A stretch of DNA of 64,000 bases, taken from positions 1 to 64,000 of the IMG/VR virus record IMGVR_UViG_3300042367_000228; one strand, given 5' to 3'. The notes below the pieces were generated by a model. The model saw nothing but the letters and a program-made list of their open reading frames with translations, did not search any database and was not told where the DNA came from. This document shows positions 1-64,000 of this stretch, one piece after another. The translations under genes and the position numbers were made by a program. Positions within the stretch are counted from its first letter, which is position 1. Each line of letters begins with the position of its first letter.

Positions 1-128
1 GCATAGCAAGCGCATAGCATAGCAAGCGCATAGCATAGCAAGCGCATAGCATAGCAAGCGCATAGCATAGCAAGCGCATAGCATAGCAAGCGCATAGCAT
101 AGCAAGCGCATAGCATAGCAAGCGCATA
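1..128. repeat. Tandem repeat, 8 exact copies of 16-bp GCATAGCAAGCGCATA (may continue left of the window)
   Basis: Period-16 exact repeat read directly from 1 to 128. Confidence 0.97.
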
Positions 129-205
129 AATGCGCTTTAACGCGCGTTAAAACATTAAGCAATGCTAACGTAGCATTAAAAAAAATAATGCGCTTAAAAC
201 GCATT
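121..205. repeat. Chain of four adjacent inverted repeats/palindromes
   Basis: AGCGCAT-AA-ATGCGCT (121-136); perfect palindrome TTTAACGCGCGTTAAA (136-151); AATGCTA-ACG-TAGCATT (161-177); AATGCG-CTTAAAA-CGCATT (187-205). Confidence 0.9.
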
Positions 206-245
206 TAAACGCAATTTAGCGCGTGTAGTGTATAAACAACAAAAT

Positions 246-342
246 GTTGTAAAAAAACAACAACAACATTTTGTTGTAAAAAAACAACATTTTGTTGTAA
301 AAAAACAACAGACTGGGGGGGTATAGTTGTAAAAAAACAACA
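246..342. repeat. Four exact copies of 17-mer GTTGTAAAAAAACAACA (iteron-like, A7 tract)
   Basis: Copies at 246, 273, 294 and 326. Confidence 0.93.
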
Positions 343-424
343 AATTTTTTTAAACGCAACAACTCCTAAAAAATGACCCCATAGGTAGGAAATCACCGGT
401 CTGAATCTGTAAGTACTTCTTTCT

Positions 425-529
425 AATTTTTTGCGCAGCAAAAAATTACACCCCTCAGGACCAATTTCGGGTTTCAAATTTTTTTGCGCAAAATTTTTTT
501 AAACTCTGCAGGACCCGTTTCGGGCTCAC
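425..529. repeat. Two imperfect ~52-bp direct repeats (T-tract-GCGCA...CAGGACC..TTTCGGG)
   Basis: AATTTTTTGCGCAGCAAAAAATT...CAGGACCAATTTCGGGTTTCA versus AATTTTTTTGCGCAAAATTTTTTT...CAGGACCCGTTTCGGGCTCA; the first copy holds a perfect 10-bp inverted repeat (425-447). Confidence 0.75.
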
Positions 530-587
530 AGTCCGACCAGACAATATCTAACAGTGATATATACAGTATACACACAGTGGAGTTAAA

Positions 588-806
588 ATGGAACAATATA
601 ATCAAGAGCCGGATCCGGACAGCGTAGTCCCGGGCCGAGTAGAGTTTGAAAATGGTAGCAGTAAGTTTGTACACAGTGATTCTAGCCATCTCTATACGCT
701 AGTACACCGTCTAATGGAAACGGTAGATCGTCAAGCGCGTCAAATCTCAAGGATGGAATCATCCATAAGTGAAGTTAGGTCTACCATACGCAACCGTAGT
801 GAATAA
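588..806 (+). CDS. Small hypothetical protein with C-terminal coiled coil
   Basis: 72-aa ORF, GGAG Shine-Dalgarno upstream, heptad-like C-terminus. Confidence 0.55.
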   Translation: MEQYNQEPDPDSVVPGRVEFENGSSKFVHSDSSHLYTLVHRLMETVDRQARQISRMESSISEVRSTIRNRSE

Positions 807-953
807 TTCTAACGGTGTTCAAATGGTTTCAAAAACTTAAAAAATGGTGAATATACTGTTGTGCGCCTAAATCGTCTAAACAGTGAATAAACAGTGGATT
901 CACCATATAGAGCTGAGACCTAACCATAAGGACAAAGTTTTGGGCCGGTGGCC

Positions 954-979
954 AAAATAAAACCAGCTGGTTTTATTTT
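954..979. terminator. Perfect 26-bp palindrome between convergent ORFs; possible bidirectional terminator or binding site
   Basis: AAAATAAAACCAGCTGGTTTTATTTT equals its own reverse complement. Confidence 0.55.
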
Positions 980-1048
980 AAGTGGGTATTTAAAAAGATA
1001 AATTTTTGCTTACCGCCTGCTTCGCAGGGTCAAGGTGTTGTCATTGTT

Positions 1049-1402
1049 TTAAAAAGCATCAGTAGCTACTGGATCTGTTATTACCGGAGTATTGCCACGC
1101 AACATAATATTACCTTGATGCAAGTCAGTTCTAAATGATGAGTTGTGTTCAGCTACAGCGTCTAGAATAGGAAGCAATTGCGGGTAGTGTTGTTTTAAAA
1201 AATTTTCTGCTTCTTGTTCTCCAGACATTTGATCGCCAATAATCAGCATATACCATTCAGCGCCTTTTGGAAAAGTTTTTCTAATCCAATTTGCACGTTC
1301 ATCGATAAACGGTACTTGATCCGGGTAAGTCGTTTTCAAACGTTTAATTACGTCTGCAACGCTTTCGATTATAATTGTAGTGTAAAGTTCTCTTAGTTTC
1401 AT
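1049..1402 (-). CDS. Hypothetical protein ending in a protein-kinase-like catalytic-loop motif; no N-lobe
   Basis: C-terminal DLHQGNIMLRGNTPVITDP resembles the DLHxGN...D motif of PKL/APH-type kinases; only 117 aa. Confidence 0.5.
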   Translation of the reverse strand: MKLRELYTTIIIESVADVIKRLKTTYPDQVPFIDERANWIRKTFPKGAEWYMLIIGDQMSGEQEAENFLKQHYPQLLPILDAVAEHNSSFRTDLHQGNIMLRGNTPVITDPVATDAF

Positions 1403-3168
1403 TGATTTTCCATTTTAGCTTTATGTGAATCAACTCGTTGTTGAAACTGTTCAGGTGTAATATTCGTACCGTGCGTTTGCAGTCCTTTGTAAACTATATC
1501 AGCTATTGCTGGATCTCTAGCTGCAGCAGTCATTACGGGAACAGTAAGCAGAAGGATTGCTCTTGGCACACTCGTAACGTATGCTTGCATTACCACTGGA
1601 GTTATTTGAGTTGGATCTAGACCATTAATTCCAGTAGATCCTTTTTTGCTAAAGTACTCATTCCATTGTTCAAAGGCGCTCAAATCTTCAGTATTCTCTA
1701 TACCTAACGCTGCAGGGAATTTAGCAGCGTATTGGCTCCATACTTCTGGATTGGTTTTAATAAAAGGTTCAGCGTCAGGCCAACGTTGTTTCATTACCCG
1801 TGCTGCGTATAGTGCTGCTAGTTGTGCTCTATGGGGATGATTAGATTCTAATATGTCTTGTGCTAACGCTGGCCAATCAGTTATGCCAAATCGTCTAGCG
1901 TATTCAATTAGTTCAGATACTTGATCATAATAGCTAGCAAGTAAATCAAGATGTAACCATTCTACTAATTTTTCTTCAGCTTTGGGCCAACGTTTTTTAA
2001 GTACATTAGTAGCGTAGTCAACTAATAGTTCAGGATTGTTGCTTTCTAGCATGCTAGGTTCAGCTTCAGGCCATGGGGTAGTAACATTATCTCTAACATA
2101 AAAATATGAATATCTACTACTTGAGAACGGCATTCTTTTAAGTATCTCAGGTTCAATCTCTGGGCAGCGTTCTTGTACCTGGCCAACATATTCTCTAAAT
2201 GCGTGTTGGTTATTTTCTTTAAGTATTCTAGCTTCAAGTCCTGGCCATCTTTGTAGTCCTATCACATTATTCCAATACCCAAAGCAATCTCCTATGGAAG
2301 CAAAGTTTAAAAGGTATTGTTCTATTTTTTCGTCTCTGCCATTTTTTTCTGTGTAATCAATTACGCGGTCAATGTCGATTGATTTGATCTTTGGTTTGTT
2401 TTCTTGTTTTCTAGTAACTAAGGCAGTATCTATATGTTTGAATGCTTTTTTACTAAAGAATACTGCTTGGCATGGTTCTGCTTCATGTATAACAGCGTGG
2501 AATTCGTCAACTACTAGTTGAATGCCTAGTCCGCGGAATACAGAAGACCAATCGTTAGTTACGCGTGTTGCAGGGTGACTTGTATCGTCTTCGTAATCGT
2601 AGCCGGATCTAGACTCTTTGCGTTTACGTAATTTTTCATAAGCTATACTTCTAGTAACCGTCCATAGTATTGCAGCAGGGCCTTGTGTTGGGATTTCGTT
2701 ATAGTAACCTTGAAATTCTGTAGCTCGGGATTTCTCTCTGCTTATAGCGCCGTCACTAAGATGATATTGTTTTTGCAGTTTAGCTAAGTCTTTTTCTAAG
2801 TCATCTTCAGTATAGTTAGAAGTGTTTGGATTACCAGATATAACTAGTGATCTGCCTGCTCCGGTATATTTAAGTACTTGTATATACGGACGTCCAGCAA
2901 CAAAATCAGGGTATTGAGTGAAATCCTTATATCGATCTACTTCATACATCTGCCAAGTTAATGCTAACGGAAAGGTATAAACACCATTGGGCGTATTAAA
3001 AGCCGACTTTGGGTTTATACCTGCTTTGTTTAAAGTTGTAAATGTTATGTAGATATCCGGGTCATCTTTATAGGGTAATAATTTCTCATATGCAGATACC
3101 TTTGGATTCTGTGCTGGTTTAGTTCTAGCTTCTATAATGTCTAGTTCATATAATTCTCTTAAGAGCAT
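1399..3168 (-). CDS. Hypothetical phage protein, probably head-internal, with RWPxAEP repeats
   Basis: 589-aa ORF; MLLRELYE..IIE-A N-terminus; repeated RWPGLE/PWPEAEP/RWPKAEE/RWPDAEP units; ATAAATA motif upstream (3196-3202). Confidence 0.7.
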   Translation of the reverse strand: MLLRELYELDIIEARTKPAQNPKVSAYEKLLPYKDDPDIYITFTTLNKAGINPKSAFNTPNGVYTFPLALTWQMYEVDRYKDFTQYPDFVAGRPYIQVLKYTGAGRSLVISGNPNTSNYTEDDLEKDLAKLQKQYHLSDGAISREKSRATEFQGYYNEIPTQGPAAILWTVTRSIAYEKLRKRKESRSGYDYEDDTSHPATRVTNDWSSVFRGLGIQLVVDEFHAVIHEAEPCQAVFFSKKAFKHIDTALVTRKQENKPKIKSIDIDRVIDYTEKNGRDEKIEQYLLNFASIGDCFGYWNNVIGLQRWPGLEARILKENNQHAFREYVGQVQERCPEIEPEILKRMPFSSSRYSYFYVRDNVTTPWPEAEPSMLESNNPELLVDYATNVLKKRWPKAEEKLVEWLHLDLLASYYDQVSELIEYARRFGITDWPALAQDILESNHPHRAQLAALYAARVMKQRWPDAEPFIKTNPEVWSQYAAKFPAALGIENTEDLSAFEQWNEYFSKKGSTGINGLDPTQITPVVMQAYVTSVPRAILLLTVPVMTAAARDPAIADIVYKGLQTHGTNITPEQFQQRVDSHKAKMENQ

Positions 3169-3203
3169 TGTAAATCCTTTAAATATAATTTACAATATTT
3201 ATG

Positions 3204-4613
3204 CTAAAATTCGTCTACATCTAAATTGTTTATCAGGTCTCTAAGTGCAGTACTTTGTATGCTACCATTAACCTTTGCTACAGGTTTTCCGTCTGGATCT
3301 TGTGTAGTGCCGCGTGCCTTAATTGAGTTTAACAGTGCATTGCCTGCTGTGGGTGTAGATGTATTACCGTAGCCTTGATCTTCATCGATGTCTGTAATAC
3401 GCAATGTATCAATATCATATCCTAAATCGATCTTCATGCCAACGCCAGAACTGCTACGTGTTTTCATAAGCTGGATTTGATATCTACCACGCTCGCGCAT
3501 AGCTCTACTTGTAAAGATACCAAATACGTTATCTGCAGTTTGGATCTTACTTAACCCACCTGATATATGACTATGATCAAATTCTACTTCTTCTACTGCA
3601 CCCCTATTAAGCTGTGCCGCAGTAACAAACACACAATTCTTTTCTACTGCTAAGTTTCTTAATTCTTCTGATACATATTTGTCTTTAATGAATAAGTCTG
3701 CTGGGCTAATCTTTTTACTCATTGGCATTAACAAATCCAAGTAATCTACTAGTAATACGTCAACTTTTCTATCTGTTTTAATTTCATATTCTTTTAAATA
3801 ACTTCTAATATCGTTAGCAGTTTTACCTGATGGCATATATTTTACTTGTAATGATCCTGATTTCTTAGCAGTCATTTTAACTTTAAGTTCTACATCATCG
3901 ATATTTTTAAATACTTCTCTAGTCGAAACGCCTGTTATCATACTATCAATACGCATAGATACAAGTTCTTCACTAAGTTCTAGTGTTAAATAAACTACGT
4001 TAAATCCTGCTAGTGCCCAGTTAACACCTAAGTTAGCTAGGAATAAACTCTTACCTGCGCCTGACCCACCTGCAAAAATATTAAGCTCTCCCCTGTTCAT
4101 ACCACCGAACAGTTTGTCATCCATGTTCTTCCAACCTGTAGATACTTGGCCGTTCTTGTCTTTAATCTTCATTAATCGTTCACGCGGATTAGCAAAGTAG
4201 TCTGTACCTAAATCTTTTTGTAAGCCAATTTGTACTGCTTGTTTAATTTTATCTTCTACTGGACCGTATTCGCCTTTTTCAAGTAAGTCGGCTGATTCAT
4301 TAATAGCACGTTCTAATCCTTTGTGTCTAATAAATGTTTCAAAGTCGTTAAGCAGCCAATCATAATGTTCTTCTTTGAGTCCGTCTACTTCTTTAAAGTC
4401 GCTCTGCGTAGCAGCGTTAATTATATCGAAAGTTGGCATTACGTTGTGTTCGTCAACGTAACTGTTTATAAAGTCTGCTGATTTTTGTAATTTACGATCG
4501 AATAATCTGTAATCAAATATGGATTGGCATCTAACAAATGTAGCTGCATCGCTTATCATCATTTCTAAATATAACTTCTGTATATCATAACCATAGTCTA
4601 CGTTTTGTGCCAT
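3204..4613 (-). CDS. gp41: Replicative DnaB-type DNA helicase (T4 gp41-like)
   Basis: Walker A GGSGAGKS, LTLELSEE, VDYLDL, TAAQLNR, QLMKTRS motifs; adjacent to primase. Confidence 0.92.
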   Translation of the reverse strand: MAQNVDYGYDIQKLYLEMMISDAATFVRCQSIFDYRLFDRKLQKSADFINSYVDEHNVMPTFDIINAATQSDFKEVDGLKEEHYDWLLNDFETFIRHKGLERAINESADLLEKGEYGPVEDKIKQAVQIGLQKDLGTDYFANPRERLMKIKDKNGQVSTGWKNMDDKLFGGMNRGELNIFAGGSGAGKSLFLANLGVNWALAGFNVVYLTLELSEELVSMRIDSMITGVSTREVFKNIDDVELKVKMTAKKSGSLQVKYMPSGKTANDIRSYLKEYEIKTDRKVDVLLVDYLDLLMPMSKKISPADLFIKDKYVSEELRNLAVEKNCVFVTAAQLNRGAVEEVEFDHSHISGGLSKIQTADNVFGIFTSRAMRERGRYQIQLMKTRSSSGVGMKIDLGYDIDTLRITDIDEDQGYGNTSTPTAGNALLNSIKARGTTQDPDGKPVAKVNGSIQSTALRDLINNLDVDEF

Positions 4614-5590
4614 TCGATGTCCTTAAAATATTGTTTTGCTCTTAGTTGGATCTTAAGTGAATAAGATTGTTTTGCATCAATAATTAGCCAGAGCGTAGCC
4701 AATCTACCTAATTTAATAACAGCATCGTTAACATCTTTAATGCCATCGGGCCAGTCTGGCATGCTAACAGACCAGCCATATTCTATTGCTTGTTCTACAG
4801 TTTTAGGACCTTCGTGGTCTCTATCTGGTACTAGTATAATTTCTTTGTTTAATCTTTTCAAGAGCCAATCTTGTTTTTCTTTTATTTGTGAACCTAGAAT
4901 AGCGCAACCGTCTATGCTAATAGCATCAAATGGACCTTCGCATACGATGACAAATGCTCGATCATGTGTTTGCCTATCTAAGTTGAATACATAGTCAGGT
5001 TGTTGCTCAGAGAAGTAGCGTAGTTTCTTTTCTTGTGTTACCAGTCTTGCAGTATATCCTACGATGCGTTTTTCATAAAAGAATGGAATAATAAGTCTAT
5101 CGTTAAATCCAGTTTTAGGAGTCCAATAAAACGGATAGTCTTCTAAGTATAAATGTCTTTTATCGATGTATTCTAAAACTGGAATTAGTTTTTCTGGTAT
5201 TTTGTCTAAAAATGAAGTAATAGGGTGTGCATCAATTGGCATAGTTCTTAATTCAAATTTAGGCATTAGTGTTTTCATTACATACGTTTCAGATGCTTCT
5301 AAACGGAATGCTTCTAATGTAAGTTTACTAATTTCACTATCGCTCATGTTCAAGTAGATCATAAGTGATTTCATATTTTTACTAATGTGCCGACCTGGTT
5401 GCCAACTAGCCTTAAAGCTACAATTGAAGCAGTGAAACGTAACTGCATCGCCATCGTTAATAATAAATCCGCCACGTTGGCGGGTATCCTGGCAACAAGG
5501 TGCGTTGCCAGTTATCCATCCGCTTAAAGTTGTTTTAGTTCGCCTACCAGTAGTCCAGTACATTCGCAATGTATCTGTAATAAGGTTCAT
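4598..5590 (-). CDS. gp61: DNA primase (T4 gp61-like)
   Basis: N-terminal Zn-binding CC...HCFNC; TOPRIM motifs VCEGPFDA, VPDRD, KDVND. Confidence 0.88.
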   Translation of the reverse strand: MNLITDTLRMYWTTGRRTKTTLSGWITGNAPCCQDTRQRGGFIINDGDAVTFHCFNCSFKASWQPGRHISKNMKSLMIYLNMSDSEISKLTLEAFRLEASETYVMKTLMPKFELRTMPIDAHPITSFLDKIPEKLIPVLEYIDKRHLYLEDYPFYWTPKTGFNDRLIIPFFYEKRIVGYTARLVTQEKKLRYFSEQQPDYVFNLDRQTHDRAFVIVCEGPFDAISIDGCAILGSQIKEKQDWLLKRLNKEIILVPDRDHEGPKTVEQAIEYGWSVSMPDWPDGIKDVNDAVIKLGRLATLWLIIDAKQSYSLKIQLRAKQYFKDIEWHKT

Positions 5591-5615
5591 GATAGGTATG
5601 TTAATTTAAAAATGT

Positions 5616-5644
5616 ATTATACTATGAAACGGTAACTTTGTCAA
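5616..5644 (-). promoter_or_regulatory. Consensus sigma70 promoter for primase-helicase
   Basis: Minus strand TTGACA-17 nt-TATAAT, -10 element 25 nt upstream of the primase ATG. Confidence 0.85.
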
Positions 5645-6419
5645 CAGTTCCGGTAGGGTTGATGGGGTGATTTCCTTGATATAACACACGGAAATATTTA
5701 AAGTCGCCTACAGGTAATGTATAGCGTAGTATAGTATCTTCAGGTGTCACTGGAATATCAATTTTAGTTGCATGTAAGTATGAATTAACACTAATGGTAG
5801 AGTTAGTGGTGCCTTCTAACCAAATGTTCCCAACAAAGCCAGTGACCTTAATTTCAATCCAAATTTGATCAGTAGCAACTGCTTCGTAAAATGTAGTCGG
5901 TATAGAGCTAGTGTGGTATATAACCTTGCCCATGTAATCGATCTCACCGGTAAATGTTTTGTAGACTTTATCATCACGGAATGTAGGCATTGCATCGCCT
6001 ATCAACTCTATAGTACCAACTGCACCAAATCTTGAGTCGGCATATAACATAATATCTTTACCGTCTTTAACTGCGCTAACGCTATATTTTAAAAACTGCG
6101 GAGATAGATCTACTAAGTCATCTTCTGGAATAGTTACATACGCTATACCTTTTTTTCCAGTAATCGGAGTAATCACATACGGGCTATTTGGTAGTGCATT
6201 ACCCAATGCATCCATAATGTTTAACGAAATGCCGCTTAATGTAGTTAAGTCAATTCGTTTTTGGTCTGCATTTTTAATGTCAAACTCGATAGTATTATCA
6301 ATACCATTATATATTTTTACGTTTCTTTGATACACGTTTGTGAACTCCACTGTAAACCCAGCCAGATCGGCAATAAGCTCGATACGATTTGGGTATAAAT
6401 AACTTGATATTTTTTGCAT
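5622..6419 (-). CDS. Hypothetical protein, possibly structural (BppU-like N-terminal beta-rich region)
   Basis: Long ORF; ATG 6419 preferred, downstream of ATAAATA at 6439-6445; beta-rich composition. Confidence 0.6.
   Translation of the reverse strand: MQKISSYLYPNRIELIADLAGFTVEFTNVYQRNVKIYNGIDNTIEFDIKNADQKRIDLTTLSGISLNIMDALGNALPNSPYVITPITGKKGIAYVTIPEDDLVDLSPQFLKYSVSAVKDGKDIMLYADSRFGAVGTIELIGDAMPTFRDDKVYKTFTGEIDYMGKVIYHTSSIPTTFYEAVATDQIWIEIKVTGFVGNIWLEGTTNSTISVNSYLHATKIDIPVTPEDTILRYTLPVGDFKYFRVLYQGNHPINPTGTVDKVTVS
6394..6401 (+). promoter_or_regulatory. T4-type late promoter TATAAATA for the plus-strand ORF at 6444
   Basis: Exact TATAAATA 42 nt upstream of the ATG. Confidence 0.55.
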
Positions 6420-6443
6420 TGGCAATATCCTTTATATATATTT

Positions 6444-6821
6444 ATGGCAAACTTAAGAGATAACATAGAACAAAATCTACCATTTATTAGTGTTTTAAAC
6501 TACGGAAATGAAGAATACGTTGGAATAGTAATTAATCAAGACCAATATGTGACTAGTTTTTACGATTTAAATGCAATACAGTCTGCTGAAGACAAAGCTT
6601 CTTTCTTAGAAATAGGAGAAATATGGTGGTGGGAGTCAAATCGTCAATTTCCGATATCTATTTTTTGTAGAGAAGAAATTCGACCGTTTGCATACGCAAT
6701 CAAAACATTTAATAGTAAAGACACACGTATTATATTAGGTCCGGTTGTTAACTTGATGAATTTAACAATTAAACGAGTTAAACGAAAATCTGTTCAACTC
6801 GTTCGAAGACCACCCCGTTAG
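6444..6821 (+). CDS. Hypothetical protein
   Basis: ORF; ATG 6444 (MANLRD) preferred over 6414, which overlaps the divergent gene. Confidence 0.7.
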   Translation: MANLRDNIEQNLPFISVLNYGNEEYVGIVINQDQYVTSFYDLNAIQSAEDKASFLEIGEIWWWESNRQFPISIFCREEIRPFAYAIKTFNSKDTRIILGPVVNLMNLTIKRVKRKSVQLVRRPPR

Positions 6822-7384
6822 TTTTGTTCACAAATTAAATTCATTTGTACCACAATTGCCATAGCATACGCAATGGCATGTGATTTACGGAATGCGTATC
6901 CTGCATCAGTGTCTGTGTGGTCCCATATTTCGTTCATCACCGTAGTCCATTCTTTCCCAATCAAATAGCGTTTCGCCGGTCTTATCATCGCTAGGACTGC
7001 AGCTAATTGTTCCACCGAAGTCGGCTGCATCTGTTTCAGAATATCGGTATGCCCGTTTATATGAAATAGTAGATTTACAAAATCTTCTTGAAGAAGTAGT
7101 TCCCATATTGGTTCAGTTCCCATTAAATGTAATAAATGATTATTGTCTCTAATGTCTTTGTATATGTTGACATTTAGAAAATCAATTTTAAAATATCCCC
7201 TTTGCTCGGCTTCTTTATAGTCAATTGTACTTACACCTGTTATAGGATTGTGTGGTATGTTTTGACAATAGATGCCGGTGTTATGTCTCTTAAAAGTGTT
7301 TTCGTTACTAATGGCTGCCGTAACATGTTTCATCTTTGTTAGCGCGTGTGATCTATCAAAGAAATCTATATCTATGTCAGGCAT
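6818..7384 (-). CDS. dnaE: Miniature DnaE/PolC-like (C-family DNA polymerase) catalytic core
   Basis: PDIDIDF, KRHNTGIY, YFKIDFLNV, MIRPA and YAFRKSHAIAYA are colinear with DnaE PDFDVDF, KHAGGVV, KFDFLGL, LFRPG and YGFNKSHSAAYA; GGAGG SD upstream. Confidence 0.85.
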   Translation of the reverse strand: MPDIDIDFFDRSHALTKMKHVTAAISNENTFKRHNTGIYCQNIPHNPITGVSTIDYKEAEQRGYFKIDFLNVNIYKDIRDNNHLLHLMGTEPIWELLLQEDFVNLLFHINGHTDILKQMQPTSVEQLAAVLAMIRPAKRYLIGKEWTTVMNEIWDHTDTDAGYAFRKSHAIAYAMAIVVQMNLICEQN

Positions 7385-7438
7385 GTGTGAAGAACCTCCA
7401 ATTATAAAGCGGTTTTATTACAACCGCAATATTTATGT

Positions 7439-8131
7439 TCATATGTTGCTCTCCTTGACCACTGTTTTTACAAGGGCTACATCATCCGATAATTTCTTAA
7501 ACTTGCTAATCCAAAACGGAACATCTAATGCCAAACTCACTACAGCTAGTTGCTCGTCATTAAATTTTTGTATAAGTTGTTTACCAGAATTACAGTTTAA
7601 TACTAGCCATGGACTAATTTTTCCATCCTTAATATCATACATTGCTCTATTTAAACTTACATATAAAAAATATTGATTCCACAATGCATTGTTTGCATCA
7701 CCCCAATCTAACATATGGGTAATACTGCGTTCTAATGCGGTATCTGCAGATTCGGTTTTAATTAAATCTACAACATACTTGTCATATAAATCATCTCTAC
7801 ACCAATGATCTAATTTAACACCGCTTGTTACTACATACGATATAAACTTATCAGGGTATAGTGGTTTTACGTTACTAACAAAACTTCCAAACTTAACAAA
7901 TGCATTGTAATATGGACTTTTACAAAAATCTTCATATGTTTTCATGCCATGGAAGTTTTGTGTCTTTTGATAAAATGTATTGTATGTTTCAAAGCCTAAT
8001 ACTACATGTTTATCTCGTTGGGCCAAGGCTCTGCGTTTTGGCTCACAAACGTGTACTGCAAGAGTAGATTCTTTTACGTATTTGCTCTTGCAGTATTGGC
8101 ATTGAAATGGCTTAGAAGGAGTTAAATTCAT
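7439..8131 (-). CDS. Zinc-finger protein; possibly gp59 helicase-loader-like
   Basis: C-x2-C-x3-Y-x5-L-x2-H-x-C at N-terminus; replication-gene context; the gp59 similarity is weak. Confidence 0.55.
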   Translation of the reverse strand: MNLTPSKPFQCQYCKSKYVKESTLAVHVCEPKRRALAQRDKHVVLGFETYNTFYQKTQNFHGMKTYEDFCKSPYYNAFVKFGSFVSNVKPLYPDKFISYVVTSGVKLDHWCRDDLYDKYVVDLIKTESADTALERSITHMLDWGDANNALWNQYFLYVSLNRAMYDIKDGKISPWLVLNCNSGKQLIQKFNDEQLAVVSLALDVPFWISKFKKLSDDVALVKTVVKESNI

Positions 8132-8610
8132 TTTTTGAATTTCTTTTTAATTTCTTTATCGTCTAAACCGTGGTCTTTAGCAAGCTCGGTTATTTCTTTA
8201 TCAGTAGTTAACGATGCAAGCATCTCAACTTCTTTCATTTTCATACTAGGATACATTTCGGCTAAAAATACTACTTTTTTATTATCGGTATTATCTTTTT
8301 TCTTAAATCCAATCCATTGATGGAAAAACGTTTTCTCGCCGTTATATGAACACATACACAATAGCATCCACATTAATTTAGGATGTTGTTGTAGGTCAAA
8401 CCAATGCTTGTTAAAGCATTCGTTTACTGAATAAACAAAATGTTCTTGAATATCTCTAGGTTGACCTTTTACATTACTAATATATCTATTTAGAATAAAC
8501 AATTCACTCTTTAATAGCTTTTGATTAGTTTCGTCAAGTTCATCCCACAGTTCTCGTATACCCAAATCAACTGCTTGTATTTTTTCTTTTAGTTCTAATT
8601 TTTCAGTCAT
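8128..8610 (-). CDS. Probable clamp-loader small subunit (gp62-like)
   Basis: FILNRYIS...N...HPKL...FHQWIGFKKK pattern resembles T4-like gp62; ATG 8610 preferred. Confidence 0.55.
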   Translation of the reverse strand: MTEKLELKEKIQAVDLGIRELWDELDETNQKLLKSELFILNRYISNVKGQPRDIQEHFVYSVNECFNKHWFDLQQHPKLMWMLLCMCSYNGEKTFFHQWIGFKKKDNTDNKKVVFLAEMYPSMKMKEVEMLASLTTDKEITELAKDHGLDDKEIKKKFKK

Positions 8611-9116
8611 TATAGTAATTTGTCTAAATGTATTAATTCGCTTTGGCGTGATACTTCTTTTACAAAATATGCACAATCGGGTTTTGATTTTTGTTGTAAC
8701 GGTGTTGCTAGTAAATGACCTAATTTCATTTTAGGAAAATACCATTTAACATCGTTGTAAAAATTTACAATTTCGATCTTCTTGAATTCAATCCTAAAGT
8801 CTGATATTGGGTTAAACACTAGTGCATCAAACCCTCTATCATTTAAACTAGTTAACGGGAGTATTTCGATATGTGTTGCACTGCTACCATCTCCTACTGC
8901 AATACACCAATCGATTGGCATAGTTACTTCGTTATTACCAATTTTTAATACCATTGCTGGCGAATTAAATGATTCTAAATAGATTAATGGTGCAAAGAAG
9001 AAATCCGGATCTTGAGGATTACTGTTATCTAATACACCAAATCGCATGCTATCATCAACTTCGTCAGGCAAGCTGTTAAGTGAATACCACTCATTGTTAA
9101 CTGTTAATATATTCAT
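8610..9116 (-). CDS. Hypothetical protein, possibly a degenerate Hint-fold domain
   Basis: ATG 9116 overlaps the uvsW stop (ATGA); beta-strand pattern recalls Hint but lacks Cys1 and terminal HN. Confidence 0.6.
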   Translation of the reverse strand: MNILTVNNEWYSLNSLPDEVDDSMRFGVLDNSNPQDPDFFFAPLIYLESFNSPAMVLKIGNNEVTMPIDWCIAVGDGSSATHIEILPLTSLNDRGFDALVFNPISDFRIEFKKIEIVNFYNDVKWYFPKMKLGHLLATPLQQKSKPDCAYFVKEVSRQSELIHLDKLL

Positions 9117-11695
9117 TTCCAATCTACCTTATTAATTTCAAATGCATATTTTGCATCTTTATAAAATTTCTTTCTTTCTGCAAGATGTCTTTTAGCATAT
9201 TTGCAAGTACTAGTAATATCATAAATTTGCACAAAGTCTTTATCGTGTGCCTTTCTAATTCCTCTACCAATACTTTGTATAACTCTTGTAAAACTTTTAC
9301 CGGGTTCGATTAATACTAAATTAAAAATACGCGGAATATTAATGCCAACAGCAGCAACGCCATATGTTGCTACAATAATTTTATTTGATGCTGTTTTTAC
9401 TTCGTCGTATTCTGTTTTTCTATCTTTTGTTTTTACATTACCTGATACAAATACTGCATCTTCTATTTCATTTATAATAAAATTACCTGTTTCTATTCTA
9501 CCAACTAACACTAATGTATTTCCAGTTTCTGCAATAGTTCTAATAGTATCACTAATAAAACGCATTCTATCTTCATTTGTAACCTGATATTTTAATTCAT
9601 CTGCATATGACCGAAATGCTGGTAAATCAATTAGCTGCAGTACCTTTACATGACACGCAGACAATACACCTGCATCTTGTAATTCATGTGCTTTAATACC
9701 GCCTACTACAGGACCAATGCTTGCAAAGATTTGTTCATATTCAAACTTTTCTTTAGGCACCGTACCTGTTAATCCCCACCGAATTGGAGCATTACATAAG
9801 TTATGTGTAAGTAAGTTTTTTAATACATCGGCTTTTGCCATATGGACTTCGTCAACAATTACTGCGCAAACGCCGTCTAAAAATTCTGCTAATGTTATAA
9901 TGTCGTGTTCTTGATTTTTACTTTTCTTATCTAGTATGTTTAAACTTTGCCATGTACAAATTGTGTGTGTTTTGTCTAAATCCTTTTTATCACCGTAATA
10001 CATACCTACATCAAGATTCACGTTAACGAAGTCTTCACATGTTTGTTCTACTAAACTCTTATTTGGAACAATAACAATAGTACGACCGAATGGTTCACAT
10101 ACGTGAGCAAGCGTTGCTGTTGTTATCGTGTTATGAGTTACAATATAATCATCAGTAATATATAAATGATCCGGACTATCAATTAAAATACATTTAACTG
10201 GTTCAGTAGATACTAAGTTAATATCTGTAATATTAAGTTTTAAAGTATTTCCATATTGATATTTAAAGTTAGTAGCATTTTGTTTCCTAGATAATGATGT
10301 AAGCATCCACGGTTTAGGAAACTTAGTAGACACGGTATAAGAATCTTTACACGGGGTTCTTATTCCATTATACATATATGTATTATTAGTTTTTGTAAAA
10401 AGTTTTGCAATTCCACCGACACTTCTAACTAATCTTTGAAATCCGACCGCTAACTCATAACTAACCGATGTAAACTTAACACTAGATTTGTCAATTGTTC
10501 CATCACTATCAACTAATCCTCGTATAAGTTCTAATCGTTGTTCTAAACTACCTTTAAAATATATTTCAGGTATGAATTTAGAATGGCTGTATGTCTCCAT
10601 TAAGTTAAGGTCTGTTAAAATTTGAATATATTTATGAAATGAACTTTTAGAATCAGTAATATATCCTTTTTCATTTCTAATTTTATTTTTCATATGTAAC
10701 GATTTTTTATTTTGTAAAATTTTATCAGTTTTAAATGAAATTCCATAATCATACCGTGTTACATGCGTAACTTTATAGTTTTCGTCTAACTTTGATGAAA
10801 CTTTGTTAATTAGTTCATCATCAGCTGAACTAAATCCAACATGGTTATTTCTAAAACTACCGTCACCTAATAAAAACCCTAACAGCCATGGATCTAATGG
10901 TAAATTAATATCAGTATTATCATATTCCATAGTAGCCAATGGGATTCCAACTGATCTCTTAGTAGATTTTTTTAGTTTAATTAACTCACGTGTTGAAATA
11001 TTCCGTATTGAACCTGTTGACGATCTGCCCCACCCAATATTATATATTGGCCATATGTGGTCTTCACATGATCTTGCAGATCGTCCATCATAGAATGATA
11101 GTTCATACACATCCTTAATTCCTGGTTCATAAATTTCTAATATTGGCACTGATTTTCCGGTTGGAGTTATTACATAATCCCCAACTTGCATTTCGCCCAT
11201 TGTCTTCCACCCATCCGGTGTTAAAACTTTACTAGAGTAAGGTTGGCATTTACCGGCACCTGTGGCAATTTCTTGTAATGCTTGAGTTTGTGTTAAAAAT
11301 TTATTAATAGCTTCAACTTGATAGTCACGTAACATAATAGGCTGTCCGGCTTGAGAATGCCCTTCAGGCCATACTTTGCCTTGATCTGCCCAATATGATT
11401 CTGTAACTGGTGTAAAGTTTAATTTATAATGCTTTCTTAAATCTTCTATTTCGTCTATTTCAATACCGCTTTTATTAAGTACAGATAATATTGCTTCTAA
11501 ATTATTTAAATATCCAGTCCCGCCTAATCCAAATAGGCTAACAGTGCCGTCCCATCTACCTAACTTAAAAGAAGGTTGATATCTAGCATACGGCACTTCG
11601 AACTTAAATGTGTTTGCTAATTTCTTACGCACATCTAATGGCAAATTTTCAAACTTAATATTAACTTCGTCTTTTATGACTAATTTAACTCCCAT
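9113..11695 (-). CDS. uvsW: UvsW-like SF2 DNA helicase containing an intein
   Basis: LRDYQ Q-motif, ATGAGK/T Walker A split by the intein, VDEVH, GLTGT, QSIGRGIR; lies beside uvsY and uvsX. Confidence 0.92.
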   Translation of the reverse strand: MGVKLVIKDEVNIKFENLPLDVRKKLANTFKFEVPYARYQPSFKLGRWDGTVSLFGLGGTGYLNNLEAILSVLNKSGIEIDEIEDLRKHYKLNFTPVTESYWADQGKVWPEGHSQAGQPIMLRDYQVEAINKFLTQTQALQEIATGAGKCQPYSSKVLTPDGWKTMGEMQVGDYVITPTGKSVPILEIYEPGIKDVYELSFYDGRSARSCEDHIWPIYNIGWGRSSTGSIRNISTRELIKLKKSTKRSVGIPLATMEYDNTDINLPLDPWLLGFLLGDGSFRNNHVGFSSADDELINKVSSKLDENYKVTHVTRYDYGISFKTDKILQNKKSLHMKNKIRNEKGYITDSKSSFHKYIQILTDLNLMETYSHSKFIPEIYFKGSLEQRLELIRGLVDSDGTIDKSSVKFTSVSYELAVGFQRLVRSVGGIAKLFTKTNNTYMYNGIRTPCKDSYTVSTKFPKPWMLTSLSRKQNATNFKYQYGNTLKLNITDINLVSTEPVKCILIDSPDHLYITDDYIVTHNTITTATLAHVCEPFGRTIVIVPNKSLVEQTCEDFVNVNLDVGMYYGDKKDLDKTHTICTWQSLNILDKKSKNQEHDIITLAEFLDGVCAVIVDEVHMAKADVLKNLLTHNLCNAPIRWGLTGTVPKEKFEYEQIFASIGPVVGGIKAHELQDAGVLSACHVKVLQLIDLPAFRSYADELKYQVTNEDRMRFISDTIRTIAETGNTLVLVGRIETGNFIINEIEDAVFVSGNVKTKDRKTEYDEVKTASNKIIVATYGVAAVGINIPRIFNLVLIEPGKSFTRVIQSIGRGIRKAHDKDFVQIYDITSTCKYAKRHLAERKKFYKDAKYAFEINKVDWK
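10130..11248 (-). mobile_element. Intein (373 aa) with LAGLIDADG homing endonuclease
   Basis: Starts CQPYSSKVLTPDG after GAGK, ends YIVTHN before +1 Thr; LLGFLLGDGS and LIRGLVDSDG motifs. Confidence 0.95.
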
Positions 11696-12899
11696 ATGGA
11701 TTCCTCGTTTCGATTAATGGTTCTGATGGCGTATATGTTATAATCAAATCACTACATTTTGCATATACTGCCGTTTTACTGTGACGTAGTGTGTTGTTAA
11801 TACATAATACTGTCATTGGTTTCCACTCTGTTTTAAGAAAGAACTTTGGTAATTTTCCTCCGAGTACTCCTGCAACGATTGTTGAATCATCGAGCATAGT
11901 ATTATACTGTCTTTTTGCAATTGCGTCATTAAATATTTTACCATCAGGTGTATTATCTAATCTAAAGTAAATACCGATCTTATCTGTGATAGTATTATTA
12001 GTTAACGCGGTTGATAACTCATTAAACTGTACTATTGTGTTTAACGTTGTAGTTTGATCAAACACTACTAGTAGAGGTAATCGATTTAATTCAATTAACG
12101 ATTTAATAACAGTTGTTAAAGAATGAATATTGCTGTTTACCCATAATTTAGTAGATGGTCGATTAGCAATAGTTTCAGTCAACGTATTACAATTACATGG
12201 AACATTATCAGTATATTGATAACGATGTTTGCGATCTTTAATTAACAGATTAGTAGGTGTGTTACCTATATCAGTCGTAACTATAGATTTAAGAACACTG
12301 TTCGAATTGTTAGTAAGTAAAAATTGATCTAAGATTTCTAATTTATTCCACGAAACGATTGTATTATATATTTCTTGGAGTTCTGGTTCAACTTCAAAAT
12401 TATATTGTTCTAAGTTTTTTATTACAGTATATAAGTTACGTTCGGTATAATCAGCAATATAAAAAGACCCCGATTTTACTTGAATAATAGTCGATGATAA
12501 TGGTTTTAAATGATTACGAATCGTACTCGAAAATGTAAATTCAATTGCAATCACACCAGTGTAATTATTTCGAAATCCGTTGTATTCTGGAATCATATTA
12601 GACCCAGCAGGAATATGATAAATTTTCTTAATATCCGGAAGTATGCGAAATGAATTTTTCCATTGCGGGGTATCTAAATATTCTTTATAATCAGGTGTTG
12701 CTTCTAAAAGAAATTGCGAGTATGACGGTGTGTTTAAAATAGTAATTAATAAATTACTTTGTTTTTCAGTAATATATGTATCGGACATCATTGCACTGTG
12801 TAAACTTTGCAATGTTTTGTTATCTCTTGGCGAGAATGGCGGTTTTAATGACATACTTTGTAAGAATACAAAGTGAAGAAGGCTGTCTATTGTTTTCAT
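11685..12899 (-). CDS. Hypothetical protein
   Basis: 404-aa ORF coupled to uvsW; no motif recognised. Confidence 0.7.
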   Translation of the reverse strand: MKTIDSLLHFVFLQSMSLKPPFSPRDNKTLQSLHSAMMSDTYITEKQSNLLITILNTPSYSQFLLEATPDYKEYLDTPQWKNSFRILPDIKKIYHIPAGSNMIPEYNGFRNNYTGVIAIEFTFSSTIRNHLKPLSSTIIQVKSGSFYIADYTERNLYTVIKNLEQYNFEVEPELQEIYNTIVSWNKLEILDQFLLTNNSNSVLKSIVTTDIGNTPTNLLIKDRKHRYQYTDNVPCNCNTLTETIANRPSTKLWVNSNIHSLTTVIKSLIELNRLPLLVVFDQTTTLNTIVQFNELSTALTNNTITDKIGIYFRLDNTPDGKIFNDAIAKRQYNTMLDDSTIVAGVLGGKLPKFFLKTEWKPMTVLCINNTLRHSKTAVYAKCSDLIITYTPSEPLIETRNPYGS

Positions 12900-12919
12900 G
12901 TGTTATACACCTATAGTAG

Positions 12920-12940
12920 TGACGGGCACTAAGCCCGTCA
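12920..12940 (-). terminator. GC-rich intergenic stem-loop after uvsY
   Basis: TGACGGGC-ACTAA-GCCCGTCA; no clear U-tract. Confidence 0.45.
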
Positions 12941-12946
12941 TATTAT

Positions 12947-13402
12947 TTAAAGAGTTGCGTCTTCCATGCCTGCACATCTTAGTCGTATAATATTGCTTAA
13001 TGCATACGATTTCTGATCTAAGGCTTTTGTAATACCCAACCATTGATTTCTCAGTAGTGCAAATTCGTTAATAACAAGTTCATATTCGATTACATCGTCT
13101 TCACCTTCTACATACTTTTCACAATCGCGACTACTTAATGCCCTTGCGTATGTTTCTAAATATTTTCTAAAGTGATAACTCTTTAATCTTTTAAGTTCTA
13201 TATTAAGGAACTCAAGGATAGCTTCGACTTCTTGAAGCTGTCCATATCTATGTTCTACAATGCCTGGCATTGCTGCAGATGCTTTTTCTACATTTCCTAT
13301 TATTTTACACTCTTGTTTGGCACTTGTCAACTCTGTTTGAAAATATACAATGCCGTCAGGTAGTTTTGTAATGTCTTTTACGATTGTAGAATACCAACTC
13401 AT
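12947..13402 (-). CDS. uvsY: Recombination mediator UvsY
   Basis: YLETYARALSSRDCEKYVEGE motif; between uvsX and uvsW. Confidence 0.88.
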   Translation of the reverse strand: MSWYSTIVKDITKLPDGIVYFQTELTSAKQECKIIGNVEKASAAMPGIVEHRYGQLQEVEAILEFLNIELKRLKSYHFRKYLETYARALSSRDCEKYVEGEDDVIEYELVINEFALLRNQWLGITKALDQKSYALSNIIRLRCAGMEDATL

Positions 13403-13638
13403 TAAAACTCCAATTCTGAATAATCGTCATCATCTTCGTCGCTATTATCTTCTAAGTAGTATGTAATAGCTTGATCTAATACAGGATCAATACCAATAGC
13501 ACCTTGAAAGGTACGATCAGTAGCACCAAAGTCTGCTAACAATTCAATAAATCTCTCAGCAGCAATTTCTGCTTGTTTCTTATCAATATAATCTGCAAAC
13601 AACAACCATACATCAGCAATTTGTGTTTCATTCAACAT
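13402..13638 (-). CDS. Small acidic hypothetical protein
   Basis: ATG 13638 (MLNETQ) overlapping the uvsX end; acidic tail. Confidence 0.65.
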   Translation of the reverse strand: MLNETQIADVWLLFADYIDKKQAEIAAERFIELLADFGATDRTFQGAIGIDPVLDQAITYYLEDNSDEDDDDYSELEF

Positions 13639-14716
13639 TATTATCGTCCTCCATGACGTAATCATCTTCAATGATATCTTCAATGTCATCAAATACCACT
13701 GGTACATCAGTAAACTCGTTCATTGCTCTTAACAACGAATCATTAGTATTACTTTCCCATTCCTTACGGTACAATTTAATTTCAGTACCATCAGTTGCCA
13801 CATATTTAAGTCTATTTCCATCTTTTTTCAAGATATTCTTTTTCTCAAATAAATCAACTAAACCACTAAATGGGTTCATACCTGTAGTATATGGAATTTT
13901 AATTTGTAATGACTCAAATGGTTTAGCATAACGTGTTTTCATAATTTTACATGAGGCACGAATACCGTTAACTTCGCTAACTTTATTACCATCTTCGTCT
14001 TCTTTCAATTTAAGTTTTTTCATTGCTACTACAATACTAGATGCATAGATAAAACCTTGACCGCCTGAAATCTTATCGTCTGGATCAAACATATCTTGTG
14101 ATGCATAACTATGGTTAGTACATACTAAACCTACATTGTGACTACCGAACATATTAACACAGTTACGAACGAGTGCTGTAAGTGCTTTAGGTTTACGACC
14201 CATATCACCTTTTAAATCACCTGCTTCGAATTGATTAATATCAGTCGGAGTTAATAACATACCTAATGAATCTACTACAAACAAGACTTTCGGTTTGTCT
14301 TCCATAGCTTTGTATTCTTTCATAAACTCACTTATAGTTTTAGCTACGTCATCAATCATAGCCATGTTAAGTTTAAGAAGTTTTTCTTCACTTGTATCTA
14401 CACCTAGTGCGTGTAGCCAAGCTTCGTCTAGTGCGTTTTCAGAATCAATCAATACTACATAAATTTCTTGTTCTTGAGCGTGTTTAATGATATTACCTGA
14501 GCAGATGTAACTTTTACCTGCACCTGATTCGCCTGCAAACACAGTTACTTTGCCTAATGGAATACCTTTGTTGAAATCTGAACTAATAAGATAGTTCAAT
14601 GCGAAATTGCCAGTACTTACCCAATCTGTAGGATCATTAAAGCCTACACCTAAGCCGTCAATGCTTTTTGTTAGAGTTTTTCGAAATTTTGTTAAATCAA
14701 AGGGACGAGTAGCCAT
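13628..14716 (-). CDS. uvsX: RecA-like recombinase UvsX
   Basis: [10 protein letters not shown] Walker A, IDSENA, VVDSLG, KTRYAKP; own GGAG SD. Confidence 0.95.
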
Positions 14717-15461
14717 TAGTTATCTCCGTGTGTAGTTTTCTATTTTCTTTTTTGTTATGTTTGCCAAACCGATCTTTACGTTCTTCTGCTGTCATTTTAG
14801 ATATTTGTTCTTTCTTTATATTACTCATTTTTTTACATATTTCTGCATTATGAGTATACTCTAATTTTGCTTGAGATTCTCTCATTTTTCGTTTAGTTTC
14901 ATCAGTATGCTTCATACCAATATGTCCATTAGATTTACCTTTTTTTGCTAAAGAAATTGCCAATTTTCTCTCTTCAGACATAGGACCTCTAAGTTTTCCA
15001 CTCAATGATGCTTTTATTTTTTGACGCTGTTCGTTAGTAAATCCTCGGCGTTTAGCAGATGCACTCATTTTCTTAATAGTTTCCACTGAATGACGCTTAT
15101 TGAGCATTCCGGTGATACCTTGTTTAATATTCTCTCTCATTTTTTTTCGAGTTAATGGTCCTGGATTTATTAATCCATCGCCTCCATCTGTTAAATTGTG
15201 TAATATACCGGTACCTATATCTTTTCTACCATAAAAAGATATTAAATCTATTTCTAATGAAATTGCTGCTGACTCAAATAAATTTTCTTTTATGAATTTA
15301 ATTTTTGATTTATCTTTTGGAACGCTGATTCTACCATGCGTCTCAAAAGCTCGATTTTTTTTACCTTTACCGATATAATACGGTGTATTATCAGATTTTC
15401 TTAAATAACTGTAAACATAAAAAATAGGGGTATGATTATTATCAAAGGGTTTTGTTGCCAT
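14697..15461 (-). mobile_element. Free-standing GIY-YIG homing endonuclease with NUMOD3-like repeats
   Basis: FYVYSYLR...PYYIGKG; [10 protein letters not shown]; repeated [19 protein letters not shown]; starts MATKPFD. Confidence 0.9.
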
Positions 15462-15480
15462 GAATATACTCCAAACAATG

Positions 15481-15508
15481 TAACGTAGCAAGACCCCTTG
15501 CTACGTTA
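15481..15508 (-). terminator. 12-bp stem-loop between ssb and the endonuclease
   Basis: TAACGTAGCAAG-ACCC-CTTGCTACGTTA. Confidence 0.6.
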
Positions 15509-15520
15509 ATCTTACACCTA

Positions 15521-16531
15521 TTAACCGCGGTTACGAATTCTTGCTAAAATATCATTAGCACGAGAATCGCTTGATGCCGCAGGCGCTGTGTCAACAGCAG
15601 TTGGTGGAGTATATGCATTAACAGTTTCAGCTGGCTCATCCCAAGGTAATTCTTCTTCGACTTTGTGTACTACAGGAGCTACGGGTGCAACAACTGGTGC
15701 TACTGTAGCAGTATGCGTAGGAGCTGCATTTTCGTCAAACTGTACACCATATGGTCTAAAGTATTTGCCCCAACGTTCGATGTCATATGCTTCACCATTT
15801 ACTGATGCTTCAAACATTTCCATCATAACTTTAAGTTCAACGTCGTTTGGTTTTTTAGGTAAGTAGTCTGATAAGTTTGGTAATCCAAATTTATCAATTG
15901 CTGCATTTTCAGCATCGCTTAATGGACGTGTGTTACGTTTCCAAGTTGATGTTGAATAATCAGCAAAGCCGCCTTTGCTACCGACACGTAATGTAAAGTC
16001 GAAACCATTTACATAGTCTGTAGGTAATTCTGTATATTCTTCGTCAGTTAATGCTGCGTGAATTAATTTGTTAATTTGTGGTCCGATAATAAATCTACGG
16101 ATTGAATTTTCAGGTGGTTCTTTTTCGTCTAAACCGTCTTTAGATACAAAGCCATGATAAATGAAGCTACGTTTTTTCCAGTATTTACGACCCATGTCTT
16201 CTAATGAAGGATCTTTAAACCAGGGACGCACTTCTGAAAGAATCGGACATACTGAACCGTCGTTATACATTTCAACGCATGGTACATTTACTGTTACTGC
16301 TTTATTATCTGTTTGACCTTTAATACCTGCAAAAGGTAATTTGATTACGTTGCGTTCAACCCAGAAAAAAGTGTTATCTGGATTACCGTCTGGTAGGAAT
16401 CTAAAAGTTGCTTCGCCGCCTGATTTAATAGTCCAGAAAGGATAAATTGATTTATCGCCGCCTGTGTTACTATCTGTTGTACGTGTTTCTGCCGCTTTTA
16501 ATTTTGCTCTGATTTCTGCTAGTGTTGCCAT
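15521..16531 (-). CDS. gp32: Single-stranded DNA-binding protein (T4 gp32-like)
   Basis: FRFLPD, PCVEM...CPI, GRKYWKKRS motifs; acidic flexible C-terminal region. Confidence 0.9.
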   Translation of the reverse strand: MATLAEIRAKLKAAETRTTDSNTGGDKSIYPFWTIKSGGEATFRFLPDGNPDNTFFWVERNVIKLPFAGIKGQTDNKAVTVNVPCVEMYNDGSVCPILSEVRPWFKDPSLEDMGRKYWKKRSFIYHGFVSKDGLDEKEPPENSIRRFIIGPQINKLIHAALTDEEYTELPTDYVNGFDFTLRVGSKGGFADYSTSTWKRNTRPLSDAENAAIDKFGLPNLSDYLPKKPNDVELKVMMEMFEASVNGEAYDIERWGKYFRPYGVQFDENAAPTHTATVAPVVAPVAPVVHKVEEELPWDEPAETVNAYTPPTAVDTAPAASSDSRANDILARIRNRG

Positions 16532-16665
16532 TTTATTATCCTATGTGTTTTGAATTTAACACACAGATTTTACTCTGTGTGTTATATAGCCTATGTGTTT
16601 TATTACTAATATTTTTTGTGTTTTATACTTTAATATATAATGCCTTACTGTTAAAGTATGTGCGT

Positions 16666-16694
16666 ATTATATACTCTATTATTTATATGAGCAA
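16666..16694 (-). promoter_or_regulatory. Overlapping sigma70-like and late promoters for ssb
   Basis: TTGCTC-17 nt-TATAAT, with exact TATAAATA (16680-16687) inside the spacer. Confidence 0.7.
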
Positions 16695-16723
16695 GAGAAA
16701 TCTTTCACTTTTTCATATTCTTT

Positions 16724-17728
16724 TTACCATTTTGCTAATTGTACTATTCTAGCTAAACTATCTTCATTTTTAAACGAAACTGATTCAGCAGTTTGTTGTT
16801 GTGTCGCTGTTCCTGGAAACACTGTTACACCTTCTGGTTTTTCCGGAGGTGGTGTTTGAATTGATTGGCCAGCTTCTTGTTGTTGAAGAGACCGTTGCAG
16901 CTGTCCAAGTGCAGAGCTATTATACGCTGATTGTTGGGCAGGTGCTGCCGGAGCTGGTGCTTGTTGGCTTTGGAATGCAGGAGTAATTGCCGCTGCGCCT
17001 GCCGGAGCTGGAGCCGGTGTTTGGGCTGGATTCATATTCTTAATTGCTGCATCATATGCTGCTTTTTGAGCAGGATCCGTCGGAACTGCAGGAGCAGGTT
17101 TACTAGGATCCATATTGTTAGTAGCTTGTACACCGGCATCACGTTTATCTGACTTTGCTTGCCAATCCATTGCTTGTTGTGTTTTAGGCCCCATAATGCC
17201 GTCAGCTTTAAGTGGATAACCTTTAGCAATTAAATCTTGTTGGATTTTTACTACTGCAGGATCTGGCTTAGCTGCAGGAGCTTGTTGCTTTTGTGCTGTT
17301 GTAGCTGCTGGTTTAGCTGCAGGAGCTTGTTGTTTTTGTTGTGCAACAGGTTTACCGCTTGTTCCTTGTTGCTGCGGTGCATTAACATCGATACCTGCCA
17401 TTTTTGCAGGATCTGTGTTATTCCAACCTTGTGCTACGCCTTGTCCAAAATTTTGAGCACCTTGAACAACAGTATTAGCTGCATTACTTGCTGCATTTTT
17501 CACAGCATCAACTGCGCCGCCTGCATGGTTATATGCATACTGCCCGGCATCAGCAATTGCGCGTGGAACAGCAGTAGCATATCCTGCTGCGCTGCCGAGT
17601 GCATTGCCCATTGATTGCATTATCCCGCCTTGCGGTTGCTGTGTTGCTTGTGCAGCTTCGTACATTGCTAACTTTTCATTTAGTTGATTAACTCTAAATA
17701 AAAGTGCGTTTTCTGTAATTTTTTTCAT
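16724..17728 (-). CDS. Q/A/P-rich protein with peptidoglycan-binding domain
   Basis: IQQDLIAKGYPLKADGIMGPKTQQAM matches the PG_binding_1 pattern. Confidence 0.75.
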   Translation of the reverse strand: MKKITENALLFRVNQLNEKLAMYEAAQATQQPQGGIMQSMGNALGSAAGYATAVPRAIADAGQYAYNHAGGAVDAVKNAASNAANTVVQGAQNFGQGVAQGWNNTDPAKMAGIDVNAPQQQGTSGKPVAQQKQQAPAAKPAATTAQKQQAPAAKPDPAVVKIQQDLIAKGYPLKADGIMGPKTQQAMDWQAKSDKRDAGVQATNNMDPSKPAPAVPTDPAQKAAYDAAIKNMNPAQTPAPAPAGAAAITPAFQSQQAPAPAAPAQQSAYNSSALGQLQRSLQQQEAGQSIQTPPPEKPEGVTVFPGTATQQQTAESVSFKNEDSLARIVQLAKW

Positions 17729-17730
17729 TG

Positions 17731-18675
17731 TTATCCTCTTGCTAGTTGAATGATTCTAGCTAAACTGTCGCCTTGACTAAATGTTACATGTTCTGCAATC
17801 GGATCTGCATGATCAAAATCTCCTTGCGTATTATCGAATGGTTCAGACGGAGCAATTGACTGATCCATGTCTGCTTTTAATTCATCATAACCTGTAATTC
17901 TATCTTGGGTATTAGCTGATTGATTTTCCCAATCAATTGCTTGTTGTGTTTTAGGTCCTAAGATACCATCGGCTTTAATAGGATAGCCTTTAGCTTGTAG
18001 TTCATATTGTAACTTTTGTACAGCTGGATCAAACTTAGCTTTAGGCGTTTTTGGTTGTCCTGCAGGATGTGGTTTATCAGCATGTGGTGCAGTACTATAA
18101 GGATGTACCGCATCTAAATCTGATGGTCCACTTAAATCATCTACCGGTGGATGATCTTGTGCATAGCTAGTATCAGATGGATTAAACTGATGTGCTTGCG
18201 GAGTCGGAGCAGCATATTCATGCGGTGCATTAAGCATACTGTTTGCAATATCGGGTGCATCACCTGCGCCAACTGATGCACTTTTTGCTGAAGGCATGTC
18301 GGCTACACCACCGCCGAATCTATCAATACCCCAATCATTTGCGTCTTGTGTAAACGTTTTATTTACGTGGTTTGAGATATCATTATATGCACCTTTTCCG
18401 ACTGCGCCAATCCCGCGGGCAATTTCTTTTGCAACTTTTGGACCTTGATTAATAAGTGGATCACCTATACTATGTCCAATTCCAGATGCTAAGTCGCCAA
18501 CTGCATTATTGACATTATCTTTACCTGTATTCATGTAGTCGCTAAAGTTTTGCATTGGATGTTCTGTTGCACCGATTACATTAGGAGCATCTCCGAATGC
18601 ACCTTCAATCAATGCCATTGTTTCTCTTAGAGATTTAACGGAATCTAGAAGTACGGTTTCTGAAATTCTTTTCAT
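17731..18675 (-). CDS. Paralogous protein with peptidoglycan-binding domain
   Basis: LQYELQAKGYPIKADGILGPKTQQAI; N- and C-terminal motifs shared with 16724-17728. Confidence 0.75.
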   Translation of the reverse strand: MKRISETVLLDSVKSLRETMALIEGAFGDAPNVIGATEHPMQNFSDYMNTGKDNVNNAVGDLASGIGHSIGDPLINQGPKVAKEIARGIGAVGKGAYNDISNHVNKTFTQDANDWGIDRFGGGVADMPSAKSASVGAGDAPDIANSMLNAPHEYAAPTPQAHQFNPSDTSYAQDHPPVDDLSGPSDLDAVHPYSTAPHADKPHPAGQPKTPKAKFDPAVQKLQYELQAKGYPIKADGILGPKTQQAIDWENQSANTQDRITGYDELKADMDQSIAPSEPFDNTQGDFDHADPIAEHVTFSQGDSLARIIQLARG

Positions 18676-20962
18676 AATTATTCCTCATTGTTTTATGCAT
18701 TTTATGTTTATCGATACTATCAAATTTGCGCTTGCCAAAACCTTCCATATCGATATCATCAGTGTTTAAGTTTTGATGTTTTACGCCTGCTAATCTTAAC
18801 ACATCGTTTTGTTCACGAGCATCTTCGCTTGGATCTAACTGATCAACTTTTTGCAATACTTCTCTAACATCTTCTTCTGATGCATTACTGTATTCACCAT
18901 CTTTAAAACCTTTAATTATTTTAGTTTTAACTCTAGTGCCTCCGATTGTAAAGTTGCGTTCTTCTTTATTCCAAAATCCAGCAATTGAATTTAAGATTTG
19001 GTCTTTACCTGAAATGTTTTCGTCTGCCGGTTCGCCGCCGTCGTGTTTATCTTCCATGTCACATTCACCAAATCCTGCCTCGCACGGAGTTAATCCGCTT
19101 TCTCTAATAGCATCACGAATAGTCATACCTTCTGCAAACATAGTTTCTAATGTTGCACCGGCTGCTTTAGCTTTAATAAACTTAGCTTTGATTTTAGCTT
19201 TCTTATGATTAATACCTTCTTGCATCGGCGGAGCTGGAGGGGGTACTTCACCTACTGGCGGAGCTGGAGGAGCGCCTGCTTCTGCACCTGGTTCGCCTTC
19301 TGGAGCTGGAGGAGCGCCTGCTTCTGCACCTGGTTCGCCTTCTGGAGGTAATTCTCCTTCCGGAGGCATTCCGCCTAAGTCTGGAGGCATTCCGCCACCT
19401 AGACCACCTAAGCCGCCACCCATATCAGGTGCGCCTTCTGGTGCTGGAGGAGCTGCTGGAGGAGCTGGAGGAGCAGATCCGTCTGCTGCTGGTGCCATGT
19501 CTTGTCCGCCGATGTTACCGTCACCAAATTGTAATTGAACTGCAACACCTGGATCGGTATATGTTACATATTGTTGTATTAACGGACGAACATCTAAGTC
19601 TGGGTCGATGTCTTTAAGTGAATCTAAAAAATCAGGATCGTCAATTAAACCAGCTAAACTTTGAATAGCATTAATGCCATCCGGTCCGCCACGTAATTCT
19701 TTTTCTAAAATTTTATTTAATTTGTCAATAGCAACTTTTTGTGAATCCTTGTTCGGACTAAAGAGTTCGTCTTTATCTTCAAGCATGATACGATTAATAA
19801 ATGATTCAAATGCAAGTTCTGGATCGAAACTTTCTTTTTTATGGCTTGTATAGCCTTTGTTTTTCATTGAATGTGCTAATGCCCAAGGATTATCGATCTC
19901 CTTGTGTTTTTTCATTGCTTTAACAGTTCCTTCCCAGCCTTTAGGTGCTTTTTCATCTAAGAAGTAATCTGACGATAATTCGCAAACTGGTAATTCGCTT
20001 TCGTCTACTATGTTGTATAAGAATGGGAATACAGTTTTCATTTCTTCATTAAAAGTACGTACTGTTAACCGATCAATCCAGTCATTCATAACAGTTTCTG
20101 GAATTGCTTTTTCTTCTTTTTCAATAAACGATTCTGCAAATTGTTGATAATATGAAGGACGTTGTAAGTTGTGTATTTCTTTTTTAACTTCTTCAATGCG
20201 CTCAATTACACGATCTGTAACATTGCCCATTGCTTCTGATAATTGAGATTGACGTCCGACATATCCTTTAAACTTACGTAAACTTGCTAGTTCTTCACTA
20301 AGTTTAGTAATGTGTTTGCCAATTGCATCGTATGGGTTTCCACCATGTTTAACATGTTCTGCTAGTGCTCGAGCACCTGGTAAATGTTTATAGGGGTATT
20401 TAAATCTTTCACCGTCTGCATTTTCAACGTAAATGCATTCGATGTGCATAGTACGTCCTGCAGCTAGTTCAGGGTTAATAGGCTGGTTATGTTTAACTAT
20501 TAACCGAGTTTCGCCTAAATTTTGGTAACTTATTCTAGAAGTCCCAAACATTTTACTTTCCATCATTGGTAATTCCTTGGGTTTTGCTTGAAACTGATAG
20601 TCTCGCTTGTCTAAGTTGCTTTTACCGATATTTTGTACATCAAAATTTAATAAGCGAGATTTAGCAAATTGTCTAAATGATCTTATAAATTTAAATGCAT
20701 TGTGATGTGTAGCCCCGGAGTCATCGTCAACTAAGTCTCCACTAACTTGTACTACAATACCATCATCTAAGTCTAGTGTAATAGCAATAGTTCCAAGTGG
20801 TTCTCCATTTTCTGTGTATTGAAACTCAAAAAATCTAGCACGAGGAATATCGACTTTCTTACTTAAGACTTCTGCATTTTCGTCTCCCATTTTAATATCT
20901 GAAAAACGTGTTTGTATTTTACCATAAAGGTCTTTAGCGATTTTGTTTAAATTATTGTCCAT
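18635..20962 (-). CDS. Large hypothetical, probably head/core protein with Pro/Gly-rich linker
   Basis: ATG 20962 just downstream of ATAAATA (20968-20974); directly after terL. Confidence 0.75.
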   Translation of the reverse strand: MDNNLNKIAKDLYGKIQTRFSDIKMGDENAEVLSKKVDIPRARFFEFQYTENGEPLGTIAITLDLDDGIVVQVSGDLVDDDSGATHHNAFKFIRSFRQFAKSRLLNFDVQNIGKSNLDKRDYQFQAKPKELPMMESKMFGTSRISYQNLGETRLIVKHNQPINPELAAGRTMHIECIYVENADGERFKYPYKHLPGARALAEHVKHGGNPYDAIGKHITKLSEELASLRKFKGYVGRQSQLSEAMGNVTDRVIERIEEVKKEIHNLQRPSYYQQFAESFIEKEEKAIPETVMNDWIDRLTVRTFNEEMKTVFPFLYNIVDESELPVCELSSDYFLDEKAPKGWEGTVKAMKKHKEIDNPWALAHSMKNKGYTSHKKESFDPELAFESFINRIMLEDKDELFSPNKDSQKVAIDKLNKILEKELRGGPDGINAIQSLAGLIDDPDFLDSLKDIDPDLDVRPLIQQYVTYTDPGVAVQLQFGDGNIGGQDMAPAADGSAPPAPPAAPPAPEGAPDMGGGLGGLGGGMPPDLGGMPPEGELPPEGEPGAEAGAPPAPEGEPGAEAGAPPAPPVGEVPPPAPPMQEGINHKKAKIKAKFIKAKAAGATLETMFAEGMTIRDAIRESGLTPCEAGFGECDMEDKHDGGEPADENISGKDQILNSIAGFWNKEERNFTIGGTRVKTKIIKGFKDGEYSNASEEDVREVLQKVDQLDPSEDAREQNDVLRLAGVKHQNLNTDDIDMEGFGKRKFDSIDKHKMHKTMRNNYEKNFRNRTSRFR
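19260..19343. repeat. Exact 42-bp in-frame tandem duplication (EGEPGAEAGAPPAP x2)
   Basis: Identical 42-mers at 19260-19301 and 19302-19343. Confidence 0.9.
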
Positions 20963-20973
20963 GTTTATATTTA

Positions 20974-22083
20974 TCACATATTAGAGGAAACAAATATTGG
21001 TAGAGGTGCTTCCCAGTCCTCAATTCTTTCTTCAATTCGCATTCTTTCAAATACCATAGGATCCCATTCTGCTAGTATATCAATCATTCTTACTACTAGT
21101 AATAGTGCTGCTACTAAGTCATCATGTTGCCCCGGTTTACCTTTAAAACTAATACCATGCGCAATAAAAGATTTCAATTCAGTAATTAATGGTTTACTGT
21201 TGATAGTCATTTTATCTTCTTCTACAAAATATTTTAATTTTGAACACGCTGCTATTTTATTATTAAAGGTAGTATTAAATCCTTTGCGGAATTTACGAAC
21301 ATGCCCTTTTCTGCCAGGTTCACTCACAAACAACCCTGGAAATGATTCTTCTCCTAAATTTTCAACTACTACTAACGCGCTTTCGCCTACGGTATTGTTT
21401 TCTATTGACCAATATATAGAATTATATTGATCATATCCTAATTCATCTTGAATGTATAATAGAATTTCTCTAAGTAACTTTACTTGTCCTTGAATAGGTG
21501 TAATGTTATGATGCCATTCTGCTACTTGATTCATCGATGGTAATTCAAAAACTGTTATTGCTGAAAAGTCACCACCAGTTCCTAAACTAGGATCTAATGC
21601 AATCAAGTATAAATTACCAGCTGTTGGAGCCTTATACCAACGTACTTGACCCATTTTCATTATAGGTTCTTTACCGTATAATTCTACTAACTTTAAACTG
21701 CTAATAAGAGTTTCGTCGTATACTAAAAATTCGCAATTTTTGATTAGAACGTTATTTGCATAATACCTGTGATTCTGTTCAACATTAAACAGATCGTATA
21801 CTGGTTCTTCATCTAACAGCCACTTAACAGACACGACATTATCAAGTTTGCCATTAACTAAAATTTTTTGTTTAGGCAATAATAATCTACCTTCTATCGG
21901 TTTAAACCCATTAAGAAAATATTTATGATCAGGAGTGCTTTTAAGTGAATGACGTTGTGTAGTTACATGAAGTATCTTTTTAACACCTTTAACTAAGATT
22001 CCGTCAAACTTGCTCCAGCCGGTGTCAGTTAGCACCGTTAATCCTAACTTATTTTTTATTAATTCTTCCGCGTGTAAATCCAT
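20974..22083 (-). CDS. terL: Terminase large subunit, C-terminal nuclease half, preceded by split-intein C fragment
   Basis: After ...VLIKN comes CEFLVYDETLI; RNase H-like LIALDPSLGTGGDFS and HDDLVAA; start at ATG 22083 or TTG 22086. Confidence 0.9.
   Translation of the reverse strand: MDLHAEELIKNKLGLTVLTDTGWSKFDGILVKGVKKILHVTTQRHSLKSTPDHKYFLNGFKPIEGRLLLPKQKILVNGKLDNVVSVKWLLDEEPVYDLFNVEQNHRYYANNVLIKNCEFLVYDETLISSLKLVELYGKEPIMKMGQVRWYKAPTAGNLYLIALDPSLGTGGDFSAITVFELPSMNQVAEWHHNITPIQGQVKLLREILLYIQDELGYDQYNSIYWSIENNTVGESALVVVENLGEESFPGLFVSEPGRKGHVRKFRKGFNTTFNNKIAACSKLKYFVEEDKMTINSKPLITELKSFIAHGISFKGKPGQHDDLVAALLLVVRMIDILAEWDPMVFERMRIEERIEDWEAPLPIFVSSNM
21736..22083 (-). mobile_element. Split intein, C fragment (~116 aa)
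   Basis: TPDH (block B), PVYDLFNVEQNHRYYANNVLIKN (blocks F/G), +1 Cys. Confidence 0.88.
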
Positions 22084-22828
22084 CAAGTTCTGTTCCTTCT
22101 TTAAATTGTTTGTTAATTACTCCATTATTATACCAACACATGCCTCTCTTTGATATTTGTAATCTAGGAAGTCTTCCCTTAACAAATCCGTCAGGGCATA
22201 TATCTTTATAGGTCTCAATAACTCCATTATTAAACCATTGTTTGTCTTTTGCTGATCCAGGTTTTCCTTTTTTGGAGTCACTTATTTTTTTTGCTCTTAT
22301 AGGACATTTGTTAAACTCATAATAACCTGGTTGGCTTCTAACTAACAGTTGAGTTTCTCTTTCAGATTCAGACCATTTAGTACCTAATGTACGTCCACCA
22401 ATTCCTGGACGAGCGATACCTTTATTATATGGAATAGTTCCTTTTCTCTGAATACTCATTAATTGTTTGGTTTCTTCAGTATGTTTAAATCCAGTACACC
22501 CATCTCCGCCTAGTGTTTTATTTGTTAACGGGCCGGCATGATCAATTAATCGGCCGTACTGGTTAATCAGATCAATTTCAAGAGCCTTTGCTGCAGCATC
22601 TGTTAACTCAGTTTGATACATTTCTATAACCGGAGTTAGATTTTGCGCGACTAATCTAGAAATTACCGCAACTTTTAAATGATTACACGTAGTTTCTGCA
22701 GTTTCTGATAAATGATCTTTATATCGCCTACCGTGGCCCTTCCCAATATAAAACGGTTGATTTGCTAAAATACTCATATAACTTACTGTGATGTTAATTG
22801 GGGTTTTATAAATATATACATAATACAT
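22049..22828 (-). mobile_element. Free-standing GIY-YIG homing endonuclease between the terL halves
   Basis: YYVYIY...PFYIGKG, NKTLGGDG, HTEETKQLMS, two W(F/Y)NNG..GF.(K/R)GR repeats; ATAAATA at 22834-22840. Confidence 0.9.
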
Positions 22829-22854
22829 GCTAGTATTTATCATTTCGTCATATA

Positions 22855-23781
22855 CTATGAACTTAATAATCGCATAATATCGCCCATTGTTAGTTTTTCA
22901 ATTTTTCCAGATGGCCATTTAACAGTTACAACTGAATCATGCACAATACAACCGTATTCACGTCTAAACTTTTCTTCACCTATACGACCGAGCTCTTCTT
23001 GTTTCCATTCTTCATCTCGATCTGGATGATCCCACCAGTCAGACCGGAACCCAGAAAATCCATTAATTCCGATCTTGTTTGGTTTTTCATTCCCAAACTC
23101 ATCAAAAAACTGTTGGCTTTCCTTCCATATAGTAGCAAATTGATCTTCGTCACTGTTTGGTGTAGAAGTAATAATACAACGTCCACCAGTTGCTAGTGTA
23201 GGTGATATAGAAGTCCAAAACTCTTCAGCAATGTTAGGTTGTAGGAAAGCAAACTCATCGCAATATAATAACGAAATACTCATACCCCGTCCTGTTGTGC
23301 CAGTAGTAGTTTGACTTACAATACGTGATCCATTATCAAATTCCATAGACCCTTTATTGTAACTTACTACACCTGCACGTAAGAAGTCTGGACATAGTTC
23401 GTATCCATAACGTATACGTTGCATAATCTCTTGAGCACCTGTGTACTTGTGCGCTGCGATTAAAATAGTTTGATCCGGGTGAAACATTGCATACCATAAT
23501 AAGTATGCAGATGCACATGTTGTTTTACCACTTTGACGCGGTAACATATTAATATTAAAACGATGAGCATGATAACAATTTAATAAGTTAACTTGATAAT
23601 CAAATGGTTGAAATAATAATTTACCTTTTACTGAATGTTGGATATGAAAGAAGTTTCTTGAAAAATGTAAAAATCCGTCAGCCGGATCCGAACACATTAA
23701 TATATCATTAATCTGTTGTTCGTCAAATTTTTCAGTCTTGTGTGCTTTTTTTGTAAGGACACCGTCTAGCGATTTACCCAT
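22855..23781 (-). CDS. terL: Terminase large subunit, N-terminal ATPase half, ending in split-intein N fragment
   Basis: PRQSGKTT Walker A, YCDEFAF Walker B, STPN; ends FRREYG-CIVHDSVVTVK...; ATG 23781 follows GTAAATA (23807-23813). Confidence 0.92.
   Translation of the reverse strand: MGKSLDGVLTKKAHKTEKFDEQQINDILMCSDPADGFLHFSRNFFHIQHSVKGKLLFQPFDYQVNLLNCYHAHRFNINMLPRQSGKTTCASAYLLWYAMFHPDQTILIAAHKYTGAQEIMQRIRYGYELCPDFLRAGVVSYNKGSMEFDNGSRIVSQTTTGTTGRGMSISLLYCDEFAFLQPNIAEEFWTSISPTLATGGRCIITSTPNSDEDQFATIWKESQQFFDEFGNEKPNKIGINGFSGFRSDWWDHPDRDEEWKQEELGRIGEEKFRREYGCIVHDSVVTVKWPSGKIEKLTMGDIMRLLSS
22858..22950 (-). mobile_element. Split intein, N fragment (31 aa)
   Basis: CIVHDSVVTVKWPSGKIEKLTMGDIMRLLSS: block A-like, Cys1 at the conserved EY(E/G)|CEF terminase site. 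Confidence 0.82.
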
Positions 23782-23813
23782 ATATAATCCTTTTTTTTGT
23801 ATTATGTATTTAC

Positions 23814-23841
23814 AAAAAAAAGCGGACATAATGTCCGCTTT
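23814..23841 (-). terminator. Intrinsic terminator
   Basis: AAAGCGGACAT-T-ATGTCCGCTTT followed by a T-tract on the minus strand. Confidence 0.8.
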
Positions 23842-23861
23842 GTGATTAGTATTTGTATGTC

Positions 23862-24353
23862 TTATTTACGAGATTTAACATCTTCATATAACGATGCAAG
23901 ATGATTAACAAGAGACTCGTGGCGAATGTTCCACGGGTTGCCGCCACCTGCTTGTTTAGGAGCTTCTCCGCCTTTACTAAACATATCATTGCCTGTTGGT
24001 GTAACCGCATCGATATCGAATACTTTAGAGCCTTTGTCGCCTTGTTTAGAATTACCAAAGCTATCACCGATAACAATTTCTGCTTCATCATTGCCTAATA
24101 ATTTTTCATCGTCGTGAGGTGAGTGTGTAGGTTCATTGTCTGCATCACCGCCGATGCCTTTTAAAACATCAATTAACTCACGAATACCGTCTGCACCTTT
24201 ACTGTTAATAGTAAGATTCATGTTTAATGATTCATCGTGAGCAGGACCACTTTGTATAACAGCCGCCGGCATATCACCGCCGCATTCTTCAATTGATGTA
24301 TCTACACCTTCATCAATCTGATACATCTTTTGCATTAATTCTTTAAAATCCAT
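23862..24353 (-). CDS. Acidic hypothetical, probable prohead core/internal protein
   Basis: MDFKELM...IDE-G start, acidic composition, head-gene context. Confidence 0.65.
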   Translation of the reverse strand: MDFKELMQKMYQIDEGVDTSIEECGGDMPAAVIQSGPAHDESLNMNLTINSKGADGIRELIDVLKGIGGDADNEPTHSPHDDEKLLGNDEAEIVIGDSFGNSKQGDKGSKVFDIDAVTPTGNDMFSKGGEAPKQAGGGNPWNIRHESLVNHLASLYEDVKSRK

Positions 24354-24979
24354 TATTTCATTCCTTTAGCAGTTGGCAGTGTAACTTGTTTAGATCCAAT
24401 TGCACTTGTTGTTCCAACTGATTTATCATATTTAGAACTAACTACTGCTGATTTTTCAACAGGTGCGTTTTTTGCTAATAATTGGTCGTTAACGCCTTTG
24501 TATTGTTCGCCTTGATGTTTAACTTTATTAAGTTCTTTTAACAGCGACATAGTACTTGATTGCCCTACTAGGTGTTGATTATTTTCTTTTTCATAATCTT
24601 TACCTAACAATGCTTCGCCTGTTTTTTCATCAAATTTGTGATTAAGTTCTTGTTCTTCTTGTTCTTTAAGATTGCGAACTTTAACACAACATTCGCTTAA
24701 TCCTAATGACTCTGCTGCAAGTTGTCTTACTTGAAAACTAGTTGCAGGGTAACTTAACGTAATATCATATGTTGTAACACTGATATTTTTATGTTCAGGA
24801 AAATCAACTTGTGTTTCCTGAATAGGTGTACGTGTACTTCTTTGGAATAATTCCACTACGAACTTATCTAACGACCCTTTAAATTTATCAAGTTGTTCAT
24901 CTGCAGGTTCTCCGGCAATTTTAACTTTAAATTCATAAGATTGTTTTGATTCGAGTAAATGTTGTTTAAATGATTTCAT
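24353..24979 (-). CDS. Hypothetical, probable head-internal protein
   Basis: MKSFKQHLLE-S resembles the T4 capsid-targeting sequence MKTYQEFIAE; ATAAATA at 24998-25004. Confidence 0.7.
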   Translation of the reverse strand: MKSFKQHLLESKQSYEFKVKIAGEPADEQLDKFKGSLDKFVVELFQRSTRTPIQETQVDFPEHKNISVTTYDITLSYPATSFQVRQLAAESLGLSECCVKVRNLKEQEEQELNHKFDEKTGEALLGKDYEKENNQHLVGQSSTMSLLKELNKVKHQGEQYKGVNDQLLAKNAPVEKSAVVSSKYDKSVGTTSAIGSKQVTLPTAKGMK

Positions 24980-25000
24980 AATATATCCTTGATAGTATAT

Positions 25001-25483
25001 TTATTTCATATTCTTTAATTTTTCGATCAAACTGTTACGATCGGTTACGATAAACCCATCACCTTGAATATTAACACTGTTATCTTCCGGATGTGCATCG
25101 CTATCTAATTTTTGTTTTTTAATTTGTAATTCGATCATTTTAAGCTTTTTATCTATTTTAGCAGATTTAGCATCGATTGCATTTTTTAACATACTTGCTG
25201 CAACTTCAAATACGCGTCCGCTGTATCTAGCTTCAACGTTCATACCTAAATCCATTAAGTCGTCGTATGCAGCAGTTGCGCGTTGTGCTAATGCATCAAA
25301 TTCAGAATCGCTAATGTCTCCCAACCCTTTTACTTGAGGCAATGCTGCTGAGATTTTATCAAACTCGGCAATATCTCTAAATAATGGTGCAGGAACAGTA
25401 GGAGTGGGAATTTGTGTTTCGGTTTCTTTTATAATAGTTTTACTTTCTGGTAAATTTAATAATTCTTCCAATTTACGTGTCAT
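25001..25483 (-). CDS. terS: Probable terminase small subunit (gp16-like)
   Basis: RVFEVAASMLKNAID...KKLKMIELQIKK pattern of T4-like TerS; near terL. Confidence 0.65.
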   Translation of the reverse strand: MTRKLEELLNLPESKTIIKETETQIPTPTVPAPLFRDIAEFDKISAALPQVKGLGDISDSEFDALAQRATAAYDDLMDLGMNVEARYSGRVFEVAASMLKNAIDAKSAKIDKKLKMIELQIKKQKLDSDAHPEDNSVNIQGDGFIVTDRNSLIEKLKNMK

Positions 25484-25505
25484 GGAATATCCTCATATAG
25501 TAATA

Positions 25506-25955
25506 CTATTTACGTTGTTTGCCGCCGTTGTGAAAAATATCGTCTTCATTAATAACTCTAAAAACTAATCCGTTTTGTTTACAATAAGCAGTTGCTGCTG
25601 CCCATTTAGCTTGGTTCTTAATGAATTGTGCTTGATTATATTTGTTCTTACCAACACGTTCTAATATGTGTTGACTTGCAGGTTTTATTTCAATTACTTC
25701 GTTATGAATTTTATTATTCTTATCTACGTATTGTATAAAGAAATCAGGTAGGTAAATTGTATTACGATTGGTTAATGGGTCTCTATAAGGAATAGTTATA
25801 GCCTCACTTGCCCATTTCTGAATTCCGGGATTAGTGTCGCACATATTCATAAAGTTCCATTCCCAAGAACTCCTGTAATAAGGAATTTTAGTTCCTACAT
25901 ACTTTCCAGGATTCTTAAATACAAATTTTCCTTTTGCAAATTTACGACTGCTCAT
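25506..25955 (-). CDS. gp4: Head completion nuclease (T4 gp4-like, TnsA-type PD-(D/E)xK)
   Basis: KNPGKYVG, YRSSWE, WASEAITIPY, YLPDFF, IEIKP, NQAKWAAA. Confidence 0.9.
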   Translation of the reverse strand: MSSRKFAKGKFVFKNPGKYVGTKIPYYRSSWEWNFMNMCDTNPGIQKWASEAITIPYRDPLTNRNTIYLPDFFIQYVDKNNKIHNEVIEIKPASQHILERVGKNKYNQAQFIKNQAKWAAATAYCKQNGLVFRVINEDDIFHNGGKQRK

Positions 25956-26317
25956 ACTAGTATATTTCGTTTCTCATATGCGTTATCTGCAACTTTAGTA
26001 CGATAACCGATTAAACTTGTTTTTTCTCTATATGCATTTAAAATTTGAGCAACAACTGATGATAATTGCATAGTAGGTACGGCTTTAAGTGTTTCTAATA
26101 ATTGAAATACTGGTATATTATCAAACCTAGCCTGATTCAATAAAACAATAGCAACTGTTCTTGCACTTGATAAATCAAAACCACGACGTTGAAAAAACCC
26201 AATAGTTGCATCAACATCATTAGACGGAAAGGTAACTTGATTAACATAAAATTTGTCGAAGAACTGTTTAATTTCAGCTGCACTAGATTCTTTTTGTGGT
26301 AAATTAGACGTTAACAT
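25952..26317 (-). CDS. Hypothetical protein
   Basis: 121-aa ORF coupled to gp4 by ATGA overlap. Confidence 0.7.
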   Translation of the reverse strand: MLTSNLPQKESSAAEIKQFFDKFYVNQVTFPSNDVDATIGFFQRRGFDLSSARTVAIVLLNQARFDNIPVFQLLETLKAVPTMQLSSVVAQILNAYREKTSLIGYRTKVADNAYEKRNILV

Positions 26318-26325
26318 ATATATCC

Positions 26326-27438
26326 TTAATAAGTTGCCGTATGATCAGCAGTATTTGGTTGTGTTGTAGTATTTGAAGATGTATTTGGTATATTTGCTTG
26401 AGATGCAGTAGTATCACTACTAGTACGCCCAACTGGCAATGCCACGTCTTGAAGACCGCCGGGTTTTGGTGCAGTTGAAAGTATTGTATTATATATTAAT
26501 GTATTATCTTGAGTTGTACTTGGATTAACAGTTATATTATCAGAAAATGATGCAGGATCTAACTTTGGAGCTGATGCATCGGTTGAACCAAACGGAACCG
26601 TTGCAAACGATTTTGAATTACCAACTAAATCATTTGGCCCGCGTGTCGGATCTGAATTATATATTGGAGACTGAGTAGTATCATATAACGGAGAAAGAAA
26701 TCCAAAATTAGACATTTCTACATCACCCTCTGTATGATTAACAAATCCGGTATTAAACCAAACTGCTTCGTACGCTAGTTTCATATCAAAATGATGAGCA
26801 CCTTGTTCATAGTATCCTAATTTATTACCAGTCCAACTAGTAATAATTGGATTGATTAATTTATAACTTACAAATTCTTTTCTTGACATTTGAAAAATCG
26901 TAATGCCTTTAAAAAATGGTTTTTTACGTCCATTATAACCATAAGGTGCTGTAATGTGATCTGCAGATAACATTGCATTTTTTCTATATGAACTAGTTTT
27001 AGCCGATACGGTCGGATCAGCATAATAATATTTGTAATATAATTGCCATACTTGATTAATAAGACCCATGTTATCGTCATGAAACGAAATATCTACATCA
27101 TTGTACTTATGTTGGTATTGGACTACTTTTTTTCTGTTGTATTGATTTAGTACTTCGTGTTGAACCGAATACGACGGTAACGTTACATCCTTAACTAACA
27201 GGTTAATTTCATCTTTAAGTGTTTCTACTATACTAGGATTAACTTTATCTAAAGGAAGTGAAGATTTACCTTTAGGATTAGCTACGTTCCAATCGATATC
27301 AAAAGATACATGAAATAAGAATTTAGTTTTTGGTAACAATCTAAATTGATCGTCAGCAAAAATTCGTGCGGCATGTTGCCGACATCTAAGTAGGGTAATC
27401 GGATCTGATAGTAATTCTGTATTAGGTGTAAATGACAT
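26326..27438 (-). CDS. Tail-tube paralogue (gp54/gp48-like tube initiator)
   Basis: PKTKFLFHVSF, VKDVTLPS, NQYNRK, ISFHDD tube-fold motifs; follows the tube gene. Confidence 0.7.
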   Translation of the reverse strand: MSFTPNTELLSDPITLLRCRQHAARIFADDQFRLLPKTKFLFHVSFDIDWNVANPKGKSSLPLDKVNPSIVETLKDEINLLVKDVTLPSYSVQHEVLNQYNRKKVVQYQHKYNDVDISFHDDNMGLINQVWQLYYKYYYADPTVSAKTSSYRKNAMLSADHITAPYGYNGRKKPFFKGITIFQMSRKEFVSYKLINPIITSWTGNKLGYYEQGAHHFDMKLAYEAVWFNTGFVNHTEGDVEMSNFGFLSPLYDTTQSPIYNSDPTRGPNDLVGNSKSFATVPFGSTDASAPKLDPASFSDNITVNPSTTQDNTLIYNTILSTAPKPGGLQDVALPVGRTSSDTTASQANIPNTSSNTTTQPNTADHTATY

Positions 27439-27480
27439 ACATATATTTATCTTTTTAATAAAGTGTATGGTTTAATAGTC

Positions 27481-27510
27481 AAAAAAAAGCCCGTATAAAA
27501 CGGGCTTTTT
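27481..27510 (-). terminator. Intrinsic terminator after the tail tube gene
   Basis: AAAAAGCCCGT-loop-ACGGGCTTTTT with A/T tracts on both sides. Confidence 0.85.
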
Positions 27511-27523
27511 AATAATGCTAAAT

Positions 27524-28198
27524 TTAGCCTTCGCCAGCTGACACAACAGTTGCGTTTTGACCAGCCACCCTAGCACCGGCAGGATCATCAAATGGTATAA
27601 TACCACCACCAAGTGTCTGAACGCAGTTATCAGCTTGAATTGATAAATCAACTGTCATGCCTGTACCTGCATCTGAATATTGTAATTGTCCGTATGTAGA
27701 CGAAATTACATAACAACCAACACATTCCCATGATTCCAAAATGTTAACAGAACTATCTTCATCAGTAAAGTTGCCAGCGTTGCCGCCGTCTAACATATCA
27801 ATTCTCATTGAGAATTTATAGTCACCTGCAGCTGCAGCTGAACTTTGTTCAAAGAAATCAAATTGTTTTTGATTTTGCTCACCGATCAATTTGTTTACTA
27901 CACCAGTAGCATCATCACGTATTTTAATAGAGATTGGATCCCAATTAGGTTTACCTGCATAATGAATTGTACTGTTATATACTTCAATTTTTTGATCAGT
28001 AAATTTTACAGTGGGACGATTTGCTTCAACAATCTGTTTAGTTAATTGTGTAGTATCTGACCCTTCTCCGCCAAGACCAAAATCTGTAAAAATCACTCTA
28101 AAGCGATATTTTAATTTTGGCATTAACATACCTTCATTACCACCTCCAAGAGGTGGTACTGAGAAATTGTTTAAACTTGCAACTCCGGTTGTAGCCAT
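27524..28198 (-). CDS. gp19: Tail tube protein (gp19-like)
   Basis: MPKLKYRFRV, YAGKPNWDPISIKIRDD; directly after the sheath gene. Confidence 0.85.
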   Translation of the reverse strand: MATTGVASLNNFSVPPLGGGNEGMLMPKLKYRFRVIFTDFGLGGEGSDTTQLTKQIVEANRPTVKFTDQKIEVYNSTIHYAGKPNWDPISIKIRDDATGVVNKLIGEQNQKQFDFFEQSSAAAAGDYKFSMRIDMLDGGNAGNFTDEDSSVNILESWECVGCYVISSTYGQLQYSDAGTGMTVDLSIQADNCVQTLGGGIIPFDDPAGARVAGQNATVVSAGEG

Positions 28199-28209
28199 TT
28201 ATATTCTCC

Positions 28210-31200
28210 TTATCCTAAGCCTTTAATTTCACCAGTGTTTTTCAAACGCAGTGGGATATAAATAAATTCTACTGCCTTCATTGGCTCAATTGCAATATCG
28301 ACCCATAGTTCGCTACGATCGATTCTATCTGCAGTGTTATTTTGACTATCACATTGAACGAGGTAATCGTTTATAGCACGTTTTGCAACTAAATCAACAA
28401 AAATTGATTCAATGGCGTGTTTAACTTGATTACGTGTAGCAGTATCATTTGGTTCAAATAAGTACGGTCTAGTTGCTTTATCAAGTTGTCTACGCAAATA
28501 AACTACCAAACGTGCAACGTTAATACGATCTAATGACGATGCTACTGGAGAACGTGTATATTGTCCAAAGTTAACAATGCCTTGTCCGTCAAGATAAGTA
28601 ATTGGATTAACTTTAATTTCTGCTAATGTATCACGTAACCCGCTATTTAACGATACAGTTTGATATTTACCAGTGCTTGTAACATATCCAGTTGAGTCAA
28701 TATTAGTAATACTTCCTCTGTTTGTACCAGCAGGTGCAAACCATGGATAAGTTTTTTGATCGTTTAATGCAATAGTACGCAACATCATATGTGTTGGAGG
28801 AAGTACTACATTAAGTCCTTTATTGTCACTTGCCATACCCCATGGGTAGAAAAATGCAACATATGGATCTGCAGTTACTAATCCGTCATCGTTGTCTTCT
28901 GTTGCTAAATTAGCATTATGACCCCAGTTGTTAATATCAGTTGCGTTTGTAGCTAAACGTGCTGGAGTATCAGCAAGTACAAATGCAGTAATACCACGAT
29001 CGTAGTTTAAAATTCTTAATTCACCTACTAACTCTGGATAACCAGGAGCTGCAAGTAAATTGAATACACGTTGTTCTGTTTCACGAACTTGTTGATTAGT
29101 GTTAACTAATGCTTGTAATGATTGAATAACAACTTTACGTTGTGCTTTACGACCGAATGCACCAACACCATTTCCGTGGTTAGCAGACTCAGTTACCCAA
29201 CGAGATGTTACATAGCCGTTTGATGTATTCATTAATTCATCATTATGTCTCACGTTACGAGCTAACGGATTAACATAATTTTTATGATATTTTTTAACAT
29301 TAAATCCACTTCTACGTAAATTCCATAACAACATACCTTTTGGATATAATGCAGGATTTGGTGCATCAAAATCAACAAAGTTTGCTGCTTCGTTTAATGT
29401 TGCTGCTTCTTCAGAAGTTACATCAGAACTAGAAACAAATCCACCTAGCATATCAGTAAGTGAACCGATTGTGTCACCACCGTTAGTACTCCATCTTGCA
29501 TCAGCAAAAATAATACCATTTTCAGTAGTGTGATCAGTTGCATCGATCAGTTCCCATTGTTTATCAAAATCTACATATCTGTAAATTTTTGGATAATTTT
29601 CAAGATCTGAAGTGTTAATCCAGATGTCACCTTCGGCTAATACACTACCGTCGGATTGTAACTTCGGTTTAGTTGGAGTAATAAATGGACCTGTTGAATT
29701 TACAGGAATATCACCGTATACGTAATTACGGAATGCTACCCATTTAGTTCCGTCATTAACCATAAGATCAACTTCTTCAACTTTAGAATCATACCACAAT
29801 TGGCCTTCTGCAGGACCTGCAGTAGGTTCCGAATCCGACGGTGTAATAAATGACGATGTTTTATCAGTTGTAAATTCAGTCCAGAAAGAACCCAAATATC
29901 TGTAATATGTTGTAGGAGTTCCACTTACTAATACAGATTCAGTACCAGCTGGGTGATCGTAGAAGTTAGCAGTAGGATTAGCACCTGTTGTACTAAACAA
30001 TTTAGTAACAATACCATTAGCCGGTTGTGATAATTCAATTTCACCACCTGTAGCATGAACGATAGCAAGTTTAGTTGTACCTACAGCAACCGCATGAACA
30101 TTAGTGGTATCAGGAGTGTTGTTAATTGCTTCTAAAATTTTATCAATAATTGTTACAACAGTATCATTAGATGTGATCGCAGGTACAGAAACAGTTCTTG
30201 AAACTAAAGTATCTGAGCCAGCTACGCTTTCTTTTAAAATAAAAGATGTTGCGCTGCTTATGAATGTACTTTTTTTAATTTCAGCTGATTCAAGACGTGT
30301 AGCAGTTGTAGCACTACGACGGTATAATTTAAAGGTTGCAGCAGTAGTAGCAAGTTCGGCATCATTTGTTTTAGCATAAATTGTATTACCTGCAATGTTT
30401 AAACCGCCGCCTGTTGAATCTAAACCGTTTAATGCGCTTGCATTATTTGGATAAACTGAAACAGTTTGTGGTAACCATGTTTTAGCAGCTGAACTATATT
30501 TGCTAACAAGTAAATCAATACCTTTGTTAATTGATGTAGTTTTAATCCAAATTGATCCAGTTGGATAATTAGCTGTTCTAGTTTTAAAATCAGGAACTGA
30601 TGTGTGTTTTGAAATTTGCAATTTAGGTGCATAGTACACTGAACCACTAGAAGTACCAGTATTATCTAAACGGAAACCTAATGAAGATGCAGTAGTTGTT
30701 GATGTACCTGCTAAATCAATATCTACCCCTGTTGAATACAAATTAATTTTATTATTAATTAATTGTGCAGTAATTTCAGCATTAATTGTTGAATTATTGT
30801 TAATTGCAGCTACTAAACCAGCTAATGAATCCATAGTCGGTGAACCAGTAAATACTTGTCCATTAATATGAAGTTCATCAGCAGCAGATAAATCAGTGCT
30901 ATCGATTGTTTTTGTACTAGCAACAGTAGGACGACTTGCTTTCCAACTAGCTGAACCAACCTCAACCCATTTTGCAGCTACTGAATTAACACCTGGCTTT
31001 TTATACCATAATTTCATAAGGCTTGAAACAGCAACGATTGCATACGAGCCTGAAGCTCCAATACTCGCTTTTGGTTGTGTAACACTGTTAACTACTTCGG
31101 TTAATGATGTATCAGTAATTACAGTTGGTACTTTGTTAATGAATGTTTGTCCAGTTGCGGTTGATCTGTTACCTGATGATGGATTTCCGTCCCATTCAAA

Positions 31201-31641
31201 AATACCCCATTTTGAACTTGAAGTATCTAACCAAAATGAACCATCTTCTGGAATGCCATCTGGAATAACAGGTGTACCGTCTAATTGTGCTAAGTCAACG
31301 CTTGCACGCGCAACATACGCACGATTTGAAACACCTAAATAACTGTATGCGGCTTGTAATCCATATTCATTTTGTTCATGAGCATGTTGTGCATTATTAC
31401 TAGCATCAGTTTTGAAAATAGGTGTGCCAAATGTATCTAATAAATCTTTTTGACCAGTAAGTAAGTAAACTTTACCGTCGTTTTCTGCTAATGTTCCTGG
31501 AGCAATTCCTGTTCCAGCATCTGTTAATTTGTTTGAAGCAGAGGCAACAAAAATTAAAGGTATTGTACCAGCGGGTGCCGACGTATATGCACTTTCATCA
31601 GTAATCGAAACGCTTACCCCTGGTGAACTAAGTTGAGCCAT
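28210..31641 (-). CDS. gp18: Tail sheath protein (gp18-like), enlarged
   Basis: SPGVSVSITDES start, WFAPAGTNRG, RINVARL, FEPND, IEPMKAVEFIYI end; TATAAATA at 31675-31682. Confidence 0.93.
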   Translation of the reverse strand: MAQLSSPGVSVSITDESAYTSAPAGTIPLIFVASASNKLTDAGTGIAPGTLAENDGKVYLLTGQKDLLDTFGTPIFKTDASNNAQHAHEQNEYGLQAAYSYLGVSNRAYVARASVDLAQLDGTPVIPDGIPEDGSFWLDTSSSKWGIFEWDGNPSSGNRSTATGQTFINKVPTVITDTSLTEVVNSVTQPKASIGASGSYAIVAVSSLMKLWYKKPGVNSVAAKWVEVGSASWKASRPTVASTKTIDSTDLSAADELHINGQVFTGSPTMDSLAGLVAAINNNSTINAEITAQLINNKINLYSTGVDIDLAGTSTTTASSLGFRLDNTGTSSGSVYYAPKLQISKHTSVPDFKTRTANYPTGSIWIKTTSINKGIDLLVSKYSSAAKTWLPQTVSVYPNNASALNGLDSTGGGLNIAGNTIYAKTNDAELATTAATFKLYRRSATTATRLESAEIKKSTFISSATSFILKESVAGSDTLVSRTVSVPAITSNDTVVTIIDKILEAINNTPDTTNVHAVAVGTTKLAIVHATGGEIELSQPANGIVTKLFSTTGANPTANFYDHPAGTESVLVSGTPTTYYRYLGSFWTEFTTDKTSSFITPSDSEPTAGPAEGQLWYDSKVEEVDLMVNDGTKWVAFRNYVYGDIPVNSTGPFITPTKPKLQSDGSVLAEGDIWINTSDLENYPKIYRYVDFDKQWELIDATDHTTENGIIFADARWSTNGGDTIGSLTDMLGGFVSSSDVTSEEAATLNEAANFVDFDAPNPALYPKGMLLWNLRRSGFNVKKYHKNYVNPLARNVRHNDELMNTSNGYVTSRWVTESANHGNGVGAFGRKAQRKVVIQSLQALVNTNQQVRETEQRVFNLLAAPGYPELVGELRILNYDRGITAFVLADTPARLATNATDINNWGHNANLATEDNDDGLVTADPYVAFFYPWGMASDNKGLNVVLPPTHMMLRTIALNDQKTYPWFAPAGTNRGSITNIDSTGYVTSTGKYQTVSLNSGLRDTLAEIKVNPITYLDGQGIVNFGQYTRSPVASSLDRINVARLVVYLRRQLDKATRPYLFEPNDTATRNQVKHAIESIFVDLVAKRAINDYLVQCDSQNNTADRIDRSELWVDIAIEPMKAVEFIYIPLRLKNTGEIKGLG

Positions 31642-31703
31642 AATTATAATCTCCATATATACAAGTTCTAACTGTATTTATAGGAAATTGTATTTTTATG
31701 GCA

Positions 31704-32321
31704 TTATATATTAACTATTTCAGTTACTTTTGCGTATAATGCATCAAGTGTGCTATTATTTTCTATCGTATAATCAACTTCTAAACTATACCATGCCCAC
31801 TCGCTTTCATGAATTCCTGACTCTTTTAACATTAAAATATCTTCAATATTACCAGCCAATGCACCGGCAACATGAATATGCCATTCTGGTTCCGGTCCTC
31901 GTTTTATACGAATAATTTTGCCGCCGGCATTCTTAATCGCAGTAAATTCATTTGGGAATCTGCAATCACTTATTACTACATCAGTTGTTATGTTTTTTAA
32001 CTTATATTCTAAACTAGCAATCCAAATATCGTCATGGAAACTTCTTCTGCAAACTTCAGTACCCCAGAGTTGTAAAATTAATCTTGGTGTTAAGTTTGGC
32101 ATATTTAATTTATCTGCCCACCATTGATCAACTTGTTCGCGCCATTCTCTCGATTCTTTAGTTTTGCCTTCGAGTAATTCTCTGTCCCATCCAAATACTG
32201 CAGCAACTGCATCTTTTAATGTACCTGCAAAACTTTCACGCTTAAAACCGTGATATGTTTCTAAATAGTCTGCAACAGTGTCTTTACCTTCACCTATATT
32301 TCCTACAATGCCAAAAATCAT
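31704..32321 (-). CDS. Deoxynucleoside monophosphate kinase (T4 gp1-like)
   Basis: GNIGEGKDT P-loop, FAGTLK, PRLILQLWGTE, DCRFPNE. Confidence 0.9.
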   Translation of the reverse strand: MIFGIVGNIGEGKDTVADYLETYHGFKRESFAGTLKDAVAAVFGWDRELLEGKTKESREWREQVDQWWADKLNMPNLTPRLILQLWGTEVCRRSFHDDIWIASLEYKLKNITTDVVISDCRFPNEFTAIKNAGGKIIRIKRGPEPEWHIHVAGALAGNIEDILMLKESGIHESEWAWYSLEVDYTIENNSTLDALYAKVTEIVNI

Positions 32322-32341
32322 GTTATTCTCCTAAAAAAAGC

Positions 32342-32370
32342 ATTATACGCTCTTTATAGTCAAATGTCAA
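32342..32370 (-). promoter_or_regulatory. Consensus sigma70 promoter for dNMP kinase
   Basis: Minus strand TTGACA-17 nt-TATAAT, GGAG SD downstream. Confidence 0.88.
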
Positions 32371-32371
32371 A

Positions 32372-33142
32372 TTAACCTATAATAAACGTTAGGCCAGTTC
32401 CGCCAGCAACGTAAGTTTTGAGTTCTTTGTCAAGTGCAATAAGTTCTTCTTTACCTGCAGATTTCATATCATTACCATTTAGTGTAATGCCGCCACTCGG
32501 GCCTGCAATTGTCGAAAATAGACTACGTGCTTCGCCTAACATAATTTTACAAGTAGCAAGCGTGTAATCACGTAACCATTGTTTAGCATAGATGTCAGTT
32601 AACAACACAAAATCAGGACGATAGTTATGCGATTTAATTAAAATCTGTTCGCCTTGTGCAAAAGGACGTTGTAAAATTGTTAATACATGACTAGTAGGCT
32701 TCCATTTAAATTCAATGTAACTACCAAACATTTTACCAACTAATTTTTGATAACCTGCAAACAGTTCATACGTTGCAAGTCCGCCCATCATACTACCACT
32801 CATCATATATGTGTTAGTATAAGCTAAGTTAAATGGCTCAAATAATGTACCACCTGCACCTATACCAGAACGTGAACCGATTGCACGTCTAAATACACTT
32901 TGTACTTCTATAATTTCATCAGGTAATCTGTACTCGTTTTGATCTTGTATTAATTCTAAAAAGCTATAGCTTTCTTCTACAGCATTTGGACTGCGTTGTC
33001 TAAATCTAGTTAATGCTCTATCCAATGCAGTTTCGTAATGAATTGGGTCTAAATCTATAGTGATCATGCCATCGCCAAGCATTGCTTTAACGTATTCAAA
33101 TACTTTATTTCTTTCTATCAATGAGGTTGTTTCGTCAGACAT
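32372..33142 (-). CDS. gp13: Neck protein (gp13-like)
   Basis: AMLGDGMITIDLD..HYETALDRAL; WLRDYTLATCKIMLGEARS; GITLNG. Confidence 0.8.
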   Translation of the reverse strand: MSDETTSLIERNKVFEYVKAMLGDGMITIDLDPIHYETALDRALTRFRQRSPNAVEESYSFLELIQDQNEYRLPDEIIEVQSVFRRAIGSRSGIGAGGTLFEPFNLAYTNTYMMSGSMMGGLATYELFAGYQKLVGKMFGSYIEFKWKPTSHVLTILQRPFAQGEQILIKSHNYRPDFVLLTDIYAKQWLRDYTLATCKIMLGEARSLFSTIAGPSGGITLNGNDMKSAGKEELIALDKELKTYVAGGTGLTFIIG

Positions 33143-33157
33143 AATAGTTCTCCTACT

Positions 33158-33179
33158 ATATTTATCTTACGATAAATAT
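33158..33179. promoter_or_regulatory. Back-to-back late promoters forming an inverted repeat
   Basis: ATATTTATC-TTAC-GATAAATAT between divergent gp13 and gp14, one ATAAATA per strand. Confidence 0.8.
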
Positions 33180-33196
33180 GATAAAGGAGAAGAACG

Positions 33197-34630
33197 TTGC
33201 CCAGATTAAGTTTATATACCCCAGAAAAAGGAAATAATTATAGATTCATTGATCGTCAAATATCATTGATGTTCCAAGTTGGCTGTACAGATGTGCATGT
33301 TCATAAATATGCAGGACCAAAAAATCCACTAGAAGGAACTGCTGATCAACCGATATATGATGTAATTAAAGAAACAAATATTCAAGATTTATTATTTTTA
33401 GAAAATCGTGATCGTAAATATGAAGAAGAAATATACCGTGTTCGCGGGCATTATCAACTTCAAAACCTTAATTTTAATCTAAGCCAATTTGGTTTGTTTA
33501 TTGATAACGACACTGTATTCATGACTGTACATATTAATGATATGATTACTACATTAGGTCGTAAACCGATTGCAGGTGATGTTATGGAATTACCTCATTT
33601 AAAAGATGATTTTGCATTAAATGATTTAGATCTAAGTATGCCGCGCTTTTTTGTTGTTGAAGAAGTAGATCGTCCTAGTGAAGGTTACAGTGCTACTTGG
33701 TATCCACATTTGTATAGGTTAAAACTTAAAAAACTTACAGACAGTCAGCAATATTCTGACATACTTGACAAACCTGCCGGAGAAGATACATCATATGCGT
33801 TACGTGAATTATTAAGCACACGTACTAAAGAACTTGAAATTACTGATGCAATCGTAAGACAAGCTGAATTAGATGCGCCAATGAGCGGTTTTGAAACTAG
33901 ACAATTTTATACGTTAGCAATTGATGAAATAACCGGTGATAAGATTTTAATGACAGTAGATTCTGATAGCATCGATACAAGTTATAGTAGTCAAACAATT
34001 AACGGTTTGTCAAATATTAATGTTAGTAGTGTTAACGCAGTACCATTAAGAACAGGATATACAGGTTATTTGTTTGGTGACGGATATCCACCAAATGGCT
34101 ATGTGTTTGGTACAGGAATTCGTTTTCCGCAAAATGCAGCAGAGAATGATTTTTATTTAAGAATTGATTTCTTACCAAATAGGTTATTTAAATTTAACGG
34201 ACACCGATGGTTAAAAGTTGAAGATAATGTGCGAATGACTATGACAAATACTGATAATAGACAAACATTAAAAACTGGATTTATTAACAATAGCAAGTTT
34301 ATGTATACCGAAGAGCTCGCAGTTGATTATGTAAGAGTAGCAGTCGGTGATTACATATTTAATACAGAATTTATATATCCAACAGATGCGTTATACCTTG
34401 TTCTTAAGTTCTCGACTACACGATTAGAGTTTGTAATTGCAGATAATCCGACATTATTTGAACCGTATACAGTTGATGGAGTTAATAAAATACGAGTAAC
34501 ATTACCAATAGTAGATGATTCGCAAATCACTATTCCATTTGCTGGAGCATGGCGAGTTATGTTGTTTAACCATCGAGAAGCAGAGCGCCAAGGAATATCA
34601 AAAGCACTCAAACCAAAAGCAGATTTGTAA
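33197..34630 (+). CDS. Neck protein (gp14-like) with C-terminal extension
   Basis: TTG start with GGAG SD; followed by a gp15-like gene; similarity judged by context and N-terminal pattern. Confidence 0.65.
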   Translation: MPRLSLYTPEKGNNYRFIDRQISLMFQVGCTDVHVHKYAGPKNPLEGTADQPIYDVIKETNIQDLLFLENRDRKYEEEIYRVRGHYQLQNLNFNLSQFGLFIDNDTVFMTVHINDMITTLGRKPIAGDVMELPHLKDDFALNDLDLSMPRFFVVEEVDRPSEGYSATWYPHLYRLKLKKLTDSQQYSDILDKPAGEDTSYALRELLSTRTKELEITDAIVRQAELDAPMSGFETRQFYTLAIDEITGDKILMTVDSDSIDTSYSSQTINGLSNINVSSVNAVPLRTGYTGYLFGDGYPPNGYVFGTGIRFPQNAAENDFYLRIDFLPNRLFKFNGHRWLKVEDNVRMTMTNTDNRQTLKTGFINNSKFMYTEELAVDYVRVAVGDYIFNTEFIYPTDALYLVLKFSTTRLEFVIADNPTLFEPYTVDGVNKIRVTLPIVDDSQITIPFAGAWRVMLFNHREAERQGISKALKPKADL

Positions 34631-34666
34631 AAATATACTGCAATAAATAATGGAATAGGAGAACAC

Positions 34667-36130
34667 ATGCAACATTTTTATGACGGTGCCATAAGACGGT
34701 ACGTTACTCAAACAATACGAGTTTTTAGTAGTTTTACTGTTAGATATAGCGACGGAACACTACATCGCGTCCCGGCGTCATATGGTGATAGTGATAGACA
34801 AGCTGCAACGATTGTTAGACAAAATTCAGAAAACACACTAAATTCTATACCAAAAATTAGTGTATACATTCATGCAATTGAGTTAGATCGTGAACGTATT
34901 CAAGATCCAACATTTGTTAGTAAAAAACAATATAGAGAACGAGAAATTGTAGATGGTGAGTATACTAGCAATCTAGGCAGAAATTATACAGTAGAAAAAA
35001 TCATGCCAACTCCATTTAAATTAACTATGAAAGTTGATATATGGACTGCAAATACCGATCAAAAATTGCAGATTATGGAGCAAATCTTTATTCTCTTTAA
35101 TCCTAGTTTGGAAATACAAACAACTGACAATTATATCGATTGGACTAGTATTTCTGTATTATATTTAGATGCAATTGCATGGTCAAGTAAAGCAGTGCCA
35201 GTCGGTAATGATACACCAATCGATATTGGTACATTAACATTAGTTGCTCCGATATGGATTAGTCCGCCTGTAAAAGTTAAACAAATGGGTATTATTAGAA
35301 AAATTATTACAAATATTCATGATGCATATTCACCAGAAATAACAGGGTTCGGAACTGATACTTTTGTTCCAGACACTGCAATTTCAACGCTAATGCAAGG
35401 TGTAGTTACAGTCATTGAAGATTATACTATCGAAGTACTTAATAATCAAATTACGTTATTAGATTCTCATAACGGTGCAGTTTCAAACGATTTGTCATTT
35501 GATATGCCAGAACGTATAAACAAAGAAATATCATGGGATTTATTGTTAGACATGTTCCCAAATAAATTTATTTCAGGTATTGCAAGAATATTTTTAATGC
35601 AAATAGATGGAACAGAAATAAACGGAACAGTATCAAGAGATCCACTAAATGATGCAGTTTTAACTGTTAATTGGGATCGTGATACTATTAGTCCTAATAC
35701 AGGAATTAATAGTGTTGGTTTTTTTGATTTTGATCCAAGATATGATGCAGGACCAAATTATAGACCAAACAGTCCTGGAACAGTCGATGCAATTATTAAT
35801 CCTCTTACATTTAATCCAACAGATCATACTGTGTTTCAAGGATTACGATTCTTGTTAACAGAAGATATCGGTGATATTAATAATACTGAAGGACCGATCG
35901 GGTGGAAGGGGAATCAAGGACAAGACTTAGTTGCTCACGCTAACGACATCATTGAATGGGACGGCAATAAATGGAATGTGATTTTTAGTTCAGTTAATGA
36001 AAAAGATGTTATAATTTGGCAAACTAATACATATTCTGATTCCGGAATACAATACATGTGGAACGGTGTAGCATGGGTTAAAAGCTTTGAAGGTATATAT
36101 AAGGTAGGAAAATGGCGATTAGAAATGTAA
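34667..36130 (+). CDS. gp15: Tail sheath terminator (gp15-like) with C-terminal extension
   Basis: HFYDGAIRRY, RVPASYG, PTPFKLTMKVDIW, QKLQIMEQI...FNP; ATAAATA at 34643-34649. Confidence 0.82.
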   Translation: MQHFYDGAIRRYVTQTIRVFSSFTVRYSDGTLHRVPASYGDSDRQAATIVRQNSENTLNSIPKISVYIHAIELDRERIQDPTFVSKKQYREREIVDGEYTSNLGRNYTVEKIMPTPFKLTMKVDIWTANTDQKLQIMEQIFILFNPSLEIQTTDNYIDWTSISVLYLDAIAWSSKAVPVGNDTPIDIGTLTLVAPIWISPPVKVKQMGIIRKIITNIHDAYSPEITGFGTDTFVPDTAISTLMQGVVTVIEDYTIEVLNNQITLLDSHNGAVSNDLSFDMPERINKEISWDLLLDMFPNKFISGIARIFLMQIDGTEINGTVSRDPLNDAVLTVNWDRDTISPNTGINSVGFFDFDPRYDAGPNYRPNSPGTVDAIINPLTFNPTDHTVFQGLRFLLTEDIGDINNTEGPIGWKGNQGQDLVAHANDIIEWDGNKWNVIFSSVNEKDVIIWQTNTYSDSGIQYMWNGVAWVKSFEGIYKVGKWRLEM

Positions 36131-36561
36131 CAGAACAAGTAATATGTAGCGGGGCGTTAATGTATTCGCAAGCTACTCACAGGTTTCTGTTAATTCAAAA
36201 ATCCTCAGGTAAACATCAAGGTACCTGGGGATTAGTTGGCGGAACTAACTTAGCTAATGAAAATCCATGGCAAGGTCTTACTAGAGAAATAGAAGAAGAA
36301 ATTGGGTTTCTTCCAGTCATTAAAAAAACACTACCATTAGAAAAGTTCGTATCTAATGATAGTGTCTTTAATTTTCACACATATTTCTGTTTAGTAGAAA
36401 ATGAATTTGTACCAACGCTAAGTGATGAGCATATTGCATGGGGTTGGTTTAGTTTAGTTGCACTTCCAAAACCAATACATCGTGGGTTAAATCTTAGTCT
36501 GCGTAATAAAATTATTCAAACTAAGATTCAAACTGTTATCGATATTATTGATAGTTTATAA
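36112..36561 (+). CDS. Nudix hydrolase
   Basis: Complete Nudix box G-x5-E-x7-REIEEEIG. Confidence 0.93.
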   Translation: MAIRNVTEQVICSGALMYSQATHRFLLIQKSSGKHQGTWGLVGGTNLANENPWQGLTREIEEEIGFLPVIKKTLPLEKFVSNDSVFNFHTYFCLVENEFVPTLSDEHIAWGWFSLVALPKPIHRGLNLSLRNKIIQTKIQTVIDIIDSL

Positions 36562-36954
36562 CCCTAATACTGCGTCTAATTCTTCATGAGTAGTTGCTGC
36601 AGAAATTGCAGCAATTTTTGTAGTTAAATCCGCTTTTGCTTGTTCAATTTGGGGGAGATTAACTGGTTCGTCTGAATGTATCCAGCGTTGAGTAATACTA
36701 GATACTTGAATCATACATTGCTGTTTAGCATTTGATATTTCAGATCCTTTTCGTTCTTCAAGTAGTAGATCTAAAATAAGATATGTAATTTCAACCGGAT
36801 TTGATAATAAATTATATTGAGGAACTGCAATTTGATTTGTTCTAACAATAGGTTTAGGTTCTAATTCTATTGCATCTCTCCATACTATTTCGTCTTGTTT
36901 CCATAAATTTATAGCACCGGTAGAGTTAACGTTTATTTTGTACATAGTTGCCAT
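36556..36954 (-). CDS. Probable tail-fibre assembly/accessory protein
   Basis: C-terminal ISAATTHEELDAV typical of fibre chaperones; last gene of the fibre operon. Confidence 0.55.
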   Translation of the reverse strand: MATMYKINVNSTGAINLWKQDEIVWRDAIELEPKPIVRTNQIAVPQYNLLSNPVEITYLILDLLLEERKGSEISNAKQQCMIQVSSITQRWIHSDEPVNLPQIEQAKADLTTKIAAISAATTHEELDAVLGL

Positions 36955-36964
36955 TTAATTTTCC

Positions 36965-37702
36965 TTATAATGTAAATGTAATAGTAACGTACCCGCCACT
37001 GGGCACTGTTATTGATATAGGTGTTGTGCTATAAGACGGTACTGATGTTCCTAAAGTTGTAGGTATTGCAGTTGCGGCGCCGCCGTACCCGCCCGGTATT
37101 GCTACACCAAATACGTTAGTTGCTGCGCCTACATTTGCTGTAGCTGCATTTATCCCTGAAGTCCCAGCTACATAGTTCCCAGTTACATAGTTCCCAGGAG
37201 TATATGATGCTGGAACATTACCTATACCAGCACCAGTACCAGATTGTGCAAATATAAATGGACTAGGTGGTAGGGGTCCTGTAGAAGGACCTGAATATGA
37301 TGCGGGAAAATAACCTGAATACGGGGGTGACCAATAAACCCCAGGATACAGATTATTATAAGTTACGTTAAAGTTTACTGCGCTTGAATATTGGTACCAC
37401 GCTCCGGGAACTCCTGCAGTAGTACCGTAAGCCGGTGATGGCGAATAAGTGGTTACCATATACCCGATCACTACTCCAGCTAATGCAGGTTGATAATACC
37501 CTGCATTAGTATACCCTGCATTAGTATATGAATTATCATACGGATTGCCGGGAGTAGATGTTCCAGTTCCGCCCTTTCCAGTTACATATACTTTTTGTTT
37601 GCCATATCTTGGATTATAATTTCCAGTTGCGTTTAATGTTACTGGCGACATGTCGGCTGGAGTCAGTTCTTTTATCATTCTACTAAAAAACTTACCAATC
37701 AT
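36965..37702 (-). CDS. Gly/Tyr/Pro/Thr-rich virion accessory protein
   Basis: Low-complexity ORF with short internal repeats (NAGY, GNYV). Confidence 0.65.
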   Translation of the reverse strand: MIGKFFSRMIKELTPADMSPVTLNATGNYNPRYGKQKVYVTGKGGTGTSTPGNPYDNSYTNAGYTNAGYYQPALAGVVIGYMVTTYSPSPAYGTTAGVPGAWYQYSSAVNFNVTYNNLYPGVYWSPPYSGYFPASYSGPSTGPLPPSPFIFAQSGTGAGIGNVPASYTPGNYVTGNYVAGTSGINAATANVGAATNVFGVAIPGGYGGAATAIPTTLGTSVPSYSTTPISITVPSGGYVTITFTL

Positions 37703-38619
37703 TATCTAACCCCGTACATTGCTAAACTTCCAGCAAACGTTGTTCCACCATCAGTTGTAAAAAATGTCCAAACGTCGTAACCTCCAGTTCCGATCACAGT
37801 TAATGTAGCCGGAGGAACTGTACCAGACGGCCATTTAATGTTAGATGCACTTGCAGTCCGTTGCCACGTTAAACTTGCAATTGCTACGTTATTTTTAACA
37901 ATGACATTTATTGAGTATATATTTGAACTAATCATTGTAGACGGTGTGCCTGTAAAATTAAATACCTTTGCTTGACTAGCAGTAGTGTCGCAGGTTATAA
38001 TTATGGTAGTATTAGTAATTGTAGATAAATCAATTGTAGTAGTTGCAGTAGTGCTAGATATGGTGGTAGTTTGTTCAATAATGCCAGTTGCTTTAACATA
38101 TCCATTTACTTGTAATTTATTTACACCGTCATCAACTCCAGTACCTAATAATACATTACCGCCATACTGTCCAAGTTTTATAACTCCGGTATCTAATACT
38201 TCTATACTCGGAATACCAGATACATCATTAGCGGAAAATATAGTTCCAGTAAAGCTATTAGTAACTGAAAGTAATTGCCCAGTTGATCCAGTAAAAGACA
38301 ATGAACCAGCATTAAGCATAGTAGCAGTTATTGTTTTAGAAGCATCTGGACTAGTATAAGTTACCGGAGCTGCAACATTTAAGCTACTATCACTTTGCCC
38401 TAATGTTAATGTTTTACCAGTTAATGCTCTAATTTTACCATTTTGTTCAAATATAATATCAACAGACGTTGTACCGTCACCAATGTAAACATTTGATGCG
38501 GTGTTCCCAAGTGATAATTGTCCAGTATCGCTTAATGATATAGTAGCAACTGATACATTTGATGCGTTTTTAAAATCTATTAATCCGCTTGCTGGCGTTA
38601 TTACTACGTCTTTAGCCAT
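37702..38619 (-). CDS. Tail-fibre-associated protein
   Basis: Thr/Ser/Gly-rich, GNVLLGT...KLQVNG fibre repeat, C-terminal IKWPSGTVP...DVWTFFT module. Confidence 0.7.
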   Translation of the reverse strand: MAKDVVITPASGLIDFKNASNVSVATISLSDTGQLSLGNTASNVYIGDGTTSVDIIFEQNGKIRALTGKTLTLGQSDSSLNVAAPVTYTSPDASKTITATMLNAGSLSFTGSTGQLLSVTNSFTGTIFSANDVSGIPSIEVLDTGVIKLGQYGGNVLLGTGVDDGVNKLQVNGYVKATGIIEQTTTISSTTATTTIDLSTITNTTIIITCDTTASQAKVFNFTGTPSTMISSNIYSINVIVKNNVAIASLTWQRTASASNIKWPSGTVPPATLTVIGTGGYDVWTFFTTDGGTTFAGSLAMYGVR

Positions 38620-41090
38620 TAAAGTCTCCCACCTAATCTAATTTTGTTTTGTAAAAAGCTATTTTCTGTTGATACTGCATCTAATAATTGGCTTGGTCCC
38701 TGGTTTATAATCCCAGCAATTGCAGGATTTGCATACGGAGTATCTAAGGATATTTGAAGTGGTTTAACCCAATATCCAACACCTGGTGTATTTATATTAG
38801 CAGTAGTATCTGTTACACCAACATTTACCCATCTCGGAAATGACACTGCCGCTAATGTTAATTCAGCTTTTTCATAAGTAGTAGAATTAGCAGTGCTAAA
38901 TTGCACATAGCTACCTCCTCCGGATAATGCACTACTAAATTCGCCGCCTGCATTTCCTAGTTGATTCGGATTAGTTCCTGACTGTGCAGTTCTTGCACAT
39001 AACCATGGTTTATCACTTCCACTATTCCAGTTTGATTGTAATTTAATAGAACATGTTGCTCGTAACGTTACATTTGGTGGAATATATACACCTTGGAACC
39101 AACCTCGACCCCACTCTGTAAAGTCTTGTGCAATAACTACATGCCATGCATTTTCAGTTAAATCCCACCATCTTTCAGTTCCGTATGCAAGTTGTCGTAC
39201 TCTATCATATTCAAAATCATCTTCAATCATAGTAACTATTTGATTACCTTGAGTACCTCTATCTAGGTGTGTATGATAATAACCACGTTGTAGGGTACTA
39301 GGAGTAGCGTTGAACACATTAGGAGCTCCACTGCATGATCGTAACTTTGAATATAGTAATGTAGCTTGAGTTCTTTCAGTATGTGGACCATACCAATAAC
39401 CGGTAATTTTCCACTTATAAAACGGTGTTTGTTGTGATGTAATAAACTGTATTTCACTACACGCATCTATAATAATGTGATGCATTCCACAGTTACCGTC
39501 AGCTTCAAGAGTTCTGCAGCCCCATGGGGTTCTCGATGTGTAGTTATATGCTAATTCTCCATACTCACTAGACCATTCGGATCTAAATGACCATGAGTTA
39601 CTACCGGCAGAAATACAATTATACGCAGCATTACCATTATCATACCACCCAAATAATATATTACTGTTAAATGGCCCAATTGACGAACAACATCTAAGTT
39701 GCCCATATCTATTATTCCAATTCCACAAACCGCCTAGGTCTCTAGTAGAATTACTAGCAGTCATTGCAATACCTTCTGTCCAACATTGTTGACCAAATGC
39801 AGGCACGGTATTAGTTAATGTTACTGGTAACGAATTTGTGCTATGATATCCTCTAAATGAAACACCGCCTTCTGCTTGCCCTTGAGAACTTCCTACGTAT
39901 CTAAAAAATACATCTTTTACTATTAATTTTCTATCATAATTGTCGCTAGCATGTTCAACATAAACTCCATAATAATCTGAATTTGGAGTAACTGGCTCGA
40001 CAATTATATCTCTGGTTAATCTTGTAACTAATGCACTAACAACTACATTATAGCTAATTGCTGCAGATAGATTAATAGTTGTACCGGAAACTGAAGATAC
40101 TGTTCTAACATACGTAGAATAAGCATTCCATGAAAAATCAGAAGTCCCGCCACATTCACTTCTGGCTTCAATCCAAATTTCGTCGCCTGCTGCAAACATA
40201 TTAGCATTTGCGACTACAATTGAAGTAGCAGTCGATGCAGCTGCAGCAGTTGCTACTGTAGCAACTTTTCTTACTTTATTTCCGGAAGTGTGAATTTTAT
40301 CCGTGCCAGTTTCGTACACAGTTTGCCCAGTAACTGCACCACTAGAAACCACACTATCACAAGTAATCACATTAGTAGAATAATTGATAGCAGTTATTGT
40401 TTTTACATTTCTATCAGCACCCGTTCCAAAAATAATTTTCTGGTTAACTCTAAAAACTTTAGCATTAGCAACAGTAATTGTTGATCCATAAGCCTGAGTA
40501 ATAACCGATTCTGGACCAACAAATTGTCTAAAATAAACTGTTGTTCCTGAAATATCGTGGATCCAAAAACCTTCATCTCTTAATGTAGTCCCACCGCCAA
40601 CACTTGCTTGTGCAGTAGTATTATCATATATTGCAAACCATTCACCAACTGCAAAGTTTGTTACACTAGTAAATGAAAAACTAGTCGATCTTTCATTTGC
40701 AGTAGCTGATAAAGTAGTAGTTGGCATACCATCAGAACCTTCCATAATAAGATTAGCACCAGTGTCTGCTACGCTGTATAATAATCTAGACGATGCGGCG
40801 GCTCCTTTAAATTGAAGTTTATGCCCTGCTCTAGCATGGAATGTGCCACCAGTTCTAATTTGAAGTCTACCATTCATTCTAAGAACATTAGTTGCACCAG
40901 CTGCTGCAGTTTGTAATATTCCGTAAATATTACTTTCAGCAAATCCATTAGTTACAGGAGTAGCTACGTTATAGATAACAGTGTGCCCGGTTGATATTGT
41001 AAAAGAATCTCCGTCAACTGGAACAACACCGCCTGTCCATGTCGTAGTAGCGTTAAAATTACCCGATTGGGCTGATGTTATTGTAGCCAT
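38619..41090 (-). CDS. Large adhesin-like protein with G8-like N-terminus
   Basis: SAQSGNFNATTTWTGGVVPVDGDSFTISTGHTV fits the G8-like motif; beta-rich body. Confidence 0.65.
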   Translation of the reverse strand: MATITSAQSGNFNATTTWTGGVVPVDGDSFTISTGHTVIYNVATPVTNGFAESNIYGILQTAAAGATNVLRMNGRLQIRTGGTFHARAGHKLQFKGAAASSRLLYSVADTGANLIMEGSDGMPTTTLSATANERSTSFSFTSVTNFAVGEWFAIYDNTTAQASVGGGTTLRDEGFWIHDISGTTVYFRQFVGPESVITQAYGSTITVANAKVFRVNQKIIFGTGADRNVKTITAINYSTNVITCDSVVSSGAVTGQTVYETGTDKIHTSGNKVRKVATVATAAAASTATSIVVANANMFAAGDEIWIEARSECGGTSDFSWNAYSTYVRTVSSVSGTTINLSAAISYNVVVSALVTRLTRDIIVEPVTPNSDYYGVYVEHASDNYDRKLIVKDVFFRYVGSSQGQAEGGVSFRGYHSTNSLPVTLTNTVPAFGQQCWTEGIAMTASNSTRDLGGLWNWNNRYGQLRCCSSIGPFNSNILFGWYDNGNAAYNCISAGSNSWSFRSEWSSEYGELAYNYTSRTPWGCRTLEADGNCGMHHIIIDACSEIQFITSQQTPFYKWKITGYWYGPHTERTQATLLYSKLRSCSGAPNVFNATPSTLQRGYYHTHLDRGTQGNQIVTMIEDDFEYDRVRQLAYGTERWWDLTENAWHVVIAQDFTEWGRGWFQGVYIPPNVTLRATCSIKLQSNWNSGSDKPWLCARTAQSGTNPNQLGNAGGEFSSALSGGGSYVQFSTANSTTYEKAELTLAAVSFPRWVNVGVTDTTANINTPGVGYWVKPLQISLDTPYANPAIAGIINQGPSQLLDAVSTENSFLQNKIRLGGRL

Positions 41091-41241
41091 TTATTATTAC
41101 CTGTTGATATGCAGATTCTTGATGCGGAATTGAAATTTCTAATTCAATTATTGAATCTTCTTGTTTAATATGATTAATTGTTACACCGTTTTCTGCTAAT
41201 GCAGTAAGATCGGACGTATTGATTGTTATTTTACTTAACAT
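41059..41241 (-). CDS. Small hypothetical protein
   Basis: AAGGAG SD and ATAAATA (41258-41264) upstream. Confidence 0.6.
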   Translation of the reverse strand: MLSKITINTSDLTALAENGVTINHIKQEDSIIELEISIPHQESAYQQVIINGYNNISPIG

Positions 41242-41265
41242 TACATCTCCTTTTGTATATTTATG

Positions 41266-42501
41266 TTAGATACCAAACCGGCCTCTTAACGCATTAAAAT
41301 TTTGTAATACTTCAGCGGCTGACAATGCTCTGTTATACATTTTTACGTTTGATATGGAACATTTTGGGTAGAATATATAGATCTCGTTTCTTAATGTAGT
41401 ATTACCAACTCCACCAAGATACAATACATCAGTAGTTACATTTGGATTTGTTAATGCAGTAGTTGTACCTGTTCCAAAATTAACACCATTAACATAAGGA
41501 GTAAATACGTTACCGTTTTTAGTAACGACTACTTGATACCATTTTCCTTGATTGATTTGCGCGCCAGAAGTTCCAAGCGTCCAAGATGCTACCACTGGTT
41601 CTGTTGGACCAGTGGTCATGTGTGCATAAATTAGATTTGAACTAGAATAATAAAATCCGGCATGCCATCCTCGATAAAGCATTAAATTACTCATACTTTC
41701 ATACTGATCAAAACTAGATGGATTTATATCATTAATCTTAAACCAAATTTCCCAAGTATGATTTCCATATACAAAATTTCCATAAGTTAATGCACCAGTA
41801 GCTGTGACATCCATAGCTGGTCCAAATCTAGTAGTTGCACTACGAGTAAACGTGACACTTTTATCATCGTATGAGATATACTGATTGTGGTATGAATTTA
41901 ATGTATAATTACCAACAGAGTCTTTAACGGGCATTACATAACTAGAATCATCTAATTCAAGTTTTACACCCCAGAAATCTAAAACGTAATCAGTTGTATT
42001 GTTATCTAAAATGTCTAAAAACGATTTAGATGTTGTAGTTGTAGTATTAGAAAATGAAACTCTAACCCATTTACCAGTTACTAATTGTGATGAATAATCT
42101 AATGCTGGGTTAGTATCAGATAGCCCGCTCCAAATTTGATTACTTTCTGAAACGGTACCACTAATTTTTCTAACCCAAAAACTTACAGTATAAAGTTCAC
42201 TAGTGCTTGCTGGAGTAAATGAATTAAAACCTATTCTAATTAAACTTTGGCCAGTTGTTTTGCAAGTAACTCGGACTGCGTTAGTACTGCCATCTGGAGC
42301 ATCGATACCTGTGGTAATTGTCGTATTTGCGGAAAATACATTCCACCAAGTTGATGCGTTATAAATCGGATCCTGAATTAAATTTCCAGTACCGAAACTT
42401 GTAACGCCTGCAGTTTTACTAAAACGTTTTGAATTAGCAAAGTCTAAGTTTAAAAGTAAACTTGAATCAACTACACTATTTGGTTTATATGCTACACTCA
42501 T
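41266..42501 (-). CDS. LamG/concanavalin-A-like lectin protein with carbohydrate-binding module
   Basis: TWEIWFK, WYQVVVT, YVNG, YNRALSAAEVLQNF; YTVSFWVR CBM-like segment. Confidence 0.85.
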   Translation of the reverse strand: MSVAYKPNSVVDSSLLLNLDFANSKRFSKTAGVTSFGTGNLIQDPIYNASTWWNVFSANTTITTGIDAPDGSTNAVRVTCKTTGQSLIRIGFNSFTPASTSELYTVSFWVRKISGTVSESNQIWSGLSDTNPALDYSSQLVTGKWVRVSFSNTTTTTSKSFLDILDNNTTDYVLDFWGVKLELDDSSYVMPVKDSVGNYTLNSYHNQYISYDDKSVTFTRSATTRFGPAMDVTATGALTYGNFVYGNHTWEIWFKINDINPSSFDQYESMSNLMLYRGWHAGFYYSSSNLIYAHMTTGPTEPVVASWTLGTSGAQINQGKWYQVVVTKNGNVFTPYVNGVNFGTGTTTALTNPNVTTDVLYLGGVGNTTLRNEIYIFYPKCSISNVKMYNRALSAAEVLQNFNALRGRFGI

Positions 42502-44321
42502 AATCCGTATCTCCCTCTCAAAGCATTAAAGTTTTGTAATACCTCTGCTGCGGATAATGCTAATTTATATACTTTAGCTACTGCAATCTTTCCAAGAAAG
42601 TTAAGTGTTGATGCCGGAGTTGGTCCTAGCATACCGATGTTAAGTTGTGCAGTGGTATTTGTTAGAGATCCAGTTGTTCCGGGTGTTCCGAGAACTGTTC
42701 CGTTGCGGTATAAAATCATATTATAACCATCAAATGTTGCTACTAGATGGCTCCAGTTATTAACAGATAATGTTGAATCTACTGCATCACCTGCCGAACT
42801 TCTACTGCCAGCAGAAAATCTTTCAAATATAAAATATGTAGTAGTAGTTGCACTGCCATTAAAATACAAATTGTAACCATCTCTACCAGATCCCGGATTA
42901 CTTTCTCTACAAATAATACCAAGCCACGCATTTGTGCCTGGATTTGCAGTTGGATAAACCCACGCTTCTAATGTAAATGGTTGTAATCCTAAAAATTGAA
43001 AATCAGTATTTGAAGTTGCAGTAACATAATTAGAACTACCATTAAAACTAAATGTAGTATCACTAGCATAAGTTAAACTAGATGCAGTAAATGTATTAGT
43101 AGTTGACGATGTTCCGGTTGTTGAAGAAAATGGAGTGAGTTTAGGATATGGTTCTAATTGAAATCCACAGAATTGCATAGTTATTCCAGCAATCATTCCA
43201 CCAGTATGAGCTAAGAACATATCAATACCATTACCAGCAGTAATATTACCAGTAACTGAATATCGTTTCCAAGTTGTAGTAAACGTTGGATTAACATCAC
43301 CGGTCATTGCAGAATCTGATCCCAATACAGACTGCCTCCATATCTGCGAATTTCCTATGTTACTTGAACTGCTACCGCTAATTAATCTTGCATAATATGA
43401 GAAAGTATATTTTGCAGTGGTCGGAACAGTATTTGATCTAATAGCAAAAAATTGATATCCGCCAGTTCCTGTATAATACTGTAAGACTCCAGGAGCATTT
43501 ACAGGATTAGCAACACTAGTTTGATAGGTATAAGTTGCCCCTAAATCACTCTTATTGTAGGATAATTCAAAAGAAGAACCATTATATGACGCATAAGGAT
43601 ATGGCATATAATTTTGTGTTTCGTACGGATTAGCCAAATTTAAAATAGCTTGAGTATTAGACCGAGTACCATTGACAAACGGAGTTCTAAATCCATTTAC
43701 TTCAGCTTGTGGATTTCTATATAAAATAAAGCCACTATCTGCTAATCTAGTTGAACTACACGCTCCTGGATACATATAACATCTAACTTGAGGGTTGATT
43801 GAATTAGCAGGAACTTGTACTGTTGCATATTTAGTTTTCCATACACCGACTACTGATATATCGGGATCATAATAACTTGCACCAGTTAAATAGGTCCAAT
43901 TTGGACTCGTTGGTTCATATATTTCAATATTAGCCAAAAAATGCTGGTTTGGTGAAACACCATAATTGACGCAGGTTGGTGAAATATAATAATCAAATGA
44001 AAATGTTACATAACTTCCAGGTGAAATAGTAGGTGATGCTAAATTCATACCATGGTAATGGCAAGCATTTGTTCCTACTGTATATGAATAAACAATGTCT
44101 GATGGTTGAACTGTATAATCGCCATAGGTTCCAGATGTTACTCTTACAAAAGATCCACCGTTGCCTTGAATAGAAAATGTCACATTTCCCGAACCATCAG
44201 GCGTAGGAACTTCATATTGATTAACAATGGGTTGACCTTTAAATGACTTTTTAGTATTGCCCATATCATAATGCAATATTAAGCCATTAGTAACGATAGC
44301 AGGTGCATGAGTTATTGCCAT
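42498..44321 (-). CDS. LamG/concanavalin-A-like lectin protein, multi-domain
   Basis: FTLEAWVYP, WSHLVATFDG, YKLALSAAEVLQNF; N- and C-terminal motifs shared with the neighbour. Confidence 0.85.
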   Translation of the reverse strand: MAITHAPAIVTNGLILHYDMGNTKKSFKGQPIVNQYEVPTPDGSGNVTFSIQGNGGSFVRVTSGTYGDYTVQPSDIVYSYTVGTNACHYHGMNLASPTISPGSYVTFSFDYYISPTCVNYGVSPNQHFLANIEIYEPTSPNWTYLTGASYYDPDISVVGVWKTKYATVQVPANSINPQVRCYMYPGACSSTRLADSGFILYRNPQAEVNGFRTPFVNGTRSNTQAILNLANPYETQNYMPYPYASYNGSSFELSYNKSDLGATYTYQTSVANPVNAPGVLQYYTGTGGYQFFAIRSNTVPTTAKYTFSYYARLISGSSSSNIGNSQIWRQSVLGSDSAMTGDVNPTFTTTWKRYSVTGNITAGNGIDMFLAHTGGMIAGITMQFCGFQLEPYPKLTPFSSTTGTSSTTNTFTASSLTYASDTTFSFNGSSNYVTATSNTDFQFLGLQPFTLEAWVYPTANPGTNAWLGIICRESNPGSGRDGYNLYFNGSATTTTYFIFERFSAGSRSSAGDAVDSTLSVNNWSHLVATFDGYNMILYRNGTVLGTPGTTGSLTNTTAQLNIGMLGPTPASTLNFLGKIAVAKVYKLALSAAEVLQNFNALRGRYGL

Positions 44322-44322
44322 A

Positions 44323-44523
44323 TTACCATTTTCCTATTGGACAAGATTTTACTTTAAGTGTTAAAAGTATAGCAATTGAACAATTACATTCGGAACACAT
44401 TGGTATAAAATGCTCATTAGAGTCTACGCGTTCACATATACTACAGAAACTATTTCTTTTCTGGAGTTCTTCTTCTGAACAATTTAAGTCTAATTCTTTA
44501 ATCTCGTTTATAACTTCATCCAT
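44323..44523 (-). CDS. Small Cys-rich protein
   Basis: CxxC...CxxCxC...CPIGKW pattern. Confidence 0.7.
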   Translation of the reverse strand: MDEVINEIKELDLNCSEEELQKRNSFCSICERVDSNEHFIPMCSECNCSIAILLTLKVKSCPIGKW

Positions 44524-44525
44524 AA

Positions 44526-47500
44526 TTAAAATTCCACAATTAATTTTTCAACATCTTTACGTTCTGCAAATACAGTGTAGAAACAGTTGATATTATCTCC
44601 GCCTACAATTACTGTATTATCTACAATATCTTCAACCCATAAATCTTGTGATTTACCAATAGCAGTTAAGTTTACTGTAATAGTATCTTCATTAACTAAT
44701 CCAATCCAGTAATCTGGTAATTCTATAACATTAGAATCTTTTAATCTACCACGAACATAAACACCATTTTCTGGTCCCTCTAAACTACCATAACGCAGTT
44801 TCATATCTGGTTTAGTTGGATGGTCAATTACGAATGATTTAGTAGTAGCAGCAAATGAACCGTTTACTTGAAGTTTGTAACCAGAATTTACAGTTCCGTT
44901 ACCAATAGTAAGGTTGCCGTTTTGGATGTACATATTAGTTGCAGTAGTATTATTACCAACTACAACGGAACCAGCATTATTCCAATGCAAATAAGTATCT
45001 GATGTTGCGTCTGGATGAATATGTACAGCAGTTGAATACCCGCCAGCTACTCTAAATGAATTTGATGAGTCTATTGCAATAAGATTAGTAGCAGTTCCAT
45101 TTGCCATCTTTTGTTTGATAGCAAAATTATTCTCAAGTAATAGATTACCATTAACGTGCAATTTTTCACTCGGACTAGATGTTCCGATACCAACATTACC
45201 AGCAGAATCAATACGTATGCGTTCAGTTGCCGAGTTGCCCGCAGCAAACACCATGATTCCAGTATCGGATACTGCAATTCTACCTTGCTCACCGTTAGTT
45301 GCATTACCAAAGAACATGTATGCATTATTAGTACCACTGCTAATTGCATGAAATCCAGCATAACCAGAACCACTTTCAGATTTTATAATAGTATCGGCAG
45401 ATGCATTTCTAACATGTAACAATGCAGATGGGCTAGACGTTCCAATACCAAGTTTTCCAGTATTATCCAACACCATTCTAGTAGCAATGCCACTATTACT
45501 AGTTCCCCAAGTATGTGTTCCTATCCCTGAAATTTTATAAAATGATCCCCAACTAGTTCCCGCACCTTGACCATATACTGAACCTGCTTCAAATACAGTT
45601 GATGTATCTGCAGCCCATCTATTACCAACAACTAATCCATTATAAGTAGTAGCATCATTTGCTTGATATATTTTAGCTGCCCAAGTTCCAGTTGGTTCTA
45701 ACAGGACTGCGTTTGTGCCATTTTGAACATGTAGTTTAGCAGTTGGAGTTGATTGTCCAATACCAACATTACCGCTAGAATCAATACGCATACGCTCTGT
45801 GTCGGTTGTCATAAAGACAATCGGCTTTGCAGCTACTGTTTTTAGTCTTAATGAATCACTATTTGTGTCTGATGAAATAACAAATTCTTTTTCATTTCCA
45901 GATTGACTTACACCAGTAAGTCTATTTCCCGTACTATCTCCTGTATAGCTAACATACTGTGTTGGCACTCCAAATCTTGTTAGTCGTGTTTCTCCAGCAA
46001 CTTGTAAAGGAACTGCTGGAGCTGTAGTACCAATACCAACATTACCTGTTGTAGTAATCCGCATCCATTCATTAATAGCAAATATGTCTGTAAACAGTAA
46101 TGGAGCAGCTGACGCACTAGTATGATCATTACCAGATTGTATGTAATTTTTACCGTTTGCGTTTACAAATCTAATTACAGAATTAGCGTCTTGAATTGAC
46201 TGGGAAGTACCAGCTGGTGTATATACATGTAATTTTTCAAGTGGACTAGTTGTTCCAATACCAACATTACCTGTAGATTTAATTGTCATCGCAGTTGATA
46301 ATGTAGTACCGGTCTGTGTTTGAAAATCGATTCTACCGCGAGCATCAGCTGCACTAAATGCATTATCAGCAGTAAAATAGATTCGAGCTACATCATTCAT
46401 TCCAATGCCATCCCAACCCCATCCAGTTAAACACCCTAGCGCATCGTCAGTTTGTACTGCAAGTTTTGTTGCCTCAGTACCTCTACTTCTAAACAGTTCT
46501 AATACACTAAATCCACCATTATCAGCAGTACCTGCTAAATTGCCTGAATAATGAAATGCGTCAAATCCTGCCCATTTAGGTGTTTCTGAACTTGAATTGA
46601 TTGATCGTATTTTAGTAGATGTATCAACTGCGCGTGTTTCCATTGCAGAATTATAAACATAAAACCCGGTATTATTAAGGCGCACACGCTCAACACCGTT
46701 AAACGTCCAGTTTCTATAAAGAACACCTAGACCTAAATCATCTTGGTAATATGGGCTGCCATTTGCATCACGCAATGCTGATATAGAATATGAATTTGCA
46801 GTTCCGCCAATCATTCTTAATGATACAGCTGCCAACGCACCAACTGTTGAATTTCCAATGCCTAATATAGTTTCAGCGTTTTGTGCTTTTGCTACTACTA
46901 ATCTTGCAGCATTTGAATACCAGTTAGAGGGAGACGAAGTACCAATTCCGAGATTGCCGCTGCTATCTAATCGCATTGCTTCAGCAATTGATTGCGGCGA
47001 AGTATTTGTTTGGCCAGTACCCCAAGCTATACCGCCTGTATTTCCGTTACCGTTAAATTGCTGCCATGCCATCCAAGTAGCATCAATTTTTTGCTGCAAT
47101 CGCGTACCAACTGTAGTCCAGTCTGTGCCAGCTGCATCTCTAAAATGTGAGATATCAAATAATCCAACGTTGCCGGAATATGTACTAGAAAATCTTGCGG
47201 ATATTTCTTGACTACCTAGTGTGCCACCTAATGCTGGATTATTTGCTTGAAAACCAATATTACTAACCCATCTATTTTCAGCAAATGTCCAGTATAATGT
47301 CTTATCAGCTGCAGCTTTAATAGTAATACCAGCACCATTTGCAGTTATGTCACTATTCCCAGTAGAGGTAATATTAGTAACAGTACCTGCAGTTGGCGTA
47401 GTTCCACCAGTTACAGTGTACGTGATACTTGTTGAACTAACAATAGATGCAACAACAACTGACGAAGGTGATCCGCCATATAATGTTCCAGTACCAGCTG

Positions 47501-48152
47501 TTGCAGAAATAGACACTCCTGTAATTAGATTAGCAGTAGTTGTCATATTTGTGATAGTAGCAGTCCATGGTCCAGTTCCGGTAATAGAACCAACTGTACC
47601 AGTAGTACTTATTGTTCCTGATGTAACTGAACCAAGTTCGATATTTTTATCATCAACGGATACTGTTGAAGAATTAATTGTAGTTGTAGTACCATTAACT
47701 GTTAAGTTACCTGTAATAGTTGCACTACCACCAACGTTTAAGTTTTCTACAATGCCAACTCCACCTGCAACTTGCAAAGCACCAGATGTAGTAGTAGTTG
47801 ACGTAGTAGTACTTGAAATTGATACTGCTGCAGATCGTAGTTCTAATGTAGTACCAGATCCAGTACGCACCATTACTTTTTTACCAGGAGCAATACCAAC
47901 AACTAAAACCCTGTTATCACCCGGAGCATATGACAATCCTGTAATATTAGTAGAATTCGAAGTAACAAAAATCGGTTGATCGTCAATACTAGTTGCATCT
48001 ACTGTATAGTTTGTGTTAAAATATGGTGTTGTAATATTTGGACTAGTAGACAATACAACAGAACCGGAACCAGTTGATGTAGTAGTTCCGGTACCTCCTG
48101 CTGCAACGGTTAATGTTCCGCTTTTTAAATAATTTGAAAAGTTAATTGACAT
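44526..48152 (-). CDS. Long tail fibre / receptor-binding protein
   Basis: Six G(N/K)(V/L)GIG(T/Q) repeats, VDDKNIELG motif, C-terminal SFAATTKSFVIDHP...EGPENGVYVRG module; ATAAATA at 48173-48179. Confidence 0.88.
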   Translation of the reverse strand: MSINFSNYLKSGTLTVAAGGTGTTTSTGSGSVVLSTSPNITTPYFNTNYTVDATSIDDQPIFVTSNSTNITGLSYAPGDNRVLVVGIAPGKKVMVRTGSGTTLELRSAAVSISSTTTSTTTTSGALQVAGGVGIVENLNVGGSATITGNLTVNGTTTTINSSTVSVDDKNIELGSVTSGTISTTGTVGSITGTGPWTATITNMTTTANLITGVSISATAGTGTLYGGSPSSVVVASIVSSTSITYTVTGGTTPTAGTVTNITSTGNSDITANGAGITIKAAADKTLYWTFAENRWVSNIGFQANNPALGGTLGSQEISARFSSTYSGNVGLFDISHFRDAAGTDWTTVGTRLQQKIDATWMAWQQFNGNGNTGGIAWGTGQTNTSPQSIAEAMRLDSSGNLGIGTSSPSNWYSNAARLVVAKAQNAETILGIGNSTVGALAAVSLRMIGGTANSYSISALRDANGSPYYQDDLGLGVLYRNWTFNGVERVRLNNTGFYVYNSAMETRAVDTSTKIRSINSSSETPKWAGFDAFHYSGNLAGTADNGGFSVLELFRSRGTEATKLAVQTDDALGCLTGWGWDGIGMNDVARIYFTADNAFSAADARGRIDFQTQTGTTLSTAMTIKSTGNVGIGTTSPLEKLHVYTPAGTSQSIQDANSVIRFVNANGKNYIQSGNDHTSASAAPLLFTDIFAINEWMRITTTGNVGIGTTAPAVPLQVAGETRLTRFGVPTQYVSYTGDSTGNRLTGVSQSGNEKEFVISSDTNSDSLRLKTVAAKPIVFMTTDTERMRIDSSGNVGIGQSTPTAKLHVQNGTNAVLLEPTGTWAAKIYQANDATTYNGLVVGNRWAADTSTVFEAGSVYGQGAGTSWGSFYKISGIGTHTWGTSNSGIATRMVLDNTGKLGIGTSSPSALLHVRNASADTIIKSESGSGYAGFHAISSGTNNAYMFFGNATNGEQGRIAVSDTGIMVFAAGNSATERIRIDSAGNVGIGTSSPSEKLHVNGNLLLENNFAIKQKMANGTATNLIAIDSSNSFRVAGGYSTAVHIHPDATSDTYLHWNNAGSVVVGNNTTATNMYIQNGNLTIGNGTVNSGYKLQVNGSFAATTKSFVIDHPTKPDMKLRYGSLEGPENGVYVRGRLKDSNVIELPDYWIGLVNEDTITVNLTAIGKSQDLWVEDIVDNTVIVGGDNINCFYTVFAERKDVEKLIVEF

Positions 48153-48182
48153 TTAGAAATTCCTATATCGTATATTTATCGT

Positions 48183-48593
48183 CTATGAACGATTCAATAT
48201 TTGATGTTTAATTTGAGTTGACCAGTACACAGCGTGTTTACTTTCAATTCTAATATCATATTTAATAGGTTTTTCAAATATAAGGTTTGTATCGTTATAC
48301 TTACTTTGATTTATAGTGTCAACAAATACTGTAAAATCTGCATTAAATATTTTTCTAATTTCTTCAGTTGGTGCAACAAAATCACATATTACATATTTAG
48401 CGTTGGATTGTTCAGCTAATTGTTTCATTCTATTACACTGTCGCAGTCTTCCCTGATCGCTAAAATCCCAATCATTATACTGTTTTCTAATTTCATCGGC
48501 ATTAAACCATTCTAAATTTGGTAAAATTTTAATTAATTCATTTGCTAATGTTGTTTTACCTGAACCAGGTAATCCTAATATAAGTATTTTCAT
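48183..48593 (-). CDS. cysC: Adenylylsulfate (APS) kinase-like P-loop kinase
   Basis: GLPGSGKTTLA, NADEIR, WDFSDQGR, FEKP pattern; short (136 aa). Confidence 0.7.
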   Translation of the reverse strand: MKILILGLPGSGKTTLANELIKILPNLEWFNADEIRKQYNDWDFSDQGRLRQCNRMKQLAEQSNAKYVICDFVAPTEEIRKIFNADFTVFVDTINQSKYNDTNLIFEKPIKYDIRIESKHAVYWSTQIKHQILNRS

Positions 48594-49099
48594 TATTCAA
48601 GTAAAACAGTATTTAATAAGAATAACTGAGTTAATTTATTTGGATCCAATGAATACCAAATCCACGGTCTAATATAAATGTAATCATTCTTTTTCAATTT
48701 AATAGTATTAACTGTTAACCATTTACTAGCATCATAACAATTATCAACAATAAATTCATCTAAGTTATCTATAACATCAAACACAGTCTTTACAGTATCT
48801 TGTTCATAAATAGTTAAAAGAGTATCTTCCATTGCAACTATAACTAACCACATCGAATGTTGAAAAAACTGTTCTACATGGATTATATCAGATGATTTTC
48901 TAAAAATACCAGTACCTTGTTGTATAGTAATATTAGAATTAATTTCGTGTTTAAAATAATCTTCTAAATCAGCCGGAACGTAATTAAAGTTGATAATTTC
49001 TTCACCAAATATTGCACCCTCAAACTCCATTGAAGACATTAACATGTGCAATTGATCTATGTTATTATACAAGCCAGAACAATGAATAAAATTTTGCAT
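48593..49099 (-). CDS. Hypothetical protein, possibly a degenerate 2OG-Fe(II) oxygenase-like fold
   Basis: IHVE...WLVIVAM pattern; second metal-binding His not evident. Confidence 0.5.
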   Translation of the reverse strand: MQNFIHCSGLYNNIDQLHMLMSSMEFEGAIFGEEIINFNYVPADLEDYFKHEINSNITIQQGTGIFRKSSDIIHVEQFFQHSMWLVIVAMEDTLLTIYEQDTVKTVFDVIDNLDEFIVDNCYDASKWLTVNTIKLKKNDYIYIRPWIWYSLDPNKLTQLFLLNTVLLE

Positions 49100-49103
49100 A
49101 TTT

Positions 49104-51908
49104 TTACCTTTTGTATGTACTTAAATATTTAAAAAAGAAGTCTCTTTCAGTTTCTTCATCTAGCACATAAAAATCAATAACCTCGCCATTAACATTTTGA
49201 AATGCTAATTTTTCTGGTAATTTACCTTTATACGCGATATTATTGATAGCGCAATAACTATAAAAATGTTGCACTACACCTAAAGATAATCTGATAGTCC
49301 AATCATCGCCGCAATTTTTTAATTCTTTATGCCACATCTCCATTCCGCGTTCAAGCCAAGTAAAGTCAGGTTTTGGATGATCTGTTATAAATTTACTCCA
49401 ATAATCAACTAAGATATAATGTTTAGCAAAAACTCTATCTGGATATGTTCTAACATTTTTATAAATTAAATCAGAATTTCTACCTATAGATTTTCTTTTT
49501 AATAATTCATGATTAGCTAAACCATAATGTAAAATCCAAGCATAATCTTGCCAAAACATTTTACCTAAAAAATGCTCACCGTCTTTAGATGGATATTCAT
49601 GCACAACACCAGTAAATCTAATTTTACCTCGTTTAAATAATCTATCGTGCATAACATCAACATTAATACCCATTTTATGGGAATCAAGTGACATGCATTG
49701 TTTTTGTTTCAACAACATACCATCATAGTAATCGCTGGTAATATACTTAAATAAATTTTTCCAACTTTCAACTTGTTCATCAGCATCAATCCAAAAAATA
49801 TAATCTCCAGATGCTTGATCAATAGAATAATTTCTAGCTCTAGAAAAATTACCTAATCCATCTTCTTCTAACCATTCTAAATCATAAATTTTATCTGTAT
49901 ATTTTTCGGCAATTCGTTTAGTGTCATCAGTAGAACCAGTATCAACAATAATAATTTCATCTACAAATCCATTTAACGATTTTAAACAACGAGAAATATT
50001 ATCTTCTTCATTTCTAACAATCATACAAGCAGAAATAGATTTATATGGTCTAGTTTTTATCCATTTTTCATTATAATCAATTTCACCAAATTCAATATTA
50101 TCGCCTTTAGAAGAATTAAACCAAAACGAAATATTGCTACAAGGTTCGTTTCTTCTACCCACCACACTAGAAGATGAATGAATTAACGTAAAATCTACGT
50201 TTTTTAATAATTGTTTAATATCAGATCTTTCAAAATGATGAACATGATTAAGTTCTACTTTATTCATTATCATATTATCCCACGGTCCTGTTGGAGTAGT
50301 AAAATAAAATAACGTATCAAGTTGAGCTAATTTAGTTACTGTATTAAGAAATTCTTTAGTATCCTCAATATGTTCCATTACCTCACCAAGAATAACTACA
50401 TCAGGTTTAATATCATAATTCAAAATATTAAACACAGAATCACAAATAAATTTTAATTGAGGATATTTAGATTTATATCGTTTTTCAACAAAATCTAACA
50501 CAGGTTTATAAGTATCAACTAATGTCATTTCTGAAATATTAAGAGAAAATCGTGTTAGTAATGGCAATGATAATATACCATCATTACTTCCTATGTCAAC
50601 AATTTTTAATTTTTTACTAGGAGCTTTTTTAATAATATCATCAACTAAATTTATTAGATGAGTACCTCTTTCATCTAACATAAAATCTTCGTCTGAGTTA
50701 TAATCTTCTCTAACTAATACAACATTTTTATTGTAATAATCAGCATTATCTAACAATTTTCTATATTTTTCATCTCCTGTTAATTTATAAGCAGCTACTA
50801 TATCTGAATTATAAACTAACTGGTCTAAAATTTTAGATTTATATTTTTCAAATCTTTTATTAAACATAGAATCAATTTCTCTGTTCCAAGATTTGGCTAC
50901 GTTTTGCCAAGAATATTTTTCAATATCTACTCGCGCCTTATCTACAGCTTGATCATACAAATCTTTATCTTGATATTTTTTTACTAATGATAAAAATTCA
51001 TCAAAATATTCTTGTGTATCGTATTTTGATTTAACTGTAGTTTGAGATTTAACAGTTTCTGATAATGCAAAATTATGTGTAGCAATAATCATACATTCAT
51101 TATATTGAGCTTCAATAGCATTAATACAACTAATTTCAGGAAAATCTGTTGGATATAGCATGTATGCGCAATTAGAAAGTAATTCATAATATTCGCGTTT
51201 AGGTAAATTACCTATCATTTTAACATTAGTTGAATACTCTAATAATTCTTCAACCTCATTATAAATTTTTTGAACTTCTTCCGGAGTTCCTAGTGTATGC
51301 TCATATCCGCATAAATGTAATATTGCATCAGGATTAATATCTAACACTTCTGGCCATATTTTTTCAAGTAGATATTTCAATCCTCGTTCGGGTCTAGAAG
51401 CATAGATATAATTATTTTTCTTTTCTTCAAATGATTTTTTTGTTGTTATAATTGACTGATCATAACCATTAGAAGTTTTCCAAATATAATTAGTTGGTTC
51501 AATAGTATAATTGTTAACAAATAACGATTTATGATATTCACTTAAACAAAATACTCTATCTGCTACGCCCATAGCATCACGAAAATTATTAGAATCAATA
51601 TCATGACACCAAAGAACGTTAAGTTTTGAATCTAATGGAACTGCTAGAAAATCTGTAAATCTACTTACAATTACAACATCAAATTGAGAAATATCATCTG
51701 CCATATATTTTTCTAATGGTCGATACTCAACATTATCATAAATTCCAGGTTTATCGCATTTACAATAAACTGTTACTTCATGACCTAAGGCTGCAGTTTC
51801 TTTAGCCATATAGATCAAGGCTGATTCTGACCCACCTAACGCTTTTTCGTAAACTGAATTACCATTAAATTCTAATCCAGCAGTTACAAAACAAATACTT
51901 TTATTCAT
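49104..51908 (-). CDS. Tri-domain GT4 glycosyltransferase / SAM methyltransferase / GT2 glycosyltransferase
   Basis: YASRPERGL and EISCINAIEA (GT-B); VDIGSNDG and EVMEHI (MTase); ACMIVRNEE, VDTGSTD, WIDADE (GT-A). Confidence 0.88.
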   Translation of the reverse strand: MNKSICFVTAGLEFNGNSVYEKALGGSESALIYMAKETAALGHEVTVYCKCDKPGIYDNVEYRPLEKYMADDISQFDVVIVSRFTDFLAVPLDSKLNVLWCHDIDSNNFRDAMGVADRVFCLSEYHKSLFVNNYTIEPTNYIWKTSNGYDQSIITTKKSFEEKKNNYIYASRPERGLKYLLEKIWPEVLDINPDAILHLCGYEHTLGTPEEVQKIYNEVEELLEYSTNVKMIGNLPKREYYELLSNCAYMLYPTDFPEISCINAIEAQYNECMIIATHNFALSETVKSQTTVKSKYDTQEYFDEFLSLVKKYQDKDLYDQAVDKARVDIEKYSWQNVAKSWNREIDSMFNKRFEKYKSKILDQLVYNSDIVAAYKLTGDEKYRKLLDNADYYNKNVVLVREDYNSDEDFMLDERGTHLINLVDDIIKKAPSKKLKIVDIGSNDGILSLPLLTRFSLNISEMTLVDTYKPVLDFVEKRYKSKYPQLKFICDSVFNILNYDIKPDVVILGEVMEHIEDTKEFLNTVTKLAQLDTLFYFTTPTGPWDNMIMNKVELNHVHHFERSDIKQLLKNVDFTLIHSSSSVVGRRNEPCSNISFWFNSSKGDNIEFGEIDYNEKWIKTRPYKSISACMIVRNEEDNISRCLKSLNGFVDEIIIVDTGSTDDTKRIAEKYTDKIYDLEWLEEDGLGNFSRARNYSIDQASGDYIFWIDADEQVESWKNLFKYITSDYYDGMLLKQKQCMSLDSHKMGINVDVMHDRLFKRGKIRFTGVVHEYPSKDGEHFLGKMFWQDYAWILHYGLANHELLKRKSIGRNSDLIYKNVRTYPDRVFAKHYILVDYWSKFITDHPKPDFTWLERGMEMWHKELKNCGDDWTIRLSLGVVQHFYSYCAINNIAYKGKLPEKLAFQNVNGEVIDFYVLDEETERDFFFKYLSTYKR

Positions 51909-51910
51909 AA

Positions 51911-52522
51911 TTAATTTACTCTCTTATAGGCTTTTTTATGTTTAGATATAGCAAATATTTCAAATCCGCCTGTTAACATTTTATCTTCAATTTGTTGATG
52001 ATCGTAATATGGAATATCATCAAATATTATAATTCCATTCATAGAGAGTCTAGGAATAAAAAAATCTGCTTCTAGCAATACGGCATCTGTACAGTGAGGA
52101 CCGTCAATAAATACTAAAGCATAGTTGGATTCGATTGTTTTAACTTGATTATACACTGGAATACCGTCAGAATATCTAGAGAAAAATTCAGTATCTTCTA
52201 AATTAAAAAATTGAAAATTAAATCCTAAATCAGTTATATAAGAAAATAAATTAGGAATCGTTTCGTCTCTCATACGATTATTATAATCAAATTTTATAGC
52301 TAAATGCAAATCGCTAGAAGCATAATCTATATTTCCGTAAGGATCAACACAAACAAATACTCTATTAGTATCTTCAAATCGTTCTAAAGAATCTGCGATT
52401 AGTATTGCAGATCCACCTTTTCGAGTCCCTAACTCTATTATATTTCCAAAGATATTATTTTTTGAAATATATTCACAAGCATCATTTAATATTTCATAAT
52501 CTATACTATCAGTTTCAAACAT
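51911..52522 (-). CDS. Class I SAM O-methyltransferase (TylF/Methyltransf_24-like)
   Basis: IELGTRKGGS, VFIDGPH, IIFDD. Confidence 0.85.
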   Translation of the reverse strand: MFETDSIDYEILNDACEYISKNNIFGNIIELGTRKGGSAILIADSLERFEDTNRVFVCVDPYGNIDYASSDLHLAIKFDYNNRMRDETIPNLFSYITDLGFNFQFFNLEDTEFFSRYSDGIPVYNQVKTIESNYALVFIDGPHCTDAVLLEADFFIPRLSMNGIIIFDDIPYYDHQQIEDKMLTGGFEIFAISKHKKAYKRVN

Positions 52523-53885
52523 TATATTTTTCCTTTAATACAGCTTTTAGTTCGTCATATACTTCATTCCAAATTTCCGGAGTAACTTGTCTAATTAACC
52601 TTACGTTTTCTCCATACCAACTAGAATTTGGTTTACCTTCGGCCCAGACATAATATTCCATGATAGGAATTAATATAACAACTTGTTTACCTAGCGCAGC
52701 CGCTGCATGTGCAACTGAAGTACACGAAGTTATTACTAAATCTAGGTTATGGATTACACCTAGTAAATCTTCAAATGTACTTAACTCAAATTGCAAATCA
52801 ACAACTTCATTATGATTTTCTAATTGCGCTAACCCAACATCTCGTTGAATAGAATATAAACTCCAGTTATTGCCTTCTGGTAAGGAATTTATAACTTCTG
52901 TTAAATTAACGCTGCGATGTAATTCATGATCATATCTTGGATTGCCTGCCCATCGCAACCCAACTTTAAATTCTCCAGATAATTTATGTTTCTCAATATA
53001 GTCAGGTTTAGCTTGTAAATAAGGGCCGTACCATAAATCGTTAGCATCAATTCCTAATGTTTTTGGTAATGCCATCATTGGAGTCCAACAATCATAATCT
53101 TCTTTTTTATAGTCTGAAATATCAATAATTTTTTCAAATGGTAAATGATTGTAAATTGTATGCACTTTATGAGTAGTCATAATAGAAACTTTCATACCAA
53201 GATCTCTTAAATGTTTTACAAATCTAACATTAATAATCTCGTCGCCAATGCCGCCTTCACCTACCATTAATATATGTAAATTTGGTTTTGGTTTACCGTT
53301 CCATTCAGGGATATCCCAAACTTTAGAATATGATCCAAATACATTTAACTTTCTACCAATGTAAAGGTGTTCCATACCTTTTTTAAAATCTCCATCTTGA
53401 ATATAATGCACTCCAAGATTAAATAAGATCGAATCCGCTTCTCGTTGATCGTATTTCCATAAATTTTCTTCCATGGATTTAACAATATCATAAGATTCTT
53501 GTTTTTTATTACACGCAAATAATGCAGCTGAATAATCTAATAGATAGCGATCATTATCTTGAATATTATCCATAACAAATTCATAATATTCTACAGATTT
53601 AGTTGGCTTATTTGCTGACAAATAAATTTTAGCTAAATTAGACTTAATTGCTACAGTTTGTTCAATAGCTTTAGATAGCGATAATGCTTTTTCGCCATAT
53701 TCTATAGCAGTAACAAATCTTTTTGCTTTATCATAAGAATAACTATATAAATCATAACCTAAAATATCAAGAGGAACTATTTTATTTTTTTCAAATAGTT
53801 CCATTAAATTTACTATTTCGTCTAATAAATCCGATCTTGATAAAATATCAACTGTTTGCTTTACTGCATCATAATCTGTAGCCAT
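52515..53885 (-). CDS. TPR-containing GT9-like glycosyltransferase
   Basis: TPR helices, then EGGIGDEI, VGLRWAGNP, DLVITSCTSVAHAAAALGK; ATG 53885 preferred. Confidence 0.82.
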   Translation of the reverse strand: MATDYDAVKQTVDILSRSDLLDEIVNLMELFEKNKIVPLDILGYDLYSYSYDKAKRFVTAIEYGEKALSLSKAIEQTVAIKSNLAKIYLSANKPTKSVEYYEFVMDNIQDNDRYLLDYSAALFACNKKQESYDIVKSMEENLWKYDQREADSILFNLGVHYIQDGDFKKGMEHLYIGRKLNVFGSYSKVWDIPEWNGKPKPNLHILMVGEGGIGDEIINVRFVKHLRDLGMKVSIMTTHKVHTIYNHLPFEKIIDISDYKKEDYDCWTPMMALPKTLGIDANDLWYGPYLQAKPDYIEKHKLSGEFKVGLRWAGNPRYDHELHRSVNLTEVINSLPEGNNWSLYSIQRDVGLAQLENHNEVVDLQFELSTFEDLLGVIHNLDLVITSCTSVAHAAAALGKQVVILIPIMEYYVWAEGKPNSSWYGENVRLIRQVTPEIWNEVYDELKAVLKEKYNV

Positions 53886-54672
53886 TATTTTCCAATTCCA
53901 AAATAAACTCGTATTCCGATGATGATAATTTTTCTTCAGGAACACAAATAAAATTTATATCCAAAACAAAAGTTTTATAACCTAACGATTCAATTAACGT
54001 TTTTAGTTCAGTTGCACCGTTATATTGCTTATAATATTCAATATACATTAGTGGTCTGTGCTTGTTAATTGTAGCAACAGCACCATTAACTACGTCTAGT
54101 TCCATCCCTTCAACATCAACTTTAATAATAGAAATATTTTCTATATCTTTAAAGTATTCATCAATAACAATTTGATCAACAATTTCACCATTACCAAAAT
54201 CTAGATCTTGGCCAACATCATCAAATTCTCCAGTAAGACCTACACTACCAAAACTAGCCGGTTTATAATAATCTACTTTAGGTACAGTTATCGGTTTAGT
54301 AGACGATCCGACTGCAGTTTTTTCCGCATATACGTTATCTACGCTGTTTAATGCTAAGTTACCACATAGCATTTGATAGATCTGACGTTGCGGTTCAAAT
54401 GCATACACAGTTCCATTTGCTGGTAAAATTGCATCAGCAACTTGGACAGAGAACGCGCCGATGTTAGCACCAACATCAATCACTGCAGGATACTTTTTAT
54501 CCTTAAGGTAATGACGTAAGATCCACATTAATTCCATGTTTTCTGATCCCATGTTCATTAAATGATATCCAACTCCGGGAAAATTTTCTATAGGATTGTA
54601 ATCAAATCGGTTTACTATCATCATACCAAACTCAGTCGGTATTATAACATTTCTTCTTGGTTTTCCTATCAT
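53869..54672 (-). CDS. FkbM-family methyltransferase
   Basis: VIDVGANIG, YAFEPQ, IKVDVEGME. Confidence 0.92.
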   Translation of the reverse strand: MIGKPRRNVIIPTEFGMMIVNRFDYNPIENFPGVGYHLMNMGSENMELMWILRHYLKDKKYPAVIDVGANIGAFSVQVADAILPANGTVYAFEPQRQIYQMLCGNLALNSVDNVYAEKTAVGSSTKPITVPKVDYYKPASFGSVGLTGEFDDVGQDLDFGNGEIVDQIVIDEYFKDIENISIIKVDVEGMELDVVNGAVATINKHRPLMYIEYYKQYNGATELKTLIESLGYKTFVLDINFICVPEEKLSSSEYEFILELENNGYRL

Positions 54673-55448
54673 TTCATGTGCTTCCAAAAATCCATTTCTT
54701 CTAAATGGTTAAACAAATCTGGTGGAAGAATCGTTTGACGTTCTTTAAACTGAACTTTATTCCTAACATGATGTAACCCTTTAATGTTCATGTCGAAATC
54801 AAATTCATCGTAATCACCAACTACGTTATCAAAATCATGATCAAACCAAGATTCTCCAATAAATTCATAAATTTTCTTCATAACTAATTTAGGATTTTTA
54901 GCTAATTGATCATATTGGACTATCATAACATTTTCTTTCTTTGCCCCAAACAACGCTTCTTTAACTCCGTTATATGCAAACCCAACAAATGAAGATGAAT
55001 CTGTTAGATATTGCGCTCTAGAGTAAACAGAAACTCCTGCTCCGTCAGGAAATATAGACGGAACATCGTATGGATTTTTAGCAAATAAAGTTTCAAATGA
55101 ATCTATAATCCACGGAATTGATCGTATGCAAACAATAATCTTAGCGTCTGGATATAAATCAGCTAATAATGGAGTTAAATAAGTCCACCCTCGATTAGTA
55201 TCAAACACTACGTTATTTGAATCTTTATAGTAAGTTTCTGTAAGAGAATGAATTAATTCTTTGCGTTTTTCTGGTGGGCATTGGAATCTATATCCGCCCT
55301 GTGATTGACTTTCTTGAATAATAGCTCGTGTAAATCTAGCAAGCGGACCAGAAATACTTGCTCCAAAATTTGGATTTTGATTTAAAATGGAAGAAAGAAG
55401 GGTTGTTCCAGAACGGGGCAACCCTGAGATAAAATGAATTTTTTGCAT
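54669..55448 (-). CDS. Sulfotransferase
   Basis: 5'-PSB loop SGLPRSGTTLL; CIRS motif. Confidence 0.9.
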   Translation of the reverse strand: MQKIHFISGLPRSGTTLLSSILNQNPNFGASISGPLARFTRAIIQESQSQGGYRFQCPPEKRKELIHSLTETYYKDSNNVVFDTNRGWTYLTPLLADLYPDAKIIVCIRSIPWIIDSFETLFAKNPYDVPSIFPDGAGVSVYSRAQYLTDSSSFVGFAYNGVKEALFGAKKENVMIVQYDQLAKNPKLVMKKIYEFIGESWFDHDFDNVVGDYDEFDFDMNIKGLHHVRNKVQFKERQTILPPDLFNHLEEMDFWKHMK

Positions 55449-55479
55449 ATTGACCTTTCAAATAGTATAATAAAACATA

Positions 55480-55508
55480 ATTTTACTATACTTAGTTCAA
55501 AAAGTCAA
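55480..55508 (-). promoter_or_regulatory. sigma70-like promoter heading the glycan-modification operon
   Basis: TTGACT-17 nt-TAAAAT upstream of the sulfotransferase ATG. Confidence 0.65.
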
Positions 55509-55511
55509 GTG

Positions 55512-56144
55512 TTATTTTTTTTCTAAATCATATTCACGCAATTCAACTGTTGTTTGAATAGCGTCAATTTCAGCAGTTTTTGTAGATTCCCAATTAAAAC
55601 AATTTTGGATATGCGCCATTATAGAATTAACAATTAATTGTAAATCAGTTTTGTTAATTACAAAAAAACCTTCTGGAAATTTCCATTCAGCAGAGTAATC
55701 ATCATTGGTTAATAATAATGCTTGAGAATACATTACTCTAGTTTCTCTATCAGTATACAGAGTTAACATTTTTCCATTAATATCTCGCGTAATTGGCGTT
55801 GTTTCTTTAACCCAGCGTAAATTTGCTAATAATGATTTTAAATTAACTTTTATAGATTCTATAGGAAATTCTTGTGCGTAAAATTCTGCTATGTGATTAT
55901 TAGATTCATCATAATAGAATCTTGGTCCAGCTATTTGATCAAATATTGTATTAAGTTCTGTTGGATTAACAATTTGCGTTGGAACCAATTTTAACGATTC
56001 ATTAAAAATTAATGGTTCGCTTGGCGGATGTTCTATAGTAACTTGTTGGTGTAATTCTTCAGAAACAAAGTGTTCAAAATATGCTTGATGCCAATCTCTT
56101 GGACCTGTTATTATATTTTCGTTTTTTAATAATGTGTATGCCAT
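55512..56144 (-). CDS. Fibre-associated accessory protein (DUF4376-like C-terminus)
   Basis: LYTDRETRVMY...WK...HIQNCFNWE pattern. Confidence 0.6.
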   Translation of the reverse strand: MAYTLLKNENIITGPRDWHQAYFEHFVSEELHQQVTIEHPPSEPLIFNESLKLVPTQIVNPTELNTIFDQIAGPRFYYDESNNHIAEFYAQEFPIESIKVNLKSLLANLRWVKETTPITRDINGKMLTLYTDRETRVMYSQALLLTNDDYSAEWKFPEGFFVINKTDLQLIVNSIMAHIQNCFNWESTKTAEIDAIQTTVELREYDLEKK

Positions 56145-56152
56145 TTTTAACC

Positions 56153-57283
56153 TTATACTATTTGTAATCCCATTGTCGAATAAATTCCACCAGTAACGTT
56201 ACTCCAGTTACTTAAAGTTCCGACTTGCATTGGGCTTGATCTATTGGTTGTATCCAATAATCCTAATCGACCTTGAGCATTTAAACCCCAAGTCCATAAT
56301 GTTCCGTCTGTTTTTACTGCTGCTGTATGAAATTGCCCGCAAGAAATTTTACTCCAGTTGGATAGAGTCCCAACTTGCGTTGGGCTTGATCTATGAGTTA
56401 AATCTCCTAATCCCAATTGACCAAACGTATTATTTCCCCAAGTCCACAATGTTCCGTCTGTCTTAATCGCTGCTGCAAAAAAACTTCCAGAAGAACTCGA
56501 AACTTTACTCCAGTTAGATAGAGTCCCAATTTGCACTGGGCTTGATCTATGAGTTAAATCTCCTAATCCCAATTGACCCAAACTATTACCACCACAAGTC
56601 CATAATGTTCCATCTGTTTTTACTGCTACTATGTGATTTTGTCCAGCAGAAATTTTACTCCAGTTGGATAGAGTTCCAACTTGTACTGGGCTTGATCTAT
56701 TGGTTACATCGGCTCCTAATTGGCCAAGACCATTTAAACCCCAAGTCCATAATGTTCCATTTGTTTTTACTGCTGCTGTATAATATTGCCCACAACTAAC
56801 TTGACTCCAGTTAGATAGAGCACCAACTTGTATTGGGGTACTTTTATTGGCTGTATCGCCTAATCCTAATTGACCATAAGTAGCACTATTTCCCCAAGCC
56901 CATAATGTTCCGTCTGTTTTAATTGCTGCTATATGATTCCATCCAGCACTAACTTGACTCCAATTAGATGCAGGTACAACTTGATTTGGGCTACTTTTAT
57001 TGGTTGTATCAGTTAATCCTAGTACAAGATAAATATTAAATCCCCAAGTCCATAATGTTCCGTCTGTTTTAATAGCCGCTGCAGAATGATTTCCGATAGA
57101 AATTTGACTCCAGTTAGATAGAGTCCCAATTTGCACTGGGCTTGATCTATTGGTTATATCAGATAATCCTAATTCTCCATATGTTTGGCCAAACCCCCAA
57201 GCATACATATTCCCAGTTGTCTTAAACATAGCCGTGGACATATATCTTGTTTGTAATTTTGTTCCAGTTACTTTATAAGTCAT
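56153..57283 (-). CDS. RCC1/BLIP-II repeat beta-propeller protein (7 blades)
   Basis: Seven ~52-aa repeats HxAAIKTDGTLWTWGxNxxGQLG...SSPVQVG. Confidence 0.93.
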   Translation of the reverse strand: MTYKVTGTKLQTRYMSTAMFKTTGNMYAWGFGQTYGELGLSDITNRSSPVQIGTLSNWSQISIGNHSAAAIKTDGTLWTWGFNIYLVLGLTDTTNKSSPNQVVPASNWSQVSAGWNHIAAIKTDGTLWAWGNSATYGQLGLGDTANKSTPIQVGALSNWSQVSCGQYYTAAVKTNGTLWTWGLNGLGQLGADVTNRSSPVQVGTLSNWSKISAGQNHIVAVKTDGTLWTCGGNSLGQLGLGDLTHRSSPVQIGTLSNWSKVSSSSGSFFAAAIKTDGTLWTWGNNTFGQLGLGDLTHRSSPTQVGTLSNWSKISCGQFHTAAVKTDGTLWTWGLNAQGRLGLLDTTNRSSPMQVGTLSNWSNVTGGIYSTMGLQIV

Positions 57284-60216
57284 AATAGTGAAGCCAAAGT
57301 TGTATTATCCATTGCATAAACGCTAACGTATGTATTTAGCGTTCCGACTTGTACAGGGCTACTTGTATTAGTATAATTTTCCTGACCTAATTGACCAGAA
57401 CTATTTAAACCCCACGCCCAAAGAGTTCCATCCGTTTTTATGGCAACAGAATGATAGTTACTTGCTGCAATTTTGCTCCAATTAGATAAATTACCAATTT
57501 GCGTTATACTTGAACGATGAGTTACATCTCCTAACCCTAATTGACCATAACTATTATTACCTATAGACCAAAGAGTTCCATTAGTTTTTAAAAATAATCC
57601 ATGTGTTAATCCAGCAACAACTTTAGACCAACCAGTATCTAACGATATTTGAATAGGAGAGTAAACATTACTAGAAAGTCTACCTAATTGTCCATAAGCA
57701 TTATTACCCCAAGTCCATAATGTTCTGTCTGTCTGAATAGATCCTGTATAATAAGCTCCAGCAAAAATTTGATTCCAGTTACTTAACGATCCAACTTGTA
57801 CTGGGCTTGATCTATTGGTTACATCGTCTCCTAATTGACCTTGAACATTATAACCCCAAGTCCATAATGTTCCGTCTGTTTTTATCGCTGTTGTATGACG
57901 ATATCCGCAAGCAATTTTACTCCAGTTACTTAAAGCTCCGACTTGTACTGGACTACTTCTATTTGTTGTATTAGATAATCCTAGTTGACCCCAATTATTT
58001 AAACCCCAAGTCCATAATGTTCCGTCTGTCTTGATCGATGCTATATGCGCAAGTCCAGCGGCAACTTGACTCCAATTAGATAAACTACCAACCTGAACTG
58101 GACTTGATCTATCGACAAATGAATCTGATATTCCTAAATAACCATTAACGTTACTACCCCAAGCCCATAATGTTCCATCTGTCTTGATCGATACTGTAAG
58201 ATATCCTCCAGACGAAATTTGACTCCAATTCGATAAAGTTCCAACTTGCGTTGGGCTTGATCTATTCGTTATATTCGATAACAGTCCTAATTGGCCTTGA
58301 CCATTATAACCCCAAGTCCATAATGTATTATCTGTTTTAATTGCTGCTGTATGATAATATCCACAAGCAACTTGACTCCAGTTAGATAACAACCCAACTT
58401 GTACTGGGCTAGATCTATGGGGTACATCAGATAATCCTAATTGACCATAACTATTATTTCCCCAAGCCCATAATGTATTATCTGTTTTAATAGATGCTGT
58501 ATGATAATATCCACAAGCAACTTGACTCCAGTTAGATAGAGTTCCAACTTGTACTGGGCTTGATCTATTGGATGTATCGAATGATCCTAATTGACCAAAA
58601 CTATTACCACCCCAAGTCCATAATGTTCCATTTGTTTTTACTGCTGCTGTATGATGATATCCACAAGAAAACTTAGTATTAGTTGTAACATCATATAAAC
58701 CTGGATACGAAGGTAATACAACTTTTTGAACAACAGGATTAATACCAACTTGACCAAAACTAGTTAACCCCCAACTCCAAAGCGTAGTATCTGGTTTAAT
58801 ATAATAGCCAAATCTATCACCGAACGATGCTTCTATTGCAGAGTCTATTACAACTGGCAAAGCAATAACAGTTCCGTTTGATGACGAATTAACGTAAGTT
58901 GGATATAGCGACAAGTAATCCAAATAAGATTTTGTAGTTAGCAAATAATCTGCATTATTGCCGAATGCATACAAATTACCATCAGAATTGATAGCAGCAC
59001 CCCAAGCAGTATTTTGAGTTCCTGTTGGAAATTTATTCCAACTAGAAGATGATACTTGATTAATATTAGAACGATATGAAATATCAGAATACCCTAATTG
59101 ACCTTGATTATTTAAACCCCAAGCCCATATTGCTCCGTTTGAATTAATCGCTACTGTATGAGACGCTCCACCAGAAATTTTACTCCAGTTACTTAAAGTT
59201 CCAACTTGTACTGGGCTTAATCTAGCAGCAGTATCTGATAATCCTAATTGACCATAATTATTTTGACCCCAAGACCATAATGTTCCATCTGTTTTAATTG
59301 CTAATGTATTATACCGCGCGACAAAAACGTTACCCCAATTTGATAGCGCACCAACTTGTACTGGGCTACTTCTATCAGGTATATTGTTTAATCCTAATTG
59401 ACCATAATTATTTTTACCCCAAGACCATAATGTTCCATCTGTTTTAATTGCTAATGTATCGCCATATCCACAAGAAACTTTACTCCAATTTGATAGCGCA
59501 CCAACTTGTACTGGGCTATATCTATCTGTTGTATTAGATAATCCTAATTGACCATTACCATTCCAACCCCAAGACCATAATGTTCCGTCTGTCTTGATTG
59601 CCGTTACATGGGCGTAAAAGCCAGAAATTTGACTCCAATTGGATAGAGAGCCAACTTGTACTGGACTATATCTATTCGTTATATCAGAGAACCCTAATTG
59701 ACCATAAACATCATTACGACCCCAAGTCCATAATGTTCCATCTGTCTTGATCGCTGCGTTATATTCATACCCGCTAATAATTTGGCTCCAGTTGGATAAA
59801 GTTCCAACTTGTACTGGGCTATATCTATCAGTTGTATCAGATAATCCTAATTGACCATAAAAATTATAACCCCAAGTCCATAATGTTCCATCTGTTTTAA
59901 TCGCTGCTGTATGATCATATCCGCTACAAACTTTACTCCAGTTACTTAAAGTTCCAACTTGTACTGGGCTTGATCTATTGACTTGATCGGATAATCCTAA
60001 TTGACGAAAACTATTTAAACCCCAAGTCCATAATGTTCCATCTGTTTTAATCGCCGCTGAATGATTTTCTGCGCAAGAAACTTGACTCCAATTTGTAACG
60101 CTTAAAGGGGTCGGAACTGAAGGCAAAAACCGATAATTTCTACCAACTTCCCAAAGAGTGCTATCGTTTTTTATTATATAATTTGAATTATTTTTTATAC
60201 CGTAATATTGAGTCAT
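57280..60216 (-). CDS. RCC1/BLIP-II repeat protein (~19 blades)
   Basis: Same repeat, counted by eye. Confidence 0.93.
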   Translation of the reverse strand: MTQYYGIKNNSNYIIKNDSTLWEVGRNYRFLPSVPTPLSVTNWSQVSCAENHSAAIKTDGTLWTWGLNSFRQLGLSDQVNRSSPVQVGTLSNWSKVCSGYDHTAAIKTDGTLWTWGYNFYGQLGLSDTTDRYSPVQVGTLSNWSQIISGYEYNAAIKTDGTLWTWGRNDVYGQLGFSDITNRYSPVQVGSLSNWSQISGFYAHVTAIKTDGTLWSWGWNGNGQLGLSNTTDRYSPVQVGALSNWSKVSCGYGDTLAIKTDGTLWSWGKNNYGQLGLNNIPDRSSPVQVGALSNWGNVFVARYNTLAIKTDGTLWSWGQNNYGQLGLSDTAARLSPVQVGTLSNWSKISGGASHTVAINSNGAIWAWGLNNQGQLGYSDISYRSNINQVSSSSWNKFPTGTQNTAWGAAINSDGNLYAFGNNADYLLTTKSYLDYLSLYPTYVNSSSNGTVIALPVVIDSAIEASFGDRFGYYIKPDTTLWSWGLTSFGQVGINPVVQKVVLPSYPGLYDVTTNTKFSCGYHHTAAVKTNGTLWTWGGNSFGQLGSFDTSNRSSPVQVGTLSNWSQVACGYYHTASIKTDNTLWAWGNNSYGQLGLSDVPHRSSPVQVGLLSNWSQVACGYYHTAAIKTDNTLWTWGYNGQGQLGLLSNITNRSSPTQVGTLSNWSQISSGGYLTVSIKTDGTLWAWGSNVNGYLGISDSFVDRSSPVQVGSLSNWSQVAAGLAHIASIKTDGTLWTWGLNNWGQLGLSNTTNRSSPVQVGALSNWSKIACGYRHTTAIKTDGTLWTWGYNVQGQLGDDVTNRSSPVQVGSLSNWNQIFAGAYYTGSIQTDRTLWTWGNNAYGQLGRLSSNVYSPIQISLDTGWSKVVAGLTHGLFLKTNGTLWSIGNNSYGQLGLGDVTHRSSITQIGNLSNWSKIAASNYHSVAIKTDGTLWAWGLNSSGQLGQENYTNTSSPVQVGTLNTYVSVYAMDNTTLASLL

Positions 60217-61665
60217 TTATACTCCATAAACTGCTTTTGTAGGAAAAGGTACTGTATCAAACAATCCTAATTGACCTAGATTATTATAACCACAAGTCCA
60301 TAATGTTCCGTCTGTTTTGATCGATGCTGTATGAATATTTCCGCAAACAACTTGACTCCAGTTACTTAAAGTCCCAACTTGCGTCGGGCTAAGTCTCTGC
60401 GTTAAATCAGATAACCCTAGTTGACAGTTACTATTGGCACCCCAAGTCCATAATGTCCCGTCTGTTTTGATCGCTGCTGTATGATACTGACCGCAAGAAA
60501 CTTTACTCCAGTTAGATAAAGTTCCGACTTGTACTGGACTCAATCTATTAGCTGTATCAGATAATCCTAAGTTACCAAAAAAATTATAACCACAAGTCCA
60601 TAATGTTCCGTCTGTTTTTATTGCTGCTGTATGATGCCGTCCGCTAGCAACTTGACTCCAGTCGGATAGCGTACCGACTTGTACTGGGCTTGATCTATTA
60701 ACTGCGTTAGCTAACCCTAATTGACCGCTAGAATTCTGCCCCCAACTCCATAATGTTCCGTCTGTTTTAATCGCTGTTGTATAATATCTCCCACCAGAAA
60801 CTTGACTCCAGCTGGATAGCGTGCCAACTTGTACTGGACTCGATCTATTCGTTAAATCAGATAATCCTAATTGACCTTGATCATTTGCACCCCAGGACCA
60901 TAATGTTCCATTTGTTTTGATCGCTGCTACATAATGCTGACCGCAAGCAACTTGGTTCCAGTCGGATAGCGTACCAACTTGCGTTGGTCTTAATCTATTT
61001 GTTAAATCAGATAATCCTAATTGACCATAACCATTATAACCGCAAGTCCATAATGTTCCGTCTGTTCTAATTGCTGCTGTATGTTGAACTCCACCAGCAA
61101 CTCGGTTCCAGTTGGATAGCGTACCAACTTGTACTGGGCTTGATCTATTAACTGCGTCAGATAACCCTAATTGGCCAGAAACGTTATAACCCCAAGTCCA
61201 TAATGTTCCGTTTGTCTTAATCGATGCTGTATGAGACTCTGCTCGAGAGATTTTACTCCAGTTAGATAAAGTCCCAACTTGTATCATAATAGATTTAGAT
61301 GTAGTAATAGCTTGCGCCCACGCAGCAGTTTGTGGAGTATTTTCTAAAGCACCGAAGGCTCCCCGAATATACGTTTGTGAAGTATTAGCTCTATTGGAAA
61401 ATATTATTGCGCTTGGTAATACAGCAACTATATCAGCAAAATTATCTAAATCAAGTTTTGGAAGATTTAATACTGCATTACCAGCATTAAATGCATTACC
61501 TACATTTAACGCGTAATATCCAGAAGAACTAATATTATTTTGACCAAATACAACAGTTTTTCTACTAGAAATATTTAACGTTTCTATTGGAAAATAATTT
61601 ATATCATTTGCATTAATATAAGTATAATCTAAATCAACAGAATTTAGTTTATAATTAGAACTCAT
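60217..61665 (-). CDS. RCC1/BLIP-II repeat protein (~7 blades) with unique N-terminus
   Basis: Same repeat; starts MSSNYKLNSVDLD. Confidence 0.93.
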   Translation of the reverse strand: MSSNYKLNSVDLDYTYINANDINYFPIETLNISSRKTVVFGQNNISSSGYYALNVGNAFNAGNAVLNLPKLDLDNFADIVAVLPSAIIFSNRANTSQTYIRGAFGALENTPQTAAWAQAITTSKSIMIQVGTLSNWSKISRAESHTASIKTNGTLWTWGYNVSGQLGLSDAVNRSSPVQVGTLSNWNRVAGGVQHTAAIRTDGTLWTCGYNGYGQLGLSDLTNRLRPTQVGTLSDWNQVACGQHYVAAIKTNGTLWSWGANDQGQLGLSDLTNRSSPVQVGTLSSWSQVSGGRYYTTAIKTDGTLWSWGQNSSGQLGLANAVNRSSPVQVGTLSDWSQVASGRHHTAAIKTDGTLWTCGYNFFGNLGLSDTANRLSPVQVGTLSNWSKVSCGQYHTAAIKTDGTLWTWGANSNCQLGLSDLTQRLSPTQVGTLSNWSQVVCGNIHTASIKTDGTLWTCGYNNLGQLGLFDTVPFPTKAVYGV

Positions 61666-63998
61666 TTAAATATCACTCCTGCTGAATAATTTTTAACTTC
61701 TACTTTAACAGCAGTATTTATCAATCCAATTCTAACTGGGCTACTTTTATTTGCTGTATCTCCTGTTCCTAATGCGCCATATTGATTATTACCTAATGCC
61801 CATATACTTCCATCTGTTTTTGTAAATAAAGTTGAATCTAAATTTGTAGAAACTGAATTCCAAGTATCTCCAGTAACTGATTTTTTTACTATGTTAGTAT
61901 AAATTGTATAATCACCTAAGTTGCCAGAAGTATTCATACCCCAAGTCCATAATGTCCCGTCTGTTTTGATCGATGCTGTATGATATTGGCCACCGGCAAC
62001 TTGACTCCAGTTAGATAGCGTGCCAACTTGTACTGGACTTGATCTATTTGTTTGATCAGATAATCCTAATGTACCGTATTGATTATTACCCCAAATCCAT
62101 AATGCGCCTGCCGAATTAATCGCTGCTGTATAATAATAGCCACCGGAAATCTGACTCCAGTTAGATAGCGTGCCAACTTGTACTGGGCTCAATCTATCGG
62201 TTGTATCAGATAATCCTAATTGACCACTATTGTTGGACCCCCAAACCCATAACGTTCCGTCTGTTTTAATCGCTGCTGTATGCCTCCACCCGCAAGCAAC
62301 TTTACTCCAGTTAGATAACGCGCCAACTTGTACTGGACTATATCTATGAGTTTGATTAGATAACCCTAGTTGGCCATTAGAATTTAAACCCCAAGACCAT
62401 AATGTTCCATCCGTTTTAATCGATGTCATATTATAATACCCGCAAGCAATTTTACTCCAGTTTGATAGCGCACCAACTTGTACTGGGCTCGATCTATCGG
62501 TTGTATCAGATAATCCTAAGCAACCATAACCGTTATACCCCCAAGACCATAATGTTCCATCTGTCTTGAGTGCTGCTTTGTATTGGCCTATCCCAGCAAC
62601 TTGACTCCAGTTAGATGCAGTACCAACTTGCGTTGGGCTTGATCTATGAGTTAAATCTCCTAATCCTAATGCACCATAAATACTGTTCCGACCCCAACTC
62701 CATAATGTTCCGTCTGTCTTAACAGATACTGTATGATCATATCCAGCAACAATTTGACTCCAGTTACTTAAAGCTCCAACTTGTACTGGGCTTGATCTAG
62801 TTGCAGTATCCCCTAATCCTAATTGTCCGGAACTATTTAAACCGCAGGACCACAACGTTCCATCTGCCTTGATTGCTGCTGTATGTTGATATCCACCACA
62901 AGCAACTTTACTCCAGTTAGATGCAGTTCCAACTTGTACTGGGCTATATTTATGGGCTTGTCCATCCGGAAAATAGCTCGTATTATATCTACCAGCTTCC
63001 CATATATCATTAGTTGTATTGACTATCCATATGTTAGTATCATCCATACTAGCAGTAGATATTGATATACTGCCTATTTGTACCGGACTACTTCTATGAG
63101 TTTGATCTGATAATCCTAGCTGACCATAATCGTTTTTACCAAATACATATCCACCGTAACTATTATCTACTAACATTGCTCCATAATCTGAACAATACAC
63201 TTTAGTCCAATCGCTACGAGTTCCAATTTGAACTAAACTTGAACGATAAGTTGTATCTGATATGCCTAATTGACCATAAGAATTATTACCTACAGACCAA
63301 GCTGTACCGTTAGTTTTAATTCCAACAAAATGATTTCTACCAACATCAAATGTATTCCAAGTAGATGTATAATCGCTCCAAGGTATATCTAACAATAAAC
63401 CTTCCGGATATATATTACTGTTAACATCTAAACAAAAAATATCATTATTACTTGCGGCAATTTGTTTGTATGCTCTAGAAGTTGCTTTAATAGGGAAAGT
63501 TGAAATTGGAATATAATTAATTCCTAATTGACCCCAACTATTATTACCCCAAGTCCATAATGTATTATCTGTCTTAAGTGCTGCTGTATGATAAATTCCG
63601 CAAGCAACTTTACTCCAGTTACTTAAAGTTCCAACTTGTACTGGACTTGATCTATGAGTTAAATCAGATAACCCTAATTGTCCGGCAGAATTTAAACCCC
63701 AAGTCCATAATGTACTATCTGTTTTAATTGCTGCTGTTTGATAATATCCGCAAGCAACTTGACTCCAGTTTGATAGCGCACCAACTTGTACTGGGCTCGA
63801 TCTATCGGTTGTATTAGATAATCCTAGTTGACCTCGATTATTAAAACCCCAAGTCCATAATGTCCCGTCTGTCTTAATTGCTGCTGTATGATAGGGTCCG
63901 GCAGCAACTTTACTCCAGTTACTTAAAGCTCCAACTTGTACTGGGCTATATCTATCTGTTATATTAGATAATCCTAATTGACCACTATTGTTGGACCC
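61662..63998 (-). CDS. RCC1/BLIP-II repeat protein, 5'-truncated by the window edge (at least 15 blades)
   Basis: The frame of the 61662-63395 ORF stays open, with further repeats, up to 63998; the TTG at 63395 is internal. Confidence 0.9.
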   Translation of the reverse strand, partial: GSNNSGQLGLSNITDRYSPVQVGALSNWSKVAAGPYHTAAIKTDGTLWTWGFNNRGQLGLSNTTDRSSPVQVGALSNWSQVACGYYQTAAIKTDSTLWTWGLNSAGQLGLSDLTHRSSPVQVGTLSNWSKVACGIYHTAALKTDNTLWTWGNNSWGQLGINYIPISTFPIKATSRAYKQIAASNNDIFCLDVNSNIYPEGLLLDIPWSDYTSTWNTFDVGRNHFVGIKTNGTAWSVGNNSYGQLGISDTTYRSSLVQIGTRSDWTKVYCSDYGAMLVDNSYGGYVFGKNDYGQLGLSDQTHRSSPVQIGSISISTASMDDTNIWIVNTTNDIWEAGRYNTSYFPDGQAHKYSPVQVGTASNWSKVACGGYQHTAAIKADGTLWSCGLNSSGQLGLGDTATRSSPVQVGALSNWSQIVAGYDHTVSVKTDGTLWSWGRNSIYGALGLGDLTHRSSPTQVGTASNWSQVAGIGQYKAALKTDGTLWSWGYNGYGCLGLSDTTDRSSPVQVGALSNWSKIACGYYNMTSIKTDGTLWSWGLNSNGQLGLSNQTHRYSPVQVGALSNWSKVACGWRHTAAIKTDGTLWVWGSNNSGQLGLSDTTDRLSPVQVGTLSNWSQISGGYYYTAAINSAGALWIWGNNQYGTLGLSDQTNRSSPVQVGTLSNWSQVAGGQYHTASIKTDGTLWTWGMNTSGNLGDYTIYTNIVKKSVTGDTWNSVSTNLDSTLFTKTDGSIWALGNNQYGALGTGDTANKSSPVRIGLINTAVKVEVKNYSAGVIFK

Positions 63999-64000
63999 CC

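What the first reader, a model, noticed from the sequence alone, without database searches (positions are those of the whole stretch)
246..342. Phased iteron-like 17-mers: candidate replication origin
Four exact GTTGTAAAAAAACAACA copies start 27, 21 and 32 bp apart; the last two spacings are about 2 and 3 helical turns. Each copy has an A7 tract inside a TGTTG/CAACA inverted repeat. Phased A-tracts bend DNA and iterons bind initiators (established). The block lies about 3 kb from the helicase/primase genes. Origin function is inference.
Basis: partly seen in the sequence, partly recalled or inferred. Interest (0 to 1): 0.6.

Follow-up and report, generated by a model that had tools for sequence, protein, structure and literature searches.

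The report
Amplified dyad sites, candidate phage origin
The four 17-mers are real, conserved copies of a protein-binding-type palindrome that related lake jumbo phages carry once, inside a conserved gene-free control region next to the replication genes; a replication origin is the best guess but is not shown.

Summary
There are four exact 17-mers at 246, 273, 294 and 326, unique in a 372-kb jumbo-phage genome.

**What the unit is.** It is an 18-bp palindrome, TGTTGT-A6-ACAACA. The block lies in one gene-free region of about 1 kb that spans the contig junction; the contig ends overlap by 128 bp. That region also holds:
- a variable 16-mer tandem array;
- GCGC palindromes;
- a G7 run;
- the most AT-rich 200 bp of the genome;
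- a nearly invariant core of about 42 bp (377-418, minus strand).

**Comparison with relatives.** The core occurs once per genome in 33 distinct related lake-phage contigs, 2-5.5 kb past the DnaB helicase, where two gene blocks converge. Fifteen relatives carry the same palindrome once; four carry a different dyad at the same place. Only this phage and a sister lineage have four copies. Between these two, 1 of 68 repeat positions changed against 11 of 29 spacer positions (p = 3e-6). The sites are therefore under constraint.

The spacings shifted (32/21/27 against 30/21/25), so phasing is weak. Genome skew only follows gene strand and is uninformative.

**Verdict.** Best reading: initiator-type dyad sites of a lytic origin, confidence about 0.4. 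Rivals are a transcribed leader or regulatory site, and a packaging or genome-end site. No reads, RNA or binding data were available to decide between them.

The parts
1..128 (.). Tandem array of the 16-mer GCATAGCAAGCGCATA. It is 8 copies here and the same 128 bp close the contig's other end. The true array is 8-9 units in other assemblies and variable in the population.
   Evidence: K-mer depth is 3.5-16 times that of the flank in four runs. The sister lineage has 12-18 mixed 11/16-mer units that differ between contigs.
129..232 (.). Stretch of short palindromes with a GCGC core flanked by A and T runs. More of them lie across the junction at G000 371,490-371,830.
   Evidence: 35 of the genome's 456 GCGC lie in about 1.1 kb around the junction. 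Sequence.
233..349 (.). Dyad block: about 10 alternating half-sites ACAACA / TGTTGT. It contains the four 17-mers at 246-262, 273-289, 294-310 and 326-342.
   Evidence: Four copies are also present in the sister lineage, with 1/68 repeat positions changed against 11/29 spacer positions.
326..342 (.). The ancestral copy of the dyad. It sits in the position where relatives have their single TGTTGY-N6-RCAACA site, between the core and the G/C run.
   Evidence: Alignments.
311..325 (+). G7 run followed by TATA. It is the only run of 6 or more G or C in the genome. Relatives have a C5-7-N-C5 tract on the helicase strand at the same place; the sister lineage has GCCGGCCGGCC instead.
377..418 (-). 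Nearly invariant core, read on the minus strand: AAGTACTTAYAGATTC, 5 variable bases, GGTGATTT, then CCTAT. It is single-copy in the genome.
   Evidence: 27 invariant columns across 25 diverse relatives. Unique in G000. Found in 33 distinct loci.
419..527 (-). Two imperfect repeats of about 50 nt. Each has a GCGC-A6-7 box and a CCCGAAAnGGGTCC box, and both boxes are conserved in relatives upstream of the core.
   Evidence: Family D5; alignments.
588..806 (+). Small gene p72, transcribed away from the non-coding region. The gene in this position differs between relatives.
   Evidence: No Pfam or PHROG match.
3204..5590 (-). DnaB-like helicase (3204-4613) and Toprim primase (4598-5590), the conserved neighbours of the element.
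   Evidence: In relatives the helicase lies 2-5.5 kb from the core.

Best explanation
**What it is.** The four 17-mers are amplified copies of one conserved dyad-symmetric recognition site, TGTTGY-N6-RCAACA. This is the geometry of a site for a dimeric DNA-binding protein. The site belongs to a single-copy, clade-wide cis-acting control region at the end of the replication-gene block.

**Most likely function.** The region is most likely the phage's lytic replication origin. A phage protein would occupy the dyads: one in most relatives, four here and in a sister lineage. The nearly invariant 42-bp core beside them would be the assembly site. The very AT-rich stretch across the junction would be the part that melts.

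**Role of the extra copies.** They would raise local occupancy, as lambda (4) and Stx phages (6) differ in iteron number.

**Shown.** The sites, their uniqueness, their conservation and constraint, the conserved position near helicase/primase, and the AT-rich extreme.

**Inferred.** That a protein binds, that the region fires replication, and which protein does it.
For: - **Exact repeats beyond chance and unique in the genome**.
- **Dyad conserved at a fixed place.** It lies 48-113 nt after the core start in 15 of 33 distinct relatives. The inner base pair changes symmetrically (C/G to T/A) and the A/T spacer is free to vary and flip. Four further relatives carry a different 6-bp-arm dyad at +43 to +48.
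- **Four copies kept in a sister lineage.** Its flanking genes are 77-93% identical in DNA. There, 1/68 repeat positions changed against 11/29 spacer positions, Fisher p = 3.4e-6.
- **Stable in the population.** The block is identical in independent assemblies and in contigs of runs dated 2016-2024.
- **Core is single-copy**. It is not upstream of any conserved gene: genes on one side vary, and the other side is the 3' end of a converging gene.
- **Linked to the helicase.** It always lies 2-5.5 kb beyond the DnaB helicase.
- **AT-rich extreme.** The most AT-rich 100- and 200-bp windows of the whole genome lie in the same gene-free region, second least stable by nearest-neighbour energy.
- **T4-type replication set.** UvsW, helicase and primase are present.
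- **Published parallels.** Lambda ori is four 19-bp imperfect inverted repeats next to an AT-rich tract, six in Stx phages (PMC7466680). T4 oriE has iterons conserved in syntenic regions (PMC3016281).
Against: - **No initiator found.** The conserved neighbour is a T4 NrdC.10-like AAA+ protein of the clamp-loader/ORC/RuvB clade with unknown role. In this genome it lies about 9.5 kb away.
- **Converging gene blocks.** The element sits where two large gene blocks converge, whereas T4 origins lie near transcriptional divergence (PMC3016281).
- **Skew is uninformative.** Cumulative GC skew has its maximum here, not its minimum. After regressing out gene strand, no replichore signal is left: an origin or terminus at the element explains at most 5%.
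- **Most relatives have a single dyad.** Repeated initiator sites are therefore not essential to the element.
- **Spacing not conserved.** Two of the three spacings changed by 2 bp, and phasing is not significant.
- **No DnaA boxes and no GATC cluster**.
- **The AT-rich peak is 370-470 bp from the dyads, not adjacent**.
- **No coverage, read-start or RNA data could be had**.
Confidence: 0.4

Rival explanations
1. **Transcribed control region.** The region would be a long leader or a small non-coding RNA. The core would be a promoter or a conserved RNA 5' part. The dyads would act as operator sites or RNA hairpins that tune expression of the small flanking genes (p72, p143).
For: - A promoter-like cassette (A.AGGCCCCGCTGTA) occurs 22 times, all on the + strand and all in 320-372 kb. 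Its last copy lies inside this region and points at the 16-mers, the dyads and p72.
- Locally, p143 and p72 diverge from the region.
- The pattern of an invariant stretch followed by a dyad whose sequence can change but stays symmetric fits an RNA with a hairpin.
- The nearest cultured relative, PA5oct, has abundant ncRNAs in ORF-free regions (PMC7318152).
Against: - No Rfam family matches.
- The consensus fold of the core shows no compensatory pairs.
- The hairpins are weak and are not followed by conserved U runs in either direction.
- Sigma-70-like sites are not above chance.
- The core motif is unique, so it is not a general promoter.
- The genes next to it differ between relatives. In most relatives both neighbours end at the element rather than start there.
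Confidence: 0.25
2. **Packaging or genome-end signal.** The conserved core would be the terminase recognition or cut site, or the boundary of a long direct terminal repeat. The repeat arrays would be accessory binding sites.
For: - PA5oct, the closest cultured relative (helicase 54% identical), has 39-kb direct terminal repeats that carry early genes. Its estimated boundary at 39,080 lies in a gene-free stretch next to 12-mer tandem repeats (PMC7318152).
- Here the element borders a 52-kb block of small genes that has its own cassette motif.
- A nearly invariant, single-copy 42-bp core is what a conserved terminase would require.
Against: - The large terminase gene is 22 kb away.
- PA5oct's ends lie within a run of same-strand small genes, not at a convergence point.
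- Several long assemblies run through the element, and the contig break here is explained by the tandem array.
- The depth step seen next to it in four runs is explained by two co-existing strains joined at a SNP bubble.
- Contigs cannot show ends, so this rival is untested rather than refuted.
Confidence: 0.12
3. **Neutral repeat expansion.** One functional dyad exists, and the three extra copies, like the neighbouring 16-mer array, are slippage products without a function of their own.
For: - Most relatives have one copy.
- The region is a hot spot of variable tandem arrays, both in this phage and in more distant relatives such as L164, L167, L158 and L191.
- Spacers between copies evolve very fast.
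Against: - All four copies stayed exact, apart from one base, in a lineage whose spacers changed at 38% of positions.
- The copy number is the same in both lineages and in samples spanning 2016-2024, while the 16-mer array next door varies.
Confidence: 0.1
4. **Fork-meeting or recombination site.** This would be a terminus, a fork barrier or a resolution site placed where the two converging gene blocks meet.
For: - The site shows convergent transcription and the cumulative skew maximum.
- It is a strain-level recombination boundary.
- It has a conserved protein-site-like core.
Against: - No recombinase or Tus-like gene was found next to it.
- No replichore signal exists in the skew at all.
- The core is not dyad-symmetric like dif or lox sites.
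Confidence: 0.06

Closest known systems
Origin of phage lambda and Stx phages (O-protein iterons)
   Same: - Several copies of an 18-19-bp imperfect or perfect inverted repeat with an A-rich centre.
- The copy number differs between related phages (4 in lambda, 6 in Stx phages; here 1 or 4).
- There is an AT-rich tract in the same region (PMC7466680).
   Different: - No sequence similarity.
- The repeats are not inside an initiator gene, and no O-like initiator was found.
- The AT-rich extreme is about 400 bp away rather than adjacent.
- The host phage is a T4-like jumbo phage with UvsW/UvsX-type replication.
Phage T4 origins (oriE iterons; oriF/oriG promoter plus unwinding element, R-loop primed)
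   Same: - A T4-type replication gene set, including UvsW, which in T4 removes origin R-loops.
- Short repeats conserved in syntenic non-coding regions of relatives.
- A role unproven, as for the oriE iterons.
- A promoter-like cassette and an AT-rich tract are at hand (PMC3016281).
   Different: - T4 iterons are 12-nt direct repeats, not palindromes.
- T4 origins lie near transcriptional divergence, whereas here the gene blocks converge.
- T4 origins share no conserved core, whereas this element has a nearly invariant 42-bp core across a wide clade.
Boundary of the direct terminal repeat of Pseudomonas phage PA5oct
   Same: PA5oct is the closest cultured relative. Its boundary is likewise a gene-free stretch with short tandem repeats bordering a block of small early genes (PMC7318152).
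   Different: - No sequence similarity.
- The gene context differs: same-strand genes on both sides in PA5oct.
- PA5oct's helicase is about 108 kb from that boundary.

Membership tests
Iteron-type replication origin (lambda / plasmid type) | Several copies of a specific initiator-binding repeat | tested here: met
   There are four exact copies, unique in the genome. They are conserved in a sister lineage under constraint. However, most relatives have a single copy.
Iteron-type replication origin (lambda / plasmid type) | AT-rich unwinding element next to the repeats | tested here: inconclusive
   The genome's most AT-rich 100- and 200-bp windows lie in the same gene-free region, but 370-470 bp from the dyads, beyond the 16-mer array.
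Iteron-type replication origin (lambda / plasmid type) | Cognate initiator gene in or beside the origin | tested here: not met
   - The flanking genes p72, p143, p61, p117 and p589 have no initiator-like family or fold.
- The neighbouring AAA+ protein is NrdC.10-like with unknown role.
Iteron-type replication origin (lambda / plasmid type) | Initiator binding and autonomous or phage-dependent replication | not testable with these tools
   This needs a gel shift or pull-down and a plasmid replication assay in a cultured host.
Iteron-type replication origin (lambda / plasmid type) | Strand-composition switch or coverage peak at the site | tested here: inconclusive
   - The skew switch is present but is fully explained by gene strand; the residual replichore signal is absent.
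- Coverage could not be obtained because only contigs were served.
T4-type R-loop origin (promoter plus downstream unwinding element) | Promoter that fires into an AT-rich unwinding element | tested here: inconclusive
   - A promoter-like cassette points into the region, but its promoter activity is not shown.
- Sigma-70-like sites are at chance level.
T4-type R-loop origin (promoter plus downstream unwinding element) | Location near transcriptional divergence | tested here: not met
   The main gene blocks converge on the element in this genome and in about 30 relatives. Only two or three small genes diverge locally.
Packaging site / terminal-repeat boundary | Defined molecule ends or a two-fold coverage boundary at the site | not testable with these tools
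   All 24 runs are kept as contigs. The one depth step is explained by strain mixture.
Packaging site / terminal-repeat boundary | Position in or beside the terminase genes (pac type) | tested here: not met
   The terminase large-subunit match is at window 22,939-23,547, about 22 kb away.
Operator of an adjacent regulated gene | Palindromes overlapping the promoter of a conserved neighbouring gene | tested here: not met
   The genes starting next to the core are unrelated between relatives. In most relatives the neighbours end there.
Known structured RNA (Rfam) or intrinsic terminator | Match to a covariance model, or a GC-rich hairpin followed by a U run | tested here: not met
   - Only two chance-level miRNA matches, far below gathering score.
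- No terminator-like site at the dyads.
- No compensatory pairs in the core.

The most novel reading that the evidence does not exclude
The region is a transcription-primed origin of a kind not described for jumbo phages. A block-specific promoter cassette (GGCCCCGCTGT) would drive a transcript through the repeat arrays and dyads and across the conserved G run. A stable RNA-DNA hybrid would form there and prime DNA synthesis next to the invariant core. The logic is that of T4 oriF/G, ColE1 and the G-rich conserved block of mitochondrial DNA. The dyad-binding protein would set how often it fires. If so, the 42-bp core plus dyad plus G/C run would be a sequence signature that locates origins in a whole clade of uncultured lake jumbo phages.
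Probability: 0.1. Interest if true: 0.75.

Novelty: new variant of a known kind. Interest (0 to 1): 0.5.

Why it matters
Origins, genome ends and other cis-acting sites of jumbo phages are almost unknown. For uncultured phages they are normally invisible.

This case provides a single-copy non-coding element with a nearly invariant core, conserved across dozens of related lake phages and always tied to the helicase block. It also provides a dyad site whose copy number differs between lineages under visible constraint.

That gives:
- a concrete, short DNA probe (the 18-bp dyad and the 42-bp core) for pull-downs;
- a marker for aligning and orienting metagenomic jumbo-phage genomes;
- a defined place to look for coverage peaks or read-start pile-ups.

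If it is the origin, it would be the first one proposed for this phage clade. If it is a genome end or an RNA, the same tests would show that.

Tried and rejected
- **18-mer scan of IMG/VR.** It gave 120+ single hits in unrelated contigs. The low-complexity pattern is uninformative.
- **DNA searches of named phages** with the block and with a relative's module: no match.
- **Rfam at a permissive threshold:** nothing credible.
- **Promoter/terminator consensus scan:** at chance level.
- **Sequencing runs.**
  - All runs are served as contigs only, so there is no coverage profile, no ends and no RNA.
  - The roughly two-fold depth step at window 580-640 at first looked like a terminal-repeat boundary.
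  - I rejected that reading: the ratio is four-fold in one run, and a SNP bubble shows two strains sharing the region.
- **Whole-genome skew:** the inflection is a gene-strand effect. The regression found only a compositional island at 48-68 kb.
- **DnaA boxes and GATC clusters:** none.
- **Helical phasing of A/T tracts:** not significant here and inconsistent in the sister lineage.
- **RNA consensus fold of the core:** one 4-bp stem without compensatory change.
- **AAA+ neighbour as initiator:** the fold is generic for the clamp-loader/ORC/RuvB clade. It is a T4 NrdC.10 homologue, and the true clamp loader is elsewhere. It is a lead only.
- **p143 as the binding protein:** the model is confident (pLDDT 86), but no fold match was found (Foldseek E above 0.7; VIA-align Z at most 3.6).
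- **p589:** only a weak ADP-ribosyltransferase lead.
- **PA5oct.** Its helicase, terminal-repeat boundary and AAA+ regions share no sequence with the element.
- I re-ran it from the stored protein file.
- **No complex prediction was run,** since no binding partner could be nominated.

Full report
**1.

The 17-mer occurs exactly four times, at 246, 273, 294 and 326. No looser match exists in the window. The chance expectation is 0.08, and 0 of 100 shuffles reached four. It occurs nowhere else in the 372,016-bp genome on either strand.

Read with one more base, three copies are perfect 18-bp palindromes, TGTTGT-A6-ACAACA. The fourth starts with A. Between them lie the opposite dyads, ACAACA-(A/T)3-4-TGTTGT. 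Window 233-349 is therefore a run of about ten alternating half-sites. As a single strand it folds better than every shuffle (dG -24.8 kcal/mol, z -4.1).

**2. Where it lies**

The window is the first 64 kb of a one-contig genome with 35.6% G+C. Gene content marks it as a jumbo phage:
- a DnaB-like helicase at 3204-4613;
- a Toprim primase at 4598-5590;
- UvsW with an intein at 9113-11695;
- a clamp loader and a terminase.

The helicase is 54% identical to that of Pseudomonas phage PA5oct and about 50% to Atu_ph07. The runs that hold the DNA are lake-water metagenomes.

The contig's first and last 128 bp are the same eight copies of a 16-mer. Two independent IMG/VR contigs with identical genes run through the junction, with 8 and 9 full units. 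The map is therefore circular, about 371,888 bp, and the contig start is an assembly cut in a tandem array.

The finding therefore sits inside one gene-free region of about 1 kb. It runs from G000 371,490 (start of the leftward gene p143) across the junction to window 587 (start of the rightward gene p72). The region holds, in order:
- an A/T-rich stretch with many palindromes that have a GCGC core;
- three 11-mers;
- one copy of a GGCCCCGCTGT motif;
- the 16-mer array;
- more GCGC boxes;
- the dyad block, with the genome's only G7 run inside it;
- a conserved core;
- two 50-nt repeats.

It contains 35 of the genome's 456 GCGC and the most AT-rich 100- and 200-bp windows of the whole genome.

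**3. Relatives show what is old and what is new**

Helicase-anchored loci from IMG/VR, a motif scan and contigs carrying p143 relatives gave 33 distinct versions of the same non-coding element.

Read on the helicase strand (the window's minus strand), its order is:
1. a CCCGAAAnGGGTCC box;
2. a GCGC-A6 box;
3. the core AAGTACTTAYAGATTC, five free bases, GGTGATTT;
4. a short variable spacer;
5. one dyad;
6. an A/T stretch with TATA;
7. a C-rich tract.

Twenty-seven columns are invariant across 25 diverse sequences. The core motif is unique in this genome, so it is not a general promoter.

The context is also conserved:
- In about 30 relatives the core lies 2-5.5 kb past the helicase, at the end of that gene block.
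- It faces the 3' end of a converging block that begins with a 290-aa AAA+ gene. In this genome about 9.5 kb separate the element from that gene.
- The small genes that start next to the core are unrelated between relatives.

On the dyad itself:
- Fifteen of the 33 versions carry TGTTGY-N6-RCAACA, always once, 48-113 nt after the core start.
- The spacer varies and can read A-rich or T-rich.
- The inner pair changes symmetrically.
- Four other versions have a different 6-bp-arm dyad at +43 to +48.
- The nearest relatives (L029, L274, L314, L226) have the identical or nearly identical 18-mer once.
- The copy at 326-342, next to the G run, is therefore the ancestral one, and 246-310 is an amplification.

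More distant relatives (L164, L167, L158, L191) carry hypervariable tandem arrays of other short units at the equivalent place.

**4. The four copies are under constraint**

A sister lineage (L333-L335) has flanking genes 93%, 92% and 77% identical in DNA. It also has four copies. Between the two lineages, 1 of 68 repeat positions changed against 11 of 29 spacer positions (Fisher p = 3.4e-6).

Other differences between the two lineages:
- The G/C run was replaced by another G+C-rich tract.
- One spacer flipped from A-rich to T-rich.
- Two spacings shrank by 2 bp: 32/21/27 became 30/21/25 in the same orientation.
- The 16-mer array differs even between contigs of one lineage, with 12-18 units, and in k-mer depth between samples.

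The dyad block itself is identical in contigs from runs dated 2016 to 2024. The sites and their number are therefore kept. Exact helical phasing is not: the phasing of all A/T tracts is not above chance here (P 0.11-0.25) and is inconsistent in the sister.

**5. Tests of the origin idea**

*Skew.* Cumulative GC and AT skew have their maximum at the junction and their minimum near 320 kb. This polarity matches converging transcription, not a bacterial-type origin.

I regressed per-gene skew on gene strand plus a two-replichore term over all origin/terminus pairs:
- Skew of all positions is a gene-strand effect.
- Third-position skew shows nothing.
- The best replichore models only pick out a compositional island at 48-68 kb.
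- An origin or terminus at the element explains at most 5%.

The skew test therefore neither supports nor refutes an origin.

*Reads.* All 24 runs are served as contigs, so coverage and ends cannot be read. A two- to four-fold depth step at window 580-640 is explained by two co-existing strains that share the element and diverge to its left, joined at a SNP bubble.

*Other tests.* No DnaA boxes or GATC cluster, no Rfam family, promoter and terminator consensus at chance level, and no compensatory pairs in the core.

*Proteins.* The flanking proteins p72, p117, p589, p143 and p61 have no informative family. The p143 model is confident but matches no solved fold. The AAA+ neighbour is a homologue of T4 NrdC.10, with a fold generic for the clamp-loader/ORC/RuvB clade. 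The true clamp loader lies elsewhere. It is a lead, not an initiator.

**6. Reading**

The facts to be explained are these:
- The element is single-copy and conserved across a clade.
- It is tied to the helicase block but is not the promoter of any conserved gene.
- It has an invariant core.
- Its dyad site keeps symmetry while its sequence may change.
- It has a G/C run and an extreme AT-rich tract.
- Its flanks expand and contract by repeat slippage.

This is what a cis-acting DNA site for a protein machine looks like. I think an origin is the most likely such site (0.4), for three reasons:
- its link to the replication genes;
- the AT-rich extreme;
- the close formal likeness of the dyads to lambda's 19-bp inverted-repeat iterons, whose number also differs between related phages (PMC7466680).

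T4 oriE offers a precedent for conserved iterons of unproven role in this wider phage group (PMC3016281).

Against an origin stand:
- the converging gene blocks;
- the lack of an initiator;
- the single dyad in most relatives;
- the absence of any direct replication signal.

The rivals are:
- **A transcribed leader or regulatory site (0.25).** It is helped by the GGCCCCGCTGT cassette, which points into the region, and by PA5oct's ncRNAs (PMC7318152).
- **A packaging or terminal-repeat boundary signal (0.12).** It is suggested by PA5oct's 39-kb repeats, whose boundary lies next to 12-mer tandem repeats.
- **Neutral expansion (0.1).** One search counts against it.
- **A fork-meeting or recombination site (0.06).**

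**7. Verdict**

The new point is that the 17-mers are a lineage-specific, constrained amplification of one dyad in a conserved, previously undescribed non-coding element of uncultured lake jumbo phages.

Noticed in passing
G000 320,295-371,876 (outside the window except its last copy at the contig end; L001:19,854-19,868): The motif A.AGGCCCCGCTGTA occurs 22 times. All copies are on the + strand and all lie within a 52-kb block of small + strand genes, mostly 17-195 nt upstream of a ribosome site and start codon. It looks like a block-specific promoter or regulatory cassette. It is also present in relatives L226, L029 and L274. No T7-like RNA polymerase is in the genome.
   Followed up: partly
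window 1-128 and G000 371,889-372,016: The contig ends are the same 128 bp, eight 16-mers. IMG/VR's label 'direct terminal repeats' for this record is therefore an assembly overlap in a variable tandem array, not a phage terminal repeat.
   Followed up: yes
G000 362,300-362,420; relatives e.g. L133:14,080-14,190: There are three hairpins whose loops carry (A/T)TCGCTCC, just after the AAA+ (NrdC.10-like) gene. In relatives the same motif, as CCGGGAGCGAATCGG, occurs twice directly beside the element, one copy inside a terminator-like hairpin.
   Followed up: partly
L123:13,946-14,063 (window about 551-668): Lake samples hold two co-existing strains. They are identical across the non-coding element and differ to its left, starting with 7 SNPs at the start of p72. 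The element is a recombination boundary. A third, L029-like strain with a single dyad is in the same samples.
   Followed up: partly
window 56,150-64,000: Five or more adjacent large minus-strand ORFs are built of 150-nt (50-aa) tandem repeats at 71-80% identity. The same area, 48-68 kb, is a compositional island with strongly negative GC skew.
   Followed up: no
window 9113-11695: The UvsW-like helicase is interrupted by a LAGLIDADG domain, which looks intein-like.
   Followed up: no
window 6818-7384 and 22,855-23,829: A 188-aa ORF matches only the end of DNA polymerase families. A 324-aa ORF matches only the N-terminal terminase domain. Both genes may be split.
   Followed up: no
L001:19,042-19,473 (G000 371,058-371,489, minus strand): p143 is the gene that starts at the left edge of the region. 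It belongs to a small family found only in the lineages that have GCGC or GCAAGC boxes. It gives a confident model (pLDDT 86) with no match to any solved fold.
   Followed up: partly
PA5oct NC_071039.1 245,979-247,789: The cultured relative has a 1.8-kb, very AT-rich gene-free region at a divergent strand switch, about 1 kb upstream of its NrdC.10-like AAA+ gene. It includes the annotated ncRNA004. It shares no sequence with the element studied here.
   Followed up: partly

What the first reader, a model, noticed from the sequence alone, without database searches (positions are those of the whole stretch)
6818..7384. 188-aa miniature C-family DNA polymerase inside a T4-type replisome
This is not a simple DnaE fragment. 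All five core motifs are present in order, including the three catalytic Asp (PDIDIDF and KIDFL). The thumb-side segment and most of the fingers between them are each cut to about 25 aa, from roughly 100 in E. coli DnaE. PHP, HhH, OB and clamp-binding domains are absent. The ORF is intact with a GGAGG SD and sits among helicase, primase, gp62-like and SSB genes. T4-like phages normally use family-B gp43, which is not in this window. Inference: a minimal or multi-subunit replicase, or a repurposed nucleotidyltransferase.
Basis: partly seen in the sequence, partly recalled or inferred. Interest (0 to 1): 0.8.

Follow-up and report, generated by a model that had tools for sequence, protein, structure and literature searches.

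The report
Half of a split mini Pol III
This 188-residue gene is a real, strongly conserved piece of a bacterial-type (family C) DNA polymerase in an uncultured jumbo phage. It is the catalytic half of a two-gene "minimal Pol III" already described in 2021 for this phage group, not a complete miniature polymerase, and its relatives also carry the usual T4-type polymerase.

Summary
Window 6818-7384 (-) is an intact 188-aa ORF with a GGAGG Shine-Dalgarno. Its blocks (MPDIDIDF, KIDFL, IRP, YAFRKSH) match DnaE in order by sequence and by fold.

The ORF covers E. coli DnaE residues 401-779, with the thumb and about half of the fingers deleted. It lacks the first half of the palm, including the GxGRGS nucleotide-binding loop.

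In all isolate relatives examined, that half is a separate ~170-aa gene 33-183 kb away. It is not in this window. The two halves are predicted to bind (ipSAE 0.91, best control 0.47). They also occur fused in one natural 375-aa protein, whose model matches Pol III alpha/PolC palm plus fingers at Z 19.8.

The catalytic residues D3, D5, K66 and D68 are invariant in 88 diverse homologues. dN/dS is about 0.1.

Iyer et al. 2021 (PMC7824862) already described this "minimal, split Pol III alpha" in group 2.2 (Rak2/PBECO4/Atu_ph07-like) jumbo phages, next to a family-B polymerase. PolB is present in every listed isolate relative.

So this is a known kind whose biochemistry is untested. It is most likely a heterodimeric accessory DNA polymerase, not the replicase.

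The parts
6818..7384 (-). ORF of 188 aa (P0001). It is the C-terminal (Mg2+/template-binding) subunit of the split minimal Pol III alpha, made of the second half of the palm plus a trimmed fingers domain.
   Evidence: It is 100% identical to IMGVR_UViG_3300044655_000757.
7395..7399 (-). Shine-Dalgarno GGAGG, 10 nt upstream of the ATG at 7382-7384.
   Evidence: Read directly from the sequence.
7361..7381 (-). Codons for P2-F8 (PDIDIDF). This is the DxDxD strand carrying the two metal-binding Asp, aligned to E. coli D401/D403 and M. tuberculosis 413-425.
   Evidence: alignment. D3 and D5 are invariant and D7 is >=90% conserved in 88 homologues. DxDxD lies within 20 residues of the N-terminus in 78 of the 80 family members printed; the other two begin at other points of the protein.
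7175..7189 (-). Codons for K66-L70 (KIDFL), holding the third catalytic Asp (E. coli D555) and the conserved Lys (K553).
   Evidence: K66 and D68 are invariant.
6971..6988 (-). Codons for M133-K138 (MIRPAK). This is the fingers 'RP' motif (E. coli ...FRPG, about residue 640).
   Evidence: P136 is invariant; R135 and K138 are >=90% conserved. A weak PF17657 finger-domain hit covers residues 110-137.
6860..6898 (-). Codons for Y163-M175 (YAFRKSHAIAYAM). This is the fingers 'KSH' motif (E. coli YGFNKSHSAAYA, 754-765).
   Evidence: H169 and A174 are >=90% conserved. PHROG 405 (full-length DnaE-like) positions 774-809 align here.

Best explanation
The ORF encodes the C-terminal subunit of a two-gene, 'minimal' family-C (Pol III alpha/DnaE-like) nucleotidyltransferase. 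This enzyme is typical of group 2.2 (Rak2/PBECO4/PA5oct/Atu_ph07-like) jumbo phages.

What this subunit supplies (shown): the palm strands with the three metal-binding Asp (D5, D7, D68) and K66, plus a cut-down fingers domain carrying the RP and KSH motifs.

What the partner supplies (shown in relatives): a separate ~170-aa protein, encoded far away and outside this window, provides the first half of the palm with the GxGRGS loop that holds the incoming nucleotide's triphosphate.

Assembly (inferred): the two proteins associate non-covalently, without an intein, into a heterodimer of about 360 aa. This rebuilds the Pol-beta-like active site of Pol III alpha. It has no PHP, thumb, clamp-binding, HhH or OB domains.

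Role (inferred): the heterodimer is an active, dNTP-using, poorly processive DNA polymerase that works beside the phage's T4-type family-B replicase. Plausible jobs are extending primase-made primers, or gap filling and repair. It is not the main replicase.
For: Identity and fold:
- Collinear DnaE matches by sequence and by structure.
- PHROG 11778 match.

Missing half:
- The ORF begins at DxDxD, and so do 78 of the 80 family members printed.
- The GS motif is absent from the ORF and from the whole window by regex, tblastn and HMM (best E 0.34).

Partner gene:
- Atu_ph07 gp316 ends ...GVGRGSCVSS...FSEFLE, exactly where DnaE continues with MPDFDVDF.
- Its family profile aligns to E. coli DnaE 211-392.
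- It hits PF07733 and PHROG 11127.
- GxGRGSxxxS is invariant.

Co-occurrence:
- Genus counts for the two halves are nearly identical across isolates.
- The genes lie 33-183 kb apart.

Natural fusion:
- P0264 (375 aa) is N-half plus C-half. hhalign gives 99.8% for residues 7-184, and residues 190-371 match P0001.
- PF07733 spans the junction.
- Its model matches Taq Pol III alpha 285-830, E. coli 270-773 and PolC 817-1288 at Z 19-20, rmsd about 3.1 A over about 290 residues.

Predicted complex:
- ipSAE was 0.91 in three runs and the best control was 0.47. That mark was reached by 58 of 80 solved complexes and 2 of 110 mismatched pairs.
- The interface joins P0001 residues 2-9 to the GRGS loop, partner residues 130-143.

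Selection:
- D3, D5, K66, D68 and P136 are invariant in 88 representatives sharing 31-81% identity.
- dN/dS is 0.08-0.15 at dS 0.46-0.88.
- There are at least 7,990 clusters of homologues, about 185-210 aa in the 120 listed.

Context:
- The C-half sits in the helicase-primase-UvsW-UvsX-SSB module.
- The N-half sits 2-7 genes from the clamp loader in three distant phages.
- PolB is present in all listed relatives.

Prior description: Iyer et al. 2021.
Against: - No biochemical evidence exists for polymerase activity of either half or of the pair. None was found in the paper library.
- The window's own partner gene and PolB could not be seen. They lie outside the window, and no closer N-half was found in IMG/VR or in the metagenome contigs.
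- The complex score may partly reflect the model's memory of intact DnaE structures.
- Without a thumb, clamp-binding or HhH elements, it is unclear how the enzyme holds primer-template DNA.
- The proposed accessory role is inferred only from gene context and analogy.
Confidence: 0.85

Rival explanations
1. A self-sufficient 188-aa miniature family-C DNA polymerase or minimal replicase that replaces gp43.
For: The three catalytic Asp and the finger motifs are present and conserved. No PolB is in the window.
Against: - It lacks the N-terminal half of the palm and the GS triphosphate-binding loop, which is invariant in a separate, co-occurring gene family.
- The predicted interface is large, with 168 contacts.
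- A fused natural form exists.
- PolB is present in all listed relatives.
Confidence: 0.04
2. The two-subunit enzyme is a Pol-beta-fold nucleotidyltransferase that no longer copies DNA. Examples would be template-independent tailing, synthesis of a nucleotide signal, or an anti-defence activity.
For: Thumb, clamp-binding and duplex-binding domains are all missing. Phages often repurpose nucleotidyltransferases. There are no activity data.
Against: - The finger motifs that contact template and incoming dNTP in DnaE (RP, KSH) remain nearly invariant.
- Both genes sit in replication modules, next to helicase-primase and next to the clamp loader.
- The fused model superposes on the DNA-bound Pol III alpha and PolC ternary complexes at Z 19-20.
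Confidence: 0.1
3. A decaying remnant of a once full-length phage or host dnaE gene, that is, a pseudogene fragment.
For: It covers only about a sixth of the length of DnaE. Pfam finds no significant domain in it.
Against: - dN/dS is about 0.1.
- Catalytic residues are invariant.
- There are at least 7,990 homologue clusters and 413 50%-identity representatives, with the same start point (DxDxD within 20 residues of the N-terminus) in 78 of the 80 members printed and similar length in those listed.
- The model is very confident and compact.
- Synteny is conserved from alpha- to gammaproteobacterial phages.
Confidence: 0.01

Closest known systems
Split minimal DNA polymerase III alpha of group 2.2 jumbo phages (Iyer, Anantharaman, Krishnan, Burroughs, Aravind 2021, Viruses 13:63; PHROG 11778 = C-half, PHROG 11127 = N-half; e.g. 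Atu_ph07 gp074 + gp316)
   Same: - The same family: PHROG 11778 at E 8e-71, 56% identity to Atu_ph07 and 40-44% to PBECO4 and PA5oct homologues.
- The same start at DxDxD.
- The same replication-module synteny.
- It is described there as the 'C-terminal Mg2+- and DNA-template-binding' piece, accompanying a family-B polymerase.
   Different: - This copy is from an uncultured phage with no DNA-level match to any isolate.
- Its partner gene and PolB are outside the window.
- Added here: the fused single-chain relative, the fold and complex predictions, the selection figures and the mapping onto DnaE residues.
Bacterial Pol III alpha (DnaE; E. coli 2HNH, Taq 2HPI/3E0D, M. tuberculosis 5LEW) and PolC (3F2B)
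   Same: - Pol-beta-like palm with DxD + D, a Lys before the third Asp, and the RP and KSH finger motifs.
- P0001 superposes on E. coli 401-779.
- N-half plus C-half (the fused homologue) superposes on E. coli 270-773 and Taq 285-830 at Z 14-20.
   Different: - About 360 aa in two chains, against 1160 aa in one.
- No functional PHP domain, no thumb (58 aa between DxD and K-x-D, against about 150), about 100 aa deleted inside the fingers, and nothing after about residue 780 (no clamp-binding, HhH, OB or tau-binding parts).
- Only the N-half reaches Pfam's curated threshold (PF07733).
Cyanobacterial split DnaE joined by a split intein (e.g. Npu/Ssp DnaE)
   Same: A family-C polymerase catalytic subunit encoded by two distant genes.
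   Different: - The split point is different.
- There are no intein sequences. The N-half ends right after ...FL[KR], and the C-half starts 0-20 residues before DxDxD.
- The halves must therefore associate non-covalently rather than be spliced.
Full-length DnaE-like polymerases of other phages (group 3.2 jumbo phages such as Bacillus phage G; PHROG 405)
   Same: Homologous catalytic core. The N-half hits PHROG 405 positions 366-429 and the C-half hits positions 774-809, in the same order.
   Different: Those are host-like, about 1,200-aa single-chain replicases with a PHP domain. This one is a minimal two-chain version that coexists with PolB.

Membership tests
Family-C DNA polymerase catalytic subunit (Pol III alpha / DnaE / PolC) | Pol-beta-like palm with three metal-binding carboxylates (DxD strand + third Asp) | tested here: met
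   PDIDIDF and KIDFL align to DnaE catalytic motifs. D3, D5 and D68 are invariant and D7 is >=90% conserved. Structural superposition supports this.
Family-C DNA polymerase catalytic subunit (Pol III alpha / DnaE / PolC) | N-terminal half of the palm with the GS (GxGRGS) triphosphate-binding loop in the same polypeptide | tested here: not met
   The ORF starts at DxDxD. The motif is absent from the ORF and the whole window. Relatives supply it in trans from a separate gene.
Family-C DNA polymerase catalytic subunit (Pol III alpha / DnaE / PolC) | N-terminal PHP domain | tested here: not met
   The model aligns only to E. coli 401-779. There is no Pfam PHP hit.
Family-C DNA polymerase catalytic subunit (Pol III alpha / DnaE / PolC) | Thumb domain between the DxD strand and the third Asp | tested here: not met
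   58 residues (a beta-hairpin, strands 21-27 and 30-39) stand in place of about 150 in E. coli.
Family-C DNA polymerase catalytic subunit (Pol III alpha / DnaE / PolC) | Fingers domain with the RP and KSH motifs | tested here: met
   The motifs are present and nearly invariant. The domain is shortened: E. coli 641-739 is reduced to about 10 residues, and the chain ends near E. coli 780.
Family-C DNA polymerase catalytic subunit (Pol III alpha / DnaE / PolC) | Clamp-binding, HhH, OB and tau-binding C-terminal domains | tested here: not met
   The protein ends at residue 188, equivalent to E. coli about 779.
Family-C DNA polymerase catalytic subunit (Pol III alpha / DnaE / PolC) | Template-directed DNA synthesis | not testable with these tools
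Split minimal Pol III alpha of group 2.2 jumbo phages, C-terminal subunit (Iyer et al. 2021; PHROG 11778) | ORF of about 190 aa matching the family profile and beginning at the DxDxD motif | tested here: met
   PHROG 11778 at E 8e-71 over residues 3-187. 96 isolate genomes carry it, all jumbo phages of this group. N-termini are shown.
Split minimal Pol III alpha of group 2.2 jumbo phages, C-terminal subunit (Iyer et al. 2021; PHROG 11778) | Separate N-terminal (NTP-binding) subunit gene elsewhere in the same genome | not testable with these tools
   It is absent from the 64-kb window, and the rest of the genome is not available. It is present in every isolate relative examined, and isolate-wide genus counts of the two halves are nearly identical.
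Split minimal Pol III alpha of group 2.2 jumbo phages, C-terminal subunit (Iyer et al. 2021; PHROG 11778) | T4-like (group 2) replication and recombination gene set around it | tested here: met
   DnaB-like helicase, Toprim primase, UvsW, UvsY, UvsX and gp32-like SSB lie within 10 kb. Synteny is shared with Atu_ph07, Phosso and L172.
Split minimal Pol III alpha of group 2.2 jumbo phages, C-terminal subunit (Iyer et al. 2021; PHROG 11778) | Co-resident family-B DNA polymerase | not testable with these tools
   It is not in the window. It is present in all listed isolate relatives and in Atu_ph07 as gp276/gp277.
Intein-split DnaE (cyanobacterial type) | N- and C-intein sequences flanking the split point | tested here: not met
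   N-halves end 0-10 residues after FL[KR]. C-halves begin 0-20 residues before DxDxD. There is no room for intein halves.

The most novel reading that the evidence does not exclude
The heterodimeric mini Pol III would be a required second polymerase of a hybrid replisome. In this reading a bacterial-type (family C) core extends primase-made primers or fills lagging-strand gaps, then hands over to the archaeo-eukaryote-type family-B replicase. It would then be the smallest working family-C polymerase known. As Iyer et al. suggest, it could also be a model of the ancestral Pol III core, before PHP, thumb and clamp-binding domains were added.
Probability: 0.25. Interest if true: 0.75.

Novelty: already known. 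Interest (0 to 1): 0.4.

Why it matters
If the two-chain, roughly 360-aa enzyme is an active polymerase, it defines the minimal catalytic core of family-C polymerases. It would also show a phage replisome that combines B- and C-family polymerases. That bears on how bacterial Pol III evolved, and on how labour is divided between two polymerases, as with DnaE and PolC in Bacillus.

The family is very abundant in metagenomes, with thousands of clusters, yet no activity has been measured. The biology is therefore open even though the gene family is already described.

For annotation, the practical lesson is that this ORF should be labelled 'Pol III alpha-like, C-terminal subunit of split enzyme'. 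It should not be labelled 'DNA polymerase' or 'replicase'.

Tried and rejected
1. Partner among the neighbours. None of these shows the GS motif or DnaE similarity, so they were rejected as the missing half:
   - the 230-aa ORF (a phage C2H2 zinc-finger protein family);
   - the 182-aa and 170-aa ORFs;
   - the 267-aa ORF ('virion structural');
   - the convergent 135-aa ORF;
   - the extra ORFs found at this spot in Atu_ph07 and Phosso.
2. N-half anywhere in the window. Regex, tblastn and a family HMM on all six frames found nothing.
3. N-half within 10 kb of the C-half in 80 IMG/VR loci. None was found, using the divergent Atu_ph07 query.
4. The window phage's own N-half. IMG/VR and metagenome contigs gave nothing closer than the partner of the 80%-identical relative.
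5. PolB on related uncultured contigs. A single-protein scan found only Atu_ph07 itself. Isolate genomes were used instead.
6. Supplementary tables of Iyer et al. These are not held.
7. First complex job. That protein was left out and not sent again.
8. First combined alignment for the fused protein. It put the N-halves in the wrong register. A smaller set with the correct register was used.
9. Split-intein idea. Rejected from the chain ends.
10. Immediate upstream ORF of the nearest unfused relative of the fused protein. It is not an N-half.

Full report
**What is in the sequence.** Window 6818-7384 on the - strand holds one intact ORF of 188 codons (P0001). It starts at the first start codon after the upstream in-frame stop. 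A GGAGG lies at 7395-7399, 10 nt before the ATG. The protein begins MPDIDIDF and contains KIDFL (66-70), MIRPAK (133-138) and YAFRKSHAIAYA (163-174).

**Similarity to DnaE is real.**
- phmmer against all PDB sequences returns only Pol III alpha chains. The best is M. tuberculosis DnaE1 at E 6.7e-7, in four collinear blocks (1-13 to 413-425, 54-138 to 567-664, 150-176 to 762-788).
- A profile of 88 homologues hits E. coli Pol III alpha at E 4.5e-6, covering 539-641 and 739-769.
- Pfam gives no significant hit, only a sub-threshold finger-domain match.
- PHROG 11778 'DNA polymerase' matches at E 8e-71.
- An AlphaFold2 model built on the 88-sequence alignment is very confident (pLDDT 95.3, pTM 0.88).
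- The first 14 Foldseek hits are all Pol III alpha chains and the 15th is a PolC-type family-C polymerase.
- VIA-align places all 188 residues on E. coli DnaE 401-779 (Z 9.2, rmsd 3.7 A), Taq 461-836 (Z 9.7), M. tuberculosis 419-807 and PolC 970-1299. The next unrelated hit has Z 2.4.

The ORF corresponds to a 379-residue span of DnaE compressed to 188 residues. The thumb is reduced to a beta-hairpin, with 58 residues between the DxD motif and K66 against about 150 in E. coli. About 100 residues inside the fingers are removed. Nothing follows E. coli position about 780.

**What kind of genome this is.** The neighbours are a T4-type replication and recombination module:
- DnaB-like helicase (3204-4613)
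- Toprim primase (4598-5590)
- UvsW (9113-11695)
- UvsY (12947-13402)
- UvsX (13628-14716)
- gp32-like SSB (15521-16531)

Beyond these lie terminase, tail tube, tail sheath and fibre genes. tblastn of P0001 against 50,697 phage records finds 96 genomes. All listed hits are Rak2/PBECO4/PA5oct/XacN1/Atu_ph07/Phosso-type jumbo phages of roughly 285-490 kb (apart from one 94-kb partial record), at 40-56% identity. Gene order around the ORF is shared with Atu_ph07, Phosso and an uncultured relative. There is no DNA-level match to any isolate. The ORF is 100% identical to one on IMG/VR contig 3300044655_000757.

**It is half of an enzyme.** In DnaE, the Pol-beta-like palm starts about 130 residues before the DxD strand. 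That stretch contains the GxGRGS loop that binds the incoming nucleotide's triphosphate. P0001 has none of it.

The Atu_ph07 genome paper lists a 'Pol III alpha subunit', gp316, which is a different gene from the P0001 homologue gp074. I fetched gp316. It is 177 aa and ends ...VVKGVGRGSCVSSYILYIIGVHKVNSIKYDLDFSEFLE. That is exactly the DnaE sequence that precedes MPDFDVDF.

Evidence on the gp316 family (the N-half):
- Members are 165-190 aa, carry Pfam PF07733 and match PHROG 11127.
- G135, G137, R138, G139, S140 and S144 are invariant.
- The family profile aligns to E. coli DnaE 211-392, ending at FERFL.
- It occurs in the same isolate genomes as the C-half. Genus counts match: Escherichia 34/34, Pseudomonas 11/11, Salmonella 8/8, Erwinia 8/8, Xanthomonas 4/4, Klebsiella 11/10.
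- It lies 33-183 kb away from the C-half.
- In Atu_ph07, Phosso and Paride it sits 2-7 genes from the clamp loader.

The window does not contain it. A regex for the motif, tblastn (best E 1.0) and a family HMM on all six frames (best E 0.34) all found nothing.

**Evidence that the two halves work together.**
1. A natural fused protein exists. An exhaustive HMMER search gave 413 representatives. One of them, P0264 (375 aa), matches P0001 over its residues 190-371. Its residues 7-184 match the N-half family at 99.8% hhalign probability. Pfam PF07733 runs straight across the junction, residues 97-207. Its AlphaFold2 model (pLDDT 83) superposes on Taq Pol III alpha 285-830, E. coli 270-773 and Geobacillus PolC 817-1288 at Z 19-20 and rmsd 3.1-3.5 A over about 290 residues. 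That is twice the Z of the C-half alone. The nearest C-half relative of P0264 is unfused, and the fusion is known from one 2.4-kb contig only.
2. A complex prediction supports binding.
   - ipSAE was 0.91 in three runs, against 0.47 for the best of three controls. That mark was reached by 58 of 80 solved complexes and 2 of 110 mismatched pairs.
   - There were 168 contacts. They join P0001 residues 2-9 (the DxDxD strand) to partner residues 130-143 (the GRGS loop).
   - This supports binding but does not prove it, and it may partly reflect the model's memory of intact DnaE.
3. There is no room for a split intein. N-halves stop right after FL[KR], and C-halves begin 0-20 residues before DxDxD. 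The association must therefore be non-covalent.

**Selection.** In 88 representatives sharing 31-81% identity with P0001, D3, D5, K66, D68 and P136 are invariant. D7, H34, G37, P44, W94, P121, A128, R135, K138, H169 and A174 are at least 90% conserved. Against the window ORF, dN/dS is 0.08-0.15 for relatives with unsaturated dS of 0.46-0.88. The word-indexed search returned at least 7,990 clusters, about 185-210 aa in the 120 listed. This rules out a decaying fragment and argues for a catalytically active protein.

**The family-B polymerase.** No ORF in the window resembles PolB. However, Atu_ph07 has PolB as gp276/gp277. tblastn with gp277 finds a full-length match in 94 records. These include every isolate listed for the C-half, among them PBECO4, 121Q, RaK2, PA5oct, Paride, XaC1, fHe-Yen9-04, Sharanji and Phosso. 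The mini Pol III therefore accompanies the T4-type replicase rather than replacing it.

**Prior knowledge.** Iyer et al. [quoted passage not shown] They suggest it may cooperate with PolB in synthesis of one strand or in repair. P0001 is the C-terminal piece of that enzyme. I found no later biochemical study.

**Mechanism, with its status.**
- Shown: homology and fold, the missing GS half, the partner family and its co-occurrence, the fusion, and purifying selection.
- Predicted: heterodimer formation with the GRGS loop packed against the DxDxD strand.
- Inferred from established DnaE knowledge (catalytic D401/D403/D555; GS loop and finger residues around the incoming dNTP): the pair forms a two-metal nucleotidyltransferase site that uses dNTPs on a template.
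- Inferred from context only: it is a distributive accessory polymerase in the replisome, doing primer extension or gap filling. It lacks a thumb, clamp-binding and duplex-binding parts, and its two genes sit beside primase-helicase and the clamp loader.

**Verdict.** The feature is real and correctly spotted. It is one subunit of an already described two-gene minimal Pol III alpha, not a complete 188-aa polymerase, and it is very unlikely to be the sole replicase. Novelty is low for the gene kind. Interest is moderate because the enzyme's activity and role are untested and the family is very abundant.

Noticed in passing
window 9113-11695 (-); insert about 10130-11248: The UvsW helicase gene carries a 373-aa intein with a LAGLIDADG endonuclease domain. 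It is inserted inside the Walker A motif (GAGK|T). An 80%-related phage has the same helicase without it (487 aa).
   Followed up: yes
window 20974-23829 (-): The large terminase is in two ORFs: 22855-23829 (ATPase part) and 20974-22086 (nuclease part). A homing-endonuclease-like ORF (22049-22843, PHROG 314) separates them. I did not examine whether this is an intron or a true split.
   Followed up: no
window 14697-15491 (-): A second homing-endonuclease-like ORF (PHROG 314/15526) sits between UvsX and the SSB gene.
   Followed up: no
window 6414-6821 (+): A convergent 135-aa ORF (PHROG 11637, unknown function) overlaps the 3' end of the polymerase ORF by 4 nt. An opposite-strand ORF of similar size (119-125 aa) sits in the same position in Atu_ph07 (gp073), Phosso and an uncultured relative; its homology to this ORF was not tested.
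   Followed up: partly
window 7439-8131 (-): The 230-aa protein directly upstream belongs to a phage-only family with an N-terminal C2H2-type zinc finger (PHROG 11058). It is syntenic with the polymerase half in distant relatives. A role as a DNA-binding accessory is possible but untested.
   Followed up: partly
window 56153-63998 (-): Four consecutive ORFs (376, 978, 482 and >=778 aa) are made of RCC1-type repeats (PHROG 7220/4219/16766), next to tail-fibre-like genes.
   Followed up: no
L165:1066-2193 (ENA metagenome scaffold, 2.4 kb): A natural single-chain version of the mini Pol III (P0264, 375 aa, N-half fused to C-half). It is a convenient construct for structure and activity work. It was seen on one contig only.
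   Followed up: yes
L003:26878-29847 (Atu_ph07 gp276/gp277): The family-B polymerase of Atu_ph07 is itself annotated as two adjacent ORFs (417 and 565 aa).
   Followed up: no
window 8128-8676 (-): The listed TTG start overlaps the upstream gene by 67 nt. The likely true start is the ATG 22 codons in (MTEKLELK...), which gives about 160 aa, as in the relative's 164-aa ORF.
   Followed up: no

What the first reader, a model, noticed from the sequence alone, without database searches (positions are those of the whole stretch)
14697..15461. Homing endonuclease captured the uvsX start and rebuilt a recoded copy
The endonuclease starts ATG GCA ACA AAA CCC TTT GAT (MATKPFD), and uvsX starts ATG GCT ACT CGT CCC TTT GAT (MATRPFD) with its own GGAG SD inside the endonuclease 3' end. 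Inference: the element inserted at about codon 7 of uvsX, took the original start and translation signals, and supplied a sequence-diverged replacement. The host gene stays intact without splicing, and the cut site is probably destroyed.
Basis: partly seen in the sequence, partly recalled or inferred. Interest (0 to 1): 0.6.

Follow-up and report, generated by a model that had tools for sequence, protein, structure and literature searches.

The report
Homing endonuclease inside uvsX start
A selfish nuclease gene in a lake jumbo phage sits inside the first codons of the recombinase gene uvsX, is translated from the start signals that uvsX used to have, and brings a slightly re-coded new start for uvsX, so the host gene stays whole without any splicing.

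Summary
The GIY-YIG/NUMOD3 endonuclease ORF (14697-15461, minus strand) begins MATKPFD. uvsX (13628-14716) begins MATRPFD. Each ATG has a GGAG 7 nt upstream, and the two 21-nt copies lie 745 nt apart.

Eleven viral contigs of sister phages carry ssb, the same hairpin and a GGAG. The endonuclease's exact 21 start bases follow, joined directly to uvsX codon 8. A lake metagenome also holds a contig that skips exactly those 745 nt.

All nine other looked-up members of this endonuclease clade (48-57% identical) also lie between ssb and uvsX. Each has a remnant of the resident uvsX start ending at ...TTT-GAT (or a variant of it) just before the cassette. Behind each cassette is a fresh SD and uvsX start. 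That start carries Arg instead of Lys in 8 of 10 occupied alleles, against 3 of 152 empty ones.

In most members the remnant is a mini-ORF. In this window it is fused in frame, and the endonuclease's own ATG is gone.

The element is under purifying selection. It moved recently between lineages and took a tract of uvsX with it.

The cleavage site and immunity to cutting are untested. I class this as a new variant of a known kind; fungal mitochondrial mobile ORFs do the mirror image at gene 3' ends.

The parts
15521..16531 (-). ssb (gp32-like single-strand DNA-binding protein), the gene upstream of the site
   Evidence: Pfam gp32 E 5.6e-4. tblastn finds it directly upstream of uvsX in relatives.
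15481..15508 (-). Terminator-like hairpin of the resident ssb-uvsX intergenic region
   Evidence: 12-bp stem. The 26-nt core (15482-15507) is identical in the 11 empty alleles. A hairpin occupies the same place in other relatives.
15469..15472 (-). GGAG Shine-Dalgarno sequence that belonged to uvsX and now serves the endonuclease (7-nt spacer)
   Evidence: Sequence. Same position in front of uvsX in the empty alleles.
15441..15461 (-). Captured resident uvsX start (copy A): codons 1-7 of the endonuclease, MATKPFD
   Evidence: 21 of 21 identical to the uvsX start of the empty alleles L177-L187. MATKPFD is the UvsX N-terminus in nine relatives.
15423..15431 (-). Codons 11-13 (ACC CCT ATT), where homologous endonucleases have their own initiator ATG; no start codon here
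   Evidence: Alignment A1. L192 keeps SD and ATG at this position.
14697..15461 (-). Free-standing homing endonuclease ORF (254 aa): GIY-YIG domain at about residues 13-100, NUMOD3 repeats behind it
   Evidence: Pfam NUMOD3. PHROG 314 homing endonuclease. GIY-YIG residues invariant. Profile hit to the solved GIY-YIG protein 9u75, E 5e-5. dN/dS 0.06 against L089.
14724..14727 (-). GGAG Shine-Dalgarno for the present uvsX, embedded in the endonuclease's 3' coding end (7-nt spacer)
   Evidence: Sequence. All ten occupied alleles have an SD-like purine-rich motif (AGGAG, AGGA or GGAA) in the endonuclease's 3' end just before uvsX.
14696..14716 (-). Replacement uvsX start (copy B), MATRPFD; the endonuclease's stop TGA (14697-14699) lies inside it
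   Evidence: Differs from the empties only at nt 6, 9, 10, 11 and 12, followed by 41 identical nt. Arg at this position in 8 of 10 occupied alleles against 3 of 152 empty ones.
13628..14716 (-). uvsX (RecA-like recombinase), intact, 362 aa
   Evidence: Pfam RecA E 2.7e-15. 63-69% identical to jumbo-phage UvsX/RecA-like genes and 75-89% to metagenomic relatives.
12947..13402 (-). uvsY-like recombination mediator (context)
   Evidence: PHROG 231, E 2e-16.

Best explanation
This is a free-standing GIY-YIG/NUMOD3 homing-endonuclease cassette. It belongs to a clade that specialises on the 5' end of uvsX in a group of freshwater Rak2-like jumbo phages.

The cassette sits inside the uvsX coding sequence, immediately after the conserved Phe-Asp codons TTT GAT (codon 7 here). 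To its left remain the resident intergenic hairpin, SD, ATG and first seven uvsX codons. At its right end the cassette carries its own SD, ATG and first few uvsX codons, with Arg (CGT) where the resident gene has Lys (AAA). These join the resident gene by homology within the next few bases, so a full-length uvsX is kept with no intron or intein.

In most members of the clade the leftover start is a short mini-ORF in front of the endonuclease's own SD and ATG. In this window and its relative L089 the leftover has fused in frame and the endonuclease's own SD and ATG have decayed. The enzyme is therefore translated only from the captured uvsX initiation region. uvsX is translated from the SD buried in the endonuclease's 3' end, possibly coupled to it, because the two ORFs overlap by 20 nt.

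Shown:
- the anatomy
- the empty alleles
- the invariant insertion point across ten occupied lineages
- purifying selection on the endonuclease
- recent horizontal movement together with a tract of uvsX

Inferred:
- the enzyme cuts the Lys-type uvsX 5' end of endonuclease-free phages during co-infection
- repair copies the cassette in
- the re-coded codons 2-4 protect the carrier from its own enzyme
For: 1. Empty alleles. Eleven viral contigs carry the exact junction of copy A with uvsX codon 8, behind the same hairpin and a GGAG. A contig in lake run X8 skips exactly 14696-15440 (745 nt, with 9 nt fitting both sides) at depth 142, against depth 23 for the occupied contig.

2. Synteny. ssb and uvsX are adjacent (gap of 100 nt or less) in 74 of 127 relatives and in three isolated jumbo phages.

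3. N-termini. MATKPFD is a native UvsX N-terminus. Homologous endonucleases start M-x-x-YYVY, so the window protein has an N-terminal extension of about 10 residues.

4. Family-wide architecture. The nine other looked-up clade members, like the window and L089, lie between ssb and uvsX. Each has a remnant uvsX start ending ...TTT GAT (or a variant) before the cassette and an SD plus a new uvsX start after it. The remnant is a mini-ORF in L198, L200, L202, L286, L287 and L289. It is in frame, with the endonuclease's own ATG kept, in L192. In L288 the endonuclease starts at a TTG inside the remnant. In L285 the remnant's ATG is lost.

5. Arg for Lys. 8 of 10 occupied alleles against 3 of 152 empty ones (Fisher 7e-10). 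The occupied alleles are scattered over the uvsX tree, needing 8 changes of state.

6. Window against the empties. Five of nine bases differ in codons 2-4 (p 0.002), then none in the next 41 (p 0.005).

7. Activity and mobility. GIY-YIG residues are invariant and dN/dS is 0.06. dS is 0.13 for the endonuclease against 0.42-0.74 for the flanking genes. L089 has an empties-like backbone (ssb 91%, uvsY 93-94%) but a window-like tract from the intergenic region through about 800 nt of uvsX.
Against: - No cleavage data exist, so the target site and the protective role of the Arg codon are inferred.
- Two occupied alleles keep Lys (L285 MANKVFD, L286 MKPFD), so Arg is not obligatory.
- Three empty alleles have Arg.
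- The phylogenetically controlled test of the Arg link is underpowered: only 3 independent pairs lie on supported branches.
- Both window copies share the rare CCC Pro codon, which would also fit an in-situ duplication.
- No donor arrangement with a native endonuclease start and this exact replacement start was found in IMG/VR.
- The X8 joint rests on one short contig with only 21 nt on one side.
- Use of ATG 15461 as the start is deduced from the sequence, not measured.
Confidence: 0.8

Rival explanations
1. In-situ duplication. An endonuclease gene landed by two staggered illegitimate joints that duplicated about 20-45 nt of the uvsX start in this lineage. The two copies then diverged by point mutation, and nothing resembling a replacement start travels with the element.
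For: Both copies share CCC TTT GAT, and CCC is a rare Pro codon among relatives. The 41 nt after codon 4 are identical to the empties. No donor with the B-type start and a native endonuclease start was found.
Against: The Arg-type start, preceded by an SD-like purine-rich motif (AGGAG, AGGA or GGAA) in an A-rich leader, recurs behind endonucleases only 48-57% identical to the window's, in uvsX backbones scattered over the tree. AAA to CGT needs three substitutions in one codon, while the neighbouring 41 nt have none. A crossover between nt 12 and 13 explains the shared CCC equally well.
Confidence: 0.1
2. The Arg re-coding is neutral hitch-hiking. The replacement start simply descends from the first donor and gives no protection. 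Immunity comes from elsewhere (the changed upstream sequence, DNA modification, or a cut site further inside uvsX or ssb).
For: Two occupied alleles keep Lys and three empties have Arg. T4 Seg enzymes are reported to cut in a neighbouring gene rather than at their own insertion point (PMC2988022). I could not take the distances from the text, so that part rests on my own knowledge. The independent-pairs test is not significant.
Against: The differences from the empties cluster exactly in codons 2-4. The co-converted tract in L089 is centred on the uvsX start. The insertion point is invariant at a conserved coding motif.
Confidence: 0.25
3. Fossil. The endonuclease is no longer active or mobile, and the arrangement is a frozen accident kept only because uvsX now depends on the SD inside it.
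For: Embedded host signals are known to favour retention of seg and mob genes in T4 (PMC2988022). The C-terminal tail is variable: a 1-nt indel changes the stop between the window and L089.
Against: dN/dS is 0.06 with all GIY-YIG residues kept. dS is 4-6 times lower than in the flanks, and L089 shows a mosaic co-conversion pattern. Empty and occupied alleles co-occur in one lake sample.
Confidence: 0.1
4. Chance or convergent resemblance of two unrelated N-termini.
For: This genome has several recurrent N-terminal motifs shared by otherwise dissimilar ORFs.
Against: Exact empty junctions, a 745-nt joint in reads, and remnants in every clade member.
Confidence: 0.01

Closest known systems
T4 SegA (free-standing GIY-YIG endonuclease next to uvsX)
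   Same: A GIY-YIG enzyme encoded immediately upstream of uvsX in the same orientation. It is reported to make a double-strand break in uvsX (PMC2988022). Signals for the downstream host gene are embedded in the endonuclease gene.
   Different: There is no detectable orthology (BLASTP E 0.11). T4 segA lies between genes. I saw no remnant of the uvsX start upstream of it, and it has its own start.
Fungal mitochondrial mobile ORF elements (Allomyces atp6; Glomus atp6, atp9, cox2, nad3)
   Same: An endonuclease ORF is inserted inside a protein-coding gene without an intron. The element brings a diverged copy of the displaced gene end. The native end stays beside it and matches endonuclease-free relatives. 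The ORF can be in phase with host gene sequence (in Glomus atp6 and nad3) (PMC3630166).
   Different: Those elements replace the 3' (C-terminal) end and leave the native end as a downstream pseudo-copy. Here the 5' end with its translation-initiation region is duplicated, the native copy is re-used as the endonuclease's start, and the host is a phage.
Intronless homing of T4 SegF, SegG and MobE
   Same: A free-standing endonuclease, presence/absence polymorphism between related phages, co-conversion of flanking markers, and immunity by sequence polymorphism of the target (PMC2988022; details beyond the review are from my own knowledge).
   Different: These elements sit in intergenic regions and do not duplicate or capture a host gene start.
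Gene fragments in HEG islands of ICP1-like vibriophages
   Same: Small ORFs next to phage endonuclease genes that are fragments of the neighbouring essential genes; nuclease genes lie at boundaries of genetic exchange (PMC10055350).
   Different: Those fragments are not described there as being fused to, or used as the start of, the endonuclease. A fixed intragenic insertion point with a re-coded replacement start is also not described there.
Engineered 'home-and-rescue' gene drives (my own knowledge, not checked in the library)
   Same: A nuclease cassette sits inside an essential gene and carries a re-coded, cleavage-resistant copy of the displaced part.
   Different: Those are man-made and RNA-guided. 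Here the arrangement is natural and recognition is by protein.

Membership tests
GIY-YIG homing endonucleases | GIY-YIG catalytic core (Y..Y, YIG, Arg, Glu, Asn) | tested here: met
   Y15, Y17, Y29-G31, R37, E70 and N89 are invariant in alignment A1. The profile hits the solved GIY-YIG protein 9u75 at E 5e-5 and UvrC weakly. PHROG 314 'homing endonuclease' E 3e-16. Pfam's GIY-YIG model itself did not score below 0.01.
GIY-YIG homing endonucleases | C-terminal DNA-binding module of the NUMOD type | tested here: met
   Pfam NUMOD3 E 1.5e-7, residues 160-194.
GIY-YIG homing endonucleases | Presence/absence at one fixed site in otherwise homologous genomes | tested here: met
   11 empty contigs with the exact junction. 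10 occupied lineages with the same insertion point. A 745-nt joint in run X8.
GIY-YIG homing endonucleases | Horizontal spread with co-conversion of flanks | tested here: met
   dS 0.13 against 0.42-0.74 in the flanks. L089 is a mosaic with a window-like tract from the intergenic region to about 800 nt into uvsX. Occupied alleles are polyphyletic on the uvsX tree.
GIY-YIG homing endonucleases | Site-specific cleavage of the empty allele and resistance of the occupied allele | not testable with these tools
   Needs an enzyme assay. The only indirect hints are Arg for Lys in 8 of 10 against 3 of 152 and clustered substitutions.
T4 Seg family, SegA orthologue | Sequence orthology to T4 SegA | tested here: not met
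   BLASTP E 0.11, with only repeat-like similarity. No Escherichia phage appeared among the 56 tblastn hits.
T4 Seg family, SegA orthologue | Position directly upstream of uvsX, same strand | tested here: met
   T4 segA 23570-24235 and uvsX 22386-23561. Window 14697-15461 and 13628-14716.
Mobile ORF elements that carry a host-gene end (fungal mitochondrial type) | Endonuclease ORF inside a coding gene, with a duplicated and diverged gene end; the native copy matches endonuclease-free relatives | tested here: met
   Copy A matches the empties at 21 of 21. Copy B differs at 5 of 21. The duplicated end is the 5' end here, not the 3' end as in PMC3630166.
Group I intron or intein insertion | Ribozyme or protein-splicing element that restores the host gene product | tested here: not met
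   No Rfam hit at E up to 1 in 13500-16700. uvsX has its own SD and ATG and a complete N-terminus.

The most novel reading that the evidence does not exclude
A natural 'home-and-rescue' drive in phages. A clade of GIY-YIG endonucleases homes into the coding start of uvsX, the recombinase that homing itself needs. It carries a re-coded (Lys to Arg), cleavage-immune replacement start. The stranded host initiation region is then recruited step by step: first as an upstream mini-ORF, then by stop/start overlap, then by in-frame fusion with loss of the endonuclease's own start. The selfish gene thereby ends up under the host gene's translational control. A possible second target (a tail-fibre-like gene in L216) hints that this is a general route by which free-standing endonucleases invade coding sequence without introns.
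Probability: 0.45. Interest if true: 0.8.

Novelty: new variant of a known kind. Interest (0 to 1): 0.65.

Why it matters
Free-standing phage homing endonucleases are usually described as living between genes. Invasion of coding sequence is thought to need an intron, an intein or a tolerated gene split. Here a whole clade lives inside the first codons of a conserved recombination gene and keeps the gene whole by bringing its own copy of the gene's start.

Natural empty, occupied and intermediate alleles are all available. Together they show how a selfish gene can take over a host gene's ribosome-binding site and start codon.

The finding gives a testable target (about 30 bp of a conserved uvsX 5' end) and a testable immunity change (AAA to CGT). 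It extends the fungal mitochondrial 'mobile ORF with gene end' idea to phages and to 5' ends. It is also a practical warning for annotation: short ORFs or odd N-terminal extensions in front of endonuclease genes may be stranded host gene starts.

Tried and rejected
- Near-identity DNA search in isolated phages found only a 38-nt ssb match to 121Q-like phages, so no close cultured relative exists.
- The first protein-guided locus searches returned relatives of 74-89% UvsX identity, but none of the closest empties. These appeared only when I searched for the predicted junction itself (against 41).
- Searches for a donor arrangement, using the replacement start with its SD and the endonuclease's 5' body, returned only the window's own lineage and L089.
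- More distant endonucleases (35-48% identical; 80 viral loci) are not next to uvsX. A crude scan for duplicated downstream-gene starts among them was at background, apart from L216.
- The leader motif (G/T)ATAAATA resembles the T4 late promoter, but TATAAATA is not enriched in the window (6 found, 14.7 expected). I do not call it a promoter.
- Sigma-70-type promoter matches in the region are at the shuffle level.
- The similarity of the 25 nt upstream of copy B to native ssb-uvsX spacers of relatives is suggestive. I could not separate it from the shared SD, so I left it out of the argument.
- Sharma & Hinton 1994, on the SegA cut site, is not held in the library. The distance of SegA's cut from the uvsX start could therefore not be compared.
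There is therefore no expression evidence.
- No structure or complex prediction was run, because the question did not depend on one.
Full report
**What is in the window**

All genes in the region are on the minus strand. The order is:
- a gp32-like ssb (15521-16531)
- a 12-bp terminator-like hairpin (15508-15481)
- GGAG (15472-15469) and a 7-nt spacer
- a 254-aa ORF from ATG 15461 to TGA 14697-14699
- uvsX, overlapping that ORF's last 20 nt, from ATG 14716 to 13628
- a small ORF and a UvsY-like gene

The 254-aa ORF carries a NUMOD3 motif (Pfam E 1.5e-7) and matches PHROG 314 'homing endonuclease'. It keeps every GIY-YIG core residue that is invariant in its clade. A profile of the clade hits a solved GIY-YIG protein (9u75, E 5e-5).

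uvsX is RecA-like and 63-69% identical to the UvsX/RecA-like genes of Rak2-like jumbo phages such as Phosso, Atu_ph07, vibriophage 2.275.O, CBB, GAP32 and 121Q. The window is the first 64 kb of a 372-kb viral record with terminal repeats. The sequencing runs that hold it are lake-water metagenomes.

The endonuclease starts ATG GCA ACA AAA CCC TTT GAT (MATKPFD). uvsX starts ATG GCT ACT CGT CCC TTT GAT (MATRPFD). The copies agree at 16 of 21 nt, and the last nine are identical. Each has GGAG exactly 7 nt upstream, and they lie 745 nt apart. The endonuclease's stop codon lies inside the second copy, so the ORF is framed by the repeat.

In this genome, the other non-paralogous ORF pairs that share 5 of 6 N-terminal residues all belong to recurrent N-terminal motif families. 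This is the only pair I could assign to clearly different folds.

**Which protein owns the N-terminus**

In 160 related uvsX loci from viral and metagenome contigs, and in three isolated phages, UvsX always begins M-x(0-3)-[KR]-[APST]-F-D followed by x-S-K-F-R-K (Phosso has M in place of F). Nine relatives begin exactly MATKPFD.

Endonuclease homologues align with the window protein only from residue 12-14 on (tblastn; PHROG profiles). The closest homologues (48-57% identical) begin M-x-x-(Y/F)YVY. The first seven residues of the endonuclease are therefore UvsX's. The window protein has an N-terminal extension of about ten residues. At the place of the family's own initiator it reads ACC CCT ATT. 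No other ATG, GTG or TTG precedes the first beta-strand, so ATG 15461 is the only usable start (sequence).

**Empty alleles**

In 74 of 127 relatives with ssb in reach, ssb and uvsX are 100 nt or less apart, arranged as ssb stop, hairpin, SD, ATG. The window's 59-nt ssb-endonuclease spacer has the same layout.

Eleven contigs hold it exactly (L177-L187). They are sister phages (ssb about 82% nt identical, uvsX 86-89%). Each reads ssb stop, the identical 26-nt hairpin, GGAG, the 21 bases of copy A, and then TTA ACA AAA TTT CGA..., as in the window's uvsX.

Independently, lake run X8 has a contig that joins 14695 to 15441. It skips exactly 745 nt, with 9 nt fitting both sides, at depth 142 against 23 for the occupied contig of the same run. 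That contig has only 21 nt on its shorter side, so it is supporting evidence rather than proof on its own.

Copy A is thus the resident uvsX start, and the insertion lies right after codon 7.

**The replacement start**

Against the empties, the window's functional uvsX differs at nt 6, 9, 10, 11 and 12 (GCA ACA AAA to GCT ACT CGT) and then at none of the next 41 nt. The gene as a whole differs at 12% of sites. The chance of five or more of nine differences in codons 2-4 is 0.002, and of none in the next 41 nt is 0.005. Codon 4 is one of only three codons in 330 with all three positions changed.

**The same architecture throughout the clade**

I looked up nine further clade members (P0002, P0003, P0005, P0006, P0013, P0014, P0017, P0019 and P0020). 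Every one lies between ssb and uvsX; in L192 the small 76-aa ORF also lies between ssb and the endonuclease. Upstream of each endonuclease is a remnant of a uvsX start that ends at TTT GAT, or a slight variant such as TTT AAT or TTT G. Downstream of each is an SD-like purine-rich motif (AGGAG, AGGA or GGAA) in an A-rich leader and a complete uvsX start abutting or overlapping the endonuclease's stop.

The remnants form a series:

| State of the remnant | Loci |
|---|---|
| Short mini-ORF that ends before the endonuclease's own SD and ATG (MATRPFDMDK, MTQPFNMYK, MAKSFDI) | L198, L200, L286 |
| 17-codon mini-ORF whose stop overlaps the endonuclease's ATG | L202, L287 |
| Longer out-of-frame ORF running on past the endonuclease's own ATG | L289 |
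| Remnant's ATG deleted | L285 |
| Endonuclease starts at a TTG inside the remnant, using the resident SD | L288 |
| In-frame fusion, with the endonuclease's own SD and ATG still present | L192 (MVKPF...) |
| In-frame fusion, with the endonuclease's own start lost | window, L089 |

Only the window lineage and L192 have an ORF other than uvsX that starts like UvsX. Among the 160-odd relatives scanned, L089 was the only real hit.

**Arg for Lys**

The functional uvsX start of occupied alleles has Arg (CGT five times, CGC once, AGA twice) in 8 of 10 cases. Among 152 distinct empty alleles, 3 have Arg (Fisher 7e-10).

On a tree of UvsX residues 25-300 the ten occupied alleles are scattered, needing 8 changes of state. 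Several sit next to Lys-type empties. The conservative independent-pairs test has only three usable pairs and is not significant.

The link may reflect descent of the replacement start with the cassette, or repeated selection. Either way the Arg-type start goes with the endonuclease. Two occupied alleles keep Lys with other changes (MANKVFD, MKPFD).

**Activity and mobility**

Three contigs are identical to the window. L089 is a second occupied phage, 88% identical overall. Between the window and L089:

| Gene | dS | dN/dS |
|---|---|---|
| Endonuclease | 0.13 | 0.06 |
| ssb | 0.74 | |
| uvsX | 0.48 | |
| Small ORF | 0.61 | |
| uvsY | 0.42 | |

From 14890 to 14657 the only difference is a 1-nt indel, which moves the endonuclease's stop onto the uvsX ATG in L089.

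L089's backbone is of the empties' type: ssb is 91% and uvsY 93-94% identical to the empties, against 81% and 89% to the window. Its endonuclease (97%) and the first roughly 800 nt of uvsX are window-like. Informative sites switch at the intergenic spacer and switch back around 13900-13850. This is the pattern expected from homing with co-conversion. The tract is centred on the uvsX start.

**Mechanism**

Shown:
- a cassette inside the uvsX 5' coding end at a fixed point
- the resident initiation region stranded and, in this window, used as the endonuclease's only start
- a cassette-borne SD and start that keep uvsX whole
- no intron (no Rfam hit)
- purifying selection and recent lateral movement

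Inferred:
- the enzyme recognises the conserved Lys-Pro/Ala-Phe-Asp...Ser-Lys-Phe-Arg-Lys coding stretch of empty alleles
- it cuts nearby
- the phage's own recombination machinery copies the cassette from a co-infecting carrier
- codons 2-4 of the replacement start, together with the different upstream sequence, protect the carrier

Because copy B plus downstream sequence is a contiguous uvsX 5' end, the site is altered rather than physically split. The five mismatches between the two 21-nt repeats should also lower the chance of precise deletion; this too is inference.

**Comparison with what is known**

- T4 SegA is a GIY-YIG enzyme encoded directly upstream of uvsX and reported to cut uvsX (PMC2988022). 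It is not an orthologue, and T4 shows no stranded uvsX start.
- The T4 review notes that promoters of downstream genes embedded in seg and mob genes favour their retention (PMC2988022). Here the embedded signal is the SD and start codon.
- The closest conceptual precedent is the fungal mitochondrial mobile ORF. It inserts in atp6, atp9, cox2 or nad3 and carries a foreign C-terminal gene end, while the native end stays downstream (PMC3630166). The phage case is the mirror image at the 5' end, with the added twist of start capture.
- Fragments of essential genes beside endonuclease genes have been noted in ICP1-like phages (PMC10055350).
- My library searches found no description of a phage endonuclease clade with a fixed intragenic insertion point, a re-coded replacement start and capture of the host start. 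The library is incomplete, so this is not proof of novelty.

**Verdict**

This is a new variant of a known kind, with good natural material for experiments.

Noticed in passing
window 20974-23829 (minus strand): The large terminase gene is 'fractured'. An N-terminal half (22855-23829, Terminase_6N) ends in an intein-N-like stretch. A GIY-YIG/NUMOD3 endonuclease ORF (22049-22843) follows. A C-terminal half (20974-22086, Terminase_6C) begins with an intein-C-like stretch ending ...HN|C-like. This looks like the split-intein plus free-standing endonuclease arrangement of Dassa et al. 2009 (PMC2677866). The intein ends were read by eye only.
   Followed up: partly
L216:1494-1601 and L216:2335-2349: A 42%-identical endonuclease in another viral contig sits upstream of a tail-fibre-like gene that starts MAAENFVV. 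In front of the endonuclease is an SD and an ORF that starts MAAENQKN. The first five codons match at 14 of 15 nt. This is possibly the same 'stranded host start' architecture at a different target gene.
   Followed up: partly
L006-L176, between ssb and uvsX: The ssb-uvsX junction is a hot spot for accessory DNA in relatives. 31 of 127 carry a conserved ORF of about 76 aa (MTLPDERYRALKQGKK...; no Pfam hit). 22 have 0.4-2.3 kb of other genes, with N-termini that look like radical-SAM or short-chain dehydrogenase proteins (by eye; none was scanned against Pfam). None of these is related to the endonuclease.
   Followed up: partly
leaders of L192, L198, L200, L202, L289 (just after the TTT GAT junction): The cassette leaders share a (G/T)ATAAATA-like motif resembling the T4 late promoter TATAAATA. 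The window's own leader lacks it, and TATAAATA is not enriched in the window (6 found against 14.7 expected). Its meaning is unknown.
   Followed up: partly
whole genome G000, e.g. 1049-3168, 95890-96738, 220381-221049, 355158-360570: Many otherwise dissimilar ORFs share N-terminal motifs (M-K/R/L-I/L-x-E-L/I-L/I, and MIELAP...). This suggests large families of distant paralogues or a shared N-terminal signal.
   Followed up: no
window 13628-13707: The 101-aa ORF downstream of uvsX (13402-13707), as listed, overlaps the uvsX 3' end by 80 nt. Its real start is probably an internal ATG.
   Followed up: no
L037:1017-1559: A related endonuclease (51% identical over the catalytic domain) lies upstream of ssb rather than between ssb and uvsX in one relative. 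The neighbourhood therefore hosts more than one endonuclease insertion site.
   Followed up: no
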